NCBI GenBank assembly: GCA_017409215.1
Contig: JAFQTD010000015.1
Span: forward strand, 261-64,260
Direction: 5' to 3'
From: Alphaproteobacteria bacterium
Lineage (GTDB): Bacteria > Pseudomonadota > Alphaproteobacteria > Rs-D84
DNA length: 64,000 bases
Shown here: piece by piece, positions 1 through 64,000 of the stretch
How positions within the stretch are numbered: position 1 is the first letter of the stretch
Layout of the letters: each line of letters begins with the position of its first letter
Made by a program: the position numbers and the translations under genes
Notes under the pieces: generated by a model
What the model was told of the DNA's origin: nothing
Databases searched by the model: none
What the model saw: the letters and a program-made list of their open reading frames with translations, nothing else

Positions 1-87
1 AAAACTTCGTGTTGCAGGCAAGTTTTGTTAAAAGTTCGGGGTATGGGTGATGGGTGTGGTTGGTTTTGTTTTCTTTGTTTTAACAAT

Positions 88-352
88 TTTTTTGTAAAAA
101 AAAATTGTCATTCCATGGCTTGACCATGGAACCTAGGTTATGCCAATTAAAAAAAAGGAATACACCTGGGTCCTGTGGTCAAGCCACAGGATGACAAGAG
201 CTTAATTTACAATTTTTGTGGGGTCTGAAAAGCCACACTGATGATAAAAGTATGTCCCTGCGGGGCAATGGATACCTGCCTGCGCAGGTATGACGAGAGT
301 GTGAGTGCGGGGTCTGAAAAGCCACAGGATGACAGAGTTTTTTGTAAAAAAC
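88..352. repeat. cluster of short nested palindromic (RPE/MITE-like) repeats
   Basis: Inverted arms TTGTCATTCCATGGCTTGACCATGGAACCTAGG (105-137) and CCTGGGTCCTGTGGTCAAGCCACAGGATGACAAG (165-198); each arm is itself a hairpin. GGGGTCTGAAAAGCCACA is repeated at 220-237 and 309-326. The block is bracketed by TTTTTTGTAAAAAA (87-104 and 338-351). Confidence 0.6.
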
Positions 353-401
353 ACCCCTTTATTATCAATGGGGTGGTTGCGAATTTAAAAACGATGTTTG
401 T

Positions 402-950
402 TTAACGCAATCTTTGAAAGTTTTTATAAATTACGCAATTTATAGACTCACAATAATCCTTGCCTGTAGTATTTATTCTTTTTGAGCGGTTGCATTTTTT
501 GCCCGTTAATTCACAGTATGGTTTTCCATCTTTCATTGTGCGCAATACAACAACAGGTTTGTTTTGCTTTTCTGATTTTACCTCTTCCTGTGCATAGGTT
601 TTATCAACAGCTGGTTTTGTTTTTTCTCGTACCAAATTCATAAAGCAATCGCCCACAAAATCAGTTTTATCAACAGCTGGTTTTGTTTTTTCTCGTACCG
701 CTCTCTCTAGTAGCTCTACTATTTCACTATAGCTCATTTTCGCAAGAGAATACATTTCTTCATCTGTAATATTTATATCAAATTTGTCTTCAAGCGCCAT
801 AACAACACTTACTACGCTCAGGACACCCGCACCCATCGCGTCAAAAAAGCCCATTTTTGTAACATTTTTACACGCTGTAATATAATTAATGTCACACCAT
901 AGCTTGTTGGCTACTACTTGTAAAAAAACCTGTTCCACTTTATTGTTCAT
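402..950 (-). CDS. hypothetical protein with degenerate ACP-like helix region and Cys-rich C-terminus
   Basis: 182-aa ORF. GAGVLSVVSVVMALEDKFDINITDEE resembles the ACP motif [26 protein letters not shown] but lacks the Ser. A 36-37-bp segment is directly repeated with a 66-bp period (598-634 / 664-699), giving REKTKPAVDKT twice. Confidence 0.45.
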   Translation of the reverse strand: MNNKVEQVFLQVVANKLWCDINYITACKNVTKMGFFDAMGAGVLSVVSVVMALEDKFDINITDEEMYSLAKMSYSEIVELLERAVREKTKPAVDKTDFVGDCFMNLVREKTKPAVDKTYAQEEVKSEKQNKPVVVLRTMKDGKPYCELTGKKCNRSKRINTTGKDYCESINCVIYKNFQRLR

Positions 951-1046
951 TAAAAATCCTTTTATATGTTATTTGCATACAAGCATAATACAAACAAAAA
1001 CAACGGCAAGAAAAGCCTCGCTTTTTGGGGCTTTCTTGTTCTGACG

Positions 1047-3125
1047 TTATTCAGCCAGCGAACCAACAGACATTGTTATTCGGCGAATGCCACTGCTGAT
1101 GGATTTTTCCTTGTTTATCTTGGCCTTTAAGATTTCGCCAGTATGATAAACATGTGTGCCACCGCACAATTCACATGAAACATCGCCAGCTGTTATAACC
1201 TTGACCGTATCGCCATATTTTTCGCCAAACAATGCCATTGCACCGCGTGCAGTTGCGTCTTTGATTGACATCTCTTCGTGCAAAACAGGCATATCTGAGG
1301 CAATCCAAGAATTTACCAAATCTTCCACCGCTTGTTTTTCTTCGGCGGTCATTGGACGACCAAACGAAAAGTCAAAGCGAACAGAATCAGGACTGACCTT
1401 GGAACCGCGCTGTTCAACATCTTCGTTCAAGACCGCGCGAAGTGCCGCCTGTAATAAATGTGTCGCGGTGTGGGCACGCGCAGTTTGTTGGCGCATATTT
1501 GCATTAATCACAGGATGTACAATATCGCCAACTTTTATGTCCGCAGTCAATGTACCCTTGTGAATTACTATGTTGTCAACGCGCGCAGCCTCTACCACTG
1601 ACATAACGGTGGCGTCGCCAATTTTTAATTCGCCACTGTCACCAACCTGACCGCCTTGGGTACCGTAAAAGGTTGTACGGTCCAGCGCAATTTCAACTTC
1701 GTCCCCTGCACTGGCAGATTCAACAAATTCACCGTTGCGTAAAATCGATAAAACACGCGATTCCATATCAATTGGCGCGTATTTTGCAGTATCATCTGTG
1801 TCGGCTAAATCCGTCTGGGATTCCCAGAACACACGTGTACCCTTGGTGTTTGCGCGCGAACGTTCTTTTTGTTCAGCCATTGATTTTTCAAAGCCCGCAA
1901 CATCAACGTCTATGTTCTTGTCGCGCAAAATCATTTGGGTCAAATCCAATGGAAAACCGTATGTGTCAAACAACTTGAACGCAATGTCACCAGGCAATAT
2001 ATTATTATTTAGCTTTGGTATTTCATTTTCTAACAATTTCATTCCGTTTTGCAACATATCTGCAAAGGAATTTTCTTCGTTCTGAATAATTTCAACCACA
2101 CGCGCCTGTTCGCGTTCAAGTTCAGGATATGCCGCGCCCATTTCTGTTATTAATGCAGGATACAATTTAGACAACAATGCGCCACGATGCCCCAAAATCT
2201 GACCATGACGCATCGCACGACGCAAAATACGACGAATTACATAGCCCCTGTCTGTGTTCGATGGCAGTACACCATCCGCAATCGCAAAACCAACACTGCG
2301 CAGGTGGTCGGTGATAACTTTGAAACTGGCGACGTTTTCAGCAGTTTCGGCAACACCTGTGATTTCGCTGACCGCGCGTTTCAAATTCATAAATAAATCA
2401 GTGTCATAGTTGTCCAGCTTATTCTGCATAACGGCCGCCCAACGTTCCAGCCCCGCCCCAGTATCAACATTCTGGCGCGGTAATGGTGTTAAATTGCCGT
2501 TGGCATCCCTGTCAAATTGCATAAACACATCATTCCAGATTTCAACATAACGACCACCGTCTTCGTCCGGCGAGCCAGGCAAACCACCAGCCAAATCCGC
2601 ACCCATATCATAGTGCATTTCTGTACATGGACCACATGGCCCAGTTTCCCCAGCAGACCACCAATTGTCTTTGTCGCCCAATAAAATCGCATCCTTGCCG
2701 GCAACCTGCTTCCAGATTTTTACCGCTTCGTCATCGCTGTAATGTGTCGTGACAACAATGCGATTGGGGTCCAGCCCCAGAACCTTGGTCAATAATTCCC
2801 ACGACATTTCAATGGCTTCTTGTTTGAAATAATCGCCAAAAGACCAATTGCCAAGCATTTCAAAAAATGTGTGGTGACGACCATCAAAGCCAACATCTTC
2901 TAAATCATTATGTTTGCCACCGGCGCGTATACACTTTTGAACATCAGCAACACGTGGCGCAAACGCAGGTTCTGTGCCCTGCAATATACCCTTCCATGGG
3001 ACCATACCAGCAACTGTAAACAGTAAACTGGGGTCGTTCGGTATCAAGGACGCAGATGGGACAATCTGGTGACCCTTGGATTTAAAATAGTCTAAAAAAA
3101 CCGTTCTGATTTCATTGTATGTCAT
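1047..3125 (-). CDS. alaS: alanine--tRNA ligase (short form, ends after editing domain)
   Basis: 692-aa ORF. Class II AlaRS N-terminus MTYNEIRTVFLDYFKSKGHQIVPSASL, WSFGDYFK, editing-domain HTATHLL and CGGTHV motifs. Confidence 0.95.
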   Translation of the reverse strand: MTYNEIRTVFLDYFKSKGHQIVPSASLIPNDPSLLFTVAGMVPWKGILQGTEPAFAPRVADVQKCIRAGGKHNDLEDVGFDGRHHTFFEMLGNWSFGDYFKQEAIEMSWELLTKVLGLDPNRIVVTTHYSDDEAVKIWKQVAGKDAILLGDKDNWWSAGETGPCGPCTEMHYDMGADLAGGLPGSPDEDGGRYVEIWNDVFMQFDRDANGNLTPLPRQNVDTGAGLERWAAVMQNKLDNYDTDLFMNLKRAVSEITGVAETAENVASFKVITDHLRSVGFAIADGVLPSNTDRGYVIRRILRRAMRHGQILGHRGALLSKLYPALITEMGAAYPELEREQARVVEIIQNEENSFADMLQNGMKLLENEIPKLNNNILPGDIAFKLFDTYGFPLDLTQMILRDKNIDVDVAGFEKSMAEQKERSRANTKGTRVFWESQTDLADTDDTAKYAPIDMESRVLSILRNGEFVESASAGDEVEIALDRTTFYGTQGGQVGDSGELKIGDATVMSVVEAARVDNIVIHKGTLTADIKVGDIVHPVINANMRQQTARAHTATHLLQAALRAVLNEDVEQRGSKVSPDSVRFDFSFGRPMTAEEKQAVEDLVNSWIASDMPVLHEEMSIKDATARGAMALFGEKYGDTVKVITAGDVSCELCGGTHVYHTGEILKAKINKEKSISSGIRRITMSVGSLAE

Positions 3126-3200
3126 TTATTGTTCCTTTGTTTTGGGGTATTGTATATGCATTCTGTCTTGGTTTCAATCAGATATTTTATATTTATTCGC

Positions 3201-4019
3201 TTAATTTTCTGTGTCGCCACCGGCAGATAATGCAGCGCGAATCGCATCGTCACACCTGGCAATCGCTGCAGAAATCTTTGATTGCGCATCTTTGGTCGGA
3301 CGAACCAGCATTCCGTACTTGGTCAATACATTGTCAATGTCTGTCGCAATATAATTAACAGTGTCCATATATATTGGTGATGCATCTGATACACCGTCGC
3401 GCGCAATAATGTTTAATGCAGACCACATCATCATATCAATCGGTGCCATAAATCCCAAGCCTTCGGTTATATCAGATATCTGCTTGTGTGCGGTTTTAAA
3501 TACCTTGTATAATTCAAATAATTGTGATGTGCGAACCAATGTGCCAGACATACCTAAATGCGGTCGAACCAAAATATTATCTTGCCCATCAATAACAATA
3601 CTGTCTGGATTTTGTATCGCACGAAATACATCAATCAAGCGTGCACGCAATACAATCATATTCTGGATTATCGCAAAGTGATTGTCACGAACGTGCGGAA
3701 TATCAATATTTAATAAAATGTCATCATCGTCGGCAAAAACAAACCATGGGGCCTTAATCCTGTGCTGTTTTACGTATTCTATTATCGCAAGTCTGGAATT
3801 TAACAGCCCGATGTTGTGTTGCGAATTAATTATATGTAATTTGCCCTTGTATCCCATACGACGTATCTGACGCATGGTTATTTTAGTCACAGGATTGTCA
3901 TTGTGAATAATCAATGTAAGTTTACGCCCCAAACGCGACAAACCCGATAGAGATATCATCAGGTTTTCATTATAATATGTGGTTAAACCAACTATAACAC
4001 GCGACTTGGTTGCAAACAT
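3201..4019 (-). CDS. putative glycosyltransferase-like protein (GT-A-like, DDDD motif)
   Basis: 272-aa ORF. N-terminal VIVGLTTYYNE and FVFADDDDILL are reminiscent of family-2 glycosyltransferases. Confidence 0.4.
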   Translation of the reverse strand: MFATKSRVIVGLTTYYNENLMISLSGLSRLGRKLTLIIHNDNPVTKITMRQIRRMGYKGKLHIINSQHNIGLLNSRLAIIEYVKQHRIKAPWFVFADDDDILLNIDIPHVRDNHFAIIQNMIVLRARLIDVFRAIQNPDSIVIDGQDNILVRPHLGMSGTLVRTSQLFELYKVFKTAHKQISDITEGLGFMAPIDMMMWSALNIIARDGVSDASPIYMDTVNYIATDIDNVLTKYGMLVRPTKDAQSKISAAIARCDDAIRAALSAGGDTEN

Positions 4020-4094
4020 AACAGAATATTAAATAAATCTTACAAAAATTGCAATCAGATAGTTATTTGTGATATAATACATCTGATATAAAGG

Positions 4095-4580
4095 ATGGAT
4101 GCGATGAAACCAACAATGATGTATGCTATTATAATGGCGACAACTATCATTTTAATGACGGTCTTTAATATTAATTTGTCACCAACAGAACCAATCGCAT
4201 TGCCTGAGGCTGTACAGGCCGGCACACTGTATGTGTGCCCTGCGGCTGATTCCTTTTGGGATGGGTTGGCCAATGCCATGCAAACATTGCGAAAACCATT
4301 GATTATTGCTTTTTGGTTCTCTTTGATTTTATTGATCTTTATCTGGTTGTGGGCATTGTATCAAAACCTGTTAAAGGACAAATTCGTGCGCGATGCGTAT
4401 AAAAACCCATGGGCATATACGAAAATGCTGTTCTGGACCGTTGTAATCCTTTGCTTGATATTCTATACCCCGAACCATTTCAGAACAGTAAAACTTGAAG
4501 GTACAAACACTAATTGGGTACTGTGCGAAGCTAATACACCAGGGGCAAAAGCTGTAAATGAGGTAAATCTTCATAAATAA
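4095..4580 (+). CDS. membrane protein, unknown function
   Basis: 161-aa ORF with three or more hydrophobic helices. Confidence 0.45.
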   Translation: MDAMKPTMMYAIIMATTIILMTVFNINLSPTEPIALPEAVQAGTLYVCPAADSFWDGLANAMQTLRKPLIIAFWFSLILLIFIWLWALYQNLLKDKFVRDAYKNPWAYTKMLFWTVVILCLIFYTPNHFRTVKLEGTNTNWVLCEANTPGAKAVNEVNLHK

Positions 4581-4716
4581 TAATGCTAAAATCTGCGGTT
4601 TTTTAATTATGTACTTGACTTAAAACGCAGATTTCTCTACGATTCGGGTAAGCAGTACAGGAATTGTCCCTGAAATGCTGGACACCTTAAATAAAATTTA
4701 AGAAAAGGAGAAACAA

Positions 4717-4989
4717 ATGAACAAACAACAATTAATTGAAGCAATCGCAAACGAAGTTGACGTGACAAAAGCAACCGCAGCTGCATGCTTGGACGCTTTC
4801 ATTAACACAGTCACAAAAGTTTTGAAGAAAAAAGCAGAAGTTCGCTTGGTTGGCTTTGGTACATTCACATCTGCAAAACGCAAAGCAACAACAGGCCGTA
4901 ACCCACAAACAGGTGAAGCAATTAAAATTCCTGCTTCTACACAGCCTAAGTTCAAACCAGGTAAAGCATTGAAAGATGCATTGAACTAA
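4717..4989 (+). CDS. hup: HU family DNA-binding protein
   Basis: 90 aa. MNKQQLIEAIA...VRLVGFGTF...RNPQTGEAIKIPA. RBS AAGGAG lies upstream. Confidence 0.95.
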   Translation: MNKQQLIEAIANEVDVTKATAAACLDAFINTVTKVLKKKAEVRLVGFGTFTSAKRKATTGRNPQTGEAIKIPASTQPKFKPGKALKDALN

Positions 4990-5006
4990 ACCGCTTTGTG
5001 CGAATT

Positions 5007-5036
5007 AAAAGCCCTGTAATTACGGGGCTTTTTTTA
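5007..5036 (+). terminator. rho-independent terminator of hup
   Basis: AAAAGCCCTGTAATTACGGGGCTTTTTTT. Confidence 0.8.
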
Positions 5037-5116
5037 TTGCGAAAAATAAATTGGGATATTTTTGAAAAAAGTACTTGCATTTATTTCTGTGATAGTATAT
5101 CATTAGCAACGCTTTA

Positions 5117-5193
5117 GGGGTTGTAGCTCAGCTGGTTAGAGCGTCTGCCTGTCACGCAGAAGGTCGCGGGTTCGAGCCCCGTCAATCCCGCCA
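5117..5193 (+). tRNA. tRNA-Asp (GTC)
   Basis: Cloverleaf: acceptor GGGGTTG/CAATCCC, anticodon loop CTGTCAC, T-loop GGTTCGAGCCC, encoded CCA. Confidence 0.95.
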
Positions 5194-5285
5194 GTATTTA
5201 CCGCAGTTTCCTGCGGTTTTTCTTTTGTTTGTATGTAAAAAACGCACACAGATAAATTGCGTTTGTAGACTATATTTCGTCCGTT

Positions 5286-5651
5286 TTAATACGATGTAAA
5301 ATAAACAGGTAAAACACTGGCGTCTACGCAATAATTATGAATATTTAAAAAAGACGCATCTATGACAACATCTTTGTAAAATTTAACTAAAAATTTACAT
5401 TCGACCTCTGTTCTGTAACCGCTATCCACAGACAGGTATTTGTGGGTTGTATATTCTAGAAACCTATTTTTATCTACTTTATAAGTTGCAGACGGAATAC
5501 CCAGCAGGCTTATAACATCGCTCTCTGTTTGACCAACTAAATTGGCTAAGCGACTTTCTATTATTTTCCAATTATCAGAATACACGTCACTATATGCAAC
5601 CTTATGACAAAAAATAAAAAACATCATAAATGCGCTGATAATTTTTTTCAT
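5286..5651 (-). CDS. small secreted protein, unknown
   Basis: 121 aa with N-terminal signal-like MKKIISAFMMFFIFCHKVAYS. Confidence 0.5.
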   Translation of the reverse strand: MKKIISAFMMFFIFCHKVAYSDVYSDNWKIIESRLANLVGQTESDVISLLGIPSATYKVDKNRFLEYTTHKYLSVDSGYRTEVECKFLVKFYKDVVIDASFLNIHNYCVDASVLPVYFTSY

Positions 5652-5771
5652 ACATTATCCCCTTGTGCGTGACAGTTTTATGTTAGGGAAAAATATCGCA
5701 AATTGCAAATTTTATTTATAAAAAAACAGCACCTGATTTTGGTGCTGTTTCAATGTCAGAGCAATAAATTA

Positions 5772-7124
5772 CTATCTTTGACGTTTTTGCAACATACGTT
5801 TTCTGCGGGCAAGCGCAACAATACCAGCACTAAGCACTAATGCACTTGCACTATATACTATCGCAGTGTTACGCTTTATTTTGTATTTGTGCGTGGCTAC
5901 TTTTAACGCGTCTTTTGCTGCATCTGTTTCATTGAACGATATAGATAAATTTAAATTATTTATCGCTTTTCTAGGCTTTCCCATCGCAGAGTACGCTACA
6001 CCAATGTTGTAATGCGCAGCCCCATACTGCTTGCTGGACACAGAGTACTTTAATGCTTTTTTTCCTGCGTTTAATGCGGTTTTGTAATCGCAATTTTGAT
6101 ACGCAATATAGGAAATATCATTTTGAGTGTCCGCATTTTTACTGTTTTCTTCATTCCTGGTTTCTATGGCTTGCTTTGCGTTATATCTTTTTGTCTCGTC
6201 TTCTGTTTTACGCTTTGTTTTTTTAAGTTTTTTACCAGAAACCTCGTTGTAAATATACTCTGGGACAATATCTTTAACTAATTTACATTCATGACGTATT
6301 TTTACAAATTTTTCAGCGTTTGCGTCCCAAACTCGTGTACTTACAATTCTTTCTTTTTTTGCTATTTCTAGATAGTTATCAATATTTTGAAAATTCCAAC
6401 TATAAAAATTTTTATCCACGTTGCTGACTAATCCTTCCCACGATTCAATATTATAACAACCTTCGGTGCGTAAATCCAACAAGTCAGAAAATTCTATTTC
6501 GCCCTCCATCAACGCAGCAAAAAAATATAGTCTTTTTAATACGCCTTTTTGTTGACGGAAACCCGTCAAATATGGTGTCAATTCAGCGCCTGTTTTTCCC
6601 TTGTTCAACTGCTTCAAATATTCCGATTCTTTGAAACTTTTCCCACCAATGCAATACCTAAACACGCACGTTGTTAACATTGTGTTTTCATCCATTGGCA
6701 CCTTTACGTATTTTTGAATATCTTTTAAAATTTCAATCGTCATATAACGCCCCTTGTAACGGTCAGATTCTGACAAACTTGGTACAGGGGTATCTTTTGT
6801 TACTTTTTTATAGGTTCCGTTTGGTTCATATAAAATAGTAAGCCCATGACCAGTTGTTAAAGTACCGCCACCATCCTTGTATATGTACGGATAGTAATTT
6901 TCAACAAATGCCAACCCGAATTTAATTTTACTGCGCAAACTTTCAAATAGTTCTGTATTGTATTTCTCTACACTACTTTTATCGGTTCCTGTGAGAACTA
7001 ATTCCGTTCTATCATCTTCAGAATCATCTGATTCAGAATCCCTAGTTGAACAACTTGGCGCCCCCATCAGCATACCTGTCATGATGCCACCCCATAATAA
7101 TTTTTTTAACTTTGTCTTTTCCAT
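5772..7124 (-). CDS. lipoprotein with lysozyme-like (GH24-like) domain, TPR segment and C-terminal TM anchor
   Basis: Start chosen at MEKTKLKK (RBS AAGGA), lipobox-like GAPSC. E-x8-YKDGGGTLTTGHG resembles the T4-lysozyme E..D..T motif. TPR-like AAHYNIGVAYSAMGKPRKAI. Hydrophobic tail before RRKRMLQKRQR. Confidence 0.5.
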   Translation of the reverse strand: MEKTKLKKLLWGGIMTGMLMGAPSCSTRDSESDDSEDDRTELVLTGTDKSSVEKYNTELFESLRSKIKFGLAFVENYYPYIYKDGGGTLTTGHGLTILYEPNGTYKKVTKDTPVPSLSESDRYKGRYMTIEILKDIQKYVKVPMDENTMLTTCVFRYCIGGKSFKESEYLKQLNKGKTGAELTPYLTGFRQQKGVLKRLYFFAALMEGEIEFSDLLDLRTEGCYNIESWEGLVSNVDKNFYSWNFQNIDNYLEIAKKERIVSTRVWDANAEKFVKIRHECKLVKDIVPEYIYNEVSGKKLKKTKRKTEDETKRYNAKQAIETRNEENSKNADTQNDISYIAYQNCDYKTALNAGKKALKYSVSSKQYGAAHYNIGVAYSAMGKPRKAINNLNLSISFNETDAAKDALKVATHKYKIKRNTAIVYSASALVLSAGIVALARRKRMLQKRQR

Positions 7125-7286
7125 ATTAAATCCTTTTTGTTCTTTACACCAACACACACATGTATATAGTACTTTTTTTTTAATTGTCAAGTATATTTTC
7201 GGTCGATAGGTGCTTTTTCTTGTTTATTATTCTATTTTTTTGTTTATAATTAACGTTAAGGATTTAATAACTAAAAAGGAGATATT

Positions 7287-7763
7287 ATGAAATTTAAACT
7301 GATTGCAGCAGGAATTTGTGCGTTGGCACTGGGGGCGTGCGGCGACGGCACACAAAACCCAGATGTATTAAAAGGCTTAAACTTTGTTTCCGCGCAACCC
7401 GGTGTTGATATAACCATTTCTTTTGACCCAACAGAAATGCGCGTTTATGGCGGTGTCGTCAACAGATATAATGGCGCATATACCGCAGATGGCGATAATA
7501 TCAAATTCGATGGGTTCGCATCAACTATGATGATGGGCGCGCCAGAGGCAATGGAAACAGAACAAGAATACTTTCAGTTTATGCCAACGGTTGAAAAGTA
7601 TACCCTTGCAGATGGCAAGTTAACTTTAATCGCGAATGATGGCAAAGAAATTATCTTTACCCAGGTTGAAACACTGCCGGAACAACAGAACGAACAGCCC
7701 GCAGAACAACCTGCGGATGCGCCTGCGCCAGCAGAAACCGCGGAACAACAACCTGCGAAATAA
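7287..7763 (+). CDS. META/HslJ-like lipoprotein
   Basis: Lipobox LALGAC. YNGAYTADGDNIKFDGFASTMMMG...EKYTLADGKLTL is typical of META domains. P/Q/E-rich tail. Confidence 0.6.
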   Translation: MKFKLIAAGICALALGACGDGTQNPDVLKGLNFVSAQPGVDITISFDPTEMRVYGGVVNRYNGAYTADGDNIKFDGFASTMMMGAPEAMETEQEYFQFMPTVEKYTLADGKLTLIANDGKEIIFTQVETLPEQQNEQPAEQPADAPAPAETAEQQPAK

Positions 7764-7837
7764 AAAACATCTTATTTACTTGACAACGGGGTCAGAAAAA
7801 AGTATAATTTGCCGGCATTAAAGAATACGGCAGTTTT

Positions 7838-7913
7838 GGCCCCATCGTCTAGAGGCCTAGGACACCGCCCTTTCAAGGCGAGAACACCGGTTCGAATCCG
7901 GTTGGGGCTGCCA
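7838..7913 (+). tRNA. tRNA-Glu (TTC)
   Basis: GGCCCCATCGTCTAGAGGCCTAGGACACCGCCCTTTCAAGGCG...GGTTCGAATCCGGTTGGGGCTGCCA; anticodon loop CTTTCAA. Confidence 0.95.
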
Positions 7914-8075
7914 AAATTACAACCGACCCTTGGGGTCGGTTTTAATTTTGCCTGTTCCCACCGAGACGAGAACCGCAGGTTCGGGGCGCCAGTTGGTGAA
8001 AACAAGTGTTAACGAAGTTTGAACCTTACGTAGCGAAAGGGGCCCATGGAGTGAAAACGGACATGGGAATCAGAC

Positions 8076-8201
8076 AATCCGGTTGGCCCTGCCAAAAATC
8101 AAAAACACCCGTTTGGGTGTTTTTTTGATTAGATTTCTAATAGTTCTGTGAGTTCGTAAGTTGATGGTTAAAAAATGCTACCGTTTCACACATTTACGAA
8201 C
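8076..8201 (+). repeat. cassette-array repeat R0 (tRNA-Glu 3'-end copy + terminator + right arm)
   Basis: AATCCGGTTGGCCCTGCCA (8076-8094) copies the tRNA-Glu 3' end with 2 mismatches. Followed by hairpin AACACCCGTTTGGGTGTT+T7, then TTCTAATAGTTCTGTGAGTTCGTAAG..CACATTTACGAAC. Confidence 0.8.
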
Positions 8202-8207
8202 TGTTTA

Positions 8208-8891
8208 TTATCTTATTTTACACCATTTGTCCAACAATATATTCAAATCATTCATATTGTTGCACACACCAAAAACACCATATTTTTTACATTCTGCTTC
8301 ATACGTTTTCGTATTATTACCCGTTGCACCAATAAATGCGATACAATCCATACCAGCAGCAGTTGCGGCCTTGAAATCATTAACACTGTCGCCAACGACT
8401 ATACAATTTTTTTGTGTATAACCTTTTGTGTTTGACGCTAATAAAAATAAATCTGGTGCAGGTTTGCCTTGTTTTACCATATCAACAGTAAAAAAATCTT
8501 GTTCGGATATATATTTTTTTATCCATTGAAATTGTGTCATTTTCCAAGCATGTTGTTCCTTTGTCGCACCAGTCGCAATACAATGTTCAAAATTATTATT
8601 AGCCATAACTTGTTCGACACCTGGTATAGGTTCCACAAGATTGGTACAAAATTCAAATTCCCGTTCATATATTTTTGCCATAAAATTATCATCAAGATTC
8701 AATCCGGGAATATAATTTTCCACTCTTTCCCGACAGGTTTTGTCCGAAACACCATAAAATAATTTTTGTTTTTCTGCTGGGTTTAATTCTATTTGTTTTT
8801 CAGATTTTAATATCTCATCCCATACCCGAACATGCAAATATTCGCTGTCTGCAATAACACCATCAAAATCCCAAATAAGTAATTTTTTCAT
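8208..8891 (-). CDS. HAD-superfamily hydrolase
   Basis: MKKLLIWDFDGVIADSE (DxDG motif I) and VGDSVNDFKAA (motif IV). Confidence 0.85.
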   Translation of the reverse strand: MKKLLIWDFDGVIADSEYLHVRVWDEILKSEKQIELNPAEKQKLFYGVSDKTCRERVENYIPGLNLDDNFMAKIYEREFEFCTNLVEPIPGVEQVMANNNFEHCIATGATKEQHAWKMTQFQWIKKYISEQDFFTVDMVKQGKPAPDLFLLASNTKGYTQKNCIVVGDSVNDFKAATAAGMDCIAFIGATGNNTKTYEAECKKYGVFGVCNNMNDLNILLDKWCKIR

Positions 8892-8916
8892 TTTTTACCT
8901 TTTTTGCACCTTGATA

Positions 8917-9141
8917 TCATTATAGTACAAATTGGCAAAAATCAAACTTTATTTAAAAACACCTTAATCTCTTTCCCGAACAACAACGAATCACGAATAA
9001 AATCAACTCGTAAATAGCACAGATGGCCCTGCAAAAAATCAAAAACACCCGTTTGGGTGTTTTTTTGATTAGATTTCTAATAGTTCTGTGAGTTCGTAAG
9101 CTGGGTATGAAAAACAGCTCCCTTTTTGCTGACTTGCGAAC
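8917..9141 (+). repeat. cassette-array repeat R1 (full)
   Basis: Left arm ..CTTTCCCGAACAACAACGAATCACGAATAAAAT.., core GATGGCCCTGCA (9022-9033). About 65 bp (9035-9100) appear identical to 8095-8160. Right arm GTTCGTAAGC..CTTGCGAAC. Confidence 0.8.
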
Positions 9142-9176
9142 TTTTTTGTGATATATTTAGATTGAAAGGTTAATAG

Positions 9177-9629
9177 ATGCAAATTATTGAATATTACAAA
9201 TCAAAAAATCAAGAACACTGGAAAAACGAAATAGGTAAAGGTGATTGGTCGGCTGCAAAACTTTTGTATTCTTGGTTAAATACCGATAAATTAAAACAAA
9301 TATGTGGAAAATCGACAAAGATTTTTCTACTTACAGATGGCGATAATTTGGTTTCTTTCGCAATCTTAGCCGAACAAGATGAAATCGATGCACCTGAATT
9401 ATCCCCATGGATTGGTTTTGCATATACTTTTCCAAAATATCGTGGTAATAACAATATCGGCAAATTGATAAATCGTATTTGCGATACATTAAAATCCAAT
9501 AAAATCGAAAAAGTATATATATCTACTGACCATATAGGTTTATACGAGAAATACGGTTTTGTATTCTGGAAAATTATGAACAACCGAGAAGGCAAACCAA
9601 CTAGAGTTTATATAAAAAATCTTAATTAA
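9177..9629 (+). CDS. GNAT family N-acetyltransferase
   Basis: 150 aa. FAYTFPKYRGNNNIGKLINRICD (acetyl-CoA-binding R/Q-x-x-G-x-G/A-like) and YEKYGF. Confidence 0.7.
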   Translation: MQIIEYYKSKNQEHWKNEIGKGDWSAAKLLYSWLNTDKLKQICGKSTKIFLLTDGDNLVSFAILAEQDEIDAPELSPWIGFAYTFPKYRGNNNIGKLINRICDTLKSNKIEKVYISTDHIGLYEKYGFVFWKIMNNREGKPTRVYIKNLN

Positions 9630-9639
9630 AGGTAATGAT

Positions 9640-10536
9640 ATGATTAGTCAAGTTATAGATGGAATAGAATTTAAATTAAAAGAATATCAGGATTTTTCTT
9701 GGTTAAATAATTATGGAACTGTGTTTAATGTTATAGATGAGACAGGTAGCGGATGTATATCTTTTGGTATAAAAAAGGACAATAAAAAATATTTCTTTAA
9801 GATTGCAGGTGCAAAAACAGTTAATGCTGAAATAAGCGAAGAAGAATCGATTAAATTATTAAAAGAAGCAGTAATAAAATACAAAGACATCAAAAATGAC
9901 AATTTGATCAAGTTGGTAGATGCTTTTGAATATAAAGATTTTTATGTCGTAATCTATGAATATGCCGAAGGAGAATGTTTATTTGATCATTGGAATTTTG
10001 ATAGATATGAAAAAACCAAAGAAATAACTCCTTTGATGAAATTCAAATCATTACCAGTAGAAAAAAGATTGAATGTTGTGGATAAGTTGTTTTCGTTTTT
10101 TGAATCATTTATTGACGCGGGATATGTTGCGGTAGATTTTTATGATAGTAGTATAATTTATGATTTTGATAATGATGAAGTCACTTTTTGTGATATAGAT
10201 TTATTTAGAAAAATGCCAACCGTAAATGATTTGGGAACAGGTTATTTTGGAACCAAAAGATTAAAAGCCCCCGAAGAAAACGAATTAGGTGCATCAATAG
10301 ACGAACAAACATCATTATTTACATTGGGTGCAATTATATTTGATATGTTTAGTAATGAATCAAATATAAAAGAACGGTATGCAAAGGGATGTTTTATTCC
10401 TAATAAAATAGATGAATTCGAACTAAATAATAGTGTTTATAATGTACTATTAAAAGCAACAGCATACAATAGAAATGATAGATATAAAACCATCAAAGAG
10501 TTCAAGGACGATTTTTATAAAAAAATTCATTTGTGA
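9640..10536 (+). CDS. protein-kinase-fold protein (Ser/Thr kinase-like)
   Basis: Gly-loop DETGSGCISFG, YFFKIAG (VAIK-like), hinge IYEYAEGE, catalytic-like VAVDFYDSSIIYD, FCDIDLF (DFG-like), KAPEE (APE), SLFTLGAIIFDMF. Confidence 0.7.
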   Translation: MISQVIDGIEFKLKEYQDFSWLNNYGTVFNVIDETGSGCISFGIKKDNKKYFFKIAGAKTVNAEISEEESIKLLKEAVIKYKDIKNDNLIKLVDAFEYKDFYVVIYEYAEGECLFDHWNFDRYEKTKEITPLMKFKSLPVEKRLNVVDKLFSFFESFIDAGYVAVDFYDSSIIYDFDNDEVTFCDIDLFRKMPTVNDLGTGYFGTKRLKAPEENELGASIDEQTSLFTLGAIIFDMFSNESNIKERYAKGCFIPNKIDEFELNNSVYNVLLKATAYNRNDRYKTIKEFKDDFYKKIHL

Positions 10537-10746
10537 TTCATTATATCACAAAATCTGCAAAAATTCTTTTATTTCTTTTCCGAAACATAACAAATCACGA
10601 ATAAAATTGGTTCGTGAATTGCACGAGTTGCCCTGCCAAATCTGATTTTCCGTCCATTTGGGCGGATTTTTTCTTTGTTTTCCAATAGTTCTGTGAGTTC
10701 GTAAGTTGTGTATCAAAAACCACCACCATTTTACCAATTTACGAAC
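10537..10746 (+). repeat. cassette-array repeat R2 (full)
   Basis: TTCATTATATCACAAAATCTGCAAAAATTC..TTTTCCGAAAC..AATCACGAATAAAATTGGTTCGTGAATTGCACGAGTTGCCCTGCCA (core 10627-10638). Followed by hairpin CCGTCCATTTGGGCGG+T-run, then GTTCGTAAGTTG..CAATTTACGAAC. Confidence 0.85.
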
Positions 10747-10823
10747 TTTTTTCGGGTGGTTGTATTGATAATTTTTGTATATTGATATATAATTTGCACA
10801 GATTCTATAATAGAGGCACAAAA

Positions 10824-11348
10824 ATGATTTATTACAATGTAAATGATATCGTTATCAGAGATATGGTCGAAACAGACCCAGAAATTATCACTCATGAAGA
10901 ACATTTGCAAGGCTGGACAGACCAAAAAGTTGAAAAATATACACGCCGATTAAAAGATGTTGCCGACGGAAAATGCGTATCATTGGTTGCAGAATACAAG
11001 GGTAATGTCGCTGGGTATTTCAATGTGTATCCAAATTCAATGGGTGGTTCTTTTGGTGGCAAAGGATTGCCTGAATTGGTTGATTTTGGGGTGCTTGCAA
11101 AATACAGAAGACATGGTATCGGTAATGCTTTAATGCAAGTGGCAGAAGATATAGCAAAAAGATATTCAGATACTGTTTATTTGGGCGTTGGTTTGAATCG
11201 AGATTACGGTTCCGCACAAAGATTGTATATCAAGCGAGGTTTTATTCCAGACGGAACAGGTTTATGGTGGAATGGAAAAAACCTTGACCCGTATGCCGAC
11301 TTGAAAAACGACGATGAAGCCGCAATCTATATGTCAAAGAAGTTATAA
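10824..11348 (+). CDS. GNAT family N-acetyltransferase
   Basis: Start at ATG 10824 (MIYYNVNDIV). VLAKYRRHGIGNALMQ motif A and YIKRGF. Confidence 0.8.
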   Translation: MIYYNVNDIVIRDMVETDPEIITHEEHLQGWTDQKVEKYTRRLKDVADGKCVSLVAEYKGNVAGYFNVYPNSMGGSFGGKGLPELVDFGVLAKYRRHGIGNALMQVAEDIAKRYSDTVYLGVGLNRDYGSAQRLYIKRGFIPDGTGLWWNGKNLDPYADLKNDDEAAIYMSKKL

Positions 11349-11355
11349 TGGACAT

Positions 11356-11430
11356 CCAAAAAATTCTTTAACATCTTTCCCAAACACAAACAATTCGCGC
11401 GTAAACTCTGCTCGTGAATTGCACAGTTGG
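11356..11430 (+). repeat. cassette-array repeat R3, left arm only (broken at the core)
   Basis: ..TTCTTTAACATCTTTCCCAAACACAAACAATTCGCGCGTAAACTCTGCTCGTGAATTGCACAGTTGG, then unrelated sequence. The arm matches the R4 left arm. Confidence 0.75.
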
Positions 11431-11433
11431 TGT

Positions 11434-11588
11434 TTTGATATTGCTTTTTTAGACGATGGGTCACTGTTGGCGATGATAAAGTTCGACCAGAGCATGAAGC
11501 ACTGGACGGCGAAGTCAGAACATGGTATGATACAACACATCCAGGTGAAGAATACGGATGCAGATGTCATGCGGAAAGTGTCGATTAA
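11434..11588 (+). pseudogene. C-terminal fragment of a phage Mu-F/SPP1-gp7-like domain
   Basis: The frame reads CFFRRWVTVGDDKVRPEHEALDGEVRTWYDTTHPGEEYGCRCHAESVD*. This matches the D-x-R/K-V/T-R-P-x-H..LDG...H/P..NCRC signature. No upstream start or N-terminal part. Confidence 0.55.
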
Positions 11589-12066
11589 TTTTTTTATCTT
11601 GTTAATGTGTGCAGCTTGTACGAAACAAGTTGAATATACTGGTGATTTTTCTGATGGTTTGCCAGCACCACAAAAAACAGAAATTTTCAATTTGTCGGAT
11701 GAGTACGGAATAAAACAAATAGACACTTTTTATATTGATGTTAATAATGACGGTGTAAAAGATACTATTAAGCGCGGTCGCTTTGTAACGGGCACCGCAC
11801 ATTCTTATACTTTTTATGATATATACCTTGATAATGGTGAAAAACTGGCACGATTAACAACCCAAGAAAGTGCCGATTGTATTCTGCGTGCTTATAAATT
11901 CCAAACTCAACCATTTTTAATAACAAGCGCGGCAAGAAATGTCGGTGCTGATTATACAGAACCCACAAAGGCAAAAATTGAAAAATTTGAAATCAAAGAT
12001 AACAAAATAGAACCTGTGTACAATAAAGAGCATAAACCGATTTGTGATGTCAGGCATTTATTGTAA
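11569..12066 (+). CDS. putative secreted protein/lipoprotein, unknown
   Basis: Start at MRKVSINFFILLMCAACTKQ. The 250-aa track ORF 11314-12066 reads through the repeat and is rejected. Confidence 0.5.
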   Translation: MRKVSINFFILLMCAACTKQVEYTGDFSDGLPAPQKTEIFNLSDEYGIKQIDTFYIDVNNDGVKDTIKRGRFVTGTAHSYTFYDIYLDNGEKLARLTTQESADCILRAYKFQTQPFLITSAARNVGADYTEPTKAKIEKFEIKDNKIEPVYNKEHKPICDVRHLL

Positions 12067-12082
12067 ACAAGTACATAAATCA

Positions 12083-12120
12083 GGTGGTGAAATTTGATAC
12101 CATTTCACACATTTACGAAC
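12083..12120 (+). repeat. cassette-array repeat R3, distal right-arm end only
   Basis: GGTGGTGAAATTTGATACCATTTCACACATTTACGAAC matches the end of the R0 right arm (..GCTACCGTTTCACACATTTACGAAC). Confidence 0.65.
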
Positions 12121-12185
12121 TTTTAAAAAGAAAAGGTTAGAAATCTAACCTTTTATGCAGTTCGTATTTGTTGTGGGTGTTTGAT

Positions 12186-12605
12186 TTATTTAAACAATGC
12201 TTTTAATTGTTTTTCAGTTTTTTCATCTATCTTTTTACTTTGTAAATGTTGATATGGTTTATCTACTTCAACTTCTTGCCAAAAACATACACTATTATTT
12301 AATATAAATTTAATTCTTACAAGACCATATTCATGAATTTTTAAAAATTCTAATTTATTATCTGCATTCGAATACGAAATTGAATGTAATAATGAGTCAT
12401 TATCATATACTGTTTTATTACCCAATTTTATATCTGTGCCGTTAGTAGTTATGATTGCATAATTTTTATATAATTTTATATCTGTTGTTGGTTTACCTTC
12501 CTCGGCACCATTACAGAAAAAGCCATTTTGAACAAATACAGGTTTATCTGAACAAGCAGTCAAACCAATCAAAATCGGCAAAATTAACAAAGATAATTTT
12601 TTCAT
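12186..12605 (-). CDS. lipoprotein, unknown
   Basis: MKKLSLLILPILIGLTAC lipobox; RBS AAGGAG. Confidence 0.65.
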   Translation of the reverse strand: MKKLSLLILPILIGLTACSDKPVFVQNGFFCNGAEEGKPTTDIKLYKNYAIITTNGTDIKLGNKTVYDNDSLLHSISYSNADNKLEFLKIHEYGLVRIKFILNNSVCFWQEVEVDKPYQHLQSKKIDEKTEKQLKALFK

Positions 12606-12626
12606 TTTTTACTCCTTCGTTATAGC

Positions 12627-12834
12627 ATCATTATATCACAAAATTTGCAAAAATGTTTTAATATTTTTCCCAAACACAAACAATTCGCGCGTAAACTCTG
12701 CTCGTGAATTGCGTGAGTTGCCCTGCCAGAATAACAACCGACCCTTGGGGTCGGTTTTTTCTTTGTTTTCTAATAGTTTCGCGAGTTCGTAAGGTGGGTG
12801 ATGAAAACCGCCACTGTTTTATGAATTTATGAAC
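12627..12834 (+). repeat. cassette-array repeat R4 (full)
   Basis: Core GTTGCCCTGCCA (12717-12728). The hairpin AACCGACCCTTGGGGTCGGTTTT (12736-12758) is identical to the one directly behind tRNA-Glu (7921-7943). Right arm GTTCGTAAGG..ATTTATGAAC. Confidence 0.85.
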
Positions 12835-12886
12835 TATTTTTTTCATTAATTTTATGCTATAATGTGTGTCGTACAAGGAGAAATAA

Positions 12887-13426
12887 ATGAAAAAAGTTTT
12901 ATTGGTCGCTTTATGTGCATTAGGTGTCGTTGGATGTGATTCAACCAAAACATATGATATTACAGAAAGCGTATTGTGCAAATTCGAAAACGATAAAATA
13001 CGTTGCCCTGAACATAATATTAAACGACCCGATAATCTTGTCACAGACATATACAGAGAAAATGCTAATCTTTATCTGCACGCGCATAAAGATGGTGTTA
13101 TTATTTGCGAATTAGACTTTGTAAACGCAACGGATTTTTGTCGCGATGAACAAGGCAATCCTATTAACGGAATAATTAAAAATTACGAAGCGGATTTAGG
13201 ATATTTGATACAAGAAAACATTTACAAAAACGGCAAAATGCTTAAATCTGTTAGTTATTATGAGAATGGAATTATTTCATCGGAAAGTACAGCAGATGGC
13301 GTATCGCGCGCCTACAATAAAGACGGAAAACTGGTATACATAACAGAAAAAACCGCTGATAAAATAATTAGAACAGATTATGACCAAAACGGTAATATTA
13401 CAAATACAAAGGTTTTATCAAAATAA
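12887..13426 (+). CDS. MORN-repeat (YwqK-like) lipoprotein
   Basis: Lipobox GVVGC. Repeated Y-x-N-G-x-x-x-x motifs (YKNGKMLKSVSYYENGIISSES..YNKDGKLVYI), as in MORN-variant/YwqK antitoxin-immunity family proteins. Confidence 0.55.
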   Translation: MKKVLLVALCALGVVGCDSTKTYDITESVLCKFENDKIRCPEHNIKRPDNLVTDIYRENANLYLHAHKDGVIICELDFVNATDFCRDEQGNPINGIIKNYEADLGYLIQENIYKNGKMLKSVSYYENGIISSESTADGVSRAYNKDGKLVYITEKTADKIIRTDYDQNGNITNTKVLSK

Positions 13427-13440
13427 TAACGCAAAAACAA

Positions 13441-13543
13441 CCTGACTTCTTTCCCGAACGATAACAATTCATAAAGAAAATCATTTCGTGAATTGCACGT
13501 ATTCTCCTGTCAGAAATCAAAACACCGCACGAAGCGGTGTTTT
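13441..13543 (+). repeat. cassette-array repeat R5 (left arm, degenerate core, terminator; no right arm)
   Basis: CTTCTTTCCCGAACGATAACAATTCATAAAGAAAATCATTTCGTGAATTGCACGTATTCTCCTGTCA, then the bidirectional hairpin AAAACACCGCACGAAGCGGTGTTTT. Confidence 0.7.
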
Positions 13544-13709
13544 ATTCTGTTATACATTCGTTTATTTCTGTATTATAACTAAAACCCCTATCAAGACAAT
13601 AGTCTTGTTTGTCATTACCTGACAACCCAGCAATACCAAGCAATACTATCGCCCCAATCAGGAACACTACAAACAAATACACTATCAACAGCACATAAAA
13701 TCTTTTCAT
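13542..13709 (-). CDS. small single-pass membrane protein
   Basis: Start at MKRFYVLLIVYLFVVFLIGAIVLLGIAGL, with a Cys-containing tail. Lies 16 nt downstream of the SAA-like gene. Confidence 0.4.
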   Translation of the reverse strand: MKRFYVLLIVYLFVVFLIGAIVLLGIAGLSGNDKQDYCLDRGFSYNTEINECITE

Positions 13710-13725
13710 ACCATGTATGATAACA

Positions 13726-14145
13726 TTATTTTGCCACTTGTCCAGTTTCGTCTTTGACCCAATATTTTTGCAATAATTCATGCGTTGGGATATTTGGATA
13801 TTTTTTTGCTTGTTCACGACCATATTTATTGGCATTTAAATCTTCTTGTATATCAAATGCCAAATCTATTGGATTTTGATAATGGTGTTTTAATGCGTCA
13901 TTCAATTCTCTGAAAGCACTGATAAACTCTGCTGTTTTTTCACCATATTTGCCGCGTTTTGTTGCGTTCGCATTGGCGCGCGCGTGCGCATACTTATCAA
14001 AGCCAATTAAATTTTTCTTACGCATATCTTGATAGCTGTTCCAAAAATCCATACCTCCCAACATAATTTGCTGTAACGGTGTATATTGCTCAGATTTCTT
14101 TTCTTGTAGTACTTCTATTATTTTTTGTTTATAATTTTTATACAT
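13726..14145 (-). CDS. serum amyloid A (SAA)-like protein
   Basis: DFWNSYQDMRKKNLIGFDKYAHARANANATKRGKYGEKTAEFISAFRE aligns by eye with vertebrate SAA [48 protein letters not shown] (recalled from memory). Confidence 0.75.
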   Translation of the reverse strand: MYKNYKQKIIEVLQEKKSEQYTPLQQIMLGGMDFWNSYQDMRKKNLIGFDKYAHARANANATKRGKYGEKTAEFISAFRELNDALKHHYQNPIDLAFDIQEDLNANKYGREQAKKYPNIPTHELLQKYWVKDETGQVAK

Positions 14146-14344
14146 GAAATATTCCTTATTGTTTATTACAATATGCCAAACACCAGTTCACATATTGTGA
14201 TTATTTTTTAACTATTCTAATTAAGAAGGTTTGTTTTTGAAGATTGTTTCCGTGGCAAAATGCAGTTAGTGCCTAACTACTTACAATGCTTAATTTAAAG
14301 TTGACAATATAAAAAAGAAAAAATCAAGTATTTTTTATCTCAGA

Positions 14345-14527
14345 TTCTAAAAAGAACTTAACATCTTTTCCGAACGATAACAAATCACGAATAAAATCTG
14401 TTCGTGAATTGCGCGAGTTGCCCTGCCAGAATAAACAAAACCGCATTTTTGCGGTTTTTGTTTGAAATACTTTCAGCGGTTCGTAAATCGGGTGTCAAAC
14501 CCCACCACACTTTCAATGATTTACGAA
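14345..14527 (+). repeat. cassette-array repeat R6 (full)
   Basis: ..AACATCTTTTCCGAACGATAACAAATCACGAATAAAATCTGTTCGTGAATTGCGCGAGTTGCCCTGCCA (core 14417-14428). Followed by hairpin AAAACCGCATTTTTGCGGTTTTT, then GTTCGTAAATC..GATTTACGAAT. Confidence 0.85.
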
Positions 14528-15073
14528 TTACTTTTCCAAAATTTTTTCTAAGATATATTCGTGATGCCATTCGCCATCTATGAATGCGGTATCGTGTAAA
14601 ATACCAACGATTTCATAGCCTTGTTTTAACAGATTGCCCAAAGAACGCGTGTTTTTATGGCGAATGTTGGATTCTAACTTGTGTACATTGTTTTCAGTTG
14701 CCCATTTACCAACAATCTGCTTAAACTTAGTCCCCAGTCCCATTGATGTATATTTTTCCAATATTGTCGTTCCTGTGACCGCAACACGTCCCGACCACGG
14801 ATGGTCTGGCATTTTCTTGGTAATGTTTGCCGTACCTATGACCTGGTCGCCATCAAACGCAGCGACAAATAACCCATTTTCATTTGTCCAATCTTTTACG
14901 GCCCGTTCCCTGGGTGGCAATGGACGTTCGGGATACTGCCATGTCCATTTTGCACTGGGGCCTTTTCTGAACTCTTTCATATACCGCATAACGGCATCAT
15001 AATCATCGGCACGCAATGGACGGATAGTCACAACCCGACCATTTTTTAATTTGAACTTTATTGCACGTTTCAT
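14528..15073 (-). CDS. GNAT family N-acetyltransferase
   Basis: 181 aa. ILEKYTSMGLGTKFKQ (motif A) and LKQGYEIVG. Confidence 0.75.
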   Translation of the reverse strand: MKRAIKFKLKNGRVVTIRPLRADDYDAVMRYMKEFRKGPSAKWTWQYPERPLPPRERAVKDWTNENGLFVAAFDGDQVIGTANITKKMPDHPWSGRVAVTGTTILEKYTSMGLGTKFKQIVGKWATENNVHKLESNIRHKNTRSLGNLLKQGYEIVGILHDTAFIDGEWHHEYILEKILEK

Positions 15074-15173
15074 TTTGATTTCCTTTCTTTATTCAAGGAT
15101 AATTATACTACAAATTTGTATAAATTTCCATTGATAGATGCCTGTGCTGGGGGGGACGGTTGTGCTGGTCGGG

Positions 15174-15260
15174 TTAAAGTTTTATTTCTGTGTCTGTCTT
15201 GATGTTTTGTGTAAACATTTCATCATGCGATACCAATAGAATCGCACCAGTATATTGATG
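15174..15260 (-). pseudogene. 3' remnant of a second ABC-F gene
   Basis: Minus frame reads HQYTGAILLVSHDEMFTQNIKTDTEIKL*, versus NQYTGAILLVSHDEMFAKNINIDRIVCL* at the end of the intact ABC-F gene (16450-16540). 23 nt are identical (AAACATTTCATCATGCGATACCA). Confidence 0.75.
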
Positions 15261-15514
15261 TTAAAGGATTTGTTGCCGGACTTGTGCCTGGGAAGCATGG
15301 TGAGTGGCCGGGTTCCGAATATTCATGGGGAAATTCGCGCATCTGGCTGGAACCATCAAAAGAAACAAATACATACGGCCGTGATGATTTTTCAATTCAT
15401 GGCGGGTGGTTTCCAGGTTCGGCGGGCTGTATTGATTTAACATCAAATATGGATAATTTTGTTGCGTTATTTGATTATATAGGGAATGATTTAATCATAA
15501 AGGTGGAATATTAA
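15261..15514 (+). pseudogene. orphan C-terminal fragment of an L,D-transpeptidase-fold (Tlde1/DUF2778/YkuD-like) toxin domain
   Basis: ..GRDDFSIHGGWFPGSAGCIDLTSNMDNF contains the H-x(n)-S/G-x-GC(I/V) catalytic signature. There is no ATG or N-terminal third, and the open frame runs back into the ABC-F remnant. Confidence 0.45.
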
Positions 15515-15529
15515 CAATTAAGGTCTGGC

Positions 15530-15871
15530 ATGGAACAAAACAAGTATTCTTTGATGTATTATTCGGCTGTATTGTTGTCTGGGCTGTTTTATTTCTTTTT
15601 GGACGACTTGGCTTGTTTTGGTCGGATTGCGAAACACGAAGCCATATGGTGGAATATGTGCATACATCTAGATGGTCATAAAGCTGATGTTTGTATGGCA
15701 CGTTATGACTTGTTATGTATTTACATAATTTTGGGTCTGTTAATGTGGTTGGGGTATAAACTTGTCCCTATTTATAAAAAGAAAATCTTTTTTATTCCGC
15801 TGTTGGGAGGATTGGCATGTTTAATATGTAATTTTCTGTATTATTTGATTTTAGCTGTGTTATATTTCTAG
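15530..15871 (+). CDS. small multi-pass membrane protein (candidate immunity protein)
   Basis: 113 aa, 3-4 hydrophobic helices, starts 15 nt after the toxin-like fragment. Confidence 0.45.
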   Translation: MEQNKYSLMYYSAVLLSGLFYFFLDDLACFGRIAKHEAIWWNMCIHLDGHKADVCMARYDLLCIYIILGLLMWLGYKLVPIYKKKIFFIPLLGGLACLICNFLYYLILAVLYF

Positions 15872-15962
15872 TTTAGAAACAATGGACATGATCTAATTAT
15901 CGATCTAATATATTAACATACAAAAACTTACCTGCTTTTTATGGACTAATGGTATAATATGC

Positions 15963-16241
15963 TTGTCGATGGTACTTGTATTTTTAAATGACCTTAATCA
16001 GATTTTATATAATGGAAAATGGGAAGGTCTGTTGAGTAGAATATTTCCATCCAACATACTTATATTTATAAACATTGTACTTATCGCTACCCTGCTACTT
16101 TTATCGGGATTTTATTTACGCAAAATTTTATGTGAGACCCGCCACAAAGTACGAGCCATATTACTTTATATTATGTTTGGGGTATTAGGTTTCTTTTCTA
16201 CTATGTTGATCTTTATATTGTGTATACATATAATGCTGTAA
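15963..16241 (+). CDS. small membrane protein
   Basis: 92 aa (TTG start; alternative ATG at 15969), 2-3 hydrophobic helices. Confidence 0.35.
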   Translation: MSMVLVFLNDLNQILYNGKWEGLLSRIFPSNILIFINIVLIATLLLLSGFYLRKILCETRHKVRAILLYIMFGVLGFFSTMLIFILCIHIML

Positions 16242-16449
16242 TATTGACTTCCCTGTTTTGGGCATTGTATGTAAGTGGTGGGGTTATTTGATTATTTGAT
16301 AACTTCGTTGGACATACTGGTAACCTTGTGGCGGAAAGGTGGCTGGAATCCGCCTTAAAATAAAGCCCCGACAGATTTTGTCGGGGGGGTGATTATTTCT
16401 GGCGGAGTATGATTTTATCACGAACAACCATATACAAATTCCAACAAAA

Positions 16450-17832
16450 CTATAAACAAACAATTCTGTCTATATTGATATTTTTAGCAAACATTTCATC
16501 ATGCGATACCAGTAATATCGCACCAGTATATTGATTTATGGCGTTTTCTAGGATTCCGATGCTTTTTATTTCAAGGTTGTTTGTCGGTTCGTCCAGAATC
16601 AACAAATCTGGCTGATTGTTGCCACCCAGAATCGCTGCCAAAGTTGCCTTTAATAGTTCGCCACCTGACAATATCCCCACCCGTTTCAAGGAAGATTCCC
16701 CACGAAAGCCAAAATTTGCAGCAATCATATGTGCATCGTGTCGCAAGCACCCCGATAAATCCATTATGTTTTCAACTATGGTTTTATTTTTATCTAGCAG
16801 TGACAAGTCTTGATTTATGTATGCAATTTTGCCAAATGTATGGACTGTTCCTGATTGTGCATTTAATTCACCGCAAATGATTTTTAATAACGTGGATTTG
16901 CCAGAACCATTCTTGCCAATCAATCGCGCCCTTGTTTTGCCGTACATTGCAAAATCAAAATTTTCAAATACTTTTTTGTCGCCGTACGAAAACGACAGTC
17001 CAGTAATGCGTATTAATTCTTTGCTGTAAAAAGGCTTGTTAGGAATGGGTATCTTGATGGTTTCGTTTCGCATTTGTTCAGATAGCGATTGTTGTATCGA
17101 CATTTGTTCATCTAATTTCTTTTGAATTATTGCGCGCTGTTTCGCCTCGGTTTCTTGACTTTTGCCACGCAGTGCATTTTGCTCTAAACGACTGCGTCGC
17201 GAAGTATTGATTTCTTTTTGTTGTTTACGCTCGTGATGTTGTCGTGTGTTTTGAGCGATATTTATAGTGTTATTTAAGCGCGCAATCGATTTTTGTGTAT
17301 CAATATATCTGGAATTTATATTTTCTTGCTCTAAACGCTTTTGTTCCATATAAAAATCATAATTGCCACCATATACTTTTAAATGCCCGTTATGTAATTC
17401 TATTATTTTATCCATACGTTGCAAAAGTTCCCTGTCGTGCGAAACGATAACTGCGCCATTTGGGTATTTTGTTAGTTGCTTGAAAAACACCTGTTTGGCA
17501 TCAGAGTCCAGATTATTCGTCGGTTCGTCCAACAGCAAAATATCCGCCCTGCTTTCAAATGCACGCATAAGTGCGTACATCTGCTGTTCACCGCCACTTT
17601 TAGAATCCGAGGCGTTTATTTGTTTTAGCATATATGTACTTGCGCAGTTGTTAATATTGCCAGTTTCGGGCAACAAATCCCCCGACAACAATCGCAATAA
17701 TGTTGTCTTGCCTGTGCCGTTGTCGCCAATAATCGCAACACATTCGCTGTCGCTGAATGTAATCGATACACCGTCCAGCAGATTATCTGCACCATAAGAA
17801 AAAGATACTTTTGATAAAGAAATTAAAGCCAT
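16450..17832 (-). CDS. ABC-F family ATPase (two NBDs, no TM domain)
   Basis: Walker A GDNGTGKTT and GKNGSGKST, signatures SGGEQQ/LSGGELL, Walker B LLLDEPTN/LILDEPTN, and a charged ~100-aa inter-domain linker. Confidence 0.85.
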   Translation of the reverse strand: MALISLSKVSFSYGADNLLDGVSITFSDSECVAIIGDNGTGKTTLLRLLSGDLLPETGNINNCASTYMLKQINASDSKSGGEQQMYALMRAFESRADILLLDEPTNNLDSDAKQVFFKQLTKYPNGAVIVSHDRELLQRMDKIIELHNGHLKVYGGNYDFYMEQKRLEQENINSRYIDTQKSIARLNNTINIAQNTRQHHERKQQKEINTSRRSRLEQNALRGKSQETEAKQRAIIQKKLDEQMSIQQSLSEQMRNETIKIPIPNKPFYSKELIRITGLSFSYGDKKVFENFDFAMYGKTRARLIGKNGSGKSTLLKIICGELNAQSGTVHTFGKIAYINQDLSLLDKNKTIVENIMDLSGCLRHDAHMIAANFGFRGESSLKRVGILSGGELLKATLAAILGGNNQPDLLILDEPTNNLEIKSIGILENAINQYTGAILLVSHDEMFAKNINIDRIVCL

Positions 17833-18080
17833 AAAAAACCCCTGATATTGTAATTGAACTGCCACACATTTCTGTGTGTGATTTATAAAAAAATTACAAT
17901 ATTAAATACTCATTGGGTTTTGCCTTGGGTTGTGTTATACACTGTGTATTCTAGCAAAAAAAATCATAAAATCAATAAAATAGTTCTGGGGTGTTCTGGT
18001 TTGGGGTATTATTAACAGAACTTGACTTTTGTGTTTTTTGTGCTATTTTTGTGCAGAAAAATATAAAAAAAGGACTAGTT

Positions 18081-18275
18081 ATGCCATTCGTAGAATTTAC
18101 CAGCGAATTTAATACAAAAGTATCAATCAATACAGATTACATTATCGCAATTGGCGAAAAATGGACAGATCGTTCATATATAACAACAACCGCGTCCACA
18201 ATTATCTTGAATGAAGACTATCAGAAGATTGTAAATACAATAAAACACGTCACGCAACAAAACAAGACACGATAA
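18081..18275 (+). CDS. small hypothetical protein
   Basis: 64 aa from ATG 18081 with RBS AAGGA. Confidence 0.4.
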   Translation: MPFVEFTSEFNTKVSINTDYIIAIGEKWTDRSYITTTASTIILNEDYQKIVNTIKHVTQQNKTR

Positions 18276-18401
18276 GCCCACAAAATTGATTCTATAAAAC
18301 AAACTGCTGTAAATCAGGGTGCCTTGCTTTTCAATTGAACATCTTTATCGGCATCTTTCATCATATCAATTGTGTGTTGCTTGCGTTCACGCCAGCTTTC
18401 A

Positions 18402-21400
18402 TTAATACGATTGTAACAACAATTTATACTCTTTATCAATCACGTCAATAACTCCCCTGGCCTCGTCATCAGGATACTTCGACAAGTCATTCAACATTCT
18501 ATTATATTTTGCTGTAATTACATCATCTGTTGCCCCCGAATGCAATCCCCACTTCACCAAAACTTCTGACCGAGTTTGTGCATTGAAATCAATATTATAA
18601 TTTGCCCCTTGAACAAAATCAGCAAACCATTTCTTTCTTGCTCTTGACGACAAACCACTAGAAATTCCCGCATAATTATCAGAAAAAGCAAAAGCAGACT
18701 GCTCTGTTGGTCTAAGATAATAACCCGGACCATATGAAGAACTAATCCCGCCAAATAGTTCCGCGTTAACCAATTGTTCACCGATTGCCCCCTCATTCGG
18801 TGTAACGAAATCATTATAATGTATACCTTCATGCCCCGATACACCCAGCATCTGCCTACCACCTGCATCAATATATCTACTATCTGGATTTATATAAATG
18901 TAATGCTGTCCGTTAATAAGCTCATGTTTTATGACTCTCCCTGCTGATGTCATACCTCTTTTTATTACAACCTGCGGTGCCGGAATATTATTTTCTTTTG
19001 CAACAGCATTAAAAACACTTTGTAAAGAGCTTCTTAAATCGTCTTCATTAATCCAATTATCCAAAGCTTCTTGAACTGCTTTATCTTGACTAAGAACCCT
19101 ATCAAATATTTCTGTTTGCTTTACGGCATTTACCCTCATTCTGGGCAAGGGGGCGACCTCTGCAATATCTACATGATATTGCGCAGTAACCTCATTCTTT
19201 TTTGCAACAAGGGCCTTATAATCTTCCGACTCCCAGTATTTTTTCAACAAATCCTCTTCCGATAAACCGGGATTTTTTTCCCTAAAGCTATTAAAGAGAC
19301 GATTATAATCATCATCAAGTTCTTCTCTTATCGGCTTATATCGTGCATTAACATTTGAAACATCCAAATTAACAGTCGAATAGGAACGAGTAAAAGACGG
19401 ACTCATAACCGTTTCTTCCGCAAACATTTCTCTATACAAGTTTATTTTATCACCTGACCAACGACTAAAGTCACCAGAACCAGGTTTTTGTAGTTCACTT
19501 AAATATTGCCCCTTAAAAAGTCTATAATCATTTATATCAGACCCAGATTCTACAAACAAATCATTATAACGCATCATAGCAGAACGTTTGGCATCTCCAA
19601 GTTCTGAATTTTTAATCCATGTTTTTGCTTGTTCTTCTATAACAGCCAAATTATTATCAAACGAAGTCATAAAATCGTCAATAGATTGATTTTGTGGCGC
19701 ATAATCATCATACAGCTCAAGCCAACGTCTGCCCTCAGGTGTTTTATCCAATTCCTCTATACGAGCCAATTCTGCATTAGCAAGCTTTTCATTACGCAAT
19801 GCTATTCTTTCTGCACGCGTTAATCCAGATTCATCAACCACCCCAAGAACATCATCTGTCCCACCTGCTGCAAAGGCTGTAACATCATCTACCTTTTTCC
19901 TTAATACCCTTGTTGCCTCGGGTAAATCATCTGCCAATTTTGTATTTTTAAACAACGCGGTTCCACCAGATTTTACAAGTCCCACAGACTGCATTGCGAT
20001 GCCAACTGCGCGCCAAATTTCTGCTGCGTCATATCCGCCGTCATCAAAACCAGACAGACCCTGTTCTGCAATAATTCTGTAAAATTTGGATTCTGTCGGT
20101 ATCATTTCCGCCAATCGTGCCATTACTTTATCAATCATCAACGCTTCTGTTTTGGTCAACTCGTTTTCAATACGCGCCAAATGCACCAAATGTTCCTTTA
20201 TCAAACTTTCTGCACAAACTGCATCTTGACATTTATTACTTTCTACAAAAAAATCATCCGCCATACCATTAATTTTATGTTGCGCAATAATTTCCATTAC
20301 ACCACCAGCAGTCTCAACAACAACAATCGCTGGACTGTCACCGGTTCCAAAAGACACAACGGCACTTAGCAATGTTCCACCAACCATCAATGCAATATTT
20401 AGAGATTTTTCATGACGTGTAGCTGCCGCCCCATCCGGCAAAGTACAAATTTCATTTTCTGGATCCCATTCCACCAATCTGCATTCATGACAGCTTTCTA
20501 TATTTGCAGCACGCAATTTTAAGCACTCATCTTCATCCAGATGCATACAACGCTTGCCCGTATATTCACCACCTGCAATTATACAATCCATCGCCTGTTT
20601 CCCTGCACGTCTAAACTTACGTTTCCATTCAGACAAATCAGGAAAAACAAAATCAACAGGCTGACTATTTACATAACAGGTTAACACCTCGTCACGTTCA
20701 CCCTTATACATTATATGTCCTGTTGAATAATCGCAACTAAATGATTCTAAAACTATGTTCTTTTTGCCCATATATTCATTGAGATATTTTTTTACAAATG
20801 CTTCTATGCTCATATCCATTTGTGCCGTCACACCTAAAAACACATAATTATCAATACCGTATGCGGTGCGCAATTCGTTTGTGGTGCGAACTATTCCCGA
20901 CACTGTGCATAAATTATCGGAAACATCATCTGGATGTGGTAAATTCTGTTGTTCTAACAGCGGCCTAGTCTGAATACCAAGACCGACCTTCGCATTAACC
21001 CAATCTGTATAATTTTGTTTTGCCTTGGCATTTTTTACTATCTTGGATTCATAGCCCATTTTTTGCAATGTATTATTTATTTCGCTACATTTCTTATAAT
21101 CAGACACATTATATGCCGCAAATCCATCATCCCCGTCTTTGGTAATCGCTGAAATATCAGATATTCCTGTCAGTGTTTGCACATCATGCAATTTGCCAAC
21201 AGCATTTAACACACTATGCAAAATAGAATTATCTTCTGTCGTGGTCAGATTACCAAAATTAAATTCAAATTTATGATAATCATCCACACTGGAACACTTC
21301 AGGTATCTTTTACCACGTATATCTGATGAACAAACCGCTTTTATCCTGTGCTTTTTCAACAGATATTCCTTGGCCAAGGCGATTCCTTCGGGAATACGAA

Positions 21401-21755
21401 CCGTAGCGGAATTAAAAAGCTGCACACATTCACCAGATTCAACTGATACACCCTTGTCACAAACAGAATAAAATCTGGTCAATAAAATATCAATCACGCG
21501 CCCACACATTTCAGAATTCCAGCCCGCAGCATTACATGCCGCCCGCAATCCTGACTGATTAATCATACCTGTTTCGGTTAAATGCTGATTAAAGGCCTGT
21601 GCAAAGGCAGACATTTCTTGTTCCCTGCCCGCAAAAGCATCTTTTAACACATACTCTAAAACATCTGGATAGATAAAAACTTCTTTCTCAGAATCCGCAA
21701 ATGCACTGGTTGCACAAAACAAAGACAAAAATATCGCAAATATTTTCTTTATCAT
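18402..21755 (-). CDS. large secreted Cys-rich protein with C-terminal HEXXH (zincin-like) motif
   Basis: Signal MIKKIFAIFLSLFCATSAFA. Many Cys in the first ~450 aa. GVSGHEGIHYNDF near the C-terminus. The start ATG overlaps the upstream stop (ATGA). Confidence 0.6.
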   Translation of the reverse strand: MIKKIFAIFLSLFCATSAFADSEKEVFIYPDVLEYVLKDAFAGREQEMSAFAQAFNQHLTETGMINQSGLRAACNAAGWNSEMCGRVIDILLTRFYSVCDKGVSVESGECVQLFNSATVRIPEGIALAKEYLLKKHRIKAVCSSDIRGKRYLKCSSVDDYHKFEFNFGNLTTTEDNSILHSVLNAVGKLHDVQTLTGISDISAITKDGDDGFAAYNVSDYKKCSEINNTLQKMGYESKIVKNAKAKQNYTDWVNAKVGLGIQTRPLLEQQNLPHPDDVSDNLCTVSGIVRTTNELRTAYGIDNYVFLGVTAQMDMSIEAFVKKYLNEYMGKKNIVLESFSCDYSTGHIMYKGERDEVLTCYVNSQPVDFVFPDLSEWKRKFRRAGKQAMDCIIAGGEYTGKRCMHLDEDECLKLRAANIESCHECRLVEWDPENEICTLPDGAAATRHEKSLNIALMVGGTLLSAVVSFGTGDSPAIVVVETAGGVMEIIAQHKINGMADDFFVESNKCQDAVCAESLIKEHLVHLARIENELTKTEALMIDKVMARLAEMIPTESKFYRIIAEQGLSGFDDGGYDAAEIWRAVGIAMQSVGLVKSGGTALFKNTKLADDLPEATRVLRKKVDDVTAFAAGGTDDVLGVVDESGLTRAERIALRNEKLANAELARIEELDKTPEGRRWLELYDDYAPQNQSIDDFMTSFDNNLAVIEEQAKTWIKNSELGDAKRSAMMRYNDLFVESGSDINDYRLFKGQYLSELQKPGSGDFSRWSGDKINLYREMFAEETVMSPSFTRSYSTVNLDVSNVNARYKPIREELDDDYNRLFNSFREKNPGLSEEDLLKKYWESEDYKALVAKKNEVTAQYHVDIAEVAPLPRMRVNAVKQTEIFDRVLSQDKAVQEALDNWINEDDLRSSLQSVFNAVAKENNIPAPQVVIKRGMTSAGRVIKHELINGQHYIYINPDSRYIDAGGRQMLGVSGHEGIHYNDFVTPNEGAIGEQLVNAELFGGISSSYGPGYYLRPTEQSAFAFSDNYAGISSGLSSRARKKWFADFVQGANYNIDFNAQTRSEVLVKWGLHSGATDDVITAKYNRMLNDLSKYPDDEARGVIDVIDKEYKLLLQSY

Positions 21756-22696
21756 TTCAACACCCCCGTACATTTTGCCGCGACTTCGGCAACCTTTTTT
21801 ATCGCGGATATTTGCGTCGCGTTAAATACAGTCGCAACACCACCAGCCACCGCAGATGCCCCAGCCAACACATTCGATGCAGTATTTAAATTTTTTTCTT
21901 TATCACTACGTGTCCCATCTGTATTTTTTTGCGACAAAATATTTTTACTGTTTGCCATCGCACTGGTCGTGGTACCCGCCAACCCAGCCACAGCACCAAC
22001 CCCAGATGAAATCATTGCACCTTTGCCACGTGTATTAATCTTGGATAAATCAACATATTCAAATTCACTGCAGACCGATTCAATAGATTGCGCTTCGGTC
22101 ACGTCTTCGCCATTTATACGCGCCTGCATAATTGCAGTACGCAGGTTCGAAACACTTTCCTTGCACGAATTTATCTGCGCGTCTAAATCGCCATCAACCT
22201 TATTTTTTGCCGCAATAATTGTACCTGCAACATTTGCAACTGTACCTGTTGCCATTAACCCAGTGCGCCAATTGCCCAGCTTCTTGGATTTATCTTGTAA
22301 TTGCGACAGTTCAGAAGACGAAGATGCGCCACCCACCGCAGAAGATATCGATTTAACAATCTCTTCTTTATCTTCATTTGATAAATCTCGTTCAGCGTTA
22401 TTATTACGCTGTTGTTCTGCCGTACGCAGTTTTGTGATTAATTCATCTATTTCTTTATCGATTTGTTCTTTTTTTATGCCAACGGCAACCGCGCCAACAC
22501 CAGTTGCAGCACCAACACCAGTTATCGCGGTGTTTATACCGGCCATTTTCTTTAAATCAGTCAATTCTTCATCAATGCCAACACAGGCTGTATATGTCGC
22601 ACGCAACGCATCATTCAGTGTCAGCACACTCGCAGCCGCGGGGAAAGAGGGTAAAAACGCAGTAATTACAACAAGCAAGCTTATTTTAGTCTTCAT
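21752..22696 (-). CDS. secreted protein with four Gly/Ala-rich glycine-zipper-like segments and coiled-coil spacers
   Basis: Start at MKTKISLLVVITAFLPSFPAAASV. Segments GVGAATGVGAVAVGI, GLMATGTVANVAGTIIAA, SSGVGAVAGLAGTTTSA and LAGASAVAGGVATV. Confidence 0.55.
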   Translation of the reverse strand: MKTKISLLVVITAFLPSFPAAASVLTLNDALRATYTACVGIDEELTDLKKMAGINTAITGVGAATGVGAVAVGIKKEQIDKEIDELITKLRTAEQQRNNNAERDLSNEDKEEIVKSISSAVGGASSSSELSQLQDKSKKLGNWRTGLMATGTVANVAGTIIAAKNKVDGDLDAQINSCKESVSNLRTAIMQARINGEDVTEAQSIESVCSEFEYVDLSKINTRGKGAMISSGVGAVAGLAGTTTSAMANSKNILSQKNTDGTRSDKEKNLNTASNVLAGASAVAGGVATVFNATQISAIKKVAEVAAKCTGVLK

Positions 22697-22957
22697 AACA
22701 TTCCTCAACAACAATGTTTGTATTATAGCATATATACCATACAAAAAAAAGAAATAACCGCCCAAATGGGGGTGTTTGATTTTTGTGGCGGAATATGATT
22801 TTGTTACGAACAACCACATACAAATTCCGACTTTTACAGGGAATTTACAGGGATTTTTTGATATAATATTTATATCATCTGGGAACTATCTGGGAAAAAT
22901 ATTGACTTTCTGGGAATTATTTGGTAAAATCTGGTAAAAATATTAAAAGGATTTAGT

Positions 22958-24016
22958 ATGCCTAATAATAGAGATATTGTTATAACCCCAGAAATGCTGA
23001 ACAGCATTGCCGAGATTGATGCATTTAATGGTGCGTGGACCGGCGGGGCAGTAAAACTGTCCGCGGACGATCTGCGTGTTATGCGTCGTGTTGCAACAAT
23101 TGAATCTGTCGGATCATCTAATCGTATAGAAGGCAATCGTATGACAGACACTGAAATTGAGGCATTGTTTGCCAATATCAATCGTCAGTCATTTGCCACC
23201 AGAGACGAGCAGGAAGTTGCCGGATATTCAGATGTAATCAATACCATATTTGAAAACTATGCGTCTATACCGCTTAGTGAGAATTATATTAAGCAGTTGC
23301 ATAAAATATTATTGAATTACTCTGACAAAGACACCCGCCATCGTGGCGAATATAAAAAAGACAGCAACCGTGTTGCTGCATTTGACGCAAACGGTAATGA
23401 AATCGGTTCTATATTCGAAACCGCTACACCATTTGATACGCCACGCCTGATGAGTGAAACAGTAAAATGGACCAATGATGTGTTGGCCGACAAATTCTTT
23501 CACCCTATTATTGCCATTGGTGTGTTTGTGATACATTTTCTGTCCATCCATCCATTTACCGATGGTAATGGGCGTTTGTCGCGCGCATTGACTGTTATGC
23601 TGATGCTGAAAAGTGGATATACATATATGCCATATGCATCTATGGAATCTATTATAGAAGCGACCAAGGACGCATACTATCGTGCATTACGTGGCACACA
23701 AAAAACCATCTGGGGCGACAAGATCAACTATGAACCATGGCTGACTTTCTTTGTTCGTGCATTGGTTGCACAAAAACGCCAGCTGGAAGACAAAATCGCA
23801 AAAGTACGTGGCGCAAGTGCGGCAAAACTGTCTGCAACACAGAATCAGATTTTGGAACTGTTTCATAAAACACCAGAATTGACCATGCCACAGATTGTAT
23901 CTGCGATGGATAAAAATCCAGAAACCATTCGCAAGGCGGTACACGCATTGGTTAAACGGGGACACATATCAAAACAAGGTACAACCCGTGGTGTGTTTTA
24001 CACTTTGCATAAATAA
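22958..24016 (+). CDS. Fic family protein with C-terminal winged-helix
   Basis: HPFTDGNGRLSRAL (Fic motif HPFxxGNGR). C-terminal ..ETIRKAVHALVKRGHISKQG is wHTH-like. Confidence 0.9.
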   Translation: MPNNRDIVITPEMLNSIAEIDAFNGAWTGGAVKLSADDLRVMRRVATIESVGSSNRIEGNRMTDTEIEALFANINRQSFATRDEQEVAGYSDVINTIFENYASIPLSENYIKQLHKILLNYSDKDTRHRGEYKKDSNRVAAFDANGNEIGSIFETATPFDTPRLMSETVKWTNDVLADKFFHPIIAIGVFVIHFLSIHPFTDGNGRLSRALTVMLMLKSGYTYMPYASMESIIEATKDAYYRALRGTQKTIWGDKINYEPWLTFFVRALVAQKRQLEDKIAKVRGASAAKLSATQNQILELFHKTPELTMPQIVSAMDKNPETIRKAVHALVKRGHISKQGTTRGVFYTLHK

Positions 24017-24064
24017 ACCATAGCCAGCTGCAAAAACAGCGGGTTGATTTTGATGTACTTTACG

Positions 24065-25419
24065 ACCTATTTTGGAAAGATTAATCGCATTTGATATAAT
24101 AAAGCGGTATTCATGAAAGGCGCACAGGTGTTATAGGTTGCTTCTCAAATCATCTTTGATATAATAAACATTTGAAGAACAACTGGCCGAGGTGCGTTAT
24201 AGGTTGCTTCTCAAATCGTCTTTGATATAATGCGAATGATATTGCGTGTGTCCAATGCGGAGTTATAGGTTGCTTCTCAAATCGTCTTTGATATAATGCA
24301 CGTGTATAACACATATCGTTATAATCAGTTATAGGTTGCTTCTCAAATCGTCTTTGATATAATCGTTGAACAATGCACAGGATTAAAGGACAAGTTATAG
24401 GTTGCTTCTCAAATCGTCTTTGATATAATTAATATCATAACGGCGCCGCGCGCAAGCAAGTTATAGGTTGCTTCTCAAATCGTCTTTGATATAATTTTAA
24501 ATAGGTTTTAAATAGGTTTTAACAGGTTATAGGTTGCTTCTCAAATCGTCTTTGATATAATGCCCTGCTCCACGGCATATCGAAAGCCGGCGTTATAGGT
24601 TGCTTCTCAAATCGTCTTTGATATAATGAACAAATTCGGCGCAAAAAAAATAACCATGTTATAGGTTGCTTCTCAAATCGTCTTTGATATAATAATGGCT
24701 AATACTTGGTATGTACTGAAATAGTTATAGGTTGCTTCTCAAATCGTCTTTGATATAATATATAGACTGCTTTTAATCCGTATGCAGTAGTTATAGGTTG
24801 CTTCTCAAATCGTCTTTGATATAATGGATAAAACAAAAAAAACACAAAAAAATAAGTTATAGGTTGCTTCTCAAATCGTCTTTGATATAATTACAAGTGC
24901 AACCGGGAGACACTTGGAAAAGTTATAGGTTGCTTCTCAAATCGTCTTTGATATAATTACTGGGGTCAATTAATCAAACTGCTTTAAGTTATAGGTTGCT
25001 TCTCAAATCGTCTTTGATATAATTGCCCTGCTCTACGCCATTCGTAAGGCGATGTTATAGGTTGCTTCTCAAATCGTCTTTGATATAATCATTCAAAGAA
25101 GATGCACTTAAATATATAAGTTATAGGTTGCTTCTCAAATCGTCTTTGATATAATGAACTGGAAGATGTATTCGGTAAAAACGCGGTTATAGGTTGCTTC
25201 TCAAATCGTCTTTGATATAATTCGAACGTATCGAACATTTGAATGCAGACGGTTATAGGTTGCTTCTCAAATCGTCTTTGATATAATCAGATGATGCTTT
25301 GGCAACATTAAGCATATGTTATAGGTTGCTTCTCAAATCGTCTTTGATATAATCGTTTTGCAGGATTTCTTCGGTTTCACTGCGTTATAGGTTGCTTCTC
25401 AAATCGTCTTTGATATAAT
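24065..25419 (+). CRISPR. CRISPR array: 20 x 36-bp repeat GTTATAGGTTGCTTCTCAAATCGTCTTTGATATAAT, 19 x 30-bp spacers, plus one degenerate terminal repeat
   Basis: Repeats start at 24130+66k (k=0..19). 19 are identical and the first carries G>A at 24152. A degenerate copy at 24065-24100 keeps only ..AATCG.(A/C)TTTGATATAAT. Confidence 0.98.
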
Positions 25420-25428
25420 AGGCACATG

Positions 25429-25455
25429 AAAAACCGCGGACATTCCGCGGTTTTT
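25429..25455. terminator. bidirectional hairpin terminator between array and cas2
   Basis: AAAAACCGCGGACATTCCGCGGTTTTT. Confidence 0.75.
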
Positions 25456-25522
25456 GTGTATTTACGCAACCAAAAACACGTCTATTTTTGATAAATTCTG
25501 CTGATTCGTTTCGTTTTTTTGC

Positions 25523-25852
25523 TTAAAACATCAACAATTGTTGTGTGCCGATTTTTTCAGCAACTGGTGGTGAACCAACCAAGAAAAACATATCTGCAAA
25601 TTGCTTTTCTGTAACAGTTAAAACACGAACCGAGCCTGATGGGGGCGCTAAATGGCGCAGACGCTGAATGTGCTTGTCAACTGCGGAAGCACCCTTGACC
25701 ATCCGGGAATATATTGAAAACTGCATCATATAATATCCATCGTTTAATAAATCGTTTCTAAATCGTGTGGCAGCATAGCGTTCACACCGTGTACCAACCG
25801 GTAAATCAAAAAACACCAATATTCGCATAAATTTTTCCCCCGATTGATACAT
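25523..25852 (-). CDS. cas2: CRISPR-associated endoribonuclease Cas2
   Basis: MRILVFFDLPV...FSIYSRMV...VRVLTVTEKQF. A longer start at 25852 lies 1 nt after the cas1 stop; the alternative start is MRILV at 25828. Confidence 0.9.
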   Translation of the reverse strand: MYQSGEKFMRILVFFDLPVGTRCERYAATRFRNDLLNDGYYMMQFSIYSRMVKGASAVDKHIQRLRHLAPPSGSVRVLTVTEKQFADMFFLVGSPPVAEKIGTQQLLMF

Positions 25853-25853
25853 A

Positions 25854-26768
25854 TTAGTTATCCGTATTTACAATTTTAGGCGCAGATGTAATACTTGGCA
25901 ATTTTAACGATTGCAAATCCTTGGTCTTGAAAGATGTTGCGACAGATTCTGAATATAATGGTATCGCATTCATAATAGAATGCCGCATACCATTAAACGT
26001 ACAACTGTGCAACAAGACCGATACTAATTGCTGCTTGATGTCTGGCGTTAATTTGTCAGCATCGCGAAAATCAATATTAAACACAATATAATCTAAAAAA
26101 GGTCGCCACGGTTCAATCAAATCATCTGCCAAACAAAAATTATCCAGTTTATTGCAATGATGTATCCCATAAAATGGCAACATGCCTGCACCAACAATAC
26201 TGCGGGCGACACATCCGCGCAAAATCGCATAACCATAATCCAGCGCATGATTCCGAATATCATTGTCATTATTGCGATTGAATTTTCCCCATAATACCGA
26301 CCAATAAATACGTGCAGCAACCCCTTCTAGGTTTTGGGTATCACCTGATTTAACATTGTCTGCCAGAATGTCTAACTTTTTATAGGCAGCATTGCCACAC
26401 AGTCGTAATACCGCAGATTGATTGCGAATTTTTTGCACAACGATATTTTGCCACATACGTTTGCGCAGTGGTTGCGATGATTCTATCTGAGCAAAGGCAG
26501 TTTCTGTGTATCGTGAATTTTTATGGAACGGAAAGAACGCACCATTCGGCATATGCGATGCATCGCAGACAAATACAACCGCACCATTTTCGGCCAACGA
26601 TGATAATAATGCAGAAGTTATCTGAATTTGCGAATTTTCCAAAATAACGACAGAAATATCTTCTAGTGGAACGTTCTGAGTTTCACCAGATTCACCCGTC
26701 CAGTTTAATTGTTTGTTCCTGACACAAATCCGCGATGGTTTTGTCAAGGTTAGAATACGCCAAGACAT
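25854..26768 (-). CDS. cas1: CRISPR-associated endonuclease Cas1 (type II)
   Basis: 304 aa. ..NALDYGYAILRGCVARSIVGAGMLPFYGIHH.. is typical of Cas1. Confidence 0.9.
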   Translation of the reverse strand: MSWRILTLTKPSRICVRNKQLNWTGESGETQNVPLEDISVVILENSQIQITSALLSSLAENGAVVFVCDASHMPNGAFFPFHKNSRYTETAFAQIESSQPLRKRMWQNIVVQKIRNQSAVLRLCGNAAYKKLDILADNVKSGDTQNLEGVAARIYWSVLWGKFNRNNDNDIRNHALDYGYAILRGCVARSIVGAGMLPFYGIHHCNKLDNFCLADDLIEPWRPFLDYIVFNIDFRDADKLTPDIKQQLVSVLLHSCTFNGMRHSIMNAIPLYSESVATSFKTKDLQSLKLPSITSAPKIVNTDN

Positions 26769-26819
26769 TATTTATGCCCCCGTGTTTGTATCCTTTCCCG
26801 TAACCAAACATATAGTGCA

Positions 26820-29744
26820 TTATTTTTTATTTACAACTGGTGTGCGCACTTCGGGCAATTTTACCGTCTTGATGTTTCCAAGGACAGTGATCACATATTT
26901 TTGTATATCCGCACACGAACCAACCGATTTTGTTATTACTGGTCTATTTTTATTATCCTGATGATACAACACAAAATTTCGACCATGATCCATTTGGGTT
27001 ATATAACCTTCAAATTCTTCGCCTGCATGTGTTTTAATTTTTATATAATCGTCTTTGTGCAGAGTGCAGACAAATTCTGCATTAGGAACCATGAATTTTG
27101 TATCGTCCCTGGACACGACATCTGATACAAAAATCGGTACACAGGTGTATTTGCCTGTATTCATCCGCCAAATATCAAAACGAAACATATCGCCACGAAC
27201 AGCGTTGCCAAAACGTATTTTCATACTGCCTTTGGCCCCCATTTTATTTTTTCCTTTCTTGGTACGATATGATTTGGGATTTATATAAATCGTTTCATTA
27301 TGCGCCGATCCTGTAGCGTTGCAACGCGGGGGACGAGAAACTGTAATCTTATCTAATGCGGTCAGAACATCATTGCGAAAGGTTGGCCATGGCGACTGTA
27401 TAGCTTTTTTAAGCGATACGTACCACGCTTCGCCGTTTTCGCCAATTAATCTGGTCTTGTTTTCAAACTTACCAGACAGAGTTGACAGATAACGAACCAT
27501 ATCTTGGGTTGCGCATGCAATTACAATCGCATCTTGGGCATGATGTTTGTCAGATTCTTCACGGTTTTTACTTAACCCCCACTGATGACGCAGATAGTCC
27601 GTCAGTGCCCCCGTCCGGACTAATACACGCATTTTGTTATTATTTGTTGTTGGCCATTTTATGCCTTGGGTCAAGTACTGGGCTGCAAAACGGGCAATCG
27701 TTGCATTGTCGTTCGCATTGCGGGCGATAAAGTCATTTTGTTCGCCACTGCTGGATGGTAAATCCGTGTTCGTTAATTTTCTGAACTTGGCCATATTATG
27801 ATAACCCCGTGCACGCATGGTCATTTCATAAAACTTTGTCTGGTCCAGATATTCATACGGTGTTTTACTGCCCTTGGACTGATTACATGTGCGACAGACC
27901 AAGACCTTGTTAGATTGCAAATTGTCAAATGAACGTGAATACGGCAAGATGTGGTCAATTTCGTACGCATCCCAATTGTTCGCATCAATAGATGCGCCAC
28001 AGTATGGACATTGACAATGTTGTTCCATATACAGTTTGTATTTTTTGGCGTTTTTGCCATGTTCTTGATGTGCGGCCTCGTTTGCGGCACGATTCCGTTC
28101 GTTTTCTTTTTGTAACTGCGCCAATTCTTTGGGAGACTTTTTTAATTCACGCCCTATCTCTAAATGAATTTTGTCGGGCGCGCCATAACGATACACCATC
28201 GCATTATAAACACGACGCAATTGCGACAATGTACGACGTGCCACAGGTGATGTTAAGCGTTTACCAAGAACTGACCAATCTATCTGGCGCAACATGCCGT
28301 CTGCAACATCATCAGACATATCAATAAAACTATCACCTGTGCTGCGATGATCCCATTTATTTACTTCGCATGCCTGGGCATACGTTTTGCCGACACGCAT
28401 TTCTGGGATTAATTTATGCAACGCGGACAATGATAAGTTCAAAAATTCAGACGTACTTAGTTGTGAAATCGCATCTGCATGTTCAGGTAAATATGCTGAC
28501 ACCGCTTGTTTGATATAATCCGGTGTTTTTTCAGTTGCTAATATTTCATATATTTTATCCATCAAATCGATATCGTCAGTAAAAGGCAACAAGGTATGAT
28601 AACCGCTGAATGGCTTGCCAAACGAAACTTTTTCAACATCAGAAATTTTGGGTTCAATCCAATTTTTTTGTTCTTTGTCGTATTTACGTGAATAATTCAG
28701 TGCCTTGAACCGATAATCATCATCAAATTTTAATAATTTACGGACATCCGAATATTTTAAACCGGTTTTCTTTTTATACAATGCGTCCAACACTAATTCT
28801 ATTTGTTCAGGGTTCAGACCATTTTGACTGCATGTTGACAGCGCCACAAACAACTGGGCCGATGGCGCCCCCTTGGGCGCAACAGGTTCACCGGTAAATT
28901 TGCATACCCCACGCATAGACGCCACAGAACGATATAATGGCGAGCCTGATTCATTGAACTTGCGCTGACGCGAGGCAATCGGATACCACACATCAAATAC
29001 CGCAGTAAAATCATTGCCAAATGTTTTCTGTGCCGCTAATATCATTCGCGCTTCACGGAAAATTTCAGAACGCGGGATGGAATTTGTGTAGGAGGACTCT
29101 TCACTTGTTTTTACTTCGCCCTTTGCGCTGATTTTTGTGATGATCTTTTTTTGGTTGCGCATTTGTTTCGGGGCTTTGGCGTACAAAACCTGACATAGCG
29201 TTTTGCTATCATCCGATTGAGCCAACAATGCAAGATTATCCGCAATACAACCAATCGCCTTAAATTCTTCTTTGGCATCTGGAGCGACTGTGTCTGCCGT
29301 CTTGGCCACACCAACAGGATATGTAATATCGTCATAACCGCGGTGTTTTGCCAAGTGGTATAAAATACGCCCTGTTTCACGTGGTGTTAATTTCCGCTGA
29401 AACGCATCAACCGCGCGCAACTGCCAGATATTGACATCTGAATCACGGTTCAAATAAAAGTTATTATGACCATTTTGTTTTGGTTCGGGGATATCTATCA
29501 TATTTGCCGATCGCAACAACGCACGAATTTCACGCATACGCAATGCACGATGACGCAAACGACGACGCATACAACGAGCAACACGTCTATCTGCGGCATT
29601 TGTCGCAGCCGTAAAGCAACGTACACCACACCCCAAGATTTTACTGCCTAAAAAACCTTGATTTTCGTCTATCGTATCAGATATTTCTGTTGCAGCCCAC
29701 CCAATACTGGCGATTCCCAAATCAAAACCAAATATTTTAGCCAT
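26820..29744 (-). CDS. cas9: Cas9, compact type II-C-like (974 aa)
   Basis: RuvC-I FGFDLGIASIGWA, Arg-rich bridge helix RRVARCMRRRLRHRALRMREIR, HNH YEIDHILPYSRSFDNLQSNKVLVCRTCNQSKG, RuvC-III HHAQDAIVIA. Confidence 0.95.
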   Translation of the reverse strand: MAKIFGFDLGIASIGWAATEISDTIDENQGFLGSKILGCGVRCFTAATNAADRRVARCMRRRLRHRALRMREIRALLRSANMIDIPEPKQNGHNNFYLNRDSDVNIWQLRAVDAFQRKLTPRETGRILYHLAKHRGYDDITYPVGVAKTADTVAPDAKEEFKAIGCIADNLALLAQSDDSKTLCQVLYAKAPKQMRNQKKIITKISAKGEVKTSEESSYTNSIPRSEIFREARMILAAQKTFGNDFTAVFDVWYPIASRQRKFNESGSPLYRSVASMRGVCKFTGEPVAPKGAPSAQLFVALSTCSQNGLNPEQIELVLDALYKKKTGLKYSDVRKLLKFDDDYRFKALNYSRKYDKEQKNWIEPKISDVEKVSFGKPFSGYHTLLPFTDDIDLMDKIYEILATEKTPDYIKQAVSAYLPEHADAISQLSTSEFLNLSLSALHKLIPEMRVGKTYAQACEVNKWDHRSTGDSFIDMSDDVADGMLRQIDWSVLGKRLTSPVARRTLSQLRRVYNAMVYRYGAPDKIHLEIGRELKKSPKELAQLQKENERNRAANEAAHQEHGKNAKKYKLYMEQHCQCPYCGASIDANNWDAYEIDHILPYSRSFDNLQSNKVLVCRTCNQSKGSKTPYEYLDQTKFYEMTMRARGYHNMAKFRKLTNTDLPSSSGEQNDFIARNANDNATIARFAAQYLTQGIKWPTTNNNKMRVLVRTGALTDYLRHQWGLSKNREESDKHHAQDAIVIACATQDMVRYLSTLSGKFENKTRLIGENGEAWYVSLKKAIQSPWPTFRNDVLTALDKITVSRPPRCNATGSAHNETIYINPKSYRTKKGKNKMGAKGSMKIRFGNAVRGDMFRFDIWRMNTGKYTCVPIFVSDVVSRDDTKFMVPNAEFVCTLHKDDYIKIKTHAGEEFEGYITQMDHGRNFVLYHQDNKNRPVITKSVGSCADIQKYVITVLGNIKTVKLPEVRTPVVNKK

Positions 29745-29814
29745 TTATATCCCCCTGGATTATGTTATACATTATATAGTGCGAATATGAATAAATGCAA
29801 ATTTTATCTAAGAC

Positions 29815-29842
29815 TTGATTTTTTTGATTAGTGGGTTATAAT
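29815..29842 (+). promoter_or_regulatory. sigma70-like promoter of tracrRNA
   Basis: TTGATT (29815-29820), 16 nt, TATAAT (29837-29842). Confidence 0.55.
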
Positions 29843-29848
29843 ACAGGC

Positions 29849-29960
29849 ATAGAAATCTTTATTCAACGGACGATTTGAGAAGCAACCGTTTATATAATAA
29901 AGAATGTTTTCTGTGGAGTAACAATTTAAGTATCTCCGGGGGCTTTGGCCCCGTTTTTTT
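29849..29960 (+). ncRNA. tracrRNA
   Basis: The 19-nt GACGATTTGAGAAGCAACC (29869-29887) is the exact reverse complement of repeat positions 7-25, with weaker pairing on both sides. Ends in hairpin CCGGGGGCTTTGGCCCCG+T7. The 5' end is inferred from the promoter. Confidence 0.8.
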
Positions 29961-29964
29961 ATTT

Positions 29965-30219
29965 TCACTGATAAAAATCCAAATTATCCCCGGCAATCGC
30001 AGATTGCGAACGCTTATACATTTTCAAGTAAGGCGTGATATCGATAAAGTATTCGTCAATGGAATAGACATGGATGTCTTCGGGCGAGATATAGCGCAGA
30101 TAAATCCCGTAAATCTGGGCGGACACCGCCATATACTTTTTCATGCGGGGCATGGCGGTGATGTATTCGACGTTTTTGGGGATTTCAAAGACCCGGCATA
30201 TGCTGTGAAAAATAAGCAT
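29965..30219 (-). pseudogene. internal fragment of a Y-family DNA polymerase (UmuC/ImpB-like)
   Basis: ..CRVFEIPKNVEYITAMPRMKKYMAVSAQIYGIYLRYISPEDIHVYSIDEYFIDITPYL.. Only ~84 aa of a normally >400-aa protein are present. Confidence 0.6.
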
Positions 30220-30288
30220 ACATAAACTTTGACAACATAAATATTGTAATCTATACTGATTCTATAACCCCAGCCATAAGGATTTGAA

Positions 30289-31134
30289 ATGCCCGAAAAA
30301 AACACCTTGTATGATAATTTGCGCAATCCAGTTTCAACAATTGAACGCGGACAACAAATCCCCAGCGGATTGAACAAGCTGTCTGTGCATGTATGGATTG
30401 TAAATGATGCCGGCGAATACCTGTTGCAACAACGCATGGGTACGGCCAAGAAATTTCCAAATATGTGGGGCCAGACTGGTGGCGGGGCAATCGCAGGCGA
30501 ATCCAGTTGGGATGCGTGTGTTCGCGAAACAGAGGAAGAATTAGGTATTAAACCAACACCTGAAAAATCTGTATTGGTTGGTACGATTAAGCGACCGATG
30601 GATTTCGTTGATGTGTGGCTGGTGCACAGTAATGCTAAAATTTCTGATTTAAAACCACAGGCAAGCGAGGTGCAATCCGTCAAGTGGGCAACACTGGCGG
30701 ATATTCAACACATGCAGTACGACAATGAATTTATTCCGTCTGTTGTTCCAGGGTTTAATATGGTTTTGAATTATCAGAAAATGGTAAATCCCACGCCAGT
30801 CAATGCACGTGATTTCTTGGGTAAAATCGTCAATGTACAAATGGACAGACCCCTGGGCAGCAAACACCCAAAACACGGCTTTACATACGAAGTGAATTAT
30901 GGATTTATACCAAACACCATATCGGGTGATGGCGAAGAATTAGATGCGTATGTATTGGGTGTTGATACACCATTGGCAACCTTTACCGGCAAATGCGTTG
31001 CGATTATTCATCGCACAAATGACAACGACGATAAACTGATTGTTGTGCCAGACGGACAAAATCCAACAAACGAATACATAGAACAAAAAACCGCTTTCCA
31101 AGAACAGTGGTTCAAGCATACGATTATAAGATAA
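30289..31134 (+). CDS. Nudix hydrolase fused to an inorganic-pyrophosphatase-like domain
   Basis: Nudix box GGAIAGESSWDACVRETEEELGI. C-terminal DRPLGSKHPKHGFTYEVNYGFIPNTISGDGEELDAYVLG is PPase-like. Confidence 0.7.
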   Translation: MPEKNTLYDNLRNPVSTIERGQQIPSGLNKLSVHVWIVNDAGEYLLQQRMGTAKKFPNMWGQTGGGAIAGESSWDACVRETEEELGIKPTPEKSVLVGTIKRPMDFVDVWLVHSNAKISDLKPQASEVQSVKWATLADIQHMQYDNEFIPSVVPGFNMVLNYQKMVNPTPVNARDFLGKIVNVQMDRPLGSKHPKHGFTYEVNYGFIPNTISGDGEELDAYVLGVDTPLATFTGKCVAIIHRTNDNDDKLIVVPDGQNPTNEYIEQKTAFQEQWFKHTIIR

Positions 31135-31178
31135 GCCAAAAAGATGTAGGACGATAAAATATAGGAAAGAACCCCATC

Positions 31179-31520
31179 ATGATAAACCGTTGGACTTTTG
31201 ATAATGACGAATTGTTTGAACTGGTGCGTATAGGTCAAAAACGTGGAACCTGTAGCCGGAATTCTGACGAAGAACCAATGGCAAAAATTGGCGATATTCA
31301 GGAAATCTATAATAGTCGTGGCGAAACAATACGAATTCAAATTACAGCCGTTCGAAAGTGTCGGTTTTGTGACATTGATGATGCATGGGCAAAAATAGAG
31401 GGCGAAGGCGACCTGTCCCTGGCATACTGGCGTACGGTCCATATTGAATTTTTTAACAAATACTTTCCCGATTTTCAGGAAACTGATTGGCTGGAATTAA
31501 ACGAGTTTGTGGTTATATAA
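31179..31520 (+). CDS. ASCH domain protein
   Basis: ..AWAKIEGEGDLSLAYWRTVHIEFF.. matches the EGEGD-x-SL-x-x-WR-x-x-H ASCH signature. Confidence 0.75.
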   Translation: MINRWTFDNDELFELVRIGQKRGTCSRNSDEEPMAKIGDIQEIYNSRGETIRIQITAVRKCRFCDIDDAWAKIEGEGDLSLAYWRTVHIEFFNKYFPDFQETDWLELNEFVVI

Positions 31521-32295
31521 CCTCTAACTCTATCCCCACAATGCCGTATTTGGATTCCATTTCGGCATCGTAAAATTTTGAAACAGCGGACATTAGTGCG
31601 TTTAGTGATGCGAAACCGGTTCGGGGCATACTGATTTTTGTCGCCAGGTCTGCAAAACTGCGCGCGATATGCAGGCGCACGATTTTGGCACGAATATAAT
31701 CATTGCGATTTTGCGCGTTGTAAATCAAAACAGTGTCGCCATTGCGCATTTTGCGACGTTTTTCATCATACAGGCGCAGTTCAATATCTTTTTCGCCAGA
31801 ACGCACCATTTCATAATATTCAGGGCGCAAACTCATTGAAAACCGACAATTTAGGTTCGGTAATATGTGGTTTGAATAAAATTCACGCATATCGTCAAAT
31901 GGTGTGATTTGTGGGTTTAATAAGTCGTCGGGGGCAATCCATGCGACCGAAATTTCTTCGGGGCGATTTTCGCAGAAATTCAATTCCATATCATCTGGGA
32001 CAGGCACGATATAAAAGTGATGTTCTTCGCCCCATGCGCCACGTTTTTGCGCACGTTCGGGGGTTGGGTGACGAAATGCATATGGCACAGGGATTTCAAC
32101 CGCACTGTCTGCCAGCGCAGATGCAGATTCGCCCAGTTCTTCGGTCAGTTCACGCCGCAGCGCAGTCAAGAAATCTTCGCCATCATCCAGTCGCCCACCA
32201 ATTGGTCCGTATCCGTTTTCGCCGTATTTTAATAGCGCAATCTGTCCATCACGCACCGGCAAAATATATGCAGAATAACTGATATCTTTTATCAT
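31513..32295 (-). CDS. Nudix hydrolase-ASCH fusion protein
   Basis: Nudix box GGRLDDGEDFLTALRRELTEELGE. C-terminal LRPEYYEMVRSGEKDIELRLYDEKRRKMRNGDTVLIYN is ASCH-like. Confidence 0.7.
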   Translation of the reverse strand: MIKDISYSAYILPVRDGQIALLKYGENGYGPIGGRLDDGEDFLTALRRELTEELGESASALADSAVEIPVPYAFRHPTPERAQKRGAWGEEHHFYIVPVPDDMELNFCENRPEEISVAWIAPDDLLNPQITPFDDMREFYSNHILPNLNCRFSMSLRPEYYEMVRSGEKDIELRLYDEKRRKMRNGDTVLIYNAQNRNDYIRAKIVRLHIARSFADLATKISMPRTGFASLNALMSAVSKFYDAEMESKYGIVGIELEVI

Positions 32296-32765
32296 TTTGT
32301 ATCCTTTTGTTCACTGCGATATGATTTGCATTCAGAATATATTTCGCCACGCGCCAATCCCGCCAATGATATACGTGTGGTTGAAACTACGTTCTTCAAT
32401 TTGGCGACTTCGTCCAATGTGAAATATTGCATATCGGCACACTTGTCCCCTTCGCAGTTGCGAATTGTGCCGGTGTATTTTGATACTTCGAAAAAGAAAT
32501 CAAAAGATTCTGTGCGACTGGCCAGATTGCTGGTGACGTGTACACATTTAATGTCGTCGGGCGCAATATCGATATCCAGTTCTTCTTTGGCTTCACGTAT
32601 TGCGGCGGCCATGGCGGTTTCGCCTTGTTCAATGTGTCCCGCTGGCAAAACCCACCAACCACCGTCATAGTTAAAAAATCCATCATTGCGAAAGAACAGT
32701 AAGACTTTGTCGTCTTTTTTTATAATCAGGTTGATTACACCCTTGAACATTGCACGTTCTGACAT
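32292..32765 (-). CDS. Nudix hydrolase
   Basis: PAGHIEQGETAMAAAIREAKEELDI. Overlaps the downstream gene by 4 nt. Confidence 0.8.
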   Translation of the reverse strand: MSERAMFKGVINLIIKKDDKVLLFFRNDGFFNYDGGWWVLPAGHIEQGETAMAAAIREAKEELDIDIAPDDIKCVHVTSNLASRTESFDFFFEVSKYTGTIRNCEGDKCADMQYFTLDEVAKLKNVVSTTRISLAGLARGEIYSECKSYRSEQKDTK

Positions 32766-32815
32766 TTTGTATCCTTTTTTGTATCTTAGACTACGATTTA
32801 TAAAAACTCAATATT

Positions 32816-33817
32816 TCATATGCTTATTTTTATGATTGGGATTTCCAATTCATCTGGTGTTATACCTGCGTGGTGACTTTTAAGAACAATTGTGTCTGGC
32901 CGCTGTTTCAAGTCATATTTATCAGTTGCCAGCGCAACAAAGTCACCAATAAAACGCACAGGACATTCTGCATGCAGGTATTGTTTTTCAAATTCCGTTT
33001 TGGTCACTAATTTGAACCATTTGCCGAAGTGTTTATTGAACAGGCCTGGAAATTCTGCCAGACATTCTGGTTTTATAAACAGCGACACACAACGACTTTC
33101 CAGTGACAATGGGTGCAACAAACAGTCCAGCAATTCTGGAACATCGTCGATGAACAAAGATTCAATATCTGTATGCCCATGGTCGGCTGTTATCAAGACA
33201 TCCGTTTTATTGCGAATTTGTTTTAGCGCAAATTCTATCTGTTGTTCCATGTCGCGCAACAATTTTTTGACCGCTGGGGCGTCTGAGCCTAATTCATGTA
33301 GGCACGAATCTGGTTCTGTCCAGTATGCATAAATATACGCATCGATTTCTGTATTGCACAATTCCACAATACGTGCCAACCATGCATCAAATGTATCAAA
33401 ACCACCTGGGGCAAATGCGGGCATAACTTCGTACGCACGACGACCATTATCACACATGCGTTCGACCACTGTTTTACACGGTAGTGTATTTGTTGTTTGG
33501 GGCATTTTAGACACTTCGCCTGTATATAGGTTTGTATTTCTAAAAACCTCGATAACTTCGTCCGTTTCAGAATAATATTGCGCCCAGCCGATAAAGCCCG
33601 TTTCCCATGGCATTTTGCCGGTTTGATAGGCTGTTGTTGCCGCCACAGTTGTCGCAGGTATAATGGCAGATTCAACATCTGTCATATTGCGATTAAAATA
33701 TCCGTTTTTATCCAACAGCCTGCGCATCACAGCAACGCCCATACCGTCCAGCACCATTACCAGACGGTTTTTACCATGGGCATTTTGCATTTCTGTTAAA
33801 CGTTCCAATATTGCCAT
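32816..33817 (-). CDS. alkaline-phosphatase-superfamily phosphodiesterase/nucleotide pyrophosphatase-like protein
   Basis: LVMVLDGMG.., IPATTVAATTAYQTGKMPWETG (Thr nucleophile region), ITADHGH. Confidence 0.6.
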   Translation of the reverse strand: MAILERLTEMQNAHGKNRLVMVLDGMGVAVMRRLLDKNGYFNRNMTDVESAIIPATTVAATTAYQTGKMPWETGFIGWAQYYSETDEVIEVFRNTNLYTGEVSKMPQTTNTLPCKTVVERMCDNGRRAYEVMPAFAPGGFDTFDAWLARIVELCNTEIDAYIYAYWTEPDSCLHELGSDAPAVKKLLRDMEQQIEFALKQIRNKTDVLITADHGHTDIESLFIDDVPELLDCLLHPLSLESRCVSLFIKPECLAEFPGLFNKHFGKWFKLVTKTEFEKQYLHAECPVRFIGDFVALATDKYDLKQRPDTIVLKSHHAGITPDELEIPIIKISI

Positions 33818-33828
33818 TTTTTACCTCT

Positions 33829-35028
33829 TTATCTTTTTGTGACTTTGAAAAATGTTTTACGACCAACACGCACGCATAATGGTTTATCGGTTACGAATGT
33901 TTGATTTAGGTCGTTTGCCTTGTCATCGTTTATCGTGACTGCGTTTTGGACAACCAGTCTGCGCAGTTCGCTGTTTGATGCGTCCGGCATACCTAATTTC
34001 AAAATTTCTATTACAGACAATTCGTCTTGGGTGATTTTGATTTCAGGCGCATTGTCTGGGAAAGACCGGTCTGAAAAAGTCCTGCGCCAGTTTTCCTGTG
34101 CCGAAATCGCCGCGTCCGCACCGTGGAATATTTCTGTTATTTTCTGTGCGGCAAACAGTTTTGCCTGCATTGGATTGTTTTCTATGTCCAGTGCATCAAT
34201 TTCCGCCAATGGAATCCGAGTATTATTTACCAGCAAAATACGTATCATTTCATCGGGTTGCGCCATGATTTGCGCAAACATAGTATCGGCATCGACATTC
34301 AAGAAAACGCCTGTGCCACGCGATTTTGACATCAGTTCGCCCGTCACTGGATTTTCCATCAGGTTATTGCACACGATAAACTTTTCTTTGTTTTTCAGTT
34401 TGCGCAACAATGTCCGTCCCATCAGTGCATTAAACGTCTGGTCTGTGCCACACAATTCAACATCCGCGTCCAGCGCGACAGAATCAAAGCCCTGAAAAAT
34501 TGGGTACAGGAATTCGTGCAGGTGAATTGGCCGATTCTCACTAATCCGTTTCTGAAACATATCACGTTCCAGCATATGCTGAACGGTTGTGTTTGATGAC
34601 AATTCAATCAAATCACGCATAGTCAGTTTATTCAACCATTCGCCATTAAAGACAACTTTGGCTGGGTTGTCTGGGTCGTTAAAGTTGATAATTGGCGAAA
34701 TCTGACGCACCCAATCGGCAGAAAATTCATGCACTTGTTCCGGTGTTAATCTGGCGCGCGCGGAATTTCGGTCGCTGGGGTCGCCAATGCATGCGGTAAA
34801 GTCACCGAACAATACAAAGACTTCGTGTCCCAGTTTTCTGAATTCTTCCAATAACATAAAGTTCTTGGCATGCGACAGGTGCAACGATGTATTTGTCGGG
34901 TCTGCACCGATAAAAAAGCGCAGTTTTTCGGTTAATAATTTTTTCTTAAATTCCGCACGTGATGGCAAGATGTCAACGATTATGCCCCTATCCAGAATTT
35001 CATCAATAATTTGTTCTTTGGTTTTCAT
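33829..35028 (-). CDS. tyrS: tyrosine--tRNA ligase
   Basis: FIGADPTNTSLHLSHA (HIGH-like), LMSKSRGTG (KMSKS-like), C-terminal S4-like ..LRRLVVQNAVTINDDK. Confidence 0.85.
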   Translation of the reverse strand: MKTKEQIIDEILDRGIIVDILPSRAEFKKKLLTEKLRFFIGADPTNTSLHLSHAKNFMLLEEFRKLGHEVFVLFGDFTACIGDPSDRNSARARLTPEQVHEFSADWVRQISPIINFNDPDNPAKVVFNGEWLNKLTMRDLIELSSNTTVQHMLERDMFQKRISENRPIHLHEFLYPIFQGFDSVALDADVELCGTDQTFNALMGRTLLRKLKNKEKFIVCNNLMENPVTGELMSKSRGTGVFLNVDADTMFAQIMAQPDEMIRILLVNNTRIPLAEIDALDIENNPMQAKLFAAQKITEIFHGADAAISAQENWRRTFSDRSFPDNAPEIKITQDELSVIEILKLGMPDASNSELRRLVVQNAVTINDDKANDLNQTFVTDKPLCVRVGRKTFFKVTKR

Positions 35029-35059
35029 TACTTAATCCTTTGTTTTTTGTTTAATGAAT

Positions 35060-35128
35060 AAAAAAATTGGCTTTGACATATACCCCTTATGGTGCCAAAG
35101 CCAATCAAACCCATAACACCATAAGGGG
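35060..35128 (-). promoter_or_regulatory. structured leader/attenuator candidate upstream of tyrS
   Basis: In transcript order: A CCCCTTATGGTG, B ATTGGCTTTG, A' CACCATAAGGGG, B' CAAAGCCAAT, U7. The element ends 32 nt before the tyrS ATG. Confidence 0.45.
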
Positions 35129-35250
35129 TCAATAGGCGTAATAAAAACCACGTACGCAAAACTGCGCACCGTTTGAAATCTGATTAAAATGCAAACTACT
35201 TTTTGTCATTTCCGTTTATTATAAAGCAGGTTTTTGTTTTTTTCAAGTAG

Positions 35251-35526
35251 TTATAATCCACTTTTTCCGTATACAATCTTAAAATTCCAGCGTTTCTTTT
35301 TGCGAACACAAAAGTGCGGGCGGTCGGAATCAATGATAAAAACAATCTTGCCAATCCAAATTCTGAAATATCTTGCATGCACTTTCTTGAATTTCACCGG
35401 TTCATGGGTTCGCATTTCTGTGCCGTCAGTGTATTCATACTCTGTGCTGCGCCCAAATCCATATTTATTATTATCAAAGTCCAGTCCGTATTCAGTGAAT
35501 ATCTTTTTTACTTTTGGCATTTGCAA
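35251..35526 (-). CDS. hypothetical basic protein
   Basis: 91-aa ORF, 8 nt downstream of the kinase gene. No recognisable motif. Confidence 0.4.
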   Translation of the reverse strand: MQMPKVKKIFTEYGLDFDNNKYGFGRSTEYEYTDGTEMRTHEPVKFKKVHARYFRIWIGKIVFIIDSDRPHFCVRKKKRWNFKIVYGKSGL

Positions 35527-35533
35527 CTAACCT

Positions 35534-36058
35534 TTATCTTTGTTTGGTAACAAAATCTGCAATTTGTTGGGCAGTCTGGTGCGGTGTCTGTCCGTCATTG
35601 TTTATTATCAAATCTGATTTTTTCGGTCTGTGATAATTTTCATTATACATTTCACGTATACGCCCAATTTCCCAGTCGGTCAATGTACGTGTTCCACGAT
35701 TGGTTAAACACTTTTCCAAACTGGGCGCCAGTGTAACTGCAATAAAACGTGTGTTCTTATCAATATGGGCCGACCAGCGCCGATACAAATTTTCTGTCAT
35801 TGGATACGCAAAAATAATTGTTTCGTATTGGCGTTGATTTTTTTGGTCGGCAATAATTCTATCCAATCGGTTCAGGCGTTCGCCCCAGCCGGCCTGCATG
35901 GTCAAACCTAATTTTTTCTCTTTATCATCTGACAACAGGTCATCAACTTCTATAAAAACTGCGTGTGGCAACATTTGCACTAATTGTTTTGATACCGTTG
36001 ATTTCCCAGAATTTATCGGTCCGTTGATATTCAGAATCAGCATTGTTTCCTCCCCCAT
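35534..36058 (-). CDS. P-loop (AAA/adenylate-kinase-like) kinase
   Basis: Walker A NGPINSGKST, ~170 aa. Overlaps the CYTH gene end. Confidence 0.6.
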   Translation of the reverse strand: MGEETMLILNINGPINSGKSTVSKQLVQMLPHAVFIEVDDLLSDDKEKKLGLTMQAGWGERLNRLDRIIADQKNQRQYETIIFAYPMTENLYRRWSAHIDKNTRFIAVTLAPSLEKCLTNRGTRTLTDWEIGRIREMYNENYHRPKKSDLIINNDGQTPHQTAQQIADFVTKQR

Positions 36059-36609
36059 TGTTTCTTGCGCAACATCAGTTCTGGTTTGCCGGCATTCAAT
36101 TCAGGTGACACAGCAAAGCCCAAATTATCAATAAAGGATTGAATCTGTGATTTTATTTGCGCCACATCTACGTCATCAGGGGTGCAATATTCAACTTCTA
36201 AAAACAGCCCCAGATCTGCCACAGTTTCAAATTCAATTGTATAATCGCCGGCACGATATGTTCGTTTCAGATTATCAATTTTTATCAATTCACGCAGTCC
36301 CAGCGCATGCATAATTTCGCACATTGTGGACATGTCTGCGACGGTTGTTTCCGCTTCGTCAGAATAAAGCCATGTATCGCCATCAAAATGGTCATTCTTA
36401 TATGTGATATAATTCACCCCGTCTTTTTGACGTGTGCGACAGCATGCATACAGGTGGCCGTTGCCGTCCGGCTGTAATTCGGGACGTAATGGGTCATAAT
36501 AGTATGTATCAACCGTTCGTTTATCGCCCAGGAATTCAAATTTAGACAACTTACGCAGAACGTCTGCTTCGTCGGCAAAAACCTGAACCAAGATTTCAAT
36601 TTCTTTCAT
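36037..36609 (-). CDS. CYTH domain protein (class IV adenylyl cyclase/triphosphatase family)
   Basis: MKEIEILVQV (ExExK-like start), ..YTIEFETVADLGLFLEVEY. Confidence 0.65.
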   Translation of the reverse strand: MKEIEILVQVFADEADVLRKLSKFEFLGDKRTVDTYYYDPLRPELQPDGNGHLYACCRTRQKDGVNYITYKNDHFDGDTWLYSDEAETTVADMSTMCEIMHALGLRELIKIDNLKRTYRAGDYTIEFETVADLGLFLEVEYCTPDDVDVAQIKSQIQSFIDNLGFAVSPELNAGKPELMLRKKQWGRKQC

Positions 36610-36612
36610 AAG

Positions 36613-37216
36613 ATGCACCCTTTGCGATATTCTAAACCGCTTTTTCAGAAATATCAATATTTTCCAACGGAATATAATGTCTGTGACATAATTAGGTCTG
36701 CCGGTAATTGTGGGTGGGATGACCTGTCATACCTGCAAAGGCGGGAATTAGTTCGCGTTATGATTGAACGAGCAACTTATTCGCAAGAACAACTGATATT
36801 CTGCATCAATGTCAACCCACAGTTGTATAATTCATTTTTATCCACATATCATATCAATCATAATAACAGTCCAATGGAATATACGGTCAACGGTGATAAT
36901 GTGACGATTGTGCGACCGGTTGTACTGCGCCGATATACCAACACCAGATTTGGCGGGGGGGCGTAATGACACGCTGAGCATTACAGAAAACAACCACCTG
37001 ATATTAAAGGCCTTTGCCACCGCGTGGCGGTATAGGGAAATGTATGAACGTGGTGGCGACGTAGATTCTATTGGCCGAACCGAACATGTTGCCCTGCGCC
37101 ATGTGTACCGATGTTTAGAGGTGGCGTACATGAACCCAACCAAAGTAAACAAAATCCTATCCGGCAAACTAAAAACAAACGTTAATGATTTGCATAAAGT
37201 TGCAAAAGAAGGTTAG
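36613..37216 (+). pseudogene. C-terminal remnant of a serine recombinase, frameshifted in a G7 run
   Basis: ..HLILKAFATAWRYREMYERGGDVDSIGRTEHVALRHVYRCLEVAYMNPTKVNKILSG resembles the conserved recombinase tail (..LLKALARAHRW..ML..G...SI.ELA..EG...SYV.R.LRL..LAPDIV.AIL.G). Two frames join at GGGGGGG 36955-36961. No catalytic N-terminal domain. Confidence 0.6.
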
Positions 37217-37219
37217 ATA

Positions 37220-38731
37220 TTATGATTCAACTAAATAACGCGTGTCAGTTCTAGTCATTTCTAATATTTTATCAAACTTATCTTGAGAAATACGATAAAA
37301 ACCTCTTGGCATGTTTTCAATAGACAGAACATCTGCATCACATAATGCTTTTAAATTGACCTTTGGAATAGGAAAGGAATAAGTATATAAGAATTCAACA
37401 ATAAAAGGTCTATGTCTGATATTATAATTCCAATGTCGTTCTAATTCAGAATCGGTAAAAATAGTTCTACGTTTACAACAATCTTTAAACTCATCTAAAG
37501 TGCGTGGATATAATATTCTGTTGACTACACCTATTGTCGTAATGACACCCTGATACAATCCGCCGGTACGATAAAAAATGATATTGTCACCTTGTTGTAA
37601 ATCTTTAAAAATAGATCTTGAAATATATACTTTTGTAATCGCATTTCTGAATGGTTCATTTTCTTGAAAATCGTACGGAGATTCGTTATTTAATATTGAA
37701 TCAGGGAGTAACGATGTATGATATTGTGGATATATTGGACAAATATAAGCGTCGGAATATTTATTAAATAAAGGAAACGTGTGTTTAGGGTTTCTTTTAT
37801 CAAATGCTTTTGTCATATTACGGACATAGACCCCTTCAACATTATTTTTAGTGCCCCAACGATAAAAACCAAAATCTTGTAATTGTCTTACTAATGCCTG
37901 TTTAGGCAAGTCGTTTTCATCAGAATCAAATATTGTTACATAGATTTCATCTACATTCATATTTACAGCATTATCAAATGCTATTTTTAAGAATCTTTCA
38001 CCAAGTTTAAGTCCATTCATAGCTACTTTGAAAGTGCCAATTTTTAAACGTCTTTTGGGTGGCAATATTGGAACTATATTTGAATAGTTCTCGTCTTCAT
38101 TTTCCTGTTTTAAATACAAAAAAGCTTTTAAAGAATCGCCTAGATAACAAACATATGCATCTTCTTGTGATTTTTTGTTTAACCAAGCATCAAAACCTTC
38201 ATAACTTTCGCGCAAACTGTCAAAAAATTTATCTCTGATATTAATATCTCCAATTTTCTTTTTCCTAACAGCTAGCACATTATAATCTATTAAAGATGGG
38301 TGTTCAGACAGCATCTTTTCAGAGAAACTTTCTATTGAAAAGACTTTATCTGCTATACCCAAATATTGTGCTTTTTTGTATAATCCGCGGTCTTCCGTTA
38401 TAAAAGTATCAACTCTACCACAGTATAATTCATTTAATATTTTGGTATCATTCTGAGAATTAATATCCTTGTCTGATTTTAGTAAGTTGGATACTTGTTC
38501 TGCTAGTGATGCCAGAGCAGTTAGTTTATTATAGGAACCTAGTTTTGATAAAATTACTTCCCTTTTTTCTACAGCTCCATATTGTGCGATTTCTTGTTCT
38601 GATATGGGGTGAATATATTTGTCATAATGCAGTTTATCCAACCAATTGAACAAATCCGGAGTGTTCGGATTCAAGATGCGATCCGTTTCTCTATATATAA
38701 TGATATTTGTATCAAGCAATACCTTTGGCAT
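37220..38731 (-). CDS. three-part protein: N-terminal PIN nuclease domain, central GNAT-like region, C-terminal PUA/EVE/ASCH-like region
   Basis: MPKVLLDTNIIIY and ..TFITEDRGL (PIN acidic residues). Central ..LKIGTFKV..GLKLGERFLKIAFDNAV.. is GNAT-like. C-terminal ..GDNIIFYRTGG..GVITTIGVV.. is PUA-like. Confidence 0.55.
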   Translation of the reverse strand: MPKVLLDTNIIIYRETDRILNPNTPDLFNWLDKLHYDKYIHPISEQEIAQYGAVEKREVILSKLGSYNKLTALASLAEQVSNLLKSDKDINSQNDTKILNELYCGRVDTFITEDRGLYKKAQYLGIADKVFSIESFSEKMLSEHPSLIDYNVLAVRKKKIGDINIRDKFFDSLRESYEGFDAWLNKKSQEDAYVCYLGDSLKAFLYLKQENEDENYSNIVPILPPKRRLKIGTFKVAMNGLKLGERFLKIAFDNAVNMNVDEIYVTIFDSDENDLPKQALVRQLQDFGFYRWGTKNNVEGVYVRNMTKAFDKRNPKHTFPLFNKYSDAYICPIYPQYHTSLLPDSILNNESPYDFQENEPFRNAITKVYISRSIFKDLQQGDNIIFYRTGGLYQGVITTIGVVNRILYPRTLDEFKDCCKRRTIFTDSELERHWNYNIRHRPFIVEFLYTYSFPIPKVNLKALCDADVLSIENMPRGFYRISQDKFDKILEMTRTDTRYLVES

Positions 38732-38799
38732 GTAAATAAAATCCTATTACAGGTAATATTTAGTCAAAAGCACGCACAAATCAAGGTATAAAATAATTT

Positions 38800-39186
38800 C
38801 TATCTAGACAAATACACAAAAGATTGTGGGGCCACAGAAACACCAAAAGAACTTAACGTTCTTGGTTTTTTATATTTTTTTACATTTCCCAATTTATAAG
38901 CTACGGATTTCGAACGACCAGAATAGTAAGAATCATAAAAATCTTTAGAAACACCGGCTTTTTTCATTGTTTTTCTCCAAACTGCTGCGGGTGTATCTTC
39001 TATAATTTCAATAATATCAGCTTCGCCAATCACTTTCATAACAGGCGAAGTGCAATAAATTATCATCTTGTTTACATCAGATTTACAACGATTTTTACGA
39101 AATTCAAATTCTTTTTCACCAGAGAAAATTTTTTCCACATATTCTGGGTTGATGGACAAAAGCACCCTACACATAATTCTCTCCAT
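38800..39186 (-). CDS. ASCH domain protein
   Basis: LLSINPEYVEKIFSGEKEFEFRKN..MIIYCTSPVMKVIGEADI.. Confidence 0.7.
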   Translation of the reverse strand: MERIMCRVLLSINPEYVEKIFSGEKEFEFRKNRCKSDVNKMIIYCTSPVMKVIGEADIIEIIEDTPAAVWRKTMKKAGVSKDFYDSYYSGRSKSVAYKLGNVKKYKKPRTLSSFGVSVAPQSFVYLSR

Positions 39187-39203
39187 TTTTTTATGTTGAG
39201 ATA

Positions 39204-39214
39204 ATTATATCACA
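39204..39214 (-). promoter_or_regulatory. extended -10 promoter (TGTGATATAAT) of the ASCH/PIN operon
   Basis: The reverse complement of ATTATATCACA is TGTGATATAAT, ~20 nt upstream of the RBS GGAGAG and the ATG at 39186. Confidence 0.5.
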
Positions 39215-39406
39215 AAATGACATTTTTTTCCACAGCTTTTTATGTGTAACTGGCATCAGATTTTTGGGCAAAGTATATAAGGTGTATGAAATTGGGAGGC
39301 ATGGATGCAACTAGCGATATATGCTGGTAATATCATCCACAAAAACTGCCGGAAACTGGGCAAAAAAGAACATCCCGTGGGATTGCCACGGGATGTCTAA
39401 TTTTAC

Positions 39407-39497
39407 TGGCGGAGATGAAGGGATTCGAACCCTTGATACGGTTGCCCGTATACCACATTTCCAATGTGGCGCACTAGACCAACTATGCGACATCTCC
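39407..39497 (-). tRNA. tRNA-Ser (GGA)
   Basis: Reverse complement GGAGATGTCGCATAGTTGGTCTAGTGCGCCACATTGGAAATGTGG + long variable arm TATACGGGCAACCGTATC + AAGGGTTCGAATCCCTTCATCTCCGCCA. Terminator hairpin at 39371-39395. Confidence 0.95.
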
Positions 39498-39512
39498 GGA
39501 TTTTTTTAACGT

Positions 39513-39899
39513 TTATTCTTCGTCAGATGTTTCTTCGACTTCTTCAACCGCTTCTTCGGCAGTCATCGGTTCAACATCATCGCTGGCCAATGATGCTTCT
39601 AATTCGGCATCAATTTCACGCAATAATGGATCGCTGCTGCCCACCTCTAGGGATTCATCGCCTTCTAAGGCTGTTGGTGCTTCCTTATACGACTGAACAA
39701 ATTCATGACGAACCGCATCAACATCAAGCTTACCACTGGCAATTTCACGCAATGCAACAACTGTTAATTTATCCTTGTCCTGAGATACCACAGGTTCTGC
39801 GCCACCGTTCAAATCACGAACACGCTGAGATGCCAGCATCCCAAGCTCATAACGACTTTCTACGTATGGTAATGTATCTGAATTTGTTGTACGTGCCAT
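39513..39899 (-). CDS. rpoZ: DNA-directed RNA polymerase subunit omega
   Basis: MARTTNSD..SRYELGMLASQRVRDL; acidic tail; RBS AAGGA. Confidence 0.9.
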   Translation of the reverse strand: MARTTNSDTLPYVESRYELGMLASQRVRDLNGGAEPVVSQDKDKLTVVALREIASGKLDVDAVRHEFVQSYKEAPTALEGDESLEVGSSDPLLREIDAELEASLASDDVEPMTAEEAVEEVEETSDEE

Positions 39900-39949
39900 T
39901 TTAATTCCTTTGTTGAAATCATTTATAACCACGTTATAATGCCCTATGG

Positions 39950-41206
39950 ATGGTCAAAATGCAAGAAGAAAATAAAAAAAACAACATTAAAACACTATCT
40001 TTTGGTTGCCGGCTGAATGCGCTGGAATCAGAAAAGATTCAAAAAATGCTGAACAGTTGCATTGATACAGCAATTGTCGTTAATACCTGCGCGGTCACAG
40101 CAGAGGCAGAAAGACAATCTGGACAGGCAATCAGAAAAATTGCACGCGAAAACCCGAATGCGCCTATTTTTGTGACTGGGTGTGCGGCAACAAGAAATCC
40201 TGAATTGTTCACACAGATTCCAAACACGATGGTCGTCAGTAATTTTGATAAACTAAACCTGAATGCGTATGTTAATGCGCTGGAAAATGCGCCTTGCAAT
40301 ATAAAGAATGCAGAAATCAGCCAATTTAAAAGCACTGATGCAAAATTATCTAAGCAGTTCGTGCAAATTCAAAATGGATGTAATCATAGTTGTACATATT
40401 GCATAACCAGAAAATTACGTGGCAAGGCCGTTTCGTTTGATTACAACGCAATTTTGAATGATGTTCAAGCCGCAATTAAAAATGGTTTCTATGAAATTGT
40501 GTTGACTGGTGTCGATATCGCATCATATGCAACACAAAAAGACGGCAATCCGTTCCTGTTATCTGATTTGTGCAAGGCTTTACTTAATGATGTGCCAGAA
40601 ATAAAAAGATTGCGTTTGTCATCAGTTGACCCAGCGGTTCTTGATGTAAAAAATATAATTAATCTGATTCTGACAGAAAATCGTATGATGCCACATATGC
40701 ACTTTTCCATGCAGTCGGGGTCAGATACTATTCTGCGTGCAATGGGACGAAGACACACCGCCCAACAGGTGCGCGACTTGGTCGCGATGGCAAACGGTAA
40801 AATTTCATTTAGTTGGGATATAATTTGCGGATTCCCAGGTGAAACAGATGCACTGTTTGAAGAAACACTTAGATTGGTCCATGATACAAAACCAATAAAA
40901 ATTCACGCGTTCCCTTTTTCACCACGACCAGACACAGTGGCTGCGACTATGCCGGAACAGGTTGACAGGTCTGTTTCGAAAAAAAGGGTGAAAATCATCA
41001 CCAATTTATCCAATACTATTCGTGCAGATTTTATGAATAGTCAATTAGGTAAAATTGTTCAGGTCTTGGTCGAAGAAAATAATATCGCACGCGACCCGCA
41101 TGATATTGCGGTAAAAATACAGGGATGCGCCCTGCCCCCACGTGCAATCTGTAATGTAAAAATAATTGATGTCAAAGACGATTATTTTATTGGCAATGCG
41201 GTTTAG
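39950..41206 (+). CDS. mtaB: tRNA (t6A37) methylthiotransferase MtaB (radical SAM)
   Basis: SFGCRLNALESE and radical-SAM CNHSCTYC. Confidence 0.85.
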   Translation: MVKMQEENKKNNIKTLSFGCRLNALESEKIQKMLNSCIDTAIVVNTCAVTAEAERQSGQAIRKIARENPNAPIFVTGCAATRNPELFTQIPNTMVVSNFDKLNLNAYVNALENAPCNIKNAEISQFKSTDAKLSKQFVQIQNGCNHSCTYCITRKLRGKAVSFDYNAILNDVQAAIKNGFYEIVLTGVDIASYATQKDGNPFLLSDLCKALLNDVPEIKRLRLSSVDPAVLDVKNIINLILTENRMMPHMHFSMQSGSDTILRAMGRRHTAQQVRDLVAMANGKISFSWDIICGFPGETDALFEETLRLVHDTKPIKIHAFPFSPRPDTVAATMPEQVDRSVSKKRVKIITNLSNTIRADFMNSQLGKIVQVLVEENNIARDPHDIAVKIQGCALPPRAICNVKIIDVKDDYFIGNAV

Positions 41207-41225
41207 AATTGTTATCATCAAAATC

Positions 41226-42401
41226 ATGAAAAAGAAATTATTTGCTTTATTTTTAATGTTTGTATGCAGTGTCGCAGGGGCTGAAGAATTCAAAACCAAG
41301 GCGAAATCTGCATTTCTGATTGACTATGATTCTGGGGCAGAAATATTTGCAAAAAATGCAGATACGTTAATGCCACCGTCTTCGATGATAAAGTTGATGA
41401 CGTTGGCGGTTCTGTTTGATGAATTAAAGGTAGGAAATATAACACTGGACACACGATTCCCAGTCGGTGAAAACGCGGACTATAATCGCCCAGAATGGTA
41501 CCCAGCCAGCAAGATTTGCTTGGTCGCAGGGCAGGATATTTCTGTGCGCGATTTGATACTGGGATTGATTGTATTGTCAGGTGGGGATGCGTCAATGGTT
41601 ATTGCAGAAAAATTGGGCGGGACCGAAGTTGCCTTTACCGCAATGATGGAGAAAAAAGCCCGCAGCATCGGAATGGAACGGTCTACGTTCGGTAATGCAA
41701 GCGGATTGCCCGACCCTAATAATTTGATGACCAGTCGTGAACTGGCAATCTTGGCAGAACATTTGATAACTGATTATCCAGATTTGTACCCGATGTTCGC
41801 AACAAAGCGGTTTGAATTTAACGAACATAAAACGGACTGGTGCAAGGAATGGGGACGGACACATACAGTCAACTATAACAAACTGTTATTCAATATGCGT
41901 GGCGCAGATGGGCTGAAAACAGGTCATACGTCTGATGGTGGATACGGTATGGTCGCCAGTGCCAAGGTTGGTGGCCGCAGACTGATTGGGGTAATTAATG
42001 GATTTAATGGCAAGGGACACGATGCATTGGCAGATGAAATGAAAAAATTATTAGAATATGGCTTTGCAACAACTGGCAGCAAGACCTTTTTTCAGTCTGG
42101 TGATACCGTCGCAGAAATCCCTGTTTGGTATGGCAAAGAACAGACGGTCGTCGCAACTGTTGCGAAAAAATTCACAATAACAACAGACAAGGATTCTGGG
42201 ATGACGGGGGTACGGGTCTTGGCACGATATGACGAACCAATCAATGCGCCTGTTTATGCCGGCGATACAATTGGCGAGATAGTGGCCGAAAAATACGGCA
42301 AGGTTATCGCACGCGCGCCACTGATTGCAAAAAATGATGTAAAAAAAGTACGCTTCTTTGGGCGCGTAATAAAAAATATCAAGGTTATACTGGGACTGTA
42401 A
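41226..42401 (+). CDS. D-alanyl-D-alanine carboxypeptidase (PBP5 family)
   Basis: Signal MKKKLFALFLMFVCSVAGA; SxxK PPSSMIKLMT; SGG motif. Confidence 0.85.
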   Translation: MKKKLFALFLMFVCSVAGAEEFKTKAKSAFLIDYDSGAEIFAKNADTLMPPSSMIKLMTLAVLFDELKVGNITLDTRFPVGENADYNRPEWYPASKICLVAGQDISVRDLILGLIVLSGGDASMVIAEKLGGTEVAFTAMMEKKARSIGMERSTFGNASGLPDPNNLMTSRELAILAEHLITDYPDLYPMFATKRFEFNEHKTDWCKEWGRTHTVNYNKLLFNMRGADGLKTGHTSDGGYGMVASAKVGGRRLIGVINGFNGKGHDALADEMKKLLEYGFATTGSKTFFQSGDTVAEIPVWYGKEQTVVATVAKKFTITTDKDSGMTGVRVLARYDEPINAPVYAGDTIGEIVAEKYGKVIARAPLIAKNDVKKVRFFGRVIKNIKVILGL

Positions 42402-42405
42402 TACA

Positions 42406-43311
42406 ATGGCACCACGCAAGAAAAACGTTAATCAATATAACTTTCCACACCCGATGGATAATGATTGTCTGGTGGGACACAGTGATATTATGAACAGATT
42501 TATTAGCGCGTGGAATAATCGCGATGTTCACCCAATACACCCTGTGTGGATGCTGACTGGACCGCAAGGAATTGGCAAAGCAACATTGGCTTATAAAATC
42601 GCCAAGATGGTGTATGGAAATGTGGGGGACTTTTTCATAATTGACCAAGACAGAAATATTGATAAAGACGGCAAACCAAAACCAGACGGCAAGGTTATTT
42701 CTGTGTACACTGTTCGTGCAATGATTAATAAAATGCAGATGTCGTCTATGTCTGGGGATTGGCGGGTAATCTTGATTGATTCAGTCGATCAATTAAATAA
42801 TTTTGCATCAAATGCGATACTAAAATTACTGGAAGAACCACCAGAAAAGACGTTGTTTTTACTGGTCGTTCATCAACTGGCAAATGTTTTACCAACCGTT
42901 CGTTCGCGTGCACGTGTCGAAAAATTAAGACCACTGTCGATATCTGAATTACGCGAATTGTGCGCGCGTTTTCTGGCTGAAGAAGATATTAGCACCGATA
43001 TGCTAAGGTTGGTTAATGGCAGTTTTGGAAAAATCGCAAACTTAAAACAAACAGGTGGCGATGTTATATACACAGAATTAATCAACCTGTTGAACGATAA
43101 ACGCGCAACCAGCGCAGATGTTATGGCAATCGCAAAAAAAATTGCCCCAGCGCCTGAATTATATGGAATTTTGCTGGATGCGATTGCAAAATTTGGACTG
43201 GCAGACTTGTACCCTGCGGCAACCCGTTCCATAGCAGATATAAAAAATGTGAATTTGGAACCAGAAATCGGAATCTTTAAAATTATTATGGATATAAAAA
43301 AATGTTTATAG
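42406..43311 (+). CDS. holB: DNA polymerase III subunit delta'
   Basis: ..HPVWMLTGPQGIGKATLAYKIAK.., ..LLEEPPEKTLFLLV.., SRARV. Confidence 0.85.
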   Translation: MAPRKKNVNQYNFPHPMDNDCLVGHSDIMNRFISAWNNRDVHPIHPVWMLTGPQGIGKATLAYKIAKMVYGNVGDFFIIDQDRNIDKDGKPKPDGKVISVYTVRAMINKMQMSSMSGDWRVILIDSVDQLNNFASNAILKLLEEPPEKTLFLLVVHQLANVLPTVRSRARVEKLRPLSISELRELCARFLAEEDISTDMLRLVNGSFGKIANLKQTGGDVIYTELINLLNDKRATSADVMAIAKKIAPAPELYGILLDAIAKFGLADLYPAATRSIADIKNVNLEPEIGIFKIIMDIKKCL

Positions 43312-44060
43312 ATACGCATTGTCATTTGACTGATAATTATTGTGATGGAACAGATAACAACGATATTATTGCACGCGCGATGAACGCAGGTGTTGGGATT
43401 CTGGTATGTCCAACCGCAGACCCAGAAGATATACCGGCGGCATTAAAACTGGCAGAAAATAACAAGAATATATTTTGTACAATCGGGATACATCCTGAAC
43501 ACGCACCAGCCAATGCATCAGATTTCTTGACCGATGATGTTATGCGACATCCGCGTGTTATTGGCGTGGGGGAAATCGGGCTGGATTATCACTATGCTGC
43601 AGATAGCCGAAAAGAGCAAATCAAGTTATTTGAGCAACAACTGGATATTGCGCGCAAATATAACCTGCCGGTTGCGATTCATACACGTGATGCCGAAGAT
43701 GATACAGCGGCAATATTGACAGGCGATATTGGCGGTGTGATGCATTGTTTTACCAGTTCTTGGGGGTTGGCAAAAAAAATGCTGGACCGCGGGTTCTTTT
43801 TTTCTGCCAGTGGGATATTGACATTCAAAAACGCGCCTGAATTACGCGAAACATTTGCAAAAATACCGTTGGACCGCATTGTTATCGAGACTGACGCCCC
43901 ATATTGCGCGCCGGTACCATATCGTGGTCAAAAGTGCGAACCAGCAATGGTTGTTGAAACCGCGCGCACGTTGGCACAAATCAAAGGGGTGTCTTTATCT
44001 GATTTAGAGGCGCAGTTGATAAAAAATGTAAAAGCATTATATCCGAAAATTAAAATCTGA
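43302..44060 (+). CDS. TatD family hydrolase
   Basis: MFIDTHCHL, GEIGLDY, ETDAPY. Confidence 0.9.
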   Translation: MFIDTHCHLTDNYCDGTDNNDIIARAMNAGVGILVCPTADPEDIPAALKLAENNKNIFCTIGIHPEHAPANASDFLTDDVMRHPRVIGVGEIGLDYHYAADSRKEQIKLFEQQLDIARKYNLPVAIHTRDAEDDTAAILTGDIGGVMHCFTSSWGLAKKMLDRGFFFSASGILTFKNAPELRETFAKIPLDRIVIETDAPYCAPVPYRGQKCEPAMVVETARTLAQIKGVSLSDLEAQLIKNVKALYPKIKI

Positions 44061-44179
44061 TATATATATTGTCCCAAGCCCGCAATAATGGGTGCGTAAA
44101 ACCCCACAAAAAGTCATTTTTTGTGGGGTTGATACGTAAATCAAGCGCGCGCCTGTGCAGAGGGGTAAATCCCCCATAC

Positions 44180-44731
44180 TTAGAATACATAGCGCAATTT
44201 TACGCGGCCTTCGTATTGCAACAAATCCATTGAAGTATATGCATCGCTGTAAATATCTGGTGCGTACAGAACGCGACCTTCGACGTCGACATTAAATGGA
44301 ACAACCGGTATATCCAGTGTCACCCCCAGCATACCCTGGTATGTCATTGCATCATCCAGGCTGACGTGCATGGTGTTGCTGACTTCGTATTTGCTGTCAA
44401 AAGTGCTGCCGATACCGACACCGATATATGGTTTTACAACCGGGGTTGGCAATTTAAAATACGCATTAATCAAACCCAGATTCAAATCGGCATTGTCCGC
44501 GGCGATGTGGTTATATTCAACCTCTATACGGAACATAGGAATATCCATCCCCAGAACCGCCCCATAAGACTGAACAGATTTCGAAACATCGTCAGAATCC
44601 ATAAACAATGTATAACCGCCGATTCCATAAGTACCCCCGGCATAAACGTCAAACAGCATATTTGAATATGCAGGGGCCGAAACTGATAAAACTGATGCAA
44701 GTGCAAAAAAACCGAGTGTTTTTGATTTCAT
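44180..44731 (-). CDS. small outer-membrane beta-barrel protein
   Basis: Signal MKSKTLGFFALASVLSVSAPAYS; alternating beta pattern; C-terminal ..VKLRYVF. Confidence 0.7.
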   Translation of the reverse strand: MKSKTLGFFALASVLSVSAPAYSNMLFDVYAGGTYGIGGYTLFMDSDDVSKSVQSYGAVLGMDIPMFRIEVEYNHIAADNADLNLGLINAYFKLPTPVVKPYIGVGIGSTFDSKYEVSNTMHVSLDDAMTYQGMLGVTLDIPVVPFNVDVEGRVLYAPDIYSDAYTSMDLLQYEGRVKLRYVF

Positions 44732-44776
44732 ATTTTCTCCTTTGTATGATATCATCATAGAAAAGAAGGCAAAGAT

Positions 44777-45295
44777 ATGCAAGAAAATAAACCATTATTA
44801 GTTGTTGGATTGGGTAATCCAGGGACAGAATATGAACATACGCGTCATAACGTTGGTTTTATGGCATTGGATACGTGGGCGGGGTCAGATGCGATATGGC
44901 GCAAAGAAAAGAATGCATTGACCACACGTTGCGAAATTGACGGTCGCAAAATTATTTTTGCAAAACCGCAAACATATATGAATAACAGTGGTATTGCAGT
45001 TGCGGCATTGATGCAGTTTTACAAAATACCGCTGGAAAATCTGGTTGTCGTTCACGACGATATGGACATTGCAGTTGGTGAAAGTCGCAAAAAAATCGGC
45101 GGTGGCAGTGCCGGTCATAACGGCATAAAATCAATTGATGCGCACGTTGGTCGTGAATATATGCGAATTCGTATTGGCATTGGCCATCCACGCAAAATGG
45201 ATTTGCCCATACCGCCTGCAGACTGGGTTCTGGGCAAATTCACATCAGAACAATTAACCGCAATACGAAACGTGGTTGGGGGAAATTATTTTTGA
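44777..45295 (+). CDS. pth: peptidyl-tRNA hydrolase
   Basis: LVVGLGNPGTEYEHTRHNVGF, ..GGSAGHNGIKSI. Confidence 0.95.
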   Translation: MQENKPLLVVGLGNPGTEYEHTRHNVGFMALDTWAGSDAIWRKEKNALTTRCEIDGRKIIFAKPQTYMNNSGIAVAALMQFYKIPLENLVVVHDDMDIAVGESRKKIGGGSAGHNGIKSIDAHVGREYMRIRIGIGHPRKMDLPIPPADWVLGKFTSEQLTAIRNVVGGNYF

Positions 45296-46179
45296 GACAC
45301 TATTCCGCCAGCGACACCACCTGTGCCATCTGGCGCCGGGCACACTGCAGATGCTGGGGGACAATTTTCCGGAACTGTTGAATAAAAATATAGGGGGTAC
45401 TCATACGCTAACGGTGGATTTCTGTACGGATCACTCATCGATTGTATTGTTATTGTGGTACCTTTTTGTTTTAACTTATTATTTTTAAGATAACAGTCGC
45501 TTTTTTGTTTTGCGCCCAAACCAGATGTTGTTGTTCCAATGGGGCAATCTGCTTTCTTTTCACTACAATTTGTACAATAAGATCCCTTAGGGCAGTCAGC
45601 GCATATTTTTTCTGTTTCGTTCCAATAACATCCCTCCATGTTTCGGCAGGCTGTTATCCGCGCGGCATTATCATCCGAACCACCACAGCCCACAACAAAA
45701 GCAACATCGGTACATTTTGTAATCGCCCGACAATCACTGATATCATCAGAACCAGGGTCAGAAACTGGCGTTTCTGGCGAACATTGTACGCGGTCAGGAA
45801 GATCCGCCGGGCAATAATATCCCGCAGGGCATATATCGCATTTTTTATTATTTACATAATAACCAGATGCTGCTTTACACCTGTCAGCATTAAACAAGCA
45901 GTCGTCTGCCGAATCCCAAGGATATGCGCCCTCGTTATCTATTGTGCTTGTTCCGGCGGGGCACTCTATTGCAAGACACCCCTCTCCTCCTGGACAATAA
46001 TGATCGGGAATACACTCTATGATTTCATTTCCTTCAGAATAATACCCTGGATTGCAATTAACAACCTGCCCCCCGGACTCAACAGTTCCATCAGAACCAC
46101 CCTGGGATGGGGCGCCACCCAATACGCATTCGCAGTGCGCAAAAAATATTAAAAATAACGCAATGAAAAATTTTCTCAT
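45286..46179 (-). CDS. secreted cysteine-rich repeat protein (furin/GCC2-GCC3/TNFR-like C-x-x-C-P-x-G-x-Y-C modules)
   Basis: Signal MRKFFIALFLIFFAHC. Modules CNPGYYSEG, CPAGTST, CDICPAGYYCP, CADCPKGSYCTNC, CPIGTTTSG. Confidence 0.6.
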   Translation of the reverse strand: MRKFFIALFLIFFAHCECVLGGAPSQGGSDGTVESGGQVVNCNPGYYSEGNEIIECIPDHYCPGGEGCLAIECPAGTSTIDNEGAYPWDSADDCLFNADRCKAASGYYVNNKKCDICPAGYYCPADLPDRVQCSPETPVSDPGSDDISDCRAITKCTDVAFVVGCGGSDDNAARITACRNMEGCYWNETEKICADCPKGSYCTNCSEKKADCPIGTTTSGLGAKQKSDCYLKNNKLKQKGTTITIQSMSDPYRNPPLAYEYPLYFYSTVPENCPPASAVCPAPDGTGGVAGGIVSQK

Positions 46180-46182
46180 ATT

Positions 46183-48996
46183 CTAATCCCCTGTGGTATT
46201 CTCTGGAAAGCTTACATTAAATCCTTGAAGCGCATCAAACGATACAGGGCAACTGACACCTTCCTCGCCATCCTTTAAGTCACAGCTAACATTTATATCA
46301 GAACCTTCGCCGCCCCACTTGGGTGTTAATTCCCATATGTTCATGTTGCTGTCTGTGTACGATATTGTTAAGTATTCTTTCTTACCATTATTATACCACC
46401 AAGACCAATACATATATTTTGGCTGCCCCCCCACCAGGCTTTCTAATCTATTATACGACACCAAATCGACACCAATTATCACCCCATCACAGGTTAGTAT
46501 CTGTTCATCTTCTGATTCCCCTTCGGGTATTTCTGGTTTATCACCAACACAGTATATGGTAGATTTTATCACACCAGATTTATATGACACCATCGGATAT
46601 GCGGTTCCTGCCGCCCCTGGTGGCACACAAATATATTCACCATGGCCAACCACCAAACCCGGACGACCGTTGTCATCCTTTGACGTATAATAATCCATCT
46701 TTACCGACCCACTAGAATTAAAAATATCCTGTACATGTGCAACATTTCCCGTTTGACAACAAATATTATAGTCCGCCGTTTTCATCACACGCCCATTACA
46801 ACAATTTGTTAATCCATTAGAAATGGTTATATAAGAGCTACAACCCTTGTCATATGGTGTACATGAATCCGTTGTGTTTGATGCAAACCATGACAAAAGA
46901 GTACTGCTACCGTTGCTGGGGGTCAATATCTTGTTTGCAACTGTTGCTGCGGGATCTTTCTCGCAATTGCCCCAAATGCGTTCTGTCATACGACACTTAT
47001 AACACCCCAAGGAAGAAGGTTCTGTGCATTCATTCTGACAAAAATCAAAAATTTTTGTTGTATCTGTTGTTGTATATATTTCTGTACTAGAAGACAAAGG
47101 ATGTTCCTGCTGTATTTCCTGTAAAATATCATCACCAGCACTGGCGATACAGTCGCCAACATCTTGCCAGCATACATCGCGCCATAAAACAGAACCACGA
47201 CTAATGGAATCTTTGTCTGCGCATAAGCCAAAGTTCCCCGTCAGACTTTGACAGGCCTGAATAATACAATTTTCACCAATCACGCGACAATTCTGCATTA
47301 TCGCATCATATGTCTTGGCCGCCATAATGCCAGTGACCCCATCACCCCACGACATCGTGCCGTTGACACCATCCAGATTATCCATTAACGCAGTACACGC
47401 ATTGCGGACATCATTACACATCTGATTCGCAGTCTTGTCCGCAGAAATACTGAATACAGATAATGCACGCGCATCAAAATCAGCAATCGTTTTGTTCGCG
47501 TCATCAATACATTCCGCAACCAGTGTTGTGCATGACCGTCGTACCTCTTCTAGTTTAGAATTTTGTGCCAATTTGATTTGCGCCAGCGCATCGTCCAAAA
47601 ATGAATCCCATACCGTATCCGCAATATCCTGACAGTTTTCCGTCGCAGGTTCTAAATATTCCTTTTTCGTGTTCAGAAAGTTAACAAAACTGCTGTTTGC
47701 GGGAACAGTTTGCCACGTTAAATCAGTCGATGGACGCTGAAGAGTGTCTTGCAATAAATATAAATCTGAGGTCAAAAATGCCTGACCCGTTGTCGGATTT
47801 ATAAAATGACCCGTCGTGTCCAAACATTTGTGCATATTGTCACCACAAACCGATGCGTCCGTCAACATATCTAGCATCTTGGATTTACAGGTCAAAATGT
47901 CATCGGAATTTCTTTTCTGGTGAATGTTCAAACGCGACATATCCAACAGCGCACTGGATTCCATAATCTTGGAACGCGCCTGATCAACCTGGGCCTGATA
48001 GGTCTTAGAAACAGTATTGCAATCCTGTTCAATCATTAATTGATAACTGCTTTCCGCAATACTAAGTTCGTCGGGGGTGCAAACTTCGGCCCCCATTTCA
48101 CGACAAACAGGCAATGCCGCAGAATACAACGCAGTACCTATCTTGGTTGTGGTCGATGCGCCAGATAACGAATCAATATTATCAAATGCCGCATCCATAT
48201 TCAAAGACAATGATATCGCATTCAGTCCCTGATTGAAATTACTGTCATCAAAGCTGGTGTTTAGTTTCTTGGATATCTCGTCCAATAGTTTTTTTGATTC
48301 TGATGTATCCTTGACATTATATGCCAATTCGCCTTCGGTCGCCTGGGTTATCGCCTGGGCATCTTCTTTATCCATATTGACAGTCAATAGGCGCTGACTA
48401 AAATCCAGCAATTTATCTTCGGCGGCATCCAGACTGGCCTTGGTTTTATTAAATTCGCTGTGACGTACAGAACAGGCACATCGTTTTAGCTGGGTGTCTT
48501 TGTTGGCACAAAATTCATCCATACAATTATTAAATACTTCACGACATTTGGAATAATCCCGCGACATAATCGATTGCGCAGTCGCAGCATTTCGCGCAGT
48601 CGTCGTCGCACGCGCAACACGTGAAGATAATTTCGAGGTGGCCGTCCGCCTAGCTGTCGAAGTGACAGCAGGTATCGCGGTACGCGCCCCTGTGACACGT
48701 TCGGATTTTTGCGTTGTTGCGCGTGTAGCGACCACCCTGGGCTGAGACGCGACGTTTCTGGATTGTTTCACAGTCGCCTGAACCTGTCTGGTGACGCGTT
48801 CTTTTACGGTCGCAGGTTGCCTTGACCGCTGGGCGGATTGACGCGCCGACGAATCGCTGCGCGTTGTTTTTGCAACTGTGTTTGATTGCTGGCGCGGTGA
48901 AATCGCCTGACGTTGTGCAGGAACAGCCCCCCCGTCTGAGCCACAGAACACCAGGGGTGCAACCAAAATTGGTAAAAATACCCTTAAGCCTTTCAT
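46183..48996 (-). CDS. large secreted protein: R/T/A/S/Q-rich N-terminal region plus Cys-rich body
   Basis: 937 aa. Signal MKGLRVFLPILVAPLVFC, ~120 aa of low complexity (ARQSAQRSRQPATVKERVTRQVQATV..), then many Cys (..YSKCREVFNNCMDEFCANKDTQLKRCACS..). The stop lies 3 nt from the next gene's start. Confidence 0.6.
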   Translation of the reverse strand: MKGLRVFLPILVAPLVFCGSDGGAVPAQRQAISPRQQSNTVAKTTRSDSSARQSAQRSRQPATVKERVTRQVQATVKQSRNVASQPRVVATRATTQKSERVTGARTAIPAVTSTARRTATSKLSSRVARATTTARNAATAQSIMSRDYSKCREVFNNCMDEFCANKDTQLKRCACSVRHSEFNKTKASLDAAEDKLLDFSQRLLTVNMDKEDAQAITQATEGELAYNVKDTSESKKLLDEISKKLNTSFDDSNFNQGLNAISLSLNMDAAFDNIDSLSGASTTTKIGTALYSAALPVCREMGAEVCTPDELSIAESSYQLMIEQDCNTVSKTYQAQVDQARSKIMESSALLDMSRLNIHQKRNSDDILTCKSKMLDMLTDASVCGDNMHKCLDTTGHFINPTTGQAFLTSDLYLLQDTLQRPSTDLTWQTVPANSSFVNFLNTKKEYLEPATENCQDIADTVWDSFLDDALAQIKLAQNSKLEEVRRSCTTLVAECIDDANKTIADFDARALSVFSISADKTANQMCNDVRNACTALMDNLDGVNGTMSWGDGVTGIMAAKTYDAIMQNCRVIGENCIIQACQSLTGNFGLCADKDSISRGSVLWRDVCWQDVGDCIASAGDDILQEIQQEHPLSSSTEIYTTTDTTKIFDFCQNECTEPSSLGCYKCRMTERIWGNCEKDPAATVANKILTPSNGSSTLLSWFASNTTDSCTPYDKGCSSYITISNGLTNCCNGRVMKTADYNICCQTGNVAHVQDIFNSSGSVKMDYYTSKDDNGRPGLVVGHGEYICVPPGAAGTAYPMVSYKSGVIKSTIYCVGDKPEIPEGESEDEQILTCDGVIIGVDLVSYNRLESLVGGQPKYMYWSWWYNNGKKEYLTISYTDSNMNIWELTPKWGGEGSDINVSCDLKDGEEGVSCPVSFDALQGFNVSFPENTTGD

Positions 48997-49069
48997 TCCT
49001 TGATATTAGATATGCTAGCAAATTTATATTTTTATGGGCAAGTAGATTTTTATTCTGAGAGAGGATTTT

Positions 49070-49155
49070 TGGTGCGACCAGGGGGACTTGAACCCCCACG
49101 AGTTTCCCCACAGCATCCTTAGTGCTGAGCGTCTACCAATTCCGCCATGGTCGCC
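49070..49155 (-). tRNA. tRNA-Leu, anticodon reads AAG
   Basis: Reverse complement GGCGACCATGGCGGAATTGGTAGACGCT CAGCA CTAAGGA TGCTG TGGGGAAACTCGT GGGGGTTCAAGTCCCCC TGGTCGCACCA. The 7-nt loop CTAAGGA gives positions 34-36 = AAG. Confidence 0.85.
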
Positions 49156-49250
49156 CTTAGAAAGAAAATTTTTCATATTTTGACAACAAGTGATTTGTTT
49201 TTCAAGTCTTTTTATGATAAAATAAAAAAAACAAAGAAAAGAGGAGAAAA

Positions 49251-50783
49251 ATGAAGGCCGTCTCAAAAAAAATTTTGTCGTGCTCTGTGTTGGCATTGAT
49301 GCCTGTTATCGCAAGTGCAGCAGGAACATATTATAATGGTGGTTATCAATCACCACAAACACGCTATGCACAACGCGGATACGCACAGCAAGGATACGCA
49401 CAACGAAGCCGCAATTATTCGCAACAGGGTGTGTCACAATATACACGCAACCAATACACAAACGCAGGCTATTCAACAAATGCGCAAAATAACATGCGCA
49501 GAACAGCTGCGAACACCCAGTCTGCTAATGCGCCTGCAACAGAAACGAATCAAGGATTTTATTTGGGGGCTGGACTGTCGCGCCAGACCGCAATGTGGAA
49601 TTTTGAGATGAAAAATGCCGAATCGATTCTGCACTATGACAATATTGATTGGAATGTGCTGGATGTTGATTTAGGATATAATTTCATGGCCGGTAATACC
49701 CCACTGAAACTTAGCGCGGGATTTAAGTACGGTATGCAGGCCAACGAATCGACAATGGTTGACGACGATATTACCAATGGCGGCTATTTCATTACAGAAT
49801 GGGGCGAAGATACAAATAACGATGGTGTCGCAGATAGCGTTCTGGGCCAACAGATGGGGAATGCTTTATCAATCGGAACCAGTCAAGACGGTTCAATGAT
49901 GGGCTTTAACGCGGCGATTGGTATGACAAATGCGTTTAAGTTGGGAAATTTGAAAATTACACCATCTGTCGGGTGGCGCTATTTAAAATACTCGTTGGAA
50001 ACACATAATAATCATGGTATTGCAATCGATACCTTTAATGGTGCAGGCGGTTGTGTGACACTGGATGGCGAAGTGCAGTGTGACCCAGTGTTGATTTTCT
50101 ATGATTCTGCTGGCAATCAATATCTGGCGACACGTGGTGATACAAACGGCGACGGGTCAATCGACCTGAATGACGAGATTGAAGTTCCAACCGGTTATCA
50201 ATATGTAAATACGGGTGGTACGTATTACTATGGCCAGAATGGGGTTAGCCATAAGTATGACGTTGTGTGGTCTGGCCCATACCTGTCATTGGATATGTTG
50301 TATGATATTAACCAAAACAATCATGTTAATGCCTTTGTAGAATTGGGCTTGCCTTCGTATACTGCAACTGGCGATCAACCATATCGCTTTGACTGGCAGC
50401 ATCCAAAATCTGTCGAAGATACTGCGGGTATCGGTTCGGCATTGCACCTGGGGCTGGGGGCGAATTGGTCAACAGCACTTTCTGACAAGGTTATGTTGAC
50501 GGTTGGTATGACTTATGATTATTACAGCGTCAGTGATGCAGATGCACAAACATTTTTAAATGGAAATTATTATACAGGTATATATAATGAACTGCTGAAA
50601 CAATGGCAAGATGCTGGATATACCGAAGCAGATATGCTGGACCCAACAAATGGCGATCCTGTTGCCTTGAATATCAAGGACCTGGAATCAGAATGTCCAG
50701 GTTGGGTTTGTACAGACAATGGGGAAATAGAATCGTTCTATAAATCCTTGGGGGTTCGTGTCGGTATTCAGGCAAGGTTCTAA
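49251..50783 (+). CDS. outer-membrane beta-barrel protein with Q/Y/N-rich N-terminal region (omptin-like central motif)
   Basis: Signal ..LALMPVIASA. QRGYAQQGYAQRS repeats. WSGPYLSLDMLYDINQNN resembles omptin W-x-GPY-x-GL. C-terminal ..VGIQARF. Confidence 0.55.
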   Translation: MKAVSKKILSCSVLALMPVIASAAGTYYNGGYQSPQTRYAQRGYAQQGYAQRSRNYSQQGVSQYTRNQYTNAGYSTNAQNNMRRTAANTQSANAPATETNQGFYLGAGLSRQTAMWNFEMKNAESILHYDNIDWNVLDVDLGYNFMAGNTPLKLSAGFKYGMQANESTMVDDDITNGGYFITEWGEDTNNDGVADSVLGQQMGNALSIGTSQDGSMMGFNAAIGMTNAFKLGNLKITPSVGWRYLKYSLETHNNHGIAIDTFNGAGGCVTLDGEVQCDPVLIFYDSAGNQYLATRGDTNGDGSIDLNDEIEVPTGYQYVNTGGTYYYGQNGVSHKYDVVWSGPYLSLDMLYDINQNNHVNAFVELGLPSYTATGDQPYRFDWQHPKSVEDTAGIGSALHLGLGANWSTALSDKVMLTVGMTYDYYSVSDADAQTFLNGNYYTGIYNELLKQWQDAGYTEADMLDPTNGDPVALNIKDLESECPGWVCTDNGEIESFYKSLGVRVGIQARF

Positions 50784-50792
50784 AGACTTGAT

Positions 50793-51416
50793 ATGTATAA
50801 TATAAACAAAATATTATTTACAGTATTGCTATCTATGGTTGTATCGCCCGTTTGCGCAGGAACACTGTTGCGGGGCGATGCAAACATTAGTATAACCAGT
50901 GATACCGCCCTTAACGCCAAGAATATCGCTTTTGATGAGGCACGACGTCAAGTCCTGTATGATGTGTTACAGCAATATGCTGATAAAGATGCGCTGAAAC
51001 AAGTTATAAAGACTGCGCCGACGGCAAAAGTAGCGGGGTTGGTTTCGTCGTCTGGTATTGTTGATGAAAAAACGTCCAGTACAACCTATTCTGCAAAAAT
51101 ATCTATTGTATTTGAAGAAACAGCCGTACAGGCGTGGCTGGCCGAAAATAATGTTCAAAACTGGTTGCCAGATACCAGTAAACAGGATTCATTTTCTGTT
51201 ATCGTGGAATTATCAGACAAATTACCACAGTGGATTGAACTTAATAATATCGCACGATCAGAAAATATAAAGATTCAACCACAAAAGATTTCTGGAAATA
51301 ATATAAATATTGTTGTACCAACAGAAAGTCGTGGTGCATTTACAATCGCGTTGCGTGAACGTGGATGGAAATACACAGACCAAGATGGTATATTACGTAT
51401 ATGGAAGAAAAAATGA
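50793..51416 (+). CDS. secreted protein, unknown
   Basis: 207 aa, signal ..LLSMVVSPVCAG; 9 nt after the preceding gene. Confidence 0.5.
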   Translation: MYNINKILFTVLLSMVVSPVCAGTLLRGDANISITSDTALNAKNIAFDEARRQVLYDVLQQYADKDALKQVIKTAPTAKVAGLVSSSGIVDEKTSSTTYSAKISIVFEETAVQAWLAENNVQNWLPDTSKQDSFSVIVELSDKLPQWIELNNIARSENIKIQPQKISGNNINIVVPTESRGAFTIALRERGWKYTDQDGILRIWKKK

Positions 51417-52270
51417 AAAAAATACTAAGCCTGGCAACGTTATGCCTGTTGCCACAAGTTGTTCTGGCGGAAACACCCGATTCAGAACGCACATTGTCAC
51501 TTGAAGTTCGCAGAATTGGACTGGAATGGTCCAAGACAGATGTCAGACATGCCGCGGAATATCAAAATTCGCCTGTTTCTGCGTTAAAGGCAGATAGCCA
51601 AGACTTTATCAAGGGTATTTTTGATACTGCATTGGTCTATAACACACAAAAATTTCAATGGGATAACAGCTTGTTTATGGAATATGGCGAAACCAAGTTA
51701 ATTCCATATGATGCCCCCGCCACAACCAGTGAAAATTCCGATGATATTTTATTATCCAGCAATTTGTCGTATGCGTGTTGGGAATGGTCTGGGTTCAAGT
51801 TTGGCCCAACTGTGCGCGCAGCATATGATACGGAATTTTTTGCAAATGGGCAATCACCGCGTCAGAATTTGATTCGTACAAATGCGGGTATTTCACTGTT
51901 TGATAATCAGGTTGTAAAAAGCCTGTATTTAACGGGTGTGTATGAATACGATTTTACGTATGCGGGCGAAAAGATTAGCAAACTGGCCGCGGAAATCGGA
52001 TGGCGTTTGGAATACCAAATTCGTGAAGGGATTGCGTTATCATCAAATGGTTATTATCGTGAATATCTAAGTTATTCTCAGTTCGTAGACACTGATTTAG
52101 AACGTGACTTCAGCGCGGTTTTGCGTCTTGATACGAATTTGTGGGGTGATTTGACGATGGGTCCGTATGTTCAATATCGTCGTGCACGTGCGCGTGGCGA
52201 AGACGTTTATGGCAGTAATTTTGTTATAGGAATATCCTTTAATTATATAACATCCTTTGGATTACTATAA
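51413..52270 (+). CDS. putative outer-membrane beta-barrel protein
   Basis: Start at MKKILSLATLCLLPQVVLA overlaps the upstream stop (ATGA). Alternating beta-strand pattern. Terminator at 52274-52300. Confidence 0.55.
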   Translation: MKKILSLATLCLLPQVVLAETPDSERTLSLEVRRIGLEWSKTDVRHAAEYQNSPVSALKADSQDFIKGIFDTALVYNTQKFQWDNSLFMEYGETKLIPYDAPATTSENSDDILLSSNLSYACWEWSGFKFGPTVRAAYDTEFFANGQSPRQNLIRTNAGISLFDNQVVKSLYLTGVYEYDFTYAGEKISKLAAEIGWRLEYQIREGIALSSNGYYREYLSYSQFVDTDLERDFSAVLRLDTNLWGDLTMGPYVQYRRARARGEDVYGSNFVIGISFNYITSFGLL

Positions 52271-52632
52271 AAAACTGGGGTTTGCCCAGTTTTTATTTTT
52301 TAATAGTTTTGATTGATTTTTTTATAATTTTTAATTATAATGATCTTTGAATCAATAGGGATATTGGTTCAGGGACCTAAGAAATCCTGTATCAAGGCGA
52401 CACTGTTATACGGTGTTGGAATCCGACTGCAGAATAAAAAAGACTACAGCGCGGATTATGCGCTTTTTTTATTATGCACTTTCCCGATTTTATGGTCGGG
52501 GGGCCTGTGGCTATACAACAGCGTTTCATACGTGAAGGCCATGGGGATCATTCTTTGATATGATTTTCTTAGCCCCCTGACCGTCAATTCCTTGACGGTT
52601 TTTATTTAATTAAATAAAAAAGGGAAAAGAAA

Positions 52633-54420
52633 ATGAAAAGAAATGTACTTTTAACTTCGCTGATTGCGATTGGACTGACATACAATGCAAATGCTGCAAC
52701 TGATGTGACGTTTGGTGGCGATTATACTATGTCAAATGGTAATCCTACAAATGTTGCAGACACATTGGCAGGTGCGACATACGATTATACAACCAGTTCT
52801 GGGACAGAAACAGGTATTGCGTATAACACAGACCCAGACAAAACAAAATTCACATATACCAATCCTGATGACACGACAGGCAGTTTGAATGATACAGTCC
52901 CAACTCAGGACCAATATGTAGGTACAACGACTGCATCTGGTGAGGTTGTTTCGACACAAAATATTGCGGCGGGACAAACTGCTGACCGCGCCAACTATAC
53001 CTATGTAAATGGTGCAGGTGAAACAGTTGTCTTGGGTGATGAACCACAAAATATGACTGATTCTATGACATTAAACGCTGAATATGCAGCTGGCAAAGAA
53101 ATCAACTTTACAAATGGTGACGCGGATACAGAATTTGACGGTTCATTGTATTCATTCCAACTGGATAACGGCAATACGTTTGTGTTGTCAGCTGACGGAA
53201 CTAAGTTGCTGGACGAAAACGGAATTGAAGTGTCACCAAGCACAGGAACAGATATCGAAACAAAATTCAATGCTGCACAATTAGCATATAATACCGATAA
53301 AACTGCATTTGATGCCGCCAAGGCGGACACATTGGCAAAATGGGGCGATGAACAAACAAAATTCAATAACGCAGAAGGCGTATTTAATGCAGACACTGCA
53401 TTAATTGCTGATTTAGATGCCAAGTTTGCAAGTATTGGCACAGCACAAGAATTATATGATGCGGCATTGGCAAAACAAGAACAGGCTGTTCAAACCCAGC
53501 AAACAGAAGAAGCTGTTCTTAAAGCGGCCACAGATGTTTACAACAAACCAATCTTGGAAACAATTACAAACGGCGCAAATGATGCCATTGACGGCGCATT
53601 GGCTGAAAACGGCGCAATCCGCACAGAATTAGATAAAAAAGTTAATATGTCTGATGCAGAGGCAATATTTGCAGAAAAACAACAATGGGTTGATAATACA
53701 TTGGGGCTGGAATCTGCAAATTCGAACGCAGTTGCAGATGCTTTGACTGGTACAATTGCCGGCAATGAAACAACATTCACTGGCGCAATCAATATGATTG
53801 ACAATGCAGTATCCCAGAATACATCTGATATCGCAACAAATGCGACAAATATTGCAGCAAATAAAACAGCAATTGAAAATGAAGTTGCACGTGCCACAGC
53901 AGCCGAAGCGGAATTAGATGGTAAAATCGCAACAAACAAAGCAGCAATTGAAAATGAAGTTGCACGTGCCACAGCAGCCGAAGCGGAATTAGATGGCAAA
54001 ATTGCAACGAACACAACAAATATCGCGGCAAATAAAACAGCGATTGAAAACGAAGTTGCAAATCGTATCTCTGCCGACGATGCGGTCTTGGCAAATGCCA
54101 AAGCATACGCAGATGCAAAAGGCACAATGTCCCTGCAGGCGGCAAAGGATTACACAGATGTTCGTTTTAACGAATTGGATGAAGAACTGTCCGCAGGTGT
54201 TGCCAGTGCCGTCGCAATGTCATCTGTTGCGGTATCTAACGTAGGCAAGGGAGAAGTCTCTGTTGGTGGTGGATATGGATATTACAACAGTCAATCTGCC
54301 ATTGCGTTTGGTGCGGCGATGGGTATTTCTGATAATTGGTCTGTAAATGCAGCAGCAGGATTGTCAGATTCAAACGTCACATTCCGCGCAGGAACAAACT
54401 ATAAATTCAAATTATTTTAA
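52633..54420 (+). CDS. trimeric autotransporter adhesin (YadA-like anchor)
   Basis: Signal ..IGLTYNANA. Coiled-coil stalk repeats NIAANKTAIENEVA. C-terminal anchor LSAGVASAVAMSSVAV..GGGYGYYNSQSAIAFGAA..AGTNYKFKLF. Confidence 0.85.
   Translation: MKRNVLLTSLIAIGLTYNANAATDVTFGGDYTMSNGNPTNVADTLAGATYDYTTSSGTETGIAYNTDPDKTKFTYTNPDDTTGSLNDTVPTQDQYVGTTTASGEVVSTQNIAAGQTADRANYTYVNGAGETVVLGDEPQNMTDSMTLNAEYAAGKEINFTNGDADTEFDGSLYSFQLDNGNTFVLSADGTKLLDENGIEVSPSTGTDIETKFNAAQLAYNTDKTAFDAAKADTLAKWGDEQTKFNNAEGVFNADTALIADLDAKFASIGTAQELYDAALAKQEQAVQTQQTEEAVLKAATDVYNKPILETITNGANDAIDGALAENGAIRTELDKKVNMSDAEAIFAEKQQWVDNTLGLESANSNAVADALTGTIAGNETTFTGAINMIDNAVSQNTSDIATNATNIAANKTAIENEVARATAAEAELDGKIATNKAAIENEVARATAAEAELDGKIATNTTNIAANKTAIENEVANRISADDAVLANAKAYADAKGTMSLQAAKDYTDVRFNELDEELSAGVASAVAMSSVAVSNVGKGEVSVGGGYGYYNSQSAIAFGAAMGISDNWSVNAAAGLSDSNVTFRAGTNYKFKLF
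53869..53997 (+). repeat. 75-bp-period direct repeat inside the adhesin stalk
   Basis: GCAATTGAAAATGAAGTTGCACGTGCCACAGCAGCCGAAGCGGAATTAGATGG occurs at 53869 and 53944. Confidence 0.85.
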
Positions 54421-54633
54421 TAGATAAATACGAATTATTCTTTGTTCAAAGAATCCCCCACAAATAATGCATACGCAAAATAATGGGGGATTTTTATTTT
54501 TTACCCTGCCCCCAGTCGCCACCAACAATATAAAGGCTGTTTATTTTGACTTTATTAGATAAATTTTTGCTGAAAAAAATTATTCATTGGTGCTAATATA
54601 AACTATGAAAACAACAAACCAAAAGAAATTGAT

Positions 54634-57411
54634 ATGCTGACCTTGATTGATGGAAATTCTTTACTGTTTCGTGCATACTATGGTGTGCACAGCCGATTGA
54701 CACGACGCGATGGAACCCCAACGGGCGCGGTTTATGGATTCTTGAATATGATTCTGCCAATCTTGTCAACAGCAGAAAAAAATGACAAGGTCGTTTGTGT
54801 CTTTGATGCGTCGCGACAGACTTTTCGCCAAGATATTTATCCAGAATATAAACAAAATCGTTCTGAAACACCCGCCGACTTGATTATGCAGTCGCAAATG
54901 GTCCAACAGTGCCTGCGCGCAATGGGGGTGCCTGTGCTGTGTGTTGCAGGGGTCGAAGCAGATGATGTTATCGCAACACTGGCAAATCAATACTGCGAAA
55001 CAGAAACCAAAACACGTATCATAACAGGCGATAAAGATTTAATGCAGTTGGTGTCCGATTGCGTTTTCTTGTACGATGGTATGAAAAATCGTGAAATACA
55101 TACACAGGAAGTCCTAGAAAAATTTGGGGTTAAACCAAATCAGGTTATTGATGTTCAATCCTTGATGGGGGATTCGTCCGATAATGTTCCAGGGGTGCCT
55201 GGTATCGGTCCAAAAAAAGCCGCAGAACTGATTAACGAATTTCAAACATTGGACAATTTGTACAACAACCTGAGTCAGGTAAAAAATGAACGCATTCGAA
55301 ACCTGCTGCGCGACAATCGTGAAATGGCATATATTTCCAAACAACTGGTCACACTAAAAAAAGATGTGGATTTAAGCGGATTGAAAATTAACCCTTTTGT
55401 TTTCGACAAGAAAAATGCCCTGAATTTTGTCAGGACACAAATCGAAAGCAATTCAATCACCACAAAAATTGATAAATTGTTCCCAGATGATGATACAAAT
55501 TCCCCTGCCCCAGGACTGTTCGAATTTCCTGATAATGCCTGTGATGTTGCGGAATTTATAACTGATAAAGCACCAGATAATACACAATTAAATATTATAC
55601 ATAAAACAATCACCACTGTTGATGAATTAGATGAATTCTTGTCAAAAATCGATAAAATATTGGCAATCGATACAGAAACAACCGGCCTTAATCAAATGTC
55701 TGATAAAATCGTCGGGATTTCTTTGGCAATCAGCGCCACAAATGGCGTATATATACCAATTCGACATCGTGATAATAATGCAAATGAACTGTTCGCAAGC
55801 AATCAGATATCTGATAATCAACTGAAATTAAATCAGGTATATGAAAAACTGTGGCCGATTTTTACAAATCCAAACATACTGAAAATCGGACATAATTTGA
55901 AATATGATTTTCATATCATGGAAAATGAAGGGTGGGATACTTCGAAAATTACGCTGTTTGATGATACGATGCTGTTATCTTATGCGTTATATGGCGCACG
56001 ACACGGACATGGGTTGGATGAATTGGCACAGAAATATCTGGGGCATCAAAATATTGCGTTTGCATCGCTGTTCCCGCCAAAGACAAAAGATGCAGATATG
56101 CATTTTGATATGCTGAGTATACAAGACGCAACACCATACGCAGCAGAAGATGCCTGTGTTTGCTTTGCGTTGTATAAAAAAATGATACCAGAATTGGAAA
56201 ACAATGAAAAACTTTGCCATTTATACAAAACCTGTGATTTACCGTTGATGCCTGTCTTGTTGCAAATGGAAAGAAACGGTGTATTGATTGATAAGGGCAA
56301 ATTACGTCAACTGTCAGGTATATTTCATACACAATTGCAAGAACTGTCCGAACAAATTTGGAAGCTGGCAGGACATGAGTTTAATATCGCAAGCCCAAAA
56401 CAACTGGCGGTGGTGCTGTTTGATGAATTGATGTTGACCGCAAATAAAAAACGTTCAACGGATGCAGATACATTGAATGAACTAATCGATTTGCATCCAA
56501 TAGTTGAAAAAATATTAAATTGGCGTTCTGTTGCAAAGCTGGCTGGAACATACGCGGATGCATTGCCGCACCAAATCAGTGCCGACAATCGAATACATAC
56601 CACTTATTTGCAAACAAGTACAAATACAGGCCGACTGTCCAGTCGCGATCCCAATCTGCAAAATATACCTGTAAAAACTGCACTGGGTGAAGAAATCAGA
56701 AAATGCTTTGTCGCCGCGCCAAATCACGTATTGATATCTGTTGATTATTCACAAATACAGCTGCGACTGTTGGCAGATATCGCCAATGTGCATACGTTCA
56801 AGGAAACTTTTCATAGTGGTGCAGATATACATCAACAAACCGCACGCAAAATATTCAATATTCCCGAAGATATGCCAGTTCCACCACAAATGCGACGGGC
56901 CGCAAAAACAGTTAATTTTTCAATCATATATGGGATTTCCTCTTTTGGTCTGGCCGCACAATTGGGGATGTCCAGAACAGATGCACAAAATATTATCAAT
57001 TCATATATGGCGGAACTGCCCGAGATTCGTGACTATATCGAAAAAACAAAGGCACAAGCCCTTGAAAACGGTTGTGTTTATACGCCATGGGGACGAAAAA
57101 TCGAGTTGCCAGAGGCACGAAACCCGCGTATGCGCGCATACGCAATGCGTGCAGCAGTAAATGCACCAATCCAAGGATTCGAGGCGGACTTGATGCGACG
57201 CGCAATGATAGAGGTAAATAATAAAATAGTTCAACCAAATAGTGATAAAATCCGTATGATTATGCAGGTGCATGACGAAATTGTCTTTGAATGCAAAACG
57301 GATTTTTCCGACGAATTTGCAAAACAAATTAAGTCAGAAATGGAACATACCGCGGAATTGTCTGTACCATTGGTTGCAGAGTATGCGATTAATCAATTTT
57401 GGAGTAAATAA
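54634..57411 (+). CDS. polA: DNA polymerase I
   Basis: 925 aa. 5'-nuclease LIDGNSLLFRAYY, 3'-5' exo ..AIDTETTGL.., polymerase motifs DYSQIQLRLLA and QVHDEIVFE. Confidence 0.97.
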   Translation: MLTLIDGNSLLFRAYYGVHSRLTRRDGTPTGAVYGFLNMILPILSTAEKNDKVVCVFDASRQTFRQDIYPEYKQNRSETPADLIMQSQMVQQCLRAMGVPVLCVAGVEADDVIATLANQYCETETKTRIITGDKDLMQLVSDCVFLYDGMKNREIHTQEVLEKFGVKPNQVIDVQSLMGDSSDNVPGVPGIGPKKAAELINEFQTLDNLYNNLSQVKNERIRNLLRDNREMAYISKQLVTLKKDVDLSGLKINPFVFDKKNALNFVRTQIESNSITTKIDKLFPDDDTNSPAPGLFEFPDNACDVAEFITDKAPDNTQLNIIHKTITTVDELDEFLSKIDKILAIDTETTGLNQMSDKIVGISLAISATNGVYIPIRHRDNNANELFASNQISDNQLKLNQVYEKLWPIFTNPNILKIGHNLKYDFHIMENEGWDTSKITLFDDTMLLSYALYGARHGHGLDELAQKYLGHQNIAFASLFPPKTKDADMHFDMLSIQDATPYAAEDACVCFALYKKMIPELENNEKLCHLYKTCDLPLMPVLLQMERNGVLIDKGKLRQLSGIFHTQLQELSEQIWKLAGHEFNIASPKQLAVVLFDELMLTANKKRSTDADTLNELIDLHPIVEKILNWRSVAKLAGTYADALPHQISADNRIHTTYLQTSTNTGRLSSRDPNLQNIPVKTALGEEIRKCFVAAPNHVLISVDYSQIQLRLLADIANVHTFKETFHSGADIHQQTARKIFNIPEDMPVPPQMRRAAKTVNFSIIYGISSFGLAAQLGMSRTDAQNIINSYMAELPEIRDYIEKTKAQALENGCVYTPWGRKIELPEARNPRMRAYAMRAAVNAPIQGFEADLMRRAMIEVNNKIVQPNSDKIRMIMQVHDEIVFECKTDFSDEFAKQIKSEMEHTAELSVPLVAEYAINQFWSK

Positions 57412-57435
57412 AAAAATAGAAACAAAATAGGATTC

Positions 57436-57813
57436 TTATTTTGTTTCTATGATAACCATTGCTGCACAATATTCACCTTGGTCGGTCAACGACAGGTGTA
57501 CGCGCGCATCATCACCAGCGGATTCTTTTAAAAAGGACTTTGCCCCACCGGAAATCTGTAGTTCTGGGCGGCCAGCATCGTTGTGCGCAACAGAAACATC
57601 CGAAAAAGATATGTCATCACCAAAACCTGTCCCAAGCGCTTTTAAAAAAGCTTCGCGTGCAGCCCAGAAATTCGCCAAATGTTTTTCAGAATTTGCATTG
57701 TCATTGTCTGCGTATTCCAGTTCTTTTTTTGTAAATATACGCTGTTTTTTGAACGCAGACCAATCTAAGAAACGATTGCATTCTACCAAATCTATCCCTA
57801 TTCCGATTATCAT
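57436..57813 (-). CDS. acpS: holo-[acyl-carrier-protein] synthase
   Basis: MIIGIGIDLVECNRF.., ..WAAREAFLKALGTG. Confidence 0.9.
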   Translation of the reverse strand: MIIGIGIDLVECNRFLDWSAFKKQRIFTKKELEYADNDNANSEKHLANFWAAREAFLKALGTGFGDDISFSDVSVAHNDAGRPELQISGGAKSFLKESAGDDARVHLSLTDQGEYCAAMVIIETK

Positions 57814-57927
57814 ATTTAGACTCCCTTGGGTAAACAATCTTGATAAAGAATACTAATAACAAATAAGCGATTCGTGCAAGCAGAAAATACACACGAAGAA
57901 AAACCGCCACAATGGGCGGGTGGGGGA

Positions 57928-58032
57928 TTATTTCTTGCATTCGGATTTTGATGCGTCCATTTTCTTGTCGCACTTATCGTGCATACCAGAACAATTTTTG
58001 CATTTTCCGTTTTTGCTTTCTGACTTTGACAT
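57928..58032 (-). CDS. candidate 34-aa Lys/Cys-rich peptide (below ORF-track cutoff)
   Basis: RBS AAGGA 8 nt upstream of the ATG. MSKSESKNGKCKNCSGMHDKCDKKMDASKSECKK*. Followed by hairpin CCGCCCATTGTGGCGG. Confidence 0.4.
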   Translation of the reverse strand: MSKSESKNGKCKNCSGMHDKCDKKMDASKSECKK

Positions 58033-58186
58033 TTTTATATCCTTTGTTTTTGATTGTTAGTGTTTCGTCCGGACATTATTTATAATACATATTATGATAG
58101 CCCAATACAATATGCGTATTTTCCCAAAATCCTTTAAAAAAGTATTTGTGTTTTTTATTTAATAATTATAGAATACCACAGGTTGT

Positions 58187-58263
58187 CGGGGTGTAGCTCA
58201 GCCTGGTAGAGTACTTGCATGGGGTGCAAGGGGTCGCAAGTTCGATTCTTGTCACCCCGACCA
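58187..58263 (+). tRNA. tRNA-Pro (GGG)
   Basis: CGGGGTGTAGCTCAGCCTGGTAGAGTACTTGCATGGGGTGCAAGGGGTCGCAAGTTCGATTCTTGTCACCCCGACCA; loop ATGGGGT. Confidence 0.93.
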
Positions 58264-58336
58264 TTTTTACTTAACATAAATTGCAGTTATTGTTTTTATA
58301 ATATCTGTCATATATATAGGTTCAAAGGAGTCTGTA

Positions 58337-58795
58337 ATGAATAATTATCAGGATTGGTTAAAGCAAGGTAAAATCCTGCAAATCAAAGACGGAAAACTTT
58401 TGGTCGGTGGAAAACCAGCGGTTACTTATAACAATGAAAAAATCTTGATGCCAACAGTTGATGCACTGGGAACGGATTTTCAGGAAATTCAAGTAATGCA
58501 ATCTGTCACCAAGGGTGCTTATACACAATCAGGCAACCCAACACCAGGTAAGGGTTCTTATTTGTGGTTGCGCGCAAAAAGCACAAATGGAATATGGTCG
58601 GATTGGTTGTGCCGTTTGGAATACATCGGTTTTATGAGTAGCACAAGATTAGCAGCAGCAGAAATTGCCAAGGCGGCTTCTGTGTTGCAAAATAAAAAAA
58701 GAACTGATTTCCGCGAAGCAGTGTTGAAAAATATTAGCAAAAAAAATCAGTTGGCGAATATTATCGGCGCATTGCAACAAAGCAAAACAAAATAA
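58337..58795 (+). CDS. hypothetical protein
   Basis: 152-aa ORF with RBS AAGGAG; no motif recognised. Confidence 0.45.
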   Translation: MNNYQDWLKQGKILQIKDGKLLVGGKPAVTYNNEKILMPTVDALGTDFQEIQVMQSVTKGAYTQSGNPTPGKGSYLWLRAKSTNGIWSDWLCRLEYIGFMSSTRLAAAEIAKAASVLQNKKRTDFREAVLKNISKKNQLANIIGALQQSKTK

Positions 58796-58844
58796 TTTTT
58801 AGTTAAACAAACAGTCGCCCAAATGGCGGCTGTTTGTTTATGCA

Positions 58845-59288
58845 TTATTCATCGACACCACAATTTGACATTATCATATCAGCAATATGAACTTGCTGTG
58901 CATAGTCGCGCGCCATCGGAACCGCGCATGGATTGCAATCCCCAAAAATATCACCAGCATTGCAAACATACGCGACGTCTTGACACAATCCGTATGTAGT
59001 TCTTTCTATGCGATGATTCATATAATCTTGGGCAATTTCCCAATATTTTTCGGGTACTGCCCTGGGGTCGTATTCCCACATCTGTTGCACCGTTTTTATC
59101 GTTTGTTGAATACAGGGCGCAGAACCACTGATATGCAATACATCGCCCGAAACATTATTCGTTGGGTCGGGATTGTTTTGATGTATCATTGTCCACGCAA
59201 TTATGGCAATGCAAAAAAACATTACCAAAAATAAAAATATAAAATGTGCAATCGTAAATGCAGTTGTGTTTGTTTGAAATTTCGCCAT
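58845..59288 (-). CDS. membrane-anchored Cys-containing protein, unknown
   Basis: 147 aa, one N-terminal TM (FTIAHFIFLFLVMFFCIAIIAWTM). Confidence 0.45.
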   Translation of the reverse strand: MAKFQTNTTAFTIAHFIFLFLVMFFCIAIIAWTMIHQNNPDPTNNVSGDVLHISGSAPCIQQTIKTVQQMWEYDPRAVPEKYWEIAQDYMNHRIERTTYGLCQDVAYVCNAGDIFGDCNPCAVPMARDYAQQVHIADMIMSNCGVDE

Positions 59289-59421
59289 AATTCATCCTTT
59301 GCTGTAATTCTAGCACTTTTAATCACATCAGAATATAGTTTTAAATTCCCATTTATATTGAAAATCTGAAAAAAAAGATTTATGATACAGTCGTGTCTGG
59401 GACAACAAAAGGGGGTTTAAA

Positions 59422-60306
59422 ATGTTCATTACAGAAAAATTAGAGACTTTTTCTTGGATTAATGTTGGAAACCCTGACCACGAAGACTTTGAAAAGTTGC
59501 AAACTGATTACAAAATTGATGAAGATACAATATCAGATATCTTGGACCCAGATGAACAGCCCAGATTAGAAGTCGAAGATGACTATAAAGTCATAATTGT
59601 CCGCTTTCCGATTATTAATCGCGAAAATGATACGCTGTGGCATACAGAACCACTGTCCATAATATACTCTGATAAGCGCGTTATTACCGTATGTCGTAAA
59701 CGTTGCGACCTGTTGGACAGAATAAAAAAATCAGAAAAAACATCACGTGAAGAATTTATTTTAAATATTATTTATTATATCGCTGAATCTTATCTGCGTA
59801 TGTTAAAAGAACTTAACAAACGTGTTTTGGCATCTAAAAAAGCACTGCAAGAACGTATCCGAAAAAAGGAACTGCTGGATTTGTTAGAGGTTGAAAACAG
59901 TTATACCCTGTATATGGCGGGAATACGCGGAAATGCAGCTGTGCTGGACAAGTTGGAAAAAGTACGTGGATTTGTGAAAACAGATGATGCACAAGAACTG
60001 GCCGAGGATGCGCGTATCGAATTATTACAGGCGACAGAGGTTGTGTCTTCGTACAGTAAGATGCTGAAATCAATCAAGGAAACCTTTGAAAGTGTAATTA
60101 ATATGGATTCTAATACGAATATTAATCGCTTGACTATGTGGAATATCTTGCTGGTAATTCCAACTGTGGTCGTTGGATATTATGGTATGAATCTGGAACT
60201 GCCGTTCGCACAACATCACGAAACAGCAACCGCAATATTCGTCTTTATTATGGTGTTATTGCTGGGGTTTGCAATGTTTAGCACAATTAAAAGAAAAATT
60301 ATATAA
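59422..60306 (+). CDS. corA: CorA-family magnesium/cobalt transporter
   Basis: YGMNLELPF (GMN motif) followed by a final TM. Confidence 0.8.
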   Translation: MFITEKLETFSWINVGNPDHEDFEKLQTDYKIDEDTISDILDPDEQPRLEVEDDYKVIIVRFPIINRENDTLWHTEPLSIIYSDKRVITVCRKRCDLLDRIKKSEKTSREEFILNIIYYIAESYLRMLKELNKRVLASKKALQERIRKKELLDLLEVENSYTLYMAGIRGNAAVLDKLEKVRGFVKTDDAQELAEDARIELLQATEVVSSYSKMLKSIKETFESVINMDSNTNINRLTMWNILLVIPTVVVGYYGMNLELPFAQHHETATAIFVFIMVLLLGFAMFSTIKRKII

Positions 60307-60310
60307 ATCG

Positions 60311-61828
60311 CTATTTGATGCCGTATTTGCCACGATTGATGGGGCGATAGGATAAGGCCTCGGCTAAATCAGACATTTCAATATTATCCGAGCCGCGCAA
60401 ATCTGCAATTGTGCGCGCCAGACGCTTTATTCGATTATAACCACGTGCAGACATTCCCATCTTTTCTGCAGCAGTGTTTAGAAATGCAGATAATTCTTTA
60501 TCAAGTGCGGCAAATTGTTCAAGGTCTGGGCCGTCCAATAATGCGTTTACCCGACCCTGACGCGACAACTGACGGTCACGCGCAGCAATAACACGTGCGC
60601 GTATTGTTGCACTGCTTTCGCGTGGCGATGTGTCGGTCGCCATTTCCCAAGGATTGACCGCATCAACATCAACGTGTAAATCAATTCTGTCCAGCAATGG
60701 ACCAGATATCTTGTTCTGATATGCTTCGGCACAACGGGGCGCACGACTGCACGATAATGCAGCATTTCCCAAATGCCCACATGGACATGGATTCATCGCC
60801 GCAATTAACTGAAAACGTGCAGGATATGTCGCATTTCGACGGGCGCGCGATATTAAAATACGGCCTGATTCCATCGGCTGACGTAAAATTTCAAGTGTCG
60901 CACGATTGAATTCTGGCAATTCGTCCAAAAACAAGACCCCATTATGCGCCAATGAAATCTCGCCCGGGCGGGCATCTGAACCGCCACCAGCCAATGCAAC
61001 AGGACTGGAAGTATGGTGCACACTGCGGAACGGACGGGCAGATATCAACCCGCGTCCAGATAATTGACCCGCAATAGAATATATTGTCGATGTTTCTAAA
61101 ATCTCTGACGCGGTCATTTCGGGCATAATCGTCGGTAAACGCGATGCCAGCATTGTCTTGCCAGACCCAGGGGGCCCAACCATCAACATCGCATGTCCAC
61201 CAGCCGCTGCAATTTCCAATGCGCGTTTCGCAGCCGCCTGGCCATGAACGTCCGCCATATCAAGCGTTGTGTTCGCCATTGTTTCGGGCGTGGTTAATTC
61301 GGGGACAGGTAAAATCTGTGTGCCCTTGAAATGATTTATCAATTGTACAACATGAAATGGCGCAAGAATATTTGTGTGGCCCGCCCATCGTGCCTCAATC
61401 CCTTGGTCGCCAGAACATATAATACCCAGATTATGTGATTGCGCCCAAACACTGGCAGGTAAAACAGCATCTGTTTTTACAATTGTGCCGTTAAGTCCAA
61501 CCTCGCCCAATATTAGGTACTTTTCAAGTTCGTTTTCTGGCAATACACCAATCGCACACAAAATGCCACACAATATCGGCAAATCAAAATGAGAACCAGA
61601 CTTCTCAACATCTGCGGGGGATAAATTTACAGTTAAACGCTTTGGCGGTAATGACAAGTTTAATGCAGACAAAACATTTCGAATGCGCTCGGCAGATTCT
61701 TTGACCGCCCTGTCCGCCAATCCAATAATATTAAATTCTGGCTTTGACAGGCCAGATGATAACTGAACCTGAACATCAATTGGTGTCGCATCCATACCAT
61801 TAAAAATAATCGACTTTAAAGATATCAT
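60311..61828 (-). CDS. YifB/ComM family Mg-chelatase-like ATPase
   Basis: Start at MISLKS. Lon-like N-domain, Walker A MVGPPGSGKTM, ..GVLFLDELPEF. Confidence 0.9.
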   Translation of the reverse strand: MISLKSIIFNGMDATPIDVQVQLSSGLSKPEFNIIGLADRAVKESAERIRNVLSALNLSLPPKRLTVNLSPADVEKSGSHFDLPILCGILCAIGVLPENELEKYLILGEVGLNGTIVKTDAVLPASVWAQSHNLGIICSGDQGIEARWAGHTNILAPFHVVQLINHFKGTQILPVPELTTPETMANTTLDMADVHGQAAAKRALEIAAAGGHAMLMVGPPGSGKTMLASRLPTIMPEMTASEILETSTIYSIAGQLSGRGLISARPFRSVHHTSSPVALAGGGSDARPGEISLAHNGVLFLDELPEFNRATLEILRQPMESGRILISRARRNATYPARFQLIAAMNPCPCGHLGNAALSCSRAPRCAEAYQNKISGPLLDRIDLHVDVDAVNPWEMATDTSPRESSATIRARVIAARDRQLSRQGRVNALLDGPDLEQFAALDKELSAFLNTAAEKMGMSARGYNRIKRLARTIADLRGSDNIEMSDLAEALSYRPINRGKYGIK

Positions 61829-61900
61829 ATTTGTTATATTATAACTTGAATTAAAATTCTGCAAGTTATAATATAGCCATATCAATGAAAGGATTTGTTT

Positions 61901-62779
61901 ATGCCAGCAAAAAGTAAAAATAAAGCACGTGAATGGTTTAATACTATATTCTATGGCGTGTTAATCGCAATCGTTTTCCGCAGTTTTTTATTAGAACCAT
62001 TTAATATTCCATCGGGTTCTATGATACCAACGCTGCATGTTGGTGACCATATCTTTGTGAAAAAATGGTCGTACGGTTATTCTAGATATTCTTTCCCGTT
62101 TGGTTCTTGGCGATTGTGGAACGGTCGATTTTGGGCAACAGAACCAGAGGTTGGCGATGTCGTCGTTTTCAGAAACCCAATCAACGAATCACAGGACTAT
62201 GTAAAAAGACTTATCGGAAAACCTGGCGATAAAATACAGATGATTAATGGACGGTTGCATATAAATGATGTACAAGTGCAACGCGATAACCCAAGGCCAT
62301 ATATCGTTGCTGTATTACCAAAATCTATGCGAAGTGTCGGTTTCTATACTGACGATATGTCTATCAAAGGGAATAAAATATGGAAAAATAATAAACCTGC
62401 AGAATTTAATTATACCATCGAATATAAACCAGATAGTTTTTGCAATGAATTCAAGGGGGCATGCGGGGTATTTGAAGCAACAGAATATACGGAAACGTTG
62501 CCGAACGGTGTAAAACACAGTATTATCGAATTTAGCGACGATGCGCATTTTGATAATACACAACCGTTTGTTGTACCAGAAAACCATTTGTTCTTTATGG
62601 GCGACAATCGTGACAACAGCGGGGATAGTCGTGGCGAAGTCGGCTTTGTGCCACGCGATAATGTGCTGGGGGATGTTTGGTTCGTTTGGTATTCGCACAA
62701 TTATTATGCGCCCCTGCTGGCACCATGGACGTGGGGCAAAAAAATAAGATGGGACAGATTTGGAATGGGGATAGACTGA
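61901..62779 (+). CDS. lepB: signal peptidase I
   Basis: ATG 61901 after RBS AAAGGA. IPSGSMIPTL, ..YVKRLIGKPGD.., GDNRDNSGDSR. Confidence 0.92.
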   Translation: MPAKSKNKAREWFNTIFYGVLIAIVFRSFLLEPFNIPSGSMIPTLHVGDHIFVKKWSYGYSRYSFPFGSWRLWNGRFWATEPEVGDVVVFRNPINESQDYVKRLIGKPGDKIQMINGRLHINDVQVQRDNPRPYIVAVLPKSMRSVGFYTDDMSIKGNKIWKNNKPAEFNYTIEYKPDSFCNEFKGACGVFEATEYTETLPNGVKHSIIEFSDDAHFDNTQPFVVPENHLFFMGDNRDNSGDSRGEVGFVPRDNVLGDVWFVWYSHNYYAPLLAPWTWGKKIRWDRFGMGID

Positions 62780-62780
62780 T

Positions 62781-63413
62781 ATGAATATAATTAATTATGT
62801 TTTTAATGATGAATCTTTGCTGGATTTAGCATTGACACAAAGTGGTGCAGATGCGCAGTGCAATAATGAACGGCTTGAATTTATTGGCGACCGCGTATTG
62901 GGGCTTAGTATCGCAACACTGCTGTACGATATGTACCCAAACGAAACCGAAGGTGAACTGGCGCGCAGGCACGCAATGCTGGTTTCAACAGATACGCTGG
63001 GGAATGTCGCACAGGCAATCGGGCTTGATAAACTGTTGAAACATGGACACATGACCGCAGGACGAAAAAAACATATCCTTGCAAATGCGATGGAGGCAGT
63101 GCTGGGCGCAGTATATCTGGATGGGGGGTATGAAAACGCAAGGATTTTGATTTGTGATATGTGGCGCGAACTGGCTGCAGCAGATACAAAACCACCCAAA
63201 GACCCCAAAACAGCCTTGCAGGAGTTAGTGCAGCGGTCCGATAACGGTAATCTGCCAGTGTATGAATATACAGATGCAGTTGGGGCATCTCATAATCCTG
63301 TTTTTAGCGTGAAAGTTAGCGCGATGGGAAAAAGTGCAACAGGGAAAGGTAGCTCGAAGAAAGAAGCAAGTATAAATGCAGCAGAGGCATTGCTGAAAAT
63401 CCTTGCAATTTAA
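62781..63413 (+). CDS. rnc: ribonuclease III
   Basis: NERLEFIGDRVLG signature; C-terminal dsRBD ..GKGSSKKEASINAAEALL. Confidence 0.95.
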   Translation: MNIINYVFNDESLLDLALTQSGADAQCNNERLEFIGDRVLGLSIATLLYDMYPNETEGELARRHAMLVSTDTLGNVAQAIGLDKLLKHGHMTAGRKKHILANAMEAVLGAVYLDGGYENARILICDMWRELAAADTKPPKDPKTALQELVQRSDNGNLPVYEYTDAVGASHNPVFSVKVSAMGKSATGKGSSKKEASINAAEALLKILAI

Positions 63414-63465
63414 TGTTTTCAACAGTAAAATCAAACAAAACTAAATATAACACTAAGGATTTAAT

Positions 63466-63834
63466 ATGTTTTCTATTTTGTTAGTATTGTTAATAATTGT
63501 CGCAGTTATGATGATTGGTTTAATCTTGTTGCAAAAGTCCGAAGGGTCTGGAATGTCTGGGTCTGCCGCTGCGTCTATGTTCGGTGGTGCATTGACTGGC
63601 GCCGCTGCGGGGAACTTTTTGACACGCGCGACCGCATGGCTGGCATTTTTGTTCTTTGTTTTGTGTGCTGCATTGGCGTTGGTTTCTGCAAAGTCAAATG
63701 TCGCAACACAGCAAAGTGAACTGCGTCAGGAACTGGTGACCCAGGGGCAAGTTGCACCGTCACAGGCGCCCGTTGATGAAAACGCACCTGTTGATGATAC
63801 GCCAAAAACAATTGAAGATTTAATGAATAAATAA
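63466..63834 (+). CDS. secG: preprotein translocase subunit SecG
   Basis: ..GLILLQKSEGSGMSG.. followed by a second TM; terminator ACCGCCATATTGGCGGT after the stop. Confidence 0.85.
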   Translation: MFSILLVLLIIVAVMMIGLILLQKSEGSGMSGSAAASMFGGALTGAAAGNFLTRATAWLAFLFFVLCAALALVSAKSNVATQQSELRQELVTQGQVAPSQAPVDENAPVDDTPKTIEDLMNK

Positions 63835-64000
63835 AATAGACCGCCATATTGGCGGTTCTTTTATTTGAAACAATTTGTCCTTTGTGATAGCCTGTCAATT
63901 ATGGGAACAATTAACGAACCAGATATTATTCAGAAAAATATATAACTTATTGTTTATCAATTGAAAAATCTAGTTTTAAATTTGGAAAACTTGAATGACT

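Follow-up and report, generated by a model that had tools for sequence, protein, structure and literature searches.

The window analysed here, a 64-kb stretch of DNA taken as a whole, derives from a gut bacterium with a small genome. It carries a tRNA-Glu(ttc) gene, the 3′ end of which reads ..AATCCGGTTGGGGCTGCCA, and behind it, out to ~15.1 kb, seven full or partial copies of a ~200-bp unit that all face the same way. The unit is composed of a left arm, a core ending in CCA, a terminator hairpin and a right arm, and its copies bracket modules of one or two genes. The whole window was scanned with an nhmmer profile made from four copies; in the 64 kb the scan returned no match to the unit beyond the array copies, and none on the − strand. 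The structured repeat array that a preliminary description had placed behind tRNA-Glu is thus real and confined to the following region.

7838-7913, +: tRNA-Glu(ttc), anchor, attB-like B-O (ARAGORN; Rfam tRNA 56 bits)
7921-7941, +: B′-type terminator hairpin AACCGACCCTTGGGGTCGGTT after tRNA-Glu
7944-8094, +: "X" segment, secondary anchor; its last 19 nt (8076-8094) copy the tRNA-Glu 3′ end
8080-8206, +: R0, from core through hairpin to right arm (model 95-221), B-O-P′ (nhmmer E 1e-27)
8208-8891, −: cassette 1, HAD-family hydrolase, family f30 (Pfam; also in L027, L028, L032)
8930-9152, +: R1, full, core degenerate ..GGCCCTGCA (nhmmer E 8.5e-61)
9177-9629, +: cassette 2, gene 1, GNAT (Pfam)
9640-10536, +: cassette 2, gene 2, protein-kinase-like (Pfam, Pkinase)
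10533-10758, +: R2, full (nhmmer E 2e-64)
10782-11348, +: cassette 3, GNAT, family f27 (Pfam; also in L010, L050, L067)
11357-11430, +: R3, left arm alone, with a break at the core after ..GAATTGCACAGTTGG (nhmmer E 1e-16)
11431-12124, +: insert in R3, with MuF-gene 3′ fragment, lipoprotein-like ORF and right-arm piece (repeat family D6)
12186-12605, −: lipoprotein cassette, lipobox LTAC, without Pfam family
12622-12844, +: R4, full (nhmmer E 1.4e-64)
12887-13426, +: MORN-repeat-like lipoprotein cassette, family f47 (Pfam, MORN_2-like; also in L037, L058)
13412-13552, +: R5, left arm, degenerate core and hairpin, without right arm (nhmmer E 6e-18)
13726-14145, −: serum-amyloid-A-like protein cassette (Pfam SAA, E 1e-20)
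14324-14538, +: R6, full, right arm degenerate (nhmmer E 1e-57)
14528-15073, −: last cassette, GNAT (Acetyltransf_3), family f3 (Pfam)
15096-15130, +: what remains of a further left-arm start, promoter-like (ATTATACTACAAATTTGTATAAAT; − strand promoter-like site at 15130-15102); eroded array end
16450-17865, −: ABC-F ATPase, ribosomal-protection type (NCBIfam NF000355, 382.1 bits vs a cut-off of 380)

Pfam bears out the gene content proposed earlier, namely HAD, three GNATs, Pkinase, MORN_2-like, SAA-like and lipobox proteins, encoded on both strands. Several of these genes recur elsewhere: the gene pair of cassette 2 (9177-10536) also forms one cassette in L019, the f3 GNAT is a cassette at varied positions in at least six further species, and the ABC-F ATPase, which lies just beyond the array in the window, is a unit-flanked cassette in L008 and L053. 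The insert in R3 is 97% identical to L066 and consists of the 3′ fragment of a MuF-domain gene (~11440-11590; the domain is called via the homologous family f6), a lipoprotein-like ORF ending at 12066 and a right-arm piece at 12090-12124; the R3 left arm abuts the truncated MuF-gene promoter region. A ComM-like gene at 60311-61885 is a by-eye call only.

Anatomy of the unit

The core GAGTTGCCCTGCCA has exact matches at 10625, 12715 and 14415, with the variant GATGGCCCTGCA at ~9020 and the degenerate form GTATTCTCCTGTCA at ~13500. These cores had been listed before, but the interrupted copy, with its left arm at 11357-11430 and its right-arm piece at 12090-12124, had been missed. Similarly, the left arm is conserved as described but had been drawn too short, since it reaches further upstream into promoter-like ATTATATCACAAAATTTGCAAAAAT. 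In the right arm, a 23-nt motif has four matches vs 0.00 expected. The hairpin behind tRNA-Glu is indeed repeated identically on the + strand at 12736-12756 (repeat family D16). The proposal that each unit mimics the tRNA-Glu 3′ end needs a distinction: AATCCGGTTGGCCCTGCCA is found at 8076-8094, a 19-nt identity, but what the internal cores have in common with the tRNA is TGG..CTGCCA alone (GGCC in place of GGGG). The 19-nt copy closes the X segment, which matched nothing in Rfam and has a fold z of +1.2. The segment probably derives from a tRNA 3′ half that has degenerated, or else is what remains of the attR of a lost island; comparable segments lie in L035, L022, L010, L009, L046, L056 and L200.

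The arms hold four or five GTTCGTRAA-type motifs in inverted pairs, probably protein-binding sites, and the whole unit, from left arm through core and hairpin to right arm, matches a lambda/P4-type attP in size and layout. The same elements could be read as a conserved regulatory or insulator block between genes, a bidirectional terminator joined to promoter and operator sequence under a common regulator, spread by local gene duplication and rearrangement, with the tRNA likeness incidental. In keeping with such a block, the hairpins score as terminators (12 vs 5.0 expected, several on both strands), the left-arm start has an extended −10-like TGATATAAT that faces − strand genes, and the inverted motifs could serve as operator sites. 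We nevertheless consider this reading very unlikely: both arms are there regardless of gene orientation, and the anchoring at tRNA 3′ ends, the cores that track the tRNA, the breakpoints at CTGCCA and the exchange of cassettes across species, all discussed below, are left unexplained.

Junctions and tRNA anchoring among relatives

The unit is kept in about 140 loci of Ca. Enterousia (order Rs-D84) and relatives, with genomes of ~0.75-1.0 Mb. In 36 of the 61 genome blocks tRNA-Glu(ttc) lies directly upstream and co-oriented, the remaining blocks or contigs starting inside the array, and in all 61 every unit copy is on one strand. The 80 metagenome loci are likewise tRNA-Glu-anchored and co-oriented, some of the arrays standing at tRNA-Glu(ctc). 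Rather than the genome-wide dispersal of a MITE/REP family, species-representative genomes have one locus each, or two where both tRNA-Glu genes are used, and one MAG carries unit copies at both. The two tRNA-Glu genes share at most 12 nt with the units. Over about 50 species the arms are conserved in sequence and the hairpin as structure only; no RNA fold and no Rfam family explains the arms. Moreover, variant arrays with homologous arms are found at 3′-end copies of tRNA-Gln (..CAACCA) and tRNA-Met (..CGCAACCA), and in their internal cores they agree with the final 6-8 nt of their own tRNA.

The copies follow the layout B-O-P′ / P-O-P′ / P-O-B′, with empty-site counterparts. A first copy is made up of the 3′ end of the tRNA itself together with hairpin and right arm (model 95-220), internal copies are full and terminal copies stop at model ~146. 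The terminal B′ hairpin, GACCACC..GGTGGTC followed by TTTTATTTTG, lies directly behind tRNA-Glu in L020 and L056, which look like empty sites. Breakpoints concentrate at model 91-100 and 141-155, and about ten distinct unrelated sequences abut CTGCCA, joined exactly after it. In L030 the sequence natively found behind tRNA-Glu(ctc), CTGCCA followed by TCCGCTTTCGCTTACGC, closes a ttc array, where it follows an internal core. Between the window and L066, identity restarts between CTG and CCA within R6 (14324-14538). The earlier suggestion of serial insertion at the tRNA-Glu 3′ end is supported. This attL / attP-like / attR pattern with empty sites, the single-nucleotide CTGCCA junctions and the variant cores that track other tRNAs all speak for att-type recombination at the core.

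Insertion exactly 3′ of a 6-nt target in a strict orientation, with a hairpin a few nucleotides further on and, ~18 nt ahead of the element 3′ end, an inverted repeat that is imperfect, also recalls single-strand HUH or IS200-IS605-like elements, in which case elements ending in ..CTGCCA would insert 3′ of CTGCCA via subterminal hairpins. This scenario appears highly unlikely, as TnpA-type enzymes recognise conserved hairpins and those at the left ends are variable in sequence, covariation is lacking in the left-arm inverted repeat, and an unsystematic look noticed no HUH or TnpA gene in any locus.

No recombinase is encoded in the 64-kb window, in agreement with the preliminary description, none lies next to a canonical array over about 861 kb of DNA that carries arrays, and none of the viral contigs carries the unit. 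A serine recombinase that relatives encode near the array is an invertase for adhesin phase variation. Tyrosine recombinases borne on islands, of P4 type or of 194 aa, are candidates only; islands with P4-type integrases and partial-tRNA repeats use the same tRNAs in relatives (L212, L194, L200, L080). In L212, where such an island is co-resident, the integrase's arm-type repeats (ATGGGGACCG) differ from the cassette arms and it is therefore no obvious helper.

These islands raise the possibility that the arrays are decayed tandem elements, that is, inactive cargo left between att scars after islands, satellites or prophages at tRNA-Glu lost integrase and backbone. The X segments resemble att remnants, and window copies are eroded at the R1 core, R3, R5 and the array end. 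However, every junction retains the same two-armed unit, strongly conserved over about 50 species, which independent decay would not give. The cassettes are uniformly tiny with no integrase fragments between them, the L212 island's arm repeats are unlike theirs, and near-identical cassettes are common to species with divergent flanks, which implies ongoing mobility. We regard decay as distinctly unlikely.

Cassette exchange and a model for insertion

The 176 in-array genes fall into 94 families. Orientation is fixed within a cassette family; gene order lacks conservation, and position and neighbours vary between species, with breaks at repeat boundaries. Copies of the f11 module match at 100% over 978 bp, while their flanks show 87% and 69-91% identity between the same genomes, and the edges of the module are sharp (model 149 to ~94-108). 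Likewise, cassette proteins are 99-100% identical where flank proteins are only 30-70% identical. Cassettes are thus shuffled and transferred horizontally. The linker (core 5′ half and hairpin, model ~93-148) is unlinked to upstream and downstream cassettes alike, even beside cassettes that are 99.5-100% identical. Contigs from the same strain have identical gene order; no circular cassette form was found in the sampled loci, nor any presence/absence polymorphism between close strains, clean indel pairs being absent from the sample.

Could homologous recombination alone account for the arrays? The ~200-bp units would then be portable homology, used for cassette exchange inside a species and across species in RecA-dependent double crossovers or gene conversion after DNA uptake and in loop-out and re-integration at direct repeats, with no dedicated site-specific recombinase. 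The f11 edges coincide with the most conserved arm blocks and recipient-specific linkers are kept, linkers assort independently of either neighbour, the arrays are without a nearby recombinase, and the ComM-like gene would fit natural transformation. As a complete account we think it unlikely. It is unable to make single-nucleotide junctions to unrelated DNA after CTGCCA, and it leaves unexplained the array start exactly at the CCA of two tRNA-Glu genes that share so little with the units, the variant cores matched to tRNA-Gln and tRNA-Met, the strict single orientation and the strong conservation of short inverted arm motifs.

We therefore lean, with somewhat better than even confidence, towards a recombinase that acts in trans and inserts cassettes serially and site-specifically at the tRNA 3′ end, combined with shuffling by arm-to-arm homologous recombination. 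On this reading the locus is a chromosomal array of gene cassettes that has the 3′ end of tRNA-Glu as its anchor. A cassette comprises 0.6-2 kb with one or two genes in either orientation under their own promoters, with its right arm (~75 bp) tRNA-proximal and its left arm (~90 bp) distal, and cassettes are separated by a ~50-bp linker, a core copying the tRNA's last bases (..TGGnnCTGCCA) plus a bidirectional terminator hairpin. We infer a circular intermediate: cassettes carrying the attP-like unit would recombine either at the tRNA 3′ end or with a unit already in place, at its core, and the crossover would presumably fall within or beside CTGCCA. Insertion would keep the tRNA intact and regenerate the target, so that cassettes would pile up head to tail in a single orientation. 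The enzyme would be encoded outside the array and supplied in trans. One fixed crossover predicts one-sided linkage, and the linker, unlinked on both sides, speaks against this simple form of the model. Arm-to-arm homologous recombination or gene conversion would in addition reshuffle cassettes and linkers and carry cassettes across species; the sharp f11 edges are expected from double-crossover homologous recombination in conserved arm blocks.

Comparison with known systems

The pdif modules of Acinetobacter plasmids and IMEX elements are small, bounded by short sites and found in varied contexts, and depend on a Xer recombinase encoded elsewhere in the host. The array shares with them small gene modules bounded by recombination sites, but the unit has no visible dif-like site of the 11-6-11 type, the recombination sites are co-oriented where those of pdif modules alternate, and the array is chromosomal and tRNA-anchored. 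CIMEs, for which streptococcal ICESt1/ICESt3 provide the model, are att-flanked, lack recombination genes and lie in tandem at the 3′ end of a tRNA or other gene, their integrase thought to act in trans. Tandem accretion of integrase-less, att-flanked elements is common to both; CIMEs, however, occur in small numbers, are large and go with a cognate ICE that occupies the same site. A single array here can hold up to 8-10 or more mini-cassettes, the cassette pool is common to an order-level lineage, and L212, the one island studied closely, differs in its arm-type repeats.

The tycheposons of Prochlorococcus are tRNA-targeting integrative islands (bioRxiv 10.1101/2020.12.28.424599). Like other tandem tRNA islands, and like the array, they insert at the tRNA 3′ end and leave partial-tRNA direct repeats, newer insertions displace older ones distally, and they bring adaptive cargo to tRNA-adjacent positions in streamlined genomes. 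Tycheposons and classical islands nevertheless carry their own integrase, measure several kb or more and leave a bare ~40-nt tRNA fragment, whereas single-gene cassettes without a recombinase and a complete, conserved attP-like site at each junction are found here.

Integrons, and sedentary chromosomal integrons in particular, resemble the array in their head-to-tail cassettes of one or two genes at one chromosomal site with co-oriented recombination sites, in content and order that vary among relatives, in cargo rich in GNATs and other small-molecule-modifying enzymes, and in an array that makes up ~1% of the genome; in CALINs, the attC clusters without integrase, the integrase is also missing nearby. 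The label "integron-like" given earlier holds as a functional analogy, but the defining features intI and attC are absent, as is attI. The junction lacks R″/L″-L′/R′ boxes and GTTRRRY and is instead a ~200-bp two-armed, sequence-conserved unit with a tRNA-3′-end core and a terminator; the cassettes have their own promoters and both orientations; and the anchor is a tRNA gene, with a core that varies according to the anchoring tRNA. Since the modules of relatives differ in content and order, the locus behaves like integron-style gene capture on a tRNA end.

The tRNA-Glu-anchored array and its distribution

Behind tRNA-Glu(ttc) and its 3′ hairpin lies a GC-rich segment of 150 nt (X), whose 3′ end is a 19-nt copy of the tRNA 3′ end (8076-8094) that differs from tRNA-Glu in two bases (GGCCC for GGGGC). 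From this copy to about 15.1 kb, a unit of ~200 bp, comprising a left arm, a CCA-ending core, a terminator hairpin and a right arm, is repeated on the + strand only. The copies, R0 to R6, were scored with a profile made from four unit copies.

Features of the array in the window
7838-7913, + strand, tRNA-Glu(ttc) (ARAGORN, Rfam)
7921-7941, hairpin 3′ of tRNA-Glu(ttc)
8080-8206, + strand, R0: core, hairpin and right arm (profile E 1e-27)
8930-9152, + strand, R1: full copy (profile E 8.5e-61)
10533-10758, + strand, R2: full copy (profile E 2e-64)
11357-11430, + strand, R3: left arm only (profile E 1e-16)
12622-12844, + strand, R4: full copy (profile E 1.4e-64)
13412-13552, + strand, R5: copy without right arm (profile E 6e-18)
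14324-14538, + strand, R6: full copy (profile E 1e-57)

The tRNA predictions and the profile copies bear out the preliminary description of a repeat array behind tRNA-Glu with tRNA 3′-end mimics. The mimicry extends over 19 nt at 8076-8094, and the internal cores match the tRNA only in TGG..CTGCCA. All copies listed in that description were recovered; it had missed R3, which is interrupted and has a right-arm piece at 12090-12124. Profile and motif searches of the 64-kb window found no unit copies outside the R0-R6 region. The genes between the copies encode, in order, a HAD hydrolase, a GNAT and a kinase-like protein, a GNAT, a lipoprotein, a MORN-like protein, an SAA-like protein and a GNAT. 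They use both strands, and the gene mix and the two directions of reading are as first described.

Remnants of MuF-domain polymorphic toxins are present at 11431-11590, 15284-15514 and 15530-16241, as a 3′ MuF fragment within R3, a Tlde1-domain fragment and small immunity-like ORFs. At the distal array ends of relatives, MuF proteins of full length (201-406 aa) are encoded, whose C-termini vary and whose genes are followed by small ORFs; a conserved promoter-plus-hairpin leader (TTGCTTTTTTATGCGATTTGTGATATAAT .. AGACGGCATTTTGCCGTCT) precedes these MuF genes. In the window, the 3′ end of the ABC-F gene is duplicated (15191-15259 vs 16467-16535, 87% identical), suggesting insertion of the toxin/immunity segment (~15.26-16.45 kb) between ABC-F and the end of the array. 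A second repeat pair is found at 16383-16445 and 22769-22831 (81% identical). Two large minus-strand ORFs of 1123 and 355 aa (18402-22819), next to each other and located between the genes for ABC-F and a Fic-domain protein (22958-24016), are without a Pfam or PADLOC match. The CRISPR-cas locus at 24116-25419 and 25523-29744 has an array of at least 19 repeats with a 66-nt period beside minus-strand cas2, cas1 and a 974-aa cas9, that is, type II (domains taken from a contig of the same strain, L005). Finally, a perfect 36-nt direct repeat (598-699, copies 66 nt apart) is an in-frame tandem duplication in the ORF at 402-950.

In one-genome-per-species data, the left-arm pattern identified 61 stretches, with about 0.07 chance matches expected. 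All 61 come from the guts of ruminants and horses and belong to Ca. Enterousia or to uncultured Alphaproteobacteria related to it; this lineage, the order Rs-D84, has genomes of about 0.75-1.0 Mb (PMC12306168). In 36 of the 61 blocks, tRNA-Glu(ttc) is directly upstream and co-oriented, and in the others the block or contig begins within the array. No unit copies on the opposite strand were found among the 61 genome blocks. The largest arrays have at least 8-10 units (L049+L012 and L026+L058, loci from other genomes). Metagenomes contributed a further 80 true loci with the same anchoring and orientation rules, some of them anchored by tRNA-Glu(ctc), and in one MAG both tRNA-Glu genes carry copies. 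The strain of the window is itself present in samples such as ERZ28018825, ERZ27256761 and SRR12529055. The preliminary description had raised a generic intergenic repeat of the MITE/REP type, dispersed irrespective of tRNA-Glu, as the alternative. This is excluded by the single orientation and by the window having no copies elsewhere, and the dispersal that it predicts was not seen: the species-representative set has one locus per MAG (two if both tRNA-Glu genes are used).

Near-invariant blocks (TCTTTCCCaAAC..CAACAA.TC, TCGTGAATTGCACAGaTGGCCCTGCCAAAA, AGTTCGtAAGT and ATTTACGAACT) stand out in the consensus of 48 full copies. In the hairpin, the structure is conserved and the sequence is not; the unit hairpins score as intrinsic terminators, several of them on both strands. 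A reading of the arms as structured RNA was rejected, as RNAalifold gave no consensus fold for either arm (80 and 103 distinct copies); variation in the left-arm inverted repeat is confined to one half. The X segment folds no better than its shuffles (z = +1.2). Only tRNAs were matched among the Rfam families, both in the window at the gathering threshold and in 7800-9200 and locus L013 at E<=1. Several loci carry a conserved insert of ~70 nt exactly between CTGCCA and the hairpin, CTATGAGTAGCAGAGCGATTTATCGCGATGCGTCAGGAATGCCGCACAGGCACAAcGTGCCGAGCGAAAC, whose fold comprises two small hairpins (z = -2.9) and which no Rfam family matches [L011, L013 (twice), L024, L027, L037, L041, L058, L062, L065, L068, L080 and several metagenome loci]. 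In the literature that was available for searching, neither the unit nor arrays of this kind are described, whether for Enterousia or for other taxa.

The core as a probable recombination junction

The first copy in an array consists of the tRNA's own 3′ end, the hairpin and a right arm. Internal copies are complete, and terminal copies end after the hairpin. The terminal hairpin type (GACCACC..GGTGGTC followed by TTTTATTTTG) is located directly behind tRNA-Glu in two loci, L020 and L056, which on this arrangement look like unoccupied sites. The same hairpin, B′, follows the last left arm and core in L034, L037, L045, L010 and L057. Likewise, the native flank of tRNA-Glu(ctc), CTGCCA|TCCGCTTTCGCTTACGC in L101 and L075, appears again in L030, 3′ of an internal left arm and core at the end of a ttc array. 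Occupied and empty sites are thus related by a precise junction, as attL/attR are to attB. About ten distinct and unrelated sequences are joined exactly 3′ of CTGCCA, and in L066, the only partly syntenic relative of the window, identity picks up at CTG|CCA of R6. The tRNA reads GGGG where internal cores read GGCC, a contrast consistent with a crossover on the 3′ side of these bases, by which the tRNA would remain functional. As in insertion at tRNA 3′ ends, internal and terminal copies carry ..TGGnnCTGCCA, and corresponding ends are present in variant arrays at tRNA-Gln and tRNA-Met.

These variant arrays provide the strongest evidence for the core as the recombination junction. Their arms are clearly homologous to those of the Glu arrays (GCTCGCGAATTGCAC; AGTTCGAAAGT..CTTTCGAACT). 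The Gln variant lies behind a partial tRNA-Gln 3′ end (tRNA end ..GCCCCAACCA) and has the internal cores ..GCACAACCA, and the Met variant lies behind tRNA-Met 3′-end copies (tRNA end ..CCCGCAACCA) with the internal core ..CGCGCAACCA. With the arms constant and the core tracking the last 6-8 nt of the anchoring tRNA, the core behaves like the overlap region of an att site. Neither a regulatory block nor homology-driven exchange alone would give cores that follow the anchoring tRNA. The arm motif GTTCG(n)AA might be taken to resemble the tRNA T-loop, GGTTCGAAT, which is speculation; if the enzyme reads such a T-loop-like feature, one set of arms could serve several tRNAs.

Cassette mobility, linkers and candidate recombinases

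In the genome loci, 176 in-array genes (107 on the minus and 69 on the plus strand) fall into 94 families. Recurrent families each have one orientation relative to the unit, and the position and neighbors of a cassette, i.e., the one- or two-gene module between units, vary among species. Promoter-like sequences are present within cassettes. Cassette proteins can be 99-100% identical between species where the flank proteins are 30-70% identical. L018 and L043 share a module encoding a GDSL esterase (family f11) with 100% identity along 978 bp; in this pair, identity is 87% in the tRNA-bearing flank and 69-91% in the next cassette region. By sequence comparison, the cassettes are evidently mobile. 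The pool consists mainly of small-molecule-modifying enzymes: several GNAT families, a Pol-beta-type nucleotidyltransferase, a kinase-like protein, HAD phosphatases, a GDSL esterase, alpha/beta-hydrolases, a CMP/MafB19-type deaminase, an S66 LD-carboxypeptidase (MccF-like peptidase) and a methyltransferase-like protein. The ABC-F protein at 16450-17865 scores 382.1 bits against the NCBIfam curated ribosomal-protection cut-off of 380, and ABC-F is a unit-flanked cassette in L008 and L053. An anti-phage defence role was considered and set aside; PADLOC gave only a weak PD-T4-6-like kinase similarity.

One feature does not fit a single fixed crossover. The linker, made up of the hairpin and the 5′ half of the core (~50 nt, roughly profile positions 93-148), occurs with about eight recurrent hairpin types, and its type is associated with neither adjoining cassette. 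For example, f11 cassettes with 96-100% identity are preceded by six different hairpins, and their downstream linkers also vary. One fixed crossover predicts linkage to one side, and a linker linked to neither side is therefore a misfit. The boundaries of f11 are sharp, from the right-arm start to the left-arm/core end, as would result from double-crossover homologous recombination or gene conversion in the ~30-bp invariant blocks beside the linker. Site-specific recombination and homologous exchange are probably both at work: the former would build the array by insertion at the CCA end, and the latter, between arms, would reshuffle its cassettes. No clean gain/loss pairs of close relatives, from which crossovers could be mapped, were present in the sample.

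That no integrase is in view was upheld: a regex screen, phmmer with a XerD seed and tblastn detected no recombinase in the window, where the remaining genes were assessed by eye, regex and phmmer. Neither did a regex screen, nor phmmer/jackhmmer with the XerD seed over 1329 ORFs, reveal a tyrosine-recombinase signature adjoining canonical arrays, and no cassette contains an integrase. A phage or plasmid source of attP was discarded after two viral-contig scans gave 0 matches.

A serine recombinase of 198 aa (196-198) is conserved in the lineage and lies 0.2-13 kb beyond the array ends in L008, L094 and L080. Between its gene and a YadA-type adhesin gene is a ~100-bp segment bounded by AAACCAAGGTT/AACCTTGGTTT, and this Hin-type promoter segment (9780-9890) has opposite orientations in L189 and L191, which identifies the protein as a phase-variation invertase. 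It was rejected as the cassette enzyme, being an adhesin invertase and absent from the window (tblastn). The relatives' YadA-anchor adhesin is probably phase-variable, judging from these orientations. The window has a YadA-like trimeric autotransporter gene at 52633-54420 with internal 75-nt repeats (53848-54093) and, unlike the relatives, no adjoining invertase.

Across the 861 kb of array-bearing DNA, one tyrosine-recombinase match was obtained, to a protein of 194 aa encoded in L080 that has the catalytic domain only (PF00589 annotation). Members of its family are carried by classical tRNA-integrated islands that have the order tRNA, Xis-like HTH_17, N6/N4 methyltransferase, 194-aa recombinase, two small ORFs, P4-type integrase and partial tRNA. 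In L080 (Glu), L194 (Gln) and L200 (Met), an island of this kind separates the tRNA from the head of the array, a placement that probably reflects a shared target. Classical islands were seen in L212 (2945-12535), L194, L200 and L208-L211, at tRNA-Met, tRNA-Gln and possibly tRNA-Pro. The one in L212 is bounded by a 45-nt tRNA-Met repeat and has arm repeats of its own, ATGGGGACCG, unrelated to the cassette arms; its P4-type integrase is not an obvious helper. The 194-aa tyrosine recombinase, which has neighbors of 44 and 63 aa, and the P4-type integrases are candidates only.

A possible cassette platform and its relation to known systems

The most far-reaching interpretation is tentative, and we give it a substantial but clearly less than even chance: the arrays may represent a second, integron-independent platform for cassette capture, with two-armed, attP-like sites of ~200 bp, an interchangeable core that specifies the tRNA, a dedicated recombinase encoded elsewhere and a shared gene pool. 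On such a platform, the arms would carry T-loop-like GTTCGnAA motifs and the core would set the target tRNA 3′ end (Glu, Gln or Met). One possibility for the enzyme is the 194-aa catalytic-domain-only tyrosine recombinase together with its two small partner ORFs.

If this is correct, an order of genome-reduced gut Alphaproteobacteria has in common an exchangeable pool of accessory genes, including resistance-type genes. Accessory DNA is expected to be scarce in genomes of ~0.75-1.0 Mb, yet the array takes up ~1% of the genome and is conserved in dozens of species. Given the enzyme-rich pool and ABC-F, the array could be a reservoir of resistance/detoxification genes in the livestock gut microbiota. 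Moreover, a short, strongly conserved unit with a core seemingly retargetable via 6-8 nt of tRNA end makes the chemistry directly testable and might yield a tool.

Integrons are, to our knowledge, the only well-understood system in which single-gene cassettes are stored at a single place in the chromosome. If an analogue anchored on a tRNA does so with another site architecture, the stockpiling of such cassettes would have evolved more than once. In function, the array resembles a sedentary chromosomal integron or CALIN. However, it fails every defining integron feature tested. Upstream of it are a META gene and tRNAs instead of intI and attI. The integron attC site is an imperfect palindrome, conserved in structure and variable in sequence, with R′′/L′′-L′/R′ boxes (GTTRRRY), whereas the unit is conserved in sequence, shows no GTTRRRY/RYYYAAC boxes on reading and has arms without a consensus fold. 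Integron cassettes are mostly promoterless, co-oriented and expressed from Pc, whereas those described here have their own promoters and both orientations. Xer/dif modules (IMEX, pdif) use a 28-bp site with 11-bp arms and a 6-bp spacer; no such site was recognized on reading the consensus unit, in which the motifs of a pair stand 9 or about 32 nt apart.

Mechanistically closest are tandem tRNA-targeting elements [classical islands; tycheposons, 10.1101/2020.12.28.424599] and integrase-less cis-mobilisable elements. tRNA-targeting islands carry an integrase inside each element, which these cassettes do not. Compared with both groups, the cassettes have the size of single genes, a complete attP-like unit is kept at each junction and the core varies with the target tRNA.

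Follow-up and report, generated by a model that had tools for sequence, protein, structure and literature searches.

Animal serum amyloid A (SAA) is a secreted, amyloid-forming protein that has a signal peptide and binds HDL or retinol. The presence of an SAA-like gene in an array of small accessory genes from an alphaproteobacterium, within a 64,000-nt stretch of DNA that was analyzed as a whole (referred to below as the window), raises the question of where such a gene came from and what its product does in a bacterium. An earlier note on this DNA had recognized a resemblance to human SAA1 and proposed transfer from a eukaryote, together with a possible role in host interaction or lipid binding.

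The AlaS protein encoded in the window is 88-90% identical to AlaS of Candidatus Enterousia sp. metagenome-assembled genomes (MAGs), and the runs holding the sequence derive from gut, sheep, and bovine metagenomes. Candidatus Enterousia is an uncultured alphaproteobacterial genus of the order Rs-D84, found in farm-animal guts and with genomes mostly smaller than 1 Mb, whose members are thought to be obligate symbionts or parasites of other cells (PMC12306168).

A Bacterial Relative of Serum Amyloid A

The SAA-like gene and the segment upstream of it are located as follows.

13726..14145, minus strand: predicted SAA-like toxin gene, encoding a 139-aa stand-alone prok-SAA/Lipocone protein
14146..14348, minus strand: cassette-specific leader upstream of the SAA-like gene, read from the sequence

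The 139-aa open reading frame (ORF) coincides exactly with 13726..14145 on the minus strand and contains the peptide quoted in the earlier note. It starts with ATG, and its ribosome-binding site AAGGAA is located 7 nt upstream (14153-14158), within the leader. The leader also contains a weak sigma-70-like match at 14241..14214 (9 of 12 positions), although a promoter scan of this region showed a 9/12 match to be no better than that expected by chance or from shuffled sequence. In two related loci (L001 and L008), the leader is kept along with the SAA cassette. RNA runs were searched as well and yielded no usable transcript evidence for the locus.

Homology to SAA is well supported by profile and sequence searches. 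Residues 24-115 of the protein align with positions 4-90 of the 102-position Pfam SAA profile (PF00277) at an E-value of 1e-20, with a score of 74.5 bits that lies well above the curated gathering cutoff of 30.8 bits. When the protein was compared with PDB sequences using phmmer, the significant matches were SAA proteins only, including 7zh7 (1.4e-13) and human SAA1 (4ip8, 2.9e-11). Since the HMMER bias term for the SAA matches was 0.2-0.4, the similarity is not a low-complexity effect, a concern raised in the earlier note, and the claimed relationship to SAA1 is thus borne out.

Apart from the SAA domain, Pfam detected no RHS, MuF, PAAR, LXG, or peptidoglycan (PG)-binding module in the 139-aa protein, and the approximately 23 residues preceding the domain are variable among relatives. 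The N-terminus (MYKNYKQKIIEVLQEKKSEQ) was read by inspection as charged and without a hydrophobic core, so that the search for a signal peptide or secretion signal suggested in the earlier note gave a negative result. No match was obtained for the protein or its partner (described below) in NCBIfam, PHROGs, or PADLOC. A scan of a genome collection with patterns derived from an alignment of close relatives likewise returned no match, because the patterns were too specific.

The predicted structure leads to the same conclusion. Modeling with AlphaFold2 on the basis of nine close relatives gave a helical bundle (pLDDT 81.8, pTM 0.74) with helices at residues 23-43, 49-63, 68-86, and 92-115, followed by a short fifth helix at residues 121-124. 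The model displays the four-helix bundle and packed C-terminal segment that characterize solved SAA structures, and its sole significant Foldseek matches in the PDB were mouse SAA3 and human SAA1 (probability 1.00), with TM-scores of 0.62-0.67 by target length and 30-36% identity. The four-helix bundle anticipated in the earlier note was thereby recovered. The supposed outline match of the tail to that of SAA1 did not hold up, as the canonical YRPxGLPxKY is absent from the C-terminal tail and YWVKDETGQVAK is found in its place. A "broken-hairpin" export domain, known in some prok-SAA proteins, was considered for this region and is not claimed, the tail merely replacing the canonical one at a similar length. 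Taken together, the 139-aa protein is a true bacterial relative of animal SAA.

Distribution and Conserved Residues of the SAA-Like Family

To place the protein within its family, a profile built from its close relatives was used in an exhaustive search of 1.84 billion representative proteins. The resulting SAA-like family comprises 752 clusters (50% identity) at E ≤ 1e-3, with 129 clusters at E ≤ 1e-10. Among the best 150 of the 752 clusters, the Pfam SAA model matches 148 representatives, and just a handful of sequences look animal-derived. Bacteria and phages commonly encode SAA-like domains, and the earlier statement that SAA-family proteins are rare outside animals has to be abandoned.

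The domain architecture of these proteins is informative. PG_binding_1 was detected in 12, Phage_Mu_F in 5, and YD-shell/RHS in 3-4 of the best 150 of the 752 clusters. In a set of 159 SAA-domain sequences, the domain lies within 15 aa of the C-terminus in 130 cases and is preceded by an N-terminal extension of more than 60 aa in 89; RHS-core motifs are present in 23 of the 159 and the MuF HPNCKC motif in 15. A variable toxic tip mounted on conserved carrier modules (RHS, MuF, and PG-binding) corresponds to a polymorphic-toxin layout.

Across the 150 representatives, the columns conserved in at least 90% of sequences correspond to D50, Y52, H54, A57, N58, G65, G68, E80, D102, N106, G109, and R110, all of which are intact in the 139-aa protein, including the stretch A105-N-K-Y-G-R110. 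These residues can be related to the "prok-SAA" family, which was defined within the SAA-Wnt clade of the Lipocone superfamily (Burroughs, Nicastro & Aravind, eLife 2025, PMC12419801). In that study, an sNxxGR motif in helix 4, together with a His in helix 2, a Glu in helix 3, and an Asp in helix 4, is treated as the active site; the equivalent positions in the window protein are A105-N106-K-Y-G109-R110, H54, E80, and D102, respectively. The predicted catalytic residues are therefore retained. Active Lipocone members are predicted to remove or swap phosphate-linked lipid head groups, as TelC does on lipid II, and many Lipocone families are housekeeping lipid enzymes (PMC12419801). The SAA-like gene thus belongs to a family already described in 2025 and, for bacterial SAA, in an earlier source from 2023 (Zamocky & Ferianc 2023, as cited in PMC12419801).

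A Small Membrane Protein Encoded Downstream

The SAA-like gene is followed on the same strand by a second small gene.

13542..13709, minus strand: predicted immunity gene, encoding a 55-aa protein with a membrane anchor at its N-terminus (MKRFYVLLIVYLFVVFLIGAIVLLGIAGL) and with DYCLDRGFSYNTEINEC in its short C-terminal region

A tiny membrane protein at this position had been pointed out in the earlier note and is indeed present, but the extent of its ORF needed correction, with the mechanical ORF spanning 13542..13835 and the actual gene 13542..13709. The start of the gene is located 16 nt past the stop codon of the SAA-like gene. Its product (MKRFYVLLIVYLFVVFLIGAIVLLGIAGLSGNDKQDYCLDRGFSYNTEINECITE) begins with basic residues, continues with a single long hydrophobic stretch, and ends in a short tail whose two cysteines form part of the motif CLDxG..Y..C. 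Pfam contains no family for the 55-aa protein or for the partner family to which it belongs.

The association between the two genes extends well beyond the window. In L001, a partner of the 55-aa type follows a toxin that is 86% identical to that of the window; in L091, it is also present beside a toxin that is only 66% identical, and in L008 it is likewise located 3' of the SAA-like gene. On viral contigs, genes encoding MuF-SAA or PG-binding-SAA proteins are followed in 5 of 6 loci by a small membrane protein with the motif C-L-D-x-G-G-x-W...C. A wider survey covered 80 metagenome loci, 73 of which had enough downstream sequence to be judged. A membrane-anchored Cys-motif protein (C-L-D-x-G-x-x-W/Y...C) is encoded directly downstream of the SAA domain in 49 of these 73 loci, and its strict form (typically IDSCLDxGGRWNY..C) is found in 40 of the 73, compared with a background of 14 proteins combining a transmembrane (TM) segment and Cys motif among 1657 other ORFs. 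Many of the Cys-motif partners adjoin RHS-core or MuF-fused toxins. Free-standing SAA and partner pairs also recur in unrelated metagenome loci, among whose neighbors no common gene suggestive of an adaptor was found.

Both genes of the pair are under purifying selection, with dN/dS values of 0.15-0.18 for the SAA-like gene (0.15 against the L001 homolog) and 0.09-0.13 for the partner. The immunity proteins that accompany Lipocone toxins are reported to function outside the cytoplasm and to be either membrane proteins or lipoproteins; among them is a Cys-stabilized domain linked to prok-SAA (PMC12419801). Because the same type of partner follows SAA-domain genes in 49 of the 73 judged loci, the 55-aa protein is likely, from its sequence features and position, to be the cognate immunity protein in a minimal, two-cysteine form. 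A phage lysis module, consisting of an enzyme and a holin, was also considered for the pair and rejected, given that no prophage is present here and that the periplasmic Cys motif is shared with the partners of RHS toxins.

In a separate locus (L006, positions 1-603), a P0006 homolog with about 61-66% identity was found, and the gene located 10 nt upstream of it weakly matches phrog_5880 (1.9e-08). This neighbor may point to a free-standing copy carried by a phage.

A Predicted Toxin-Immunity Module and Competing Explanations

The pair at 13542-14145 probably represents a prok-SAA toxin-immunity module. The 139-aa protein is a free-standing version of the C-terminal toxic tip that is usually carried by RHS, MuF, or peptidoglycan-binding toxins. 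By analogy with TelC, it would most likely act at the periplasmic side of the inner membrane of a target cell, where it would cut the phosphate-linked head group from lipid II or another undecaprenyl-linked carrier. The 55-aa protein would be anchored in the inner membrane of the producer, with its disulfide-capable C-terminal motif facing the periplasm, and would neutralize toxin arriving from kin. The two genes travel together as a single cassette between repeats of approximately 190 nt. The particular activity proposed, that is, cleavage of lipid-carrier head groups at the periplasmic face, is extrapolated to prok-SAA from TelC and from residue conservation, and its chance of being correct may be put at even or slightly below.

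The main weakness of this reading is delivery, as the 139-aa protein has neither a signal peptide nor a carrier domain and no secretion-system gene was found in the part of the window ORFs that was scanned. Certain relatives provide further counter-evidence. In a subgroup with 60% identity (P0007 and P0008; loci L004, L005, and L095-L097), which is distinguished within the SAA-like clade by an extra MTWNEAL insertion, the small Cys-motif partner is absent. The SAA-like gene of this subgroup lies between a merR-like gene and a gene for a membrane metallophosphoesterase, and in L004 this group of genes is found downstream of the 3' end of gyrA. In addition, L008 (10001-10430), L009, and L010, which represent three independent samples, contain an SAA-like gene with one additional A in a run of six (GAAAAAAC changed to GAAAAAAAC), whereby the protein is cut to 82 aa while the partner is left intact. 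The frameshift could reflect decay or homopolymer switching, and a frameshifted toxin beside an intact partner fits a locus that needs immunity alone.

The latter point leads to the alternative that survives best, although it is itself unlikely, namely that the locus is kept for immunity only, the toxin being an orphan, undelivered tip and the 55-aa protein a guard against SAA-tip toxins released by neighbors. Besides the three frameshifted samples, such an explanation would account for the missing trafficking domain and signal peptide of the 139-aa protein and for the lack of secretion-system genes in the part of the window ORFs that was scanned, and it agrees with the presence in the array of other immunity-like genes (MORN_2/YwqK-like lipoprotein) and of a truncated Tlde1-like fragment. 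It is difficult to reconcile, however, with a toxin ORF in the window that is intact, has its own ribosome-binding site, and keeps every conserved polar residue, or with the recurrence of free-standing SAA and partner pairs in unrelated metagenome loci. Moreover, the dN/dS of the toxin remains at 0.15-0.18 across 14-34% protein divergence, which indicates that the toxin gene itself is selected.

Somewhat less probable again is an endogenous envelope- or lipid-modifying enzyme, in which a cytoplasmic SAA-like protein would act on the lipid head groups of its own cell and the small membrane protein would serve as an anchor or regulator. The housekeeping role of many Lipocone families (PMC12419801), the predicted cytoplasmic location of the 139-aa protein, and the fixed chromosomal context of the P0007/P0008 subgroup beside a membrane metallophosphoesterase are all compatible with this possibility. 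Yet the cassette is variably present and mobile within an accessory array of low G+C content, the conserved motif of the partner is predicted to face the periplasm rather than the cytoplasm, and unmistakable RHS and MuF polymorphic toxins are found with a partner of the same type.

The origin proposed in the earlier note fares worst. Identity to human SAA1 in a trimmed domain alignment is 38% for the window protein and 45-49% for several bacterial proteins that are fused to RHS or MuF parts, and in a rough neighbor-joining (NJ) tree of 151 domains, which is indicative only, the animal sequences group in a clade of five that is separate from the clade of the window protein. Since these values fit a recent capture from an animal host poorly and the bacterial and phage family is large, a recent animal-to-bacterium transfer was rejected. 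That a captured animal-host SAA gene encodes a secreted lipid- or retinol-binding or host-mimicking factor is accordingly very improbable, for although the organism inhabits ruminant guts and the fold matches that of retinol-binding SAA3, the protein has no signal peptide, its identity to human SAA1 is below that of many RHS and MuF toxins, the animal clade is small and separate, the bacterial and phage family is diverse, catalytic-type residues and an immunity-type partner are present, and published inference runs from bacteria to animals, with prok-SAA seen as the bacterial source of animal SAA (PMC12419801). Likewise, a host-interaction or lipid-binding role is less likely than a toxin role, considering the retained catalytic residues, the partner type found in 49 of 73 loci, and the missing signal peptide.

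A tRNA-Anchored Array of Repeats and Cassettes

The predicted toxin-immunity module is one of several cassettes in an array whose main features are listed below.

7838..7913, plus strand: tRNA-Glu (UUC), which serves as the fixed anchor of the array
7990..15100, no strand assigned: variable cassette array directly downstream of the tRNA, with four full and three partial repeats
14349..14535, plus strand: full array repeat bounding the SAA cassette upstream, with a terminator hairpin at 14437-14458
13433..13545, plus strand: partial array repeat bounding the SAA cassette downstream, comprising the first block and a terminator hairpin, with the second block missing

The flanking repeats mentioned in the earlier note thus correspond to 13433-13545 and 14349-14535. 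All repeats lie on the plus strand, the full copies at 8955-9146, 10559-10751, 12649-12839, and 14349-14535 and the partial copies at about 8076-8206, 11359-11430, and 13433-13545, and the repeat is confined to 7990-14535 of the window. A full copy of approximately 190 nt comprises a conserved block ending in a TCGTGAATTGC..TTGCCCTGCCA box, a terminator hairpin with a stem that differs in sequence between copies, and an inverted repeat (AGTTCGTAAG...TTTACGAACT, which reads GGTTCGTAA...TTTACGAAT in the copy at 14349..14535). In the partial repeat downstream of the SAA cassette, the terminator hairpin (13519-13543) overlaps the stop codon of the 55-aa gene. The 3' end of tRNA-Glu and its terminator (CTGCCA..ACAACCGACCCTTGGGGTCGGTTTT) are 88% identical to the part of the repeat at 12723-12765. 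Rfam searches at gathering and permissive thresholds detected tRNAs only, with no family for the repeats or for the segment at 7914-8095. This segment of approximately 180 nt lies between tRNA-Glu and the first repeat and has a tRNA-like acceptor end (GGGGCC...GGCCCTGCCA). In L001 (2745-3125) it is located several cassettes away from the tRNA, indicating that cassettes can flank it on either side.

The cassette genes are small, diverse, and found in both orientations, and encode a HAD hydrolase, three GNATs, a kinase-like protein, lipoproteins, a MORN_2 protein, and the SAA pair. The G+C content of the array is 32-34%, as opposed to 40-45% elsewhere in the window. The kinase-like gene (9640-10536, plus strand) shows modest matches to the PD-T4-6 (2e-10) and MADS6 (8e-10) anti-phage kinase models, and on account of this similarity the array may hold defense genes in addition to toxin and immunity genes.

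Comparison among relatives reveals that the cassettes are gained, lost, and reshuffled. The same tRNA-Glu and a META-domain gene anchor the arrays of L001, L002, and L008, in which the cassettes and their order differ. Counted from the tRNA, the SAA cassette is second in L008, third in L001, and much farther along in the window, with different neighbors on both sides in each of the three; some relatives have no SAA cassette at all. Contigs from other runs skip from repeat to repeat, one of these skips (13461 to 14533) deleting exactly the SAA cassette, and in one run the read depth falls to zero over 13542-14303 but not over the cassettes on either side. As assembler contigs break at repeats, individual joints should be read with caution.

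Integron cassette arrays consist of cassettes arranged beside an attI site, with attC sites and an IntI integrase, the cassettes being co-oriented and mostly promoterless. The window array resembles them in that small, diverse accessory genes of lower G+C content are placed between recurring sites, with content and order variable among relatives. However, no IntI-type integrase was found nearby in the part of the window ORFs that was scanned; a tRNA gene, rather than an attI site, anchors the array; the repeats are approximately 190 nt long, with other boxes and an element resembling a tRNA 3' end (the comparison with attC was made by inspection); and the genes lie in both orientations, each cassette having its own terminator. 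An integron was therefore rejected. No Phage_integrase match was found in the part of the window ORFs that was scanned.

A doubtful but conceivable interpretation is that the array represents an undescribed integron-like capture platform in genome-reduced Rs-D84 bacteria, with a recombinase encoded elsewhere and cassettes inserted, excised, and reshuffled at the repeats. In such a platform, each site of approximately 190 nt would unite two inverted TTCGTRA-type boxes with a duplicate of the 3' end of the tRNA and its terminator, and the mobile units would be cassettes of one or two genes, the SAA toxin-immunity pair among them. Alternatively, the cassettes move only by homologous recombination between the repeats.

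Other Genes in the Window

Several further genes lie beyond the repeats. A 76-aa ORF at 15284-15514 (plus strand) contains an L,D-transpeptidase-type motif (HGG..SAGC) and resembles the remnant of a Tlde1-like effector; it is followed by two small ORFs with multiple TM segments (15530-15871 and 15963-16241). A full 337-aa gene with PG_binding_1, YkuD, and Tlde1_dom domains is present in the related array of L001 (5007-6020, minus strand). Just beyond the array, a 1123-aa protein with an N-terminal signal-like segment (18402-21773, minus strand) and an Ala/Gly/Ser-rich protein of 355 aa (21752-22819, minus strand), whose gene lies upstream of the former and overlaps it at the end, have no Pfam match. 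It is possible that these two are surface or interaction proteins of a partner-dependent bacterium.

A type II CRISPR-Cas locus is found at 24116-25420, 25854-26768 (minus strand), and 26820-29744 (minus strand). In its array, a 36-nt repeat (GTTATAGGTTGCTTCTCAAATCGTCTTTGATATAAT) occurs about 20 times, separated by 30-nt spacers, and beside it are encoded Cas1 and a Cas9-like protein of 974 aa that has HNH and RuvC domains. A Fic-domain protein with a strong match to the PADLOC SoFic defense model (2.7e-49) is encoded at 22958-24016 (plus strand), immediately adjoining the CRISPR array. Farther away, at 52633-54420 (plus strand), lies a gene for a trimeric autotransporter adhesin with a YadA anchor and internal 75-nt tandem coding repeats (53848-54093).

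Comparison with Known Systems

The window pair has in common with the prok-SAA family (PMC12419801) a helical bundle of the SAA type that includes a short fifth helix, the sNxxGR motif, the His, Glu, and Asp positions, and an associated immunity-type protein that contains cysteines and is anchored in the membrane. Fusions of relatives to RHS, MuF, and peptidoglycan-binding modules were recovered independently in the present analysis. In contrast, the window protein is free-standing (139 aa), without trafficking, processing, or signal sequences, and has a clade-specific tail (PTHELLQKYWVKDETGQVAK) instead of YRPxGLPxKY; its partner of 55 aa has two cysteines rather than the four conserved cysteines reported previously (PMC12419801), and the pair forms a cassette in a tRNA-Glu-anchored repeat array of an Rs-D84 alphaproteobacterium. 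With animal SAA (SAA1 and SAA3; PDB 4ip8 and 6pxz), it shares the fold, 30-38% identity over about 90-100 residues, and the DKYxHARxN and ANxxGR blocks, whereas it differs in having no signal peptide, another tail, an immunity-type partner, and a position outside the animal clade.

TelC of Streptococcus intermedius, a lipid II phosphatase toxin of the LXG/T7SS type paired with the membrane-tethered immunity protein TipC, is the one characterized Lipocone toxin according to the summary given in PMC12419801. Superfamily membership is common to both pairs, as is the proposed logic, in which an extracytoplasmic toxin acting on a lipid carrier would be opposed by an immunity protein on the outer face of the membrane. 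TelC itself belongs to the prok-TelC family and has an LXG delivery domain, and TipC is larger and lipoprotein-like. Furthermore, activity has been demonstrated for TelC, whereas that of prok-SAA is a prediction.

MuF polymorphic toxins of temperate phages were reportedly described by Jamet et al. in 2017. MuF-fused SAA tips with the same partner type occur on the viral contigs L098, L100, and L101, but the window gene has no MuF part and lies outside any prophage.

Implications

The current picture of the SAA family is unchanged by this locus, in which the SAA homology is real and already explained; the least explained feature is instead the repeat array anchored at tRNA-Glu. The biochemical function of SAA is still debated, and the view that SAA-type domains are lipid head-group enzymes is a proposal. 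With a candidate toxin of 139 aa, a partner of 55 aa, and no large carrier domain, the pair is about the smallest natural system in which this proposal could be tested, and it is suited to expression, mutagenesis, and lipid II cleavage assays. As for the organism, a presumably cell-dependent bacterium with a genome of under about 1 Mb maintains conflict and accessory genes in a variable array.

Follow-up and report, generated by a model that had tools for sequence, protein, structure and literature searches.

A (PIN-)GNAT-EVE and ASCH gene pair on a horizontally moving cassette of an alphaproteobacterium, a candidate toxin-antitoxin-like or defence module

What might a small ASCH protein and a large three-domain protein, encoded side by side in an alphaproteobacterial genome (assembly GCA_017409215.1, contig JAFQTD010000015.1), do together? 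The first-pass annotation of the 64,000 nucleotides analysed here, hereafter the window, had read the pair as an uncharacterised defence or toxin-antitoxin-type system in which writer, eraser, reader and nuclease activities are combined beside CRISPR-Cas and a recombinase relic. Herein, we compared the two genes with catalogued systems, related loci, predicted structures and the literature.

Gene layout and family membership

Both genes are on the minus strand, and the short gap between the open reading frames is as had been described. The features of the pair are listed below.

37220..38731, minus strand: gene of the 503-aa protein (ORF list)
38732..38799, minus strand: inter-gene spacer of 68 nt, from the ASCH gene to the large gene
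38800..39186, minus strand: ASCH ORF of 128 aa (ORF list)
39204..39232, minus strand: cassette promoter, TGGAAA, 17 nt and a TG-extended -10 (TGATATAAT) (promoter scan)

A search of the spacer for a terminator-like site on the minus strand revealed none. The promoter scored 10/12, the joint best of the scan, and was the sole site with a TG among the top scorers. Its -35 element and TGnTATAAT, together with the Shine-Dalgarno sequence and ATG, were kept in five related cassettes, while the rest of the upstream DNA diverged. The extended -10 promoter that had been assigned to a 128-aa ASCH protein was therefore retained, but the length was not. Considering that the Shine-Dalgarno sequence GGAGAG stands before a second ATG at 39174, that the first ATG is missing from the ASCH gene of a near-identical genome (L003) and that close homologues are 124 aa long, the true start is probably the ATG at 39174, giving a protein of 124 rather than 128 aa. 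A 26-nt repeat with palindromic ends around the promoter was considered as an operator and dropped, since it was not kept in more distant cassettes.

Both proteins matched PADLOC profiles, the large one PDC-M11A (PDLC04422; E 8.9e-190, residues 3-501 against positions 2-500 of the 501 in the profile) and the small one PDC-M11B (PDLC04425; E 2.8e-45). With full-length matches of both proteins and adjacent genes on the same strand, the locus resembles PDC-M11, and it almost certainly belongs to this (PIN-)GNAT-EVE plus ASCH module. The dN/dS values of the pair were 0.06-0.27, which from sequence comparison places both genes under purifying selection. Given these values and the PADLOC matches, the pair does not represent chance ORFs.

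PDC-M11 is one of the 145 'phage defence candidate' systems of PADLOC obtained by guilt-by-embedding, from genes that lie within defence systems (Payne et al., bioRxiv 10.1101/2024.01.29.577857). According to Bell, Wolf and Koonin 2020 (PMC7641849), by whose account Iyer et al. 2013 first described (PIN)-GNAT-EVE, such operons nearly always include an ASCH gene and are linked to type I restriction-modification and CRISPR, and none of the modules had yet been characterised. The window pair has the same three-domain fusion and ASCH neighbour as those operons and likewise lies near CRISPR-Cas, other defence genes and mobile elements. Unlike them, it has neither an HTH fusion on its ASCH protein nor type I restriction-modification nearby, and no homologue of the AAA_17 ATPase, frequent but not obligatory there, was found in the cassette. 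A P-loop kinase gene (35534..36058) 1.2 kb away and the CYTH gene next to it (together 35534..36657) were considered as an 'AAA_17' accessory and rejected: neither had a homologue among the 80 related loci or any similarity to a genuine AAA_17 partner, and the kinase is unrelated to that of Paenibacillus.

Homologues lacking the PIN domain are annotated as 'GevT toxin' and 'GevA antitoxin' in a phage record (GenBank PV340567.1). GevA, from E. coli lambdoid phages, was 50% identical to the window ASCH (E 3e-43), GevT aligned to the large protein over aa 154-502 (36% identity), and the two matched the same PADLOC families as the window pair. However, GevT is without the PIN domain that the window protein has, and the phage pair stands immediately behind cI, with GevT first and GevA overlapping it. 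Literature searches on PDC-M11, PIN-GNAT-EVE and GevT/GevA returned Bell 2020 with its preprint and one incidental mention of PDC-M11 in a study of E. coli O157, with no experimental paper on any member; no publication behind the toxin/antitoxin label was found either, and the label is a database annotation. PADLOC, Bell 2020 and the GevT/GevA label, as independent sources, thus support the status of a candidate defence or toxin-antitoxin-type system, whereas the architecture had already been described and catalogued and is not a new kind bioinformatically.

Domains of the large protein and identity of its partner

The large protein was divided into three parts.

38288..38731, minus strand: predicted PIN domain, aa 1-148, with the tetrad D7, E47, D95, D114 (Foldseek)
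37757..38287, minus strand: GNAT-like domain, about aa 149-325 (Foldseek and invariant columns)
37220..37756, minus strand: PUA/EVE-like C-terminal domain, about aa 326-503, and the stop codon (Foldseek and weak Pfam EVE)

Fragment structures were predicted from fragments of proteins found by homology search. Foldseek with aa 1-148 (pLDDT 90) returned VapC, Utp24/Fcf1, HARP and SMG6. D7, E47, D95 and D114 did not vary among 30 sequences, although these share only 51-83% identity with the window protein, and Pfam PIN_3 matched 17/30 family members. Sequence searches of the PDB with full-family and N-terminal profiles gave nothing significant, the best hint being the PIN structure 1o4w at E 1.4, so that the PIN call, which agrees with the N-terminus proposed at first sight, rests on structure prediction. 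The domain resembles VapC toxins in fold, four acidic residues and topology, with the best matches to VapC of M. tuberculosis and Rickettsia. Unlike VapBC, it is fused to GNAT and EVE, and its partner is an ASCH protein rather than a small DNA-binding VapB.

For the middle region, GNAT acetyltransferases headed the Foldseek list of the full model against PDB and BFVD (target TM 0.55-0.69), as expected from the GNAT-like motifs noted earlier; the viral structures among these gave generic GNATs only. The invariant positions of the 30 sequences were LKIGT, G240, G244-E-R-F and G288-F289 of motif B. The models thus point to a GNAT fold and a putative acetyltransferase. The acetyl-CoA loop departs from the canonical Q/RxxGxG/A motif, and no Pfam acetyltransferase model matched the domain; both observations count against acetyl transfer. 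TacT, AtaT and ItaT are GNAT folds used as toxins. Unlike these systems, the window has no RHH antitoxin, and its best structural matches were N-terminal and polyamine acetyltransferases. That the tRNA-acetylating toxins were not among the top matches counts against the explanation that we favour below.

The C-terminal domain holds an invariant YHTxLxPDSIL..ESP stretch. Its predicted barrel matched ZmASCH in Foldseek (target-normalised TM 0.68-0.71), and Pfam EVE was matched by 4/30 relatives (best E 1e-4), with 14.3 bits for the window protein, under the cut-off of 23. An hhalign comparison with the ASCH partner family gave a topologically sensible alignment that was not significant (E 0.026, probability 1.9%). 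A PUA-like fold, the tentative first call, is thereby supported at the level of models, and placement in the EVE subfamily rests on the literature (Bell 2020). The alleles of the large protein are mosaic, and its reader (EVE) domain is exchanged by recombination.

The identity of the small protein as ASCH was confirmed by Pfam (PF04266, 22.3 bits, cut-off 21.2), by the PDC-M11B profile (E 3e-45) and by the match to ZmASCH in the PDB (E 2e-9). Its GxKxxExR octapeptide reads G23-E-K25-E-F-E28-F-R30. Among 77 ASCH partner proteins, K25, E28 and R30 were 100% conserved, and the Lys-Glu-Arg octapeptide, Tyr44 and the PQS motif were 96-100% conserved. By these residues the small protein is a GKER-type ASCH, and by its sequence match a relative of ZmASCH. 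The analogy with YqfB, an ac4C amidohydrolase, had to be abandoned, because Glu28 occupies the position of the Thr/Ser nucleophile in the GK[T/S]R octapeptide. Pfam revealed no DNA-binding domain or HTH fusion in the window ASCH. The fusion of an ASCH of the same subfamily with ribosomal protein L22 (NCBIfam PRK12279, E 5.5e-17) links the subfamily to RNA.

ZmASCH (Z. mobilis ZMO0922; PDB 5GUS, 5GUQ, 5Y6C) shares with the window ASCH the octapeptide, a Tyr equivalent to Tyr47 and probably a C-terminal Ser, and it matches the PDC-M11B profile (E 3e-29). Unlike the window ASCH, it is an orphan with no GNAT-EVE neighbour; the adjacent 375-aa protein is unrelated, and ZmASCH was rejected as half of a GNAT-EVE pair. 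GKER-type ASCH proteins, ZmASCH included, deacetylate ac4C in tRNA in vitro, for which the Lys and Glu of the octapeptide are essential (bioRxiv 10.64898/2026.02.27.708502), and this indirectly supports the idea of a writer and an eraser. ZmASCH is also reported to be a weak RNase that cuts ssRNA. The window ASCH, similar to ZmASCH in sequence, is a candidate for these activities. In the same preprint ZmASCH did not significantly lower ac4C in vivo, and this result and the weak RNase report count against a role as eraser.

Co-occurrence, gene order and mobility

An ASCH gene was present in 76 of the 80 related loci and, cut by a contig end, in one further locus; since the remaining three were uninformative, ASCH accompanied the large protein in 77/77 informative loci, which span many bacterial and archaeal phyla. 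The proposed two-gene module is therefore found elsewhere as an obligate pair. ASCH relatives, on the other side, can stand without the large protein (ZmASCH, D. meridiei). This asymmetric dependence, in which the large protein needs ASCH and not the reverse, is typical of toxin and antidote. Since the PIN-less form has an ASCH gene as well, it is the GNAT-EVE core that ASCH is paired with.

In 65/76 loci the two genes overlap, the ASCH start falling on the stop codon of the large gene, which indicates coupled expression in the family. The window differs: its order, ASCH first with a 68-nt gap and its own promoter, is reversed relative to 73/76 loci.

More than 5,000 protein clusters of the family were found, from archaea and from many bacterial phyla; the module was also present in phages and plasmids. 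Its distribution is patchy, with about 50% identity kept across unrelated phyla and archaea, which indicates horizontal transfer. Not every homologous locus is in a defence island: several are surrounded by housekeeping genes, some of them beside rho, lon and pnp, and such loci count against the reading as a conflict module.

Mobility was also evident in the window, where the following neighbouring features were mapped.

36960..39281: cassette of about 2.3 kb common to L003 (92% nucleotide identity)
36613..37216, plus strand: relic of a large serine recombinase, C-terminal and frameshifted (L003 homology)
39369..39497, minus strand: upstream neighbour outside the system, tRNA-Ser(GGA) at 39407..39497 with a terminator at 39369..39397

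In L003 the cassette stands at a different site, about 100-400 bp upstream of a cas9 that is 98% identical to that of the window. The GC content of the cassette was 0.32-0.33, against about 0.42 in the flanks. The recombinase relic is convergent with the large gene and ends 3 nt from its stop codon. It is homologous to L003 1214..1933, after a resolvase-type ORF at 1764..2855, which bears out the relic recognised at the outset; a 94% identical copy adjoins the pair in L003. No repeats of the tRNA-Ser 3' end that would mark an integration site were found around the cassette. These results show that the cassette moves horizontally. The region also holds SoFic and type II CRISPR-Cas, which with the relocation in L003 confirm a mobile, defence-linked context. 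CRISPR-Cas is present as had been noted, but not adjacent: cas9 is 7.5 kb from the pair, with housekeeping genes between.

A candidate mechanism, its alternatives and their meaning

In our view the module is likely to act in the manner of a toxin-antitoxin or defence system. Our best explanation, which we judge somewhat probable as a whole, is that of a toxin-antitoxin-like conflict or abortive-defence module, a (PIN-)GNAT-EVE plus ASCH pair on a cassette, which might act against phage. The 503-aa protein would be the dangerous effector. Its EVE-like barrel would dock on a nucleotide, probably modified, in a conserved nucleic acid, with tRNA or rRNA as the favoured target; the GNAT domain would move an acetyl group onto the docked target, and the PIN domain would cleave RNA. 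ASCH would then be an enzymatic antitoxin, a GKER-type hydrolase neutralising the effector; the simplest ways would be to take off the acetyl group or to occupy the same site. DarT and DarG are a nucleic-acid-modifying toxin and a mark-removing antitoxin, and the logic of ASCH would be like that of DarG for DarT. The detail of an acetyl writer and eraser acting on RNA is itself doubtful.

An ordinary type II toxin-antitoxin system, the strongest of the alternatives, is rather unlikely. Here the PIN RNase, alone or together with GNAT, would be the source of toxicity, EVE would merely target the toxin, and ASCH would be a non-enzymatic antitoxin and autoregulator binding the large protein, the promoter or both. 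The VapC-like fold, the GenBank toxin/antitoxin label and, in the clade of the window, the placement of the antidote first, behind a strong and conserved promoter of its own, all fit, as do the HTH-ASCH fusions in alphaproteobacterial operons (Bell 2020, PMC7641849), although the window ASCH is without a DNA-binding domain. The near-complete conservation of octapeptide, Tyr44 and PQS motif is expected of an enzyme and needless for a plain binder, and the occurrence of ASCH with PIN-less forms argues against a PIN-specific inhibitor. The HTH-ASCH fusions fit a DNA-binding regulator as well as an enzyme, and to that extent count against our best explanation.

A DNA-directed modification and restriction-like system is less likely still. 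GNAT would acetylate a DNA base as a mark, EVE and ASCH would read modified DNA, and the nuclease would act on marked or unmarked invader DNA, as was proposed by Iyer et al. 2013 in the account of Bell 2020 (PMC7641849). The latter describes such genes within type I restriction-modification loci, as well as an ASCH-HsdS fusion, and DNA methyltransferases adjoin close relatives of the pair. Type IV restriction enzymes, which cut DNA, make use of EVE and other PUA-like readers; in the EVE-HNH enzyme VcaM4I, a modification-dependent restriction enzyme, a PUA-superfamily reader is fused to a nuclease, as is predicted for the window protein. However, the window nuclease is predicted to be PIN, of RNase type, rather than HNH or PD-(D/E)xK, with a putative acetyltransferase between reader and nuclease. 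The characterised relatives returned for its VapC/Fcf1-type fold cut RNA, the closest studied ASCH proteins bind RNA or tRNA, act on it and left DNA uncleaved, and the module lacks any conserved DNA nuclease, helicase or translocase.

That the genes serve a mobile element, through superinfection exclusion, counter-defence or an addiction module stabilising the cassette, is improbable and overlaps our best explanation more than it excludes it. PIN-less pairs are carried by lambdoid phages, in their immunity region, and by other prophages, and were present in 275/5426 complete E. coli genomes (5%). Terminase, ParB-methyltransferase and DUF5906 genes adjoin close relatives of the pair, the window ASCH is closest to the partners of PIN-less, phage-type GNAT-EVE proteins, and the cassette moves and carries a recombinase relic. 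But it lies outside any prophage, its recombinase is degraded, and both genes are still under purifying selection. Housekeeping RNA-modification homeostasis, in which an acetyl writer-nuclease for tRNA or rRNA and an eraser tune translation with no conflict role, is very improbable: ASCH proteins act as tRNA ac4C erasers (bioRxiv 10.64898/2026.02.27.708502), ZmASCH and some loci of the family sit among housekeeping genes, and conservation is high across domains of life, but the patchy spread, the low-GC cassette at different positions in near-identical genomes, the mosaic alleles and the occurrence in phages and plasmids all disagree with it.

It is possible but unlikely that the pair forms a reversible nucleic-acid acetylation circuit for immunity or addiction, in which GNAT writes the mark, EVE reads it, PIN cuts the marked molecule and ASCH erases it; the marked molecule may be either a conserved RNA or DNA. 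In the clade of the window a host-type PIN-GNAT-EVE protein is paired with a phage GevA-type ASCH, so the partners are apparently interchangeable, and in this unlikely reading host and phage versions might therefore cross-neutralise. The host ASCH might disarm an incoming phage GevT, or a phage GevA the host effector.

The family occurs very widely, and its conservation, about 50% identity from one phylum to another, is unusual in a mobile module; we found no published function for it. To this the window adds three modest clues, that the ASCH partner can be swapped between PIN-containing and PIN-less lineages, that the reader domain is exchanged by recombination, and that the pair travels as a 2.3-kb cassette in a defence-rich region. 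The four activities combined would give a circuit of writer, reader, eraser and nuclease on nucleic acid, an idea that the 2026 evidence for tRNA ac4C deacetylation by GKER-type ASCH proteins makes directly testable. If true, the acetylation circuit would be the first case of nucleic-acid acetylation serving as the signal of a defence system.

The gene pair, its promoter and its place in the catalogue

ORF calling and a promoter scan recovered the two genes and the 68-nt gap of the first-pass annotation. The features of the segment are as follows:

36613..37216, plus strand: large serine-recombinase relic (C-terminal, frameshifted), part of the cassette
37220..38731, minus strand: large-protein ORF, 503 aa
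38800..39186, minus strand: ASCH ORF, 128 aa
39232..39204, minus strand: promoter-like site TGGAAA-17 nt-TATAAT, with TG before the -10
39397..39369, minus strand: strong terminator of tRNA-Ser(GGA)
39407..39497, minus strand: tRNA-Ser(GGA)

The GC content of the pair was 0.32-0.33, versus ~0.42 in the flanks. The extended -10 promoter proposed earlier was borne out: the site scored 10/12, the joint best in the region, and was the sole best-scoring site with a TG. Because the tRNA-Ser(GGA) transcript is ended by a strong terminator, the cassette has its own transcription signal. The -35 element, TGnTATAAT, the GGAGAG Shine-Dalgarno sequence and the next ATG were invariant in five aligned related cassettes, and the DNA farther 5' of the promoter was unrelated among them. 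The ATG after GGAGAG is the second one, at 39174. Considering this conserved Shine-Dalgarno sequence, the lack of the first ATG in L003 (a genome near-identical to that of the window) and the 124-aa length of close homologues, the ASCH protein is probably 124 aa long rather than 128 aa as annotated at first.

PADLOC HMMs identified the large protein as PDC-M11A over its full length (E 9e-190) and the small protein as PDC-M11B (E 3e-45). The PDC set comprises 145 'phage defence candidates' without experimental test, which were discovered as genes lying inside loci of BREX, DISARM and type I restriction-modification systems (Payne et al., bioRxiv 10.1101/2024.01.29.577857). Bell, Wolf and Koonin 2020 (PMC7641849) described the PIN-GNAT-EVE fusion, with ASCH encoded in almost all of its operons and an AAA_17 ATPase frequently present; forms with PIN lay near type I restriction-modification and CRISPR-Cas, PIN-less forms lay in prophages, and not one of these modules had been characterised. 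As relayed in that article, credit for the first description and for a proposal of DNA-base acetylation goes to Iyer et al. 2013. A PIN-less pair is annotated as 'GevT toxin' and 'GevA antitoxin' directly after cI in Escherichia phage PhiR47_2 (GenBank PV340567.1). GevA is 50% identical to the window ASCH protein, GevT is 36% identical to residues 154-502 of the large protein, and both match the PADLOC families of the window pair. Of 5,426 complete E. coli genomes, 275 carried the GevT/GevA pair at ≥99% identity; RefSeq labels it there 'hypothetical protein | ASCH domain-containing protein'; no publication on it was found in the literature searched. Thus, the candidate defence or toxin-antitoxin reading of the first-pass annotation stands, its newness does not, and the window pair is a new representative of a known, catalogued, experimentally uncharacterised module.

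Domains of the two proteins

The large protein was modelled with AlphaFold2 from a 30-sequence alignment (pLDDT 83, pTM 0.70) and compared with the PDB by Foldseek. The PIN and GNAT-like parts assigned earlier were recovered, and a PUA-like fold of the C-terminal part was supported. Residues 1-148, modelled separately (pLDDT 90), matched the PIN domains of VapC toxins, Utp24/Fcf1, protein-only RNase P (HARP) and SMG6. D7, E47, D95 and D114 occupy the expected positions of the PIN acidic tetrad and were invariant in the 30 sequences, which are just 51-83% identical to the window protein. The full model matched the GNAT acetyltransferases 2oh1, PaiA, Naa50/60 and Ard1 (target-normalised TM 0.55-0.69) and also the structures 5y6c and 5gus of ZmASCH, the ASCH protein of Zymomonas mobilis (TM 0.68-0.71). 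Profile matches of the window protein were weak (Pfam EVE, 14.3 bits; TIGR PIN, E 0.023); among the family members, Pfam PIN_3 matched 17 of 30 and EVE 4 of 30. The GNAT domain retains the GF motif B (G288-F289), and its invariant loop G240...G244-E-R-F differs from the canonical Q/RxxGxG/A, so that acetyl-CoA binding is predicted from the fold alone.

The small protein reached 22.3 bits against Pfam ASCH (cut-off 21.2) and matched ZmASCH at E 2e-9 (phmmer, PDB). Its octapeptide, G23-E-K25-E-F-E28-F-R30, is of the 'GKER' type and not the 'GK[T/S]R' type of YqfB, so the analogy with YqfB drawn at first was abandoned. Among 77 partner ASCH proteins, K25, E28 and R30 were 100% conserved, Y44 (Tyr47 of ZmASCH) 98% and the C-terminal PQS motif 96-98%. 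According to a preprint, 19 ASCH proteins, ZmASCH among them, deacetylate N4-acetylcytidine (ac4C) of tRNA in vitro, for which the octapeptide Lys and Glu are essential (bioRxiv 10.64898/2026.02.27.708502); an earlier paper described weak Mg2+-dependent ssRNA cleavage by ZmASCH. The C-terminal 'unknown domain' of the L22 ribosomal-protein fusion family PRK12279 (NCBIfam) matched the window ASCH protein (E 5.5e-17), a fusion hinting that this subfamily may act at the ribosome or on rRNA.

Linkage, probable partner exchange and mobility

The large protein had more than 5,293 homologous clusters; nearly all of the best 120 matched over the full length, at 50% identity or more. On one-genome-per-species contigs it was found in many bacterial phyla and, still at ~50% identity, in Altiarchaeota, Nanoarchaeota, Bathyarchaeia and Methanoperedens. 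A same-strand ASCH gene was present in 76 of 80 related loci; in one further locus the contig ended after the first 25 ASCH codons, and the remaining three were uninformative, giving 77 of 77 informative loci. The pair thus co-occurs well beyond the window, and no large protein without ASCH was seen in these 77. The ASCH start overlapped the large-gene stop codon in 65 of the 76, most commonly by 23 nt. The PIN-less form also has an ASCH companion. ZmASCH, which matches the PDC-M11B HMM (E 3e-29), lies beside an unrelated gene, and a Desulfosporosinus ASCH homologue is an orphan as well. A large protein never alone and an ASCH protein sometimes alone would be the pattern of a dangerous protein and its antidote. 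Since ASCH also accompanies the PIN-less form, these occurrences place its putative functional link with the GNAT-EVE core.

Five loci of Flavobacterium, Hymenobacter and Limnohabitans (L030, L039, L044, L046, L066) represent a three-gene variant, with a third gene (~270 aa in L030) in a gap of ~955-984 nt between the large gene and ASCH. AAA_17 -> (PIN-)GNAT-EVE -> ASCH operons, with start and stop codons overlapping or within ~16 nt, were found in two other loci:

L088 (Paenibacillus whitsoniae), 7465..9849: three-gene operon adjoining an integrase
L099, 2416..4372: three-gene operon in a phage-like region

Both PIN-containing and PIN-less forms occurred on plasmids, with ASCH or HTH-domain neighbours. 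The sole phage match with PIN, in Methanothermobacter phage psiM100 (8236..9453; H37, H38), lies in 'inserted fragment IFa', ORFD, which fits a module travelling as a small insertion cassette.

An upstream ASCH gene, with a ~70-nt gap, was confined to the window and the two loci closest to it, L001 and L003; the common order is kept in L002 (large protein 62% identical). Compared with partners of PIN-type proteins beyond its own clade, the window ASCH reaches 49% identity at most, but it is 57-65% identical to the ASCH following PIN-less GNAT-EVE genes of 356-364 aa (L095, L097, L099). One of the latter lies in phage-like surroundings that include AAA_17 and terminase genes. The affinity of the large protein is the opposite, ~50% identity to PIN-type proteins and 31% to a PIN-less one. 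Given these opposed affinities, the ASCH gene was probably replaced when the order changed.

L003 is a goat-gut alphaproteobacterial metagenome-assembled genome with a cas9 98% identical to that of the window. The cassette (window 36960..39281) recurs there at 92% identity, ~100-400 bp upstream of cas9 and not beside tRNA-Ser. Identity between the two copies was mostly 95-100% over the promoter, ASCH, PIN and the larger part of GNAT (88% in one 100-nt GNAT window); it dropped to 63-88% over 37933..37234 (~aa 267-500, the EVE region) and returned to 99% in the recombinase relic. Synonymous divergence was 0.026 in ASCH versus 0.353 in the large gene; the family member P0010 showed similar domain-wise discordance. 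As EVE is the most conserved domain across the family at large, the pattern indicates allele recombination, an apparent exchange of the reader domain, rather than general hypervariability. With dN/dS of 0.06-0.27, ASCH and the large gene are each kept under purifying selection.

The surrounding genes are as follows:

18402..21773, minus strand: gene of 1123 aa without Pfam or PADLOC match
21752..22819, minus strand: gene of 355 aa without Pfam or PADLOC match
22958..24016: SoFic homologue (PADLOC, E 2.7e-49)
24130..25419: CRISPR array, 36-nt repeat, period 66
25854..26768: Cas1
26820..29744: Cas9 (974 aa), type II CRISPR-Cas
35251..35526: DUF3977 ORF
35534..36058, minus strand: P-loop kinase of 174 aa (AAA_33; weak pVip-kinase match)
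36037..36657, minus strand: CYTH-domain protein

The recombinase relic noted at first was confirmed; of the CRISPR-Cas locus placed beside the pair, Cas9 lies 7.5 kb off, with tyrS and other housekeeping genes in between. Close cassette relatives neighbour DNA methyltransferase, DUF5906, terminase, ParB-methyltransferase, Fic and HNH genes. L003 lacks an equivalent of the cas1 region, and all that stands between its cas9 and Fic genes is a 160-bp remnant of the array. The overlapping 1123-aa and 355-aa genes form a 4.5-kb insertion (18302..22760) relative to L003, in which the flanks join directly; its site between an ABC-type ATPase and SoFic, beside the CRISPR array, suggests that it may be novel defence-island cargo. 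The CYTH gene overlaps the P-loop kinase gene in a small module between tyrS and the cassette, which was absent from all 80 related loci.

A toxin-antitoxin-like reading

With folds, conserved residues, linkage, mobility and selection observed, the best-supported reading of the pair is a toxin-antitoxin-like conflict module, for which we infer toxicity, a substrate and its acetylation, removal of that mark, and activity against phages. The large protein would be the effector: its EVE-like barrel would bring it to a nucleotide within a conserved nucleic acid, the GNAT domain would acetylate the target and the PIN domain would cleave RNA, with ASCH as the antidote. We favour RNA as the target, given the VapC/Fcf1-type PIN domain, the action of the studied ASCH relatives on RNA or tRNA, and the fusion to L22. 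A DNA target is possible, in line with the Iyer 2013 proposal as reported by Bell 2020 and with an ASCH-HsdS fusion described there (PMC7641849). Likewise, HTH-ASCH fusions make a plain binding antitoxin possible, although the strictly conserved catalytic residues make an enzyme more likely than a mere binder. The PIN-GNAT-EVE/ASCH class is a good experimental target, for which this locus adds evidence that partners are swapped, that the reader domain recombines and that the cassette moves.
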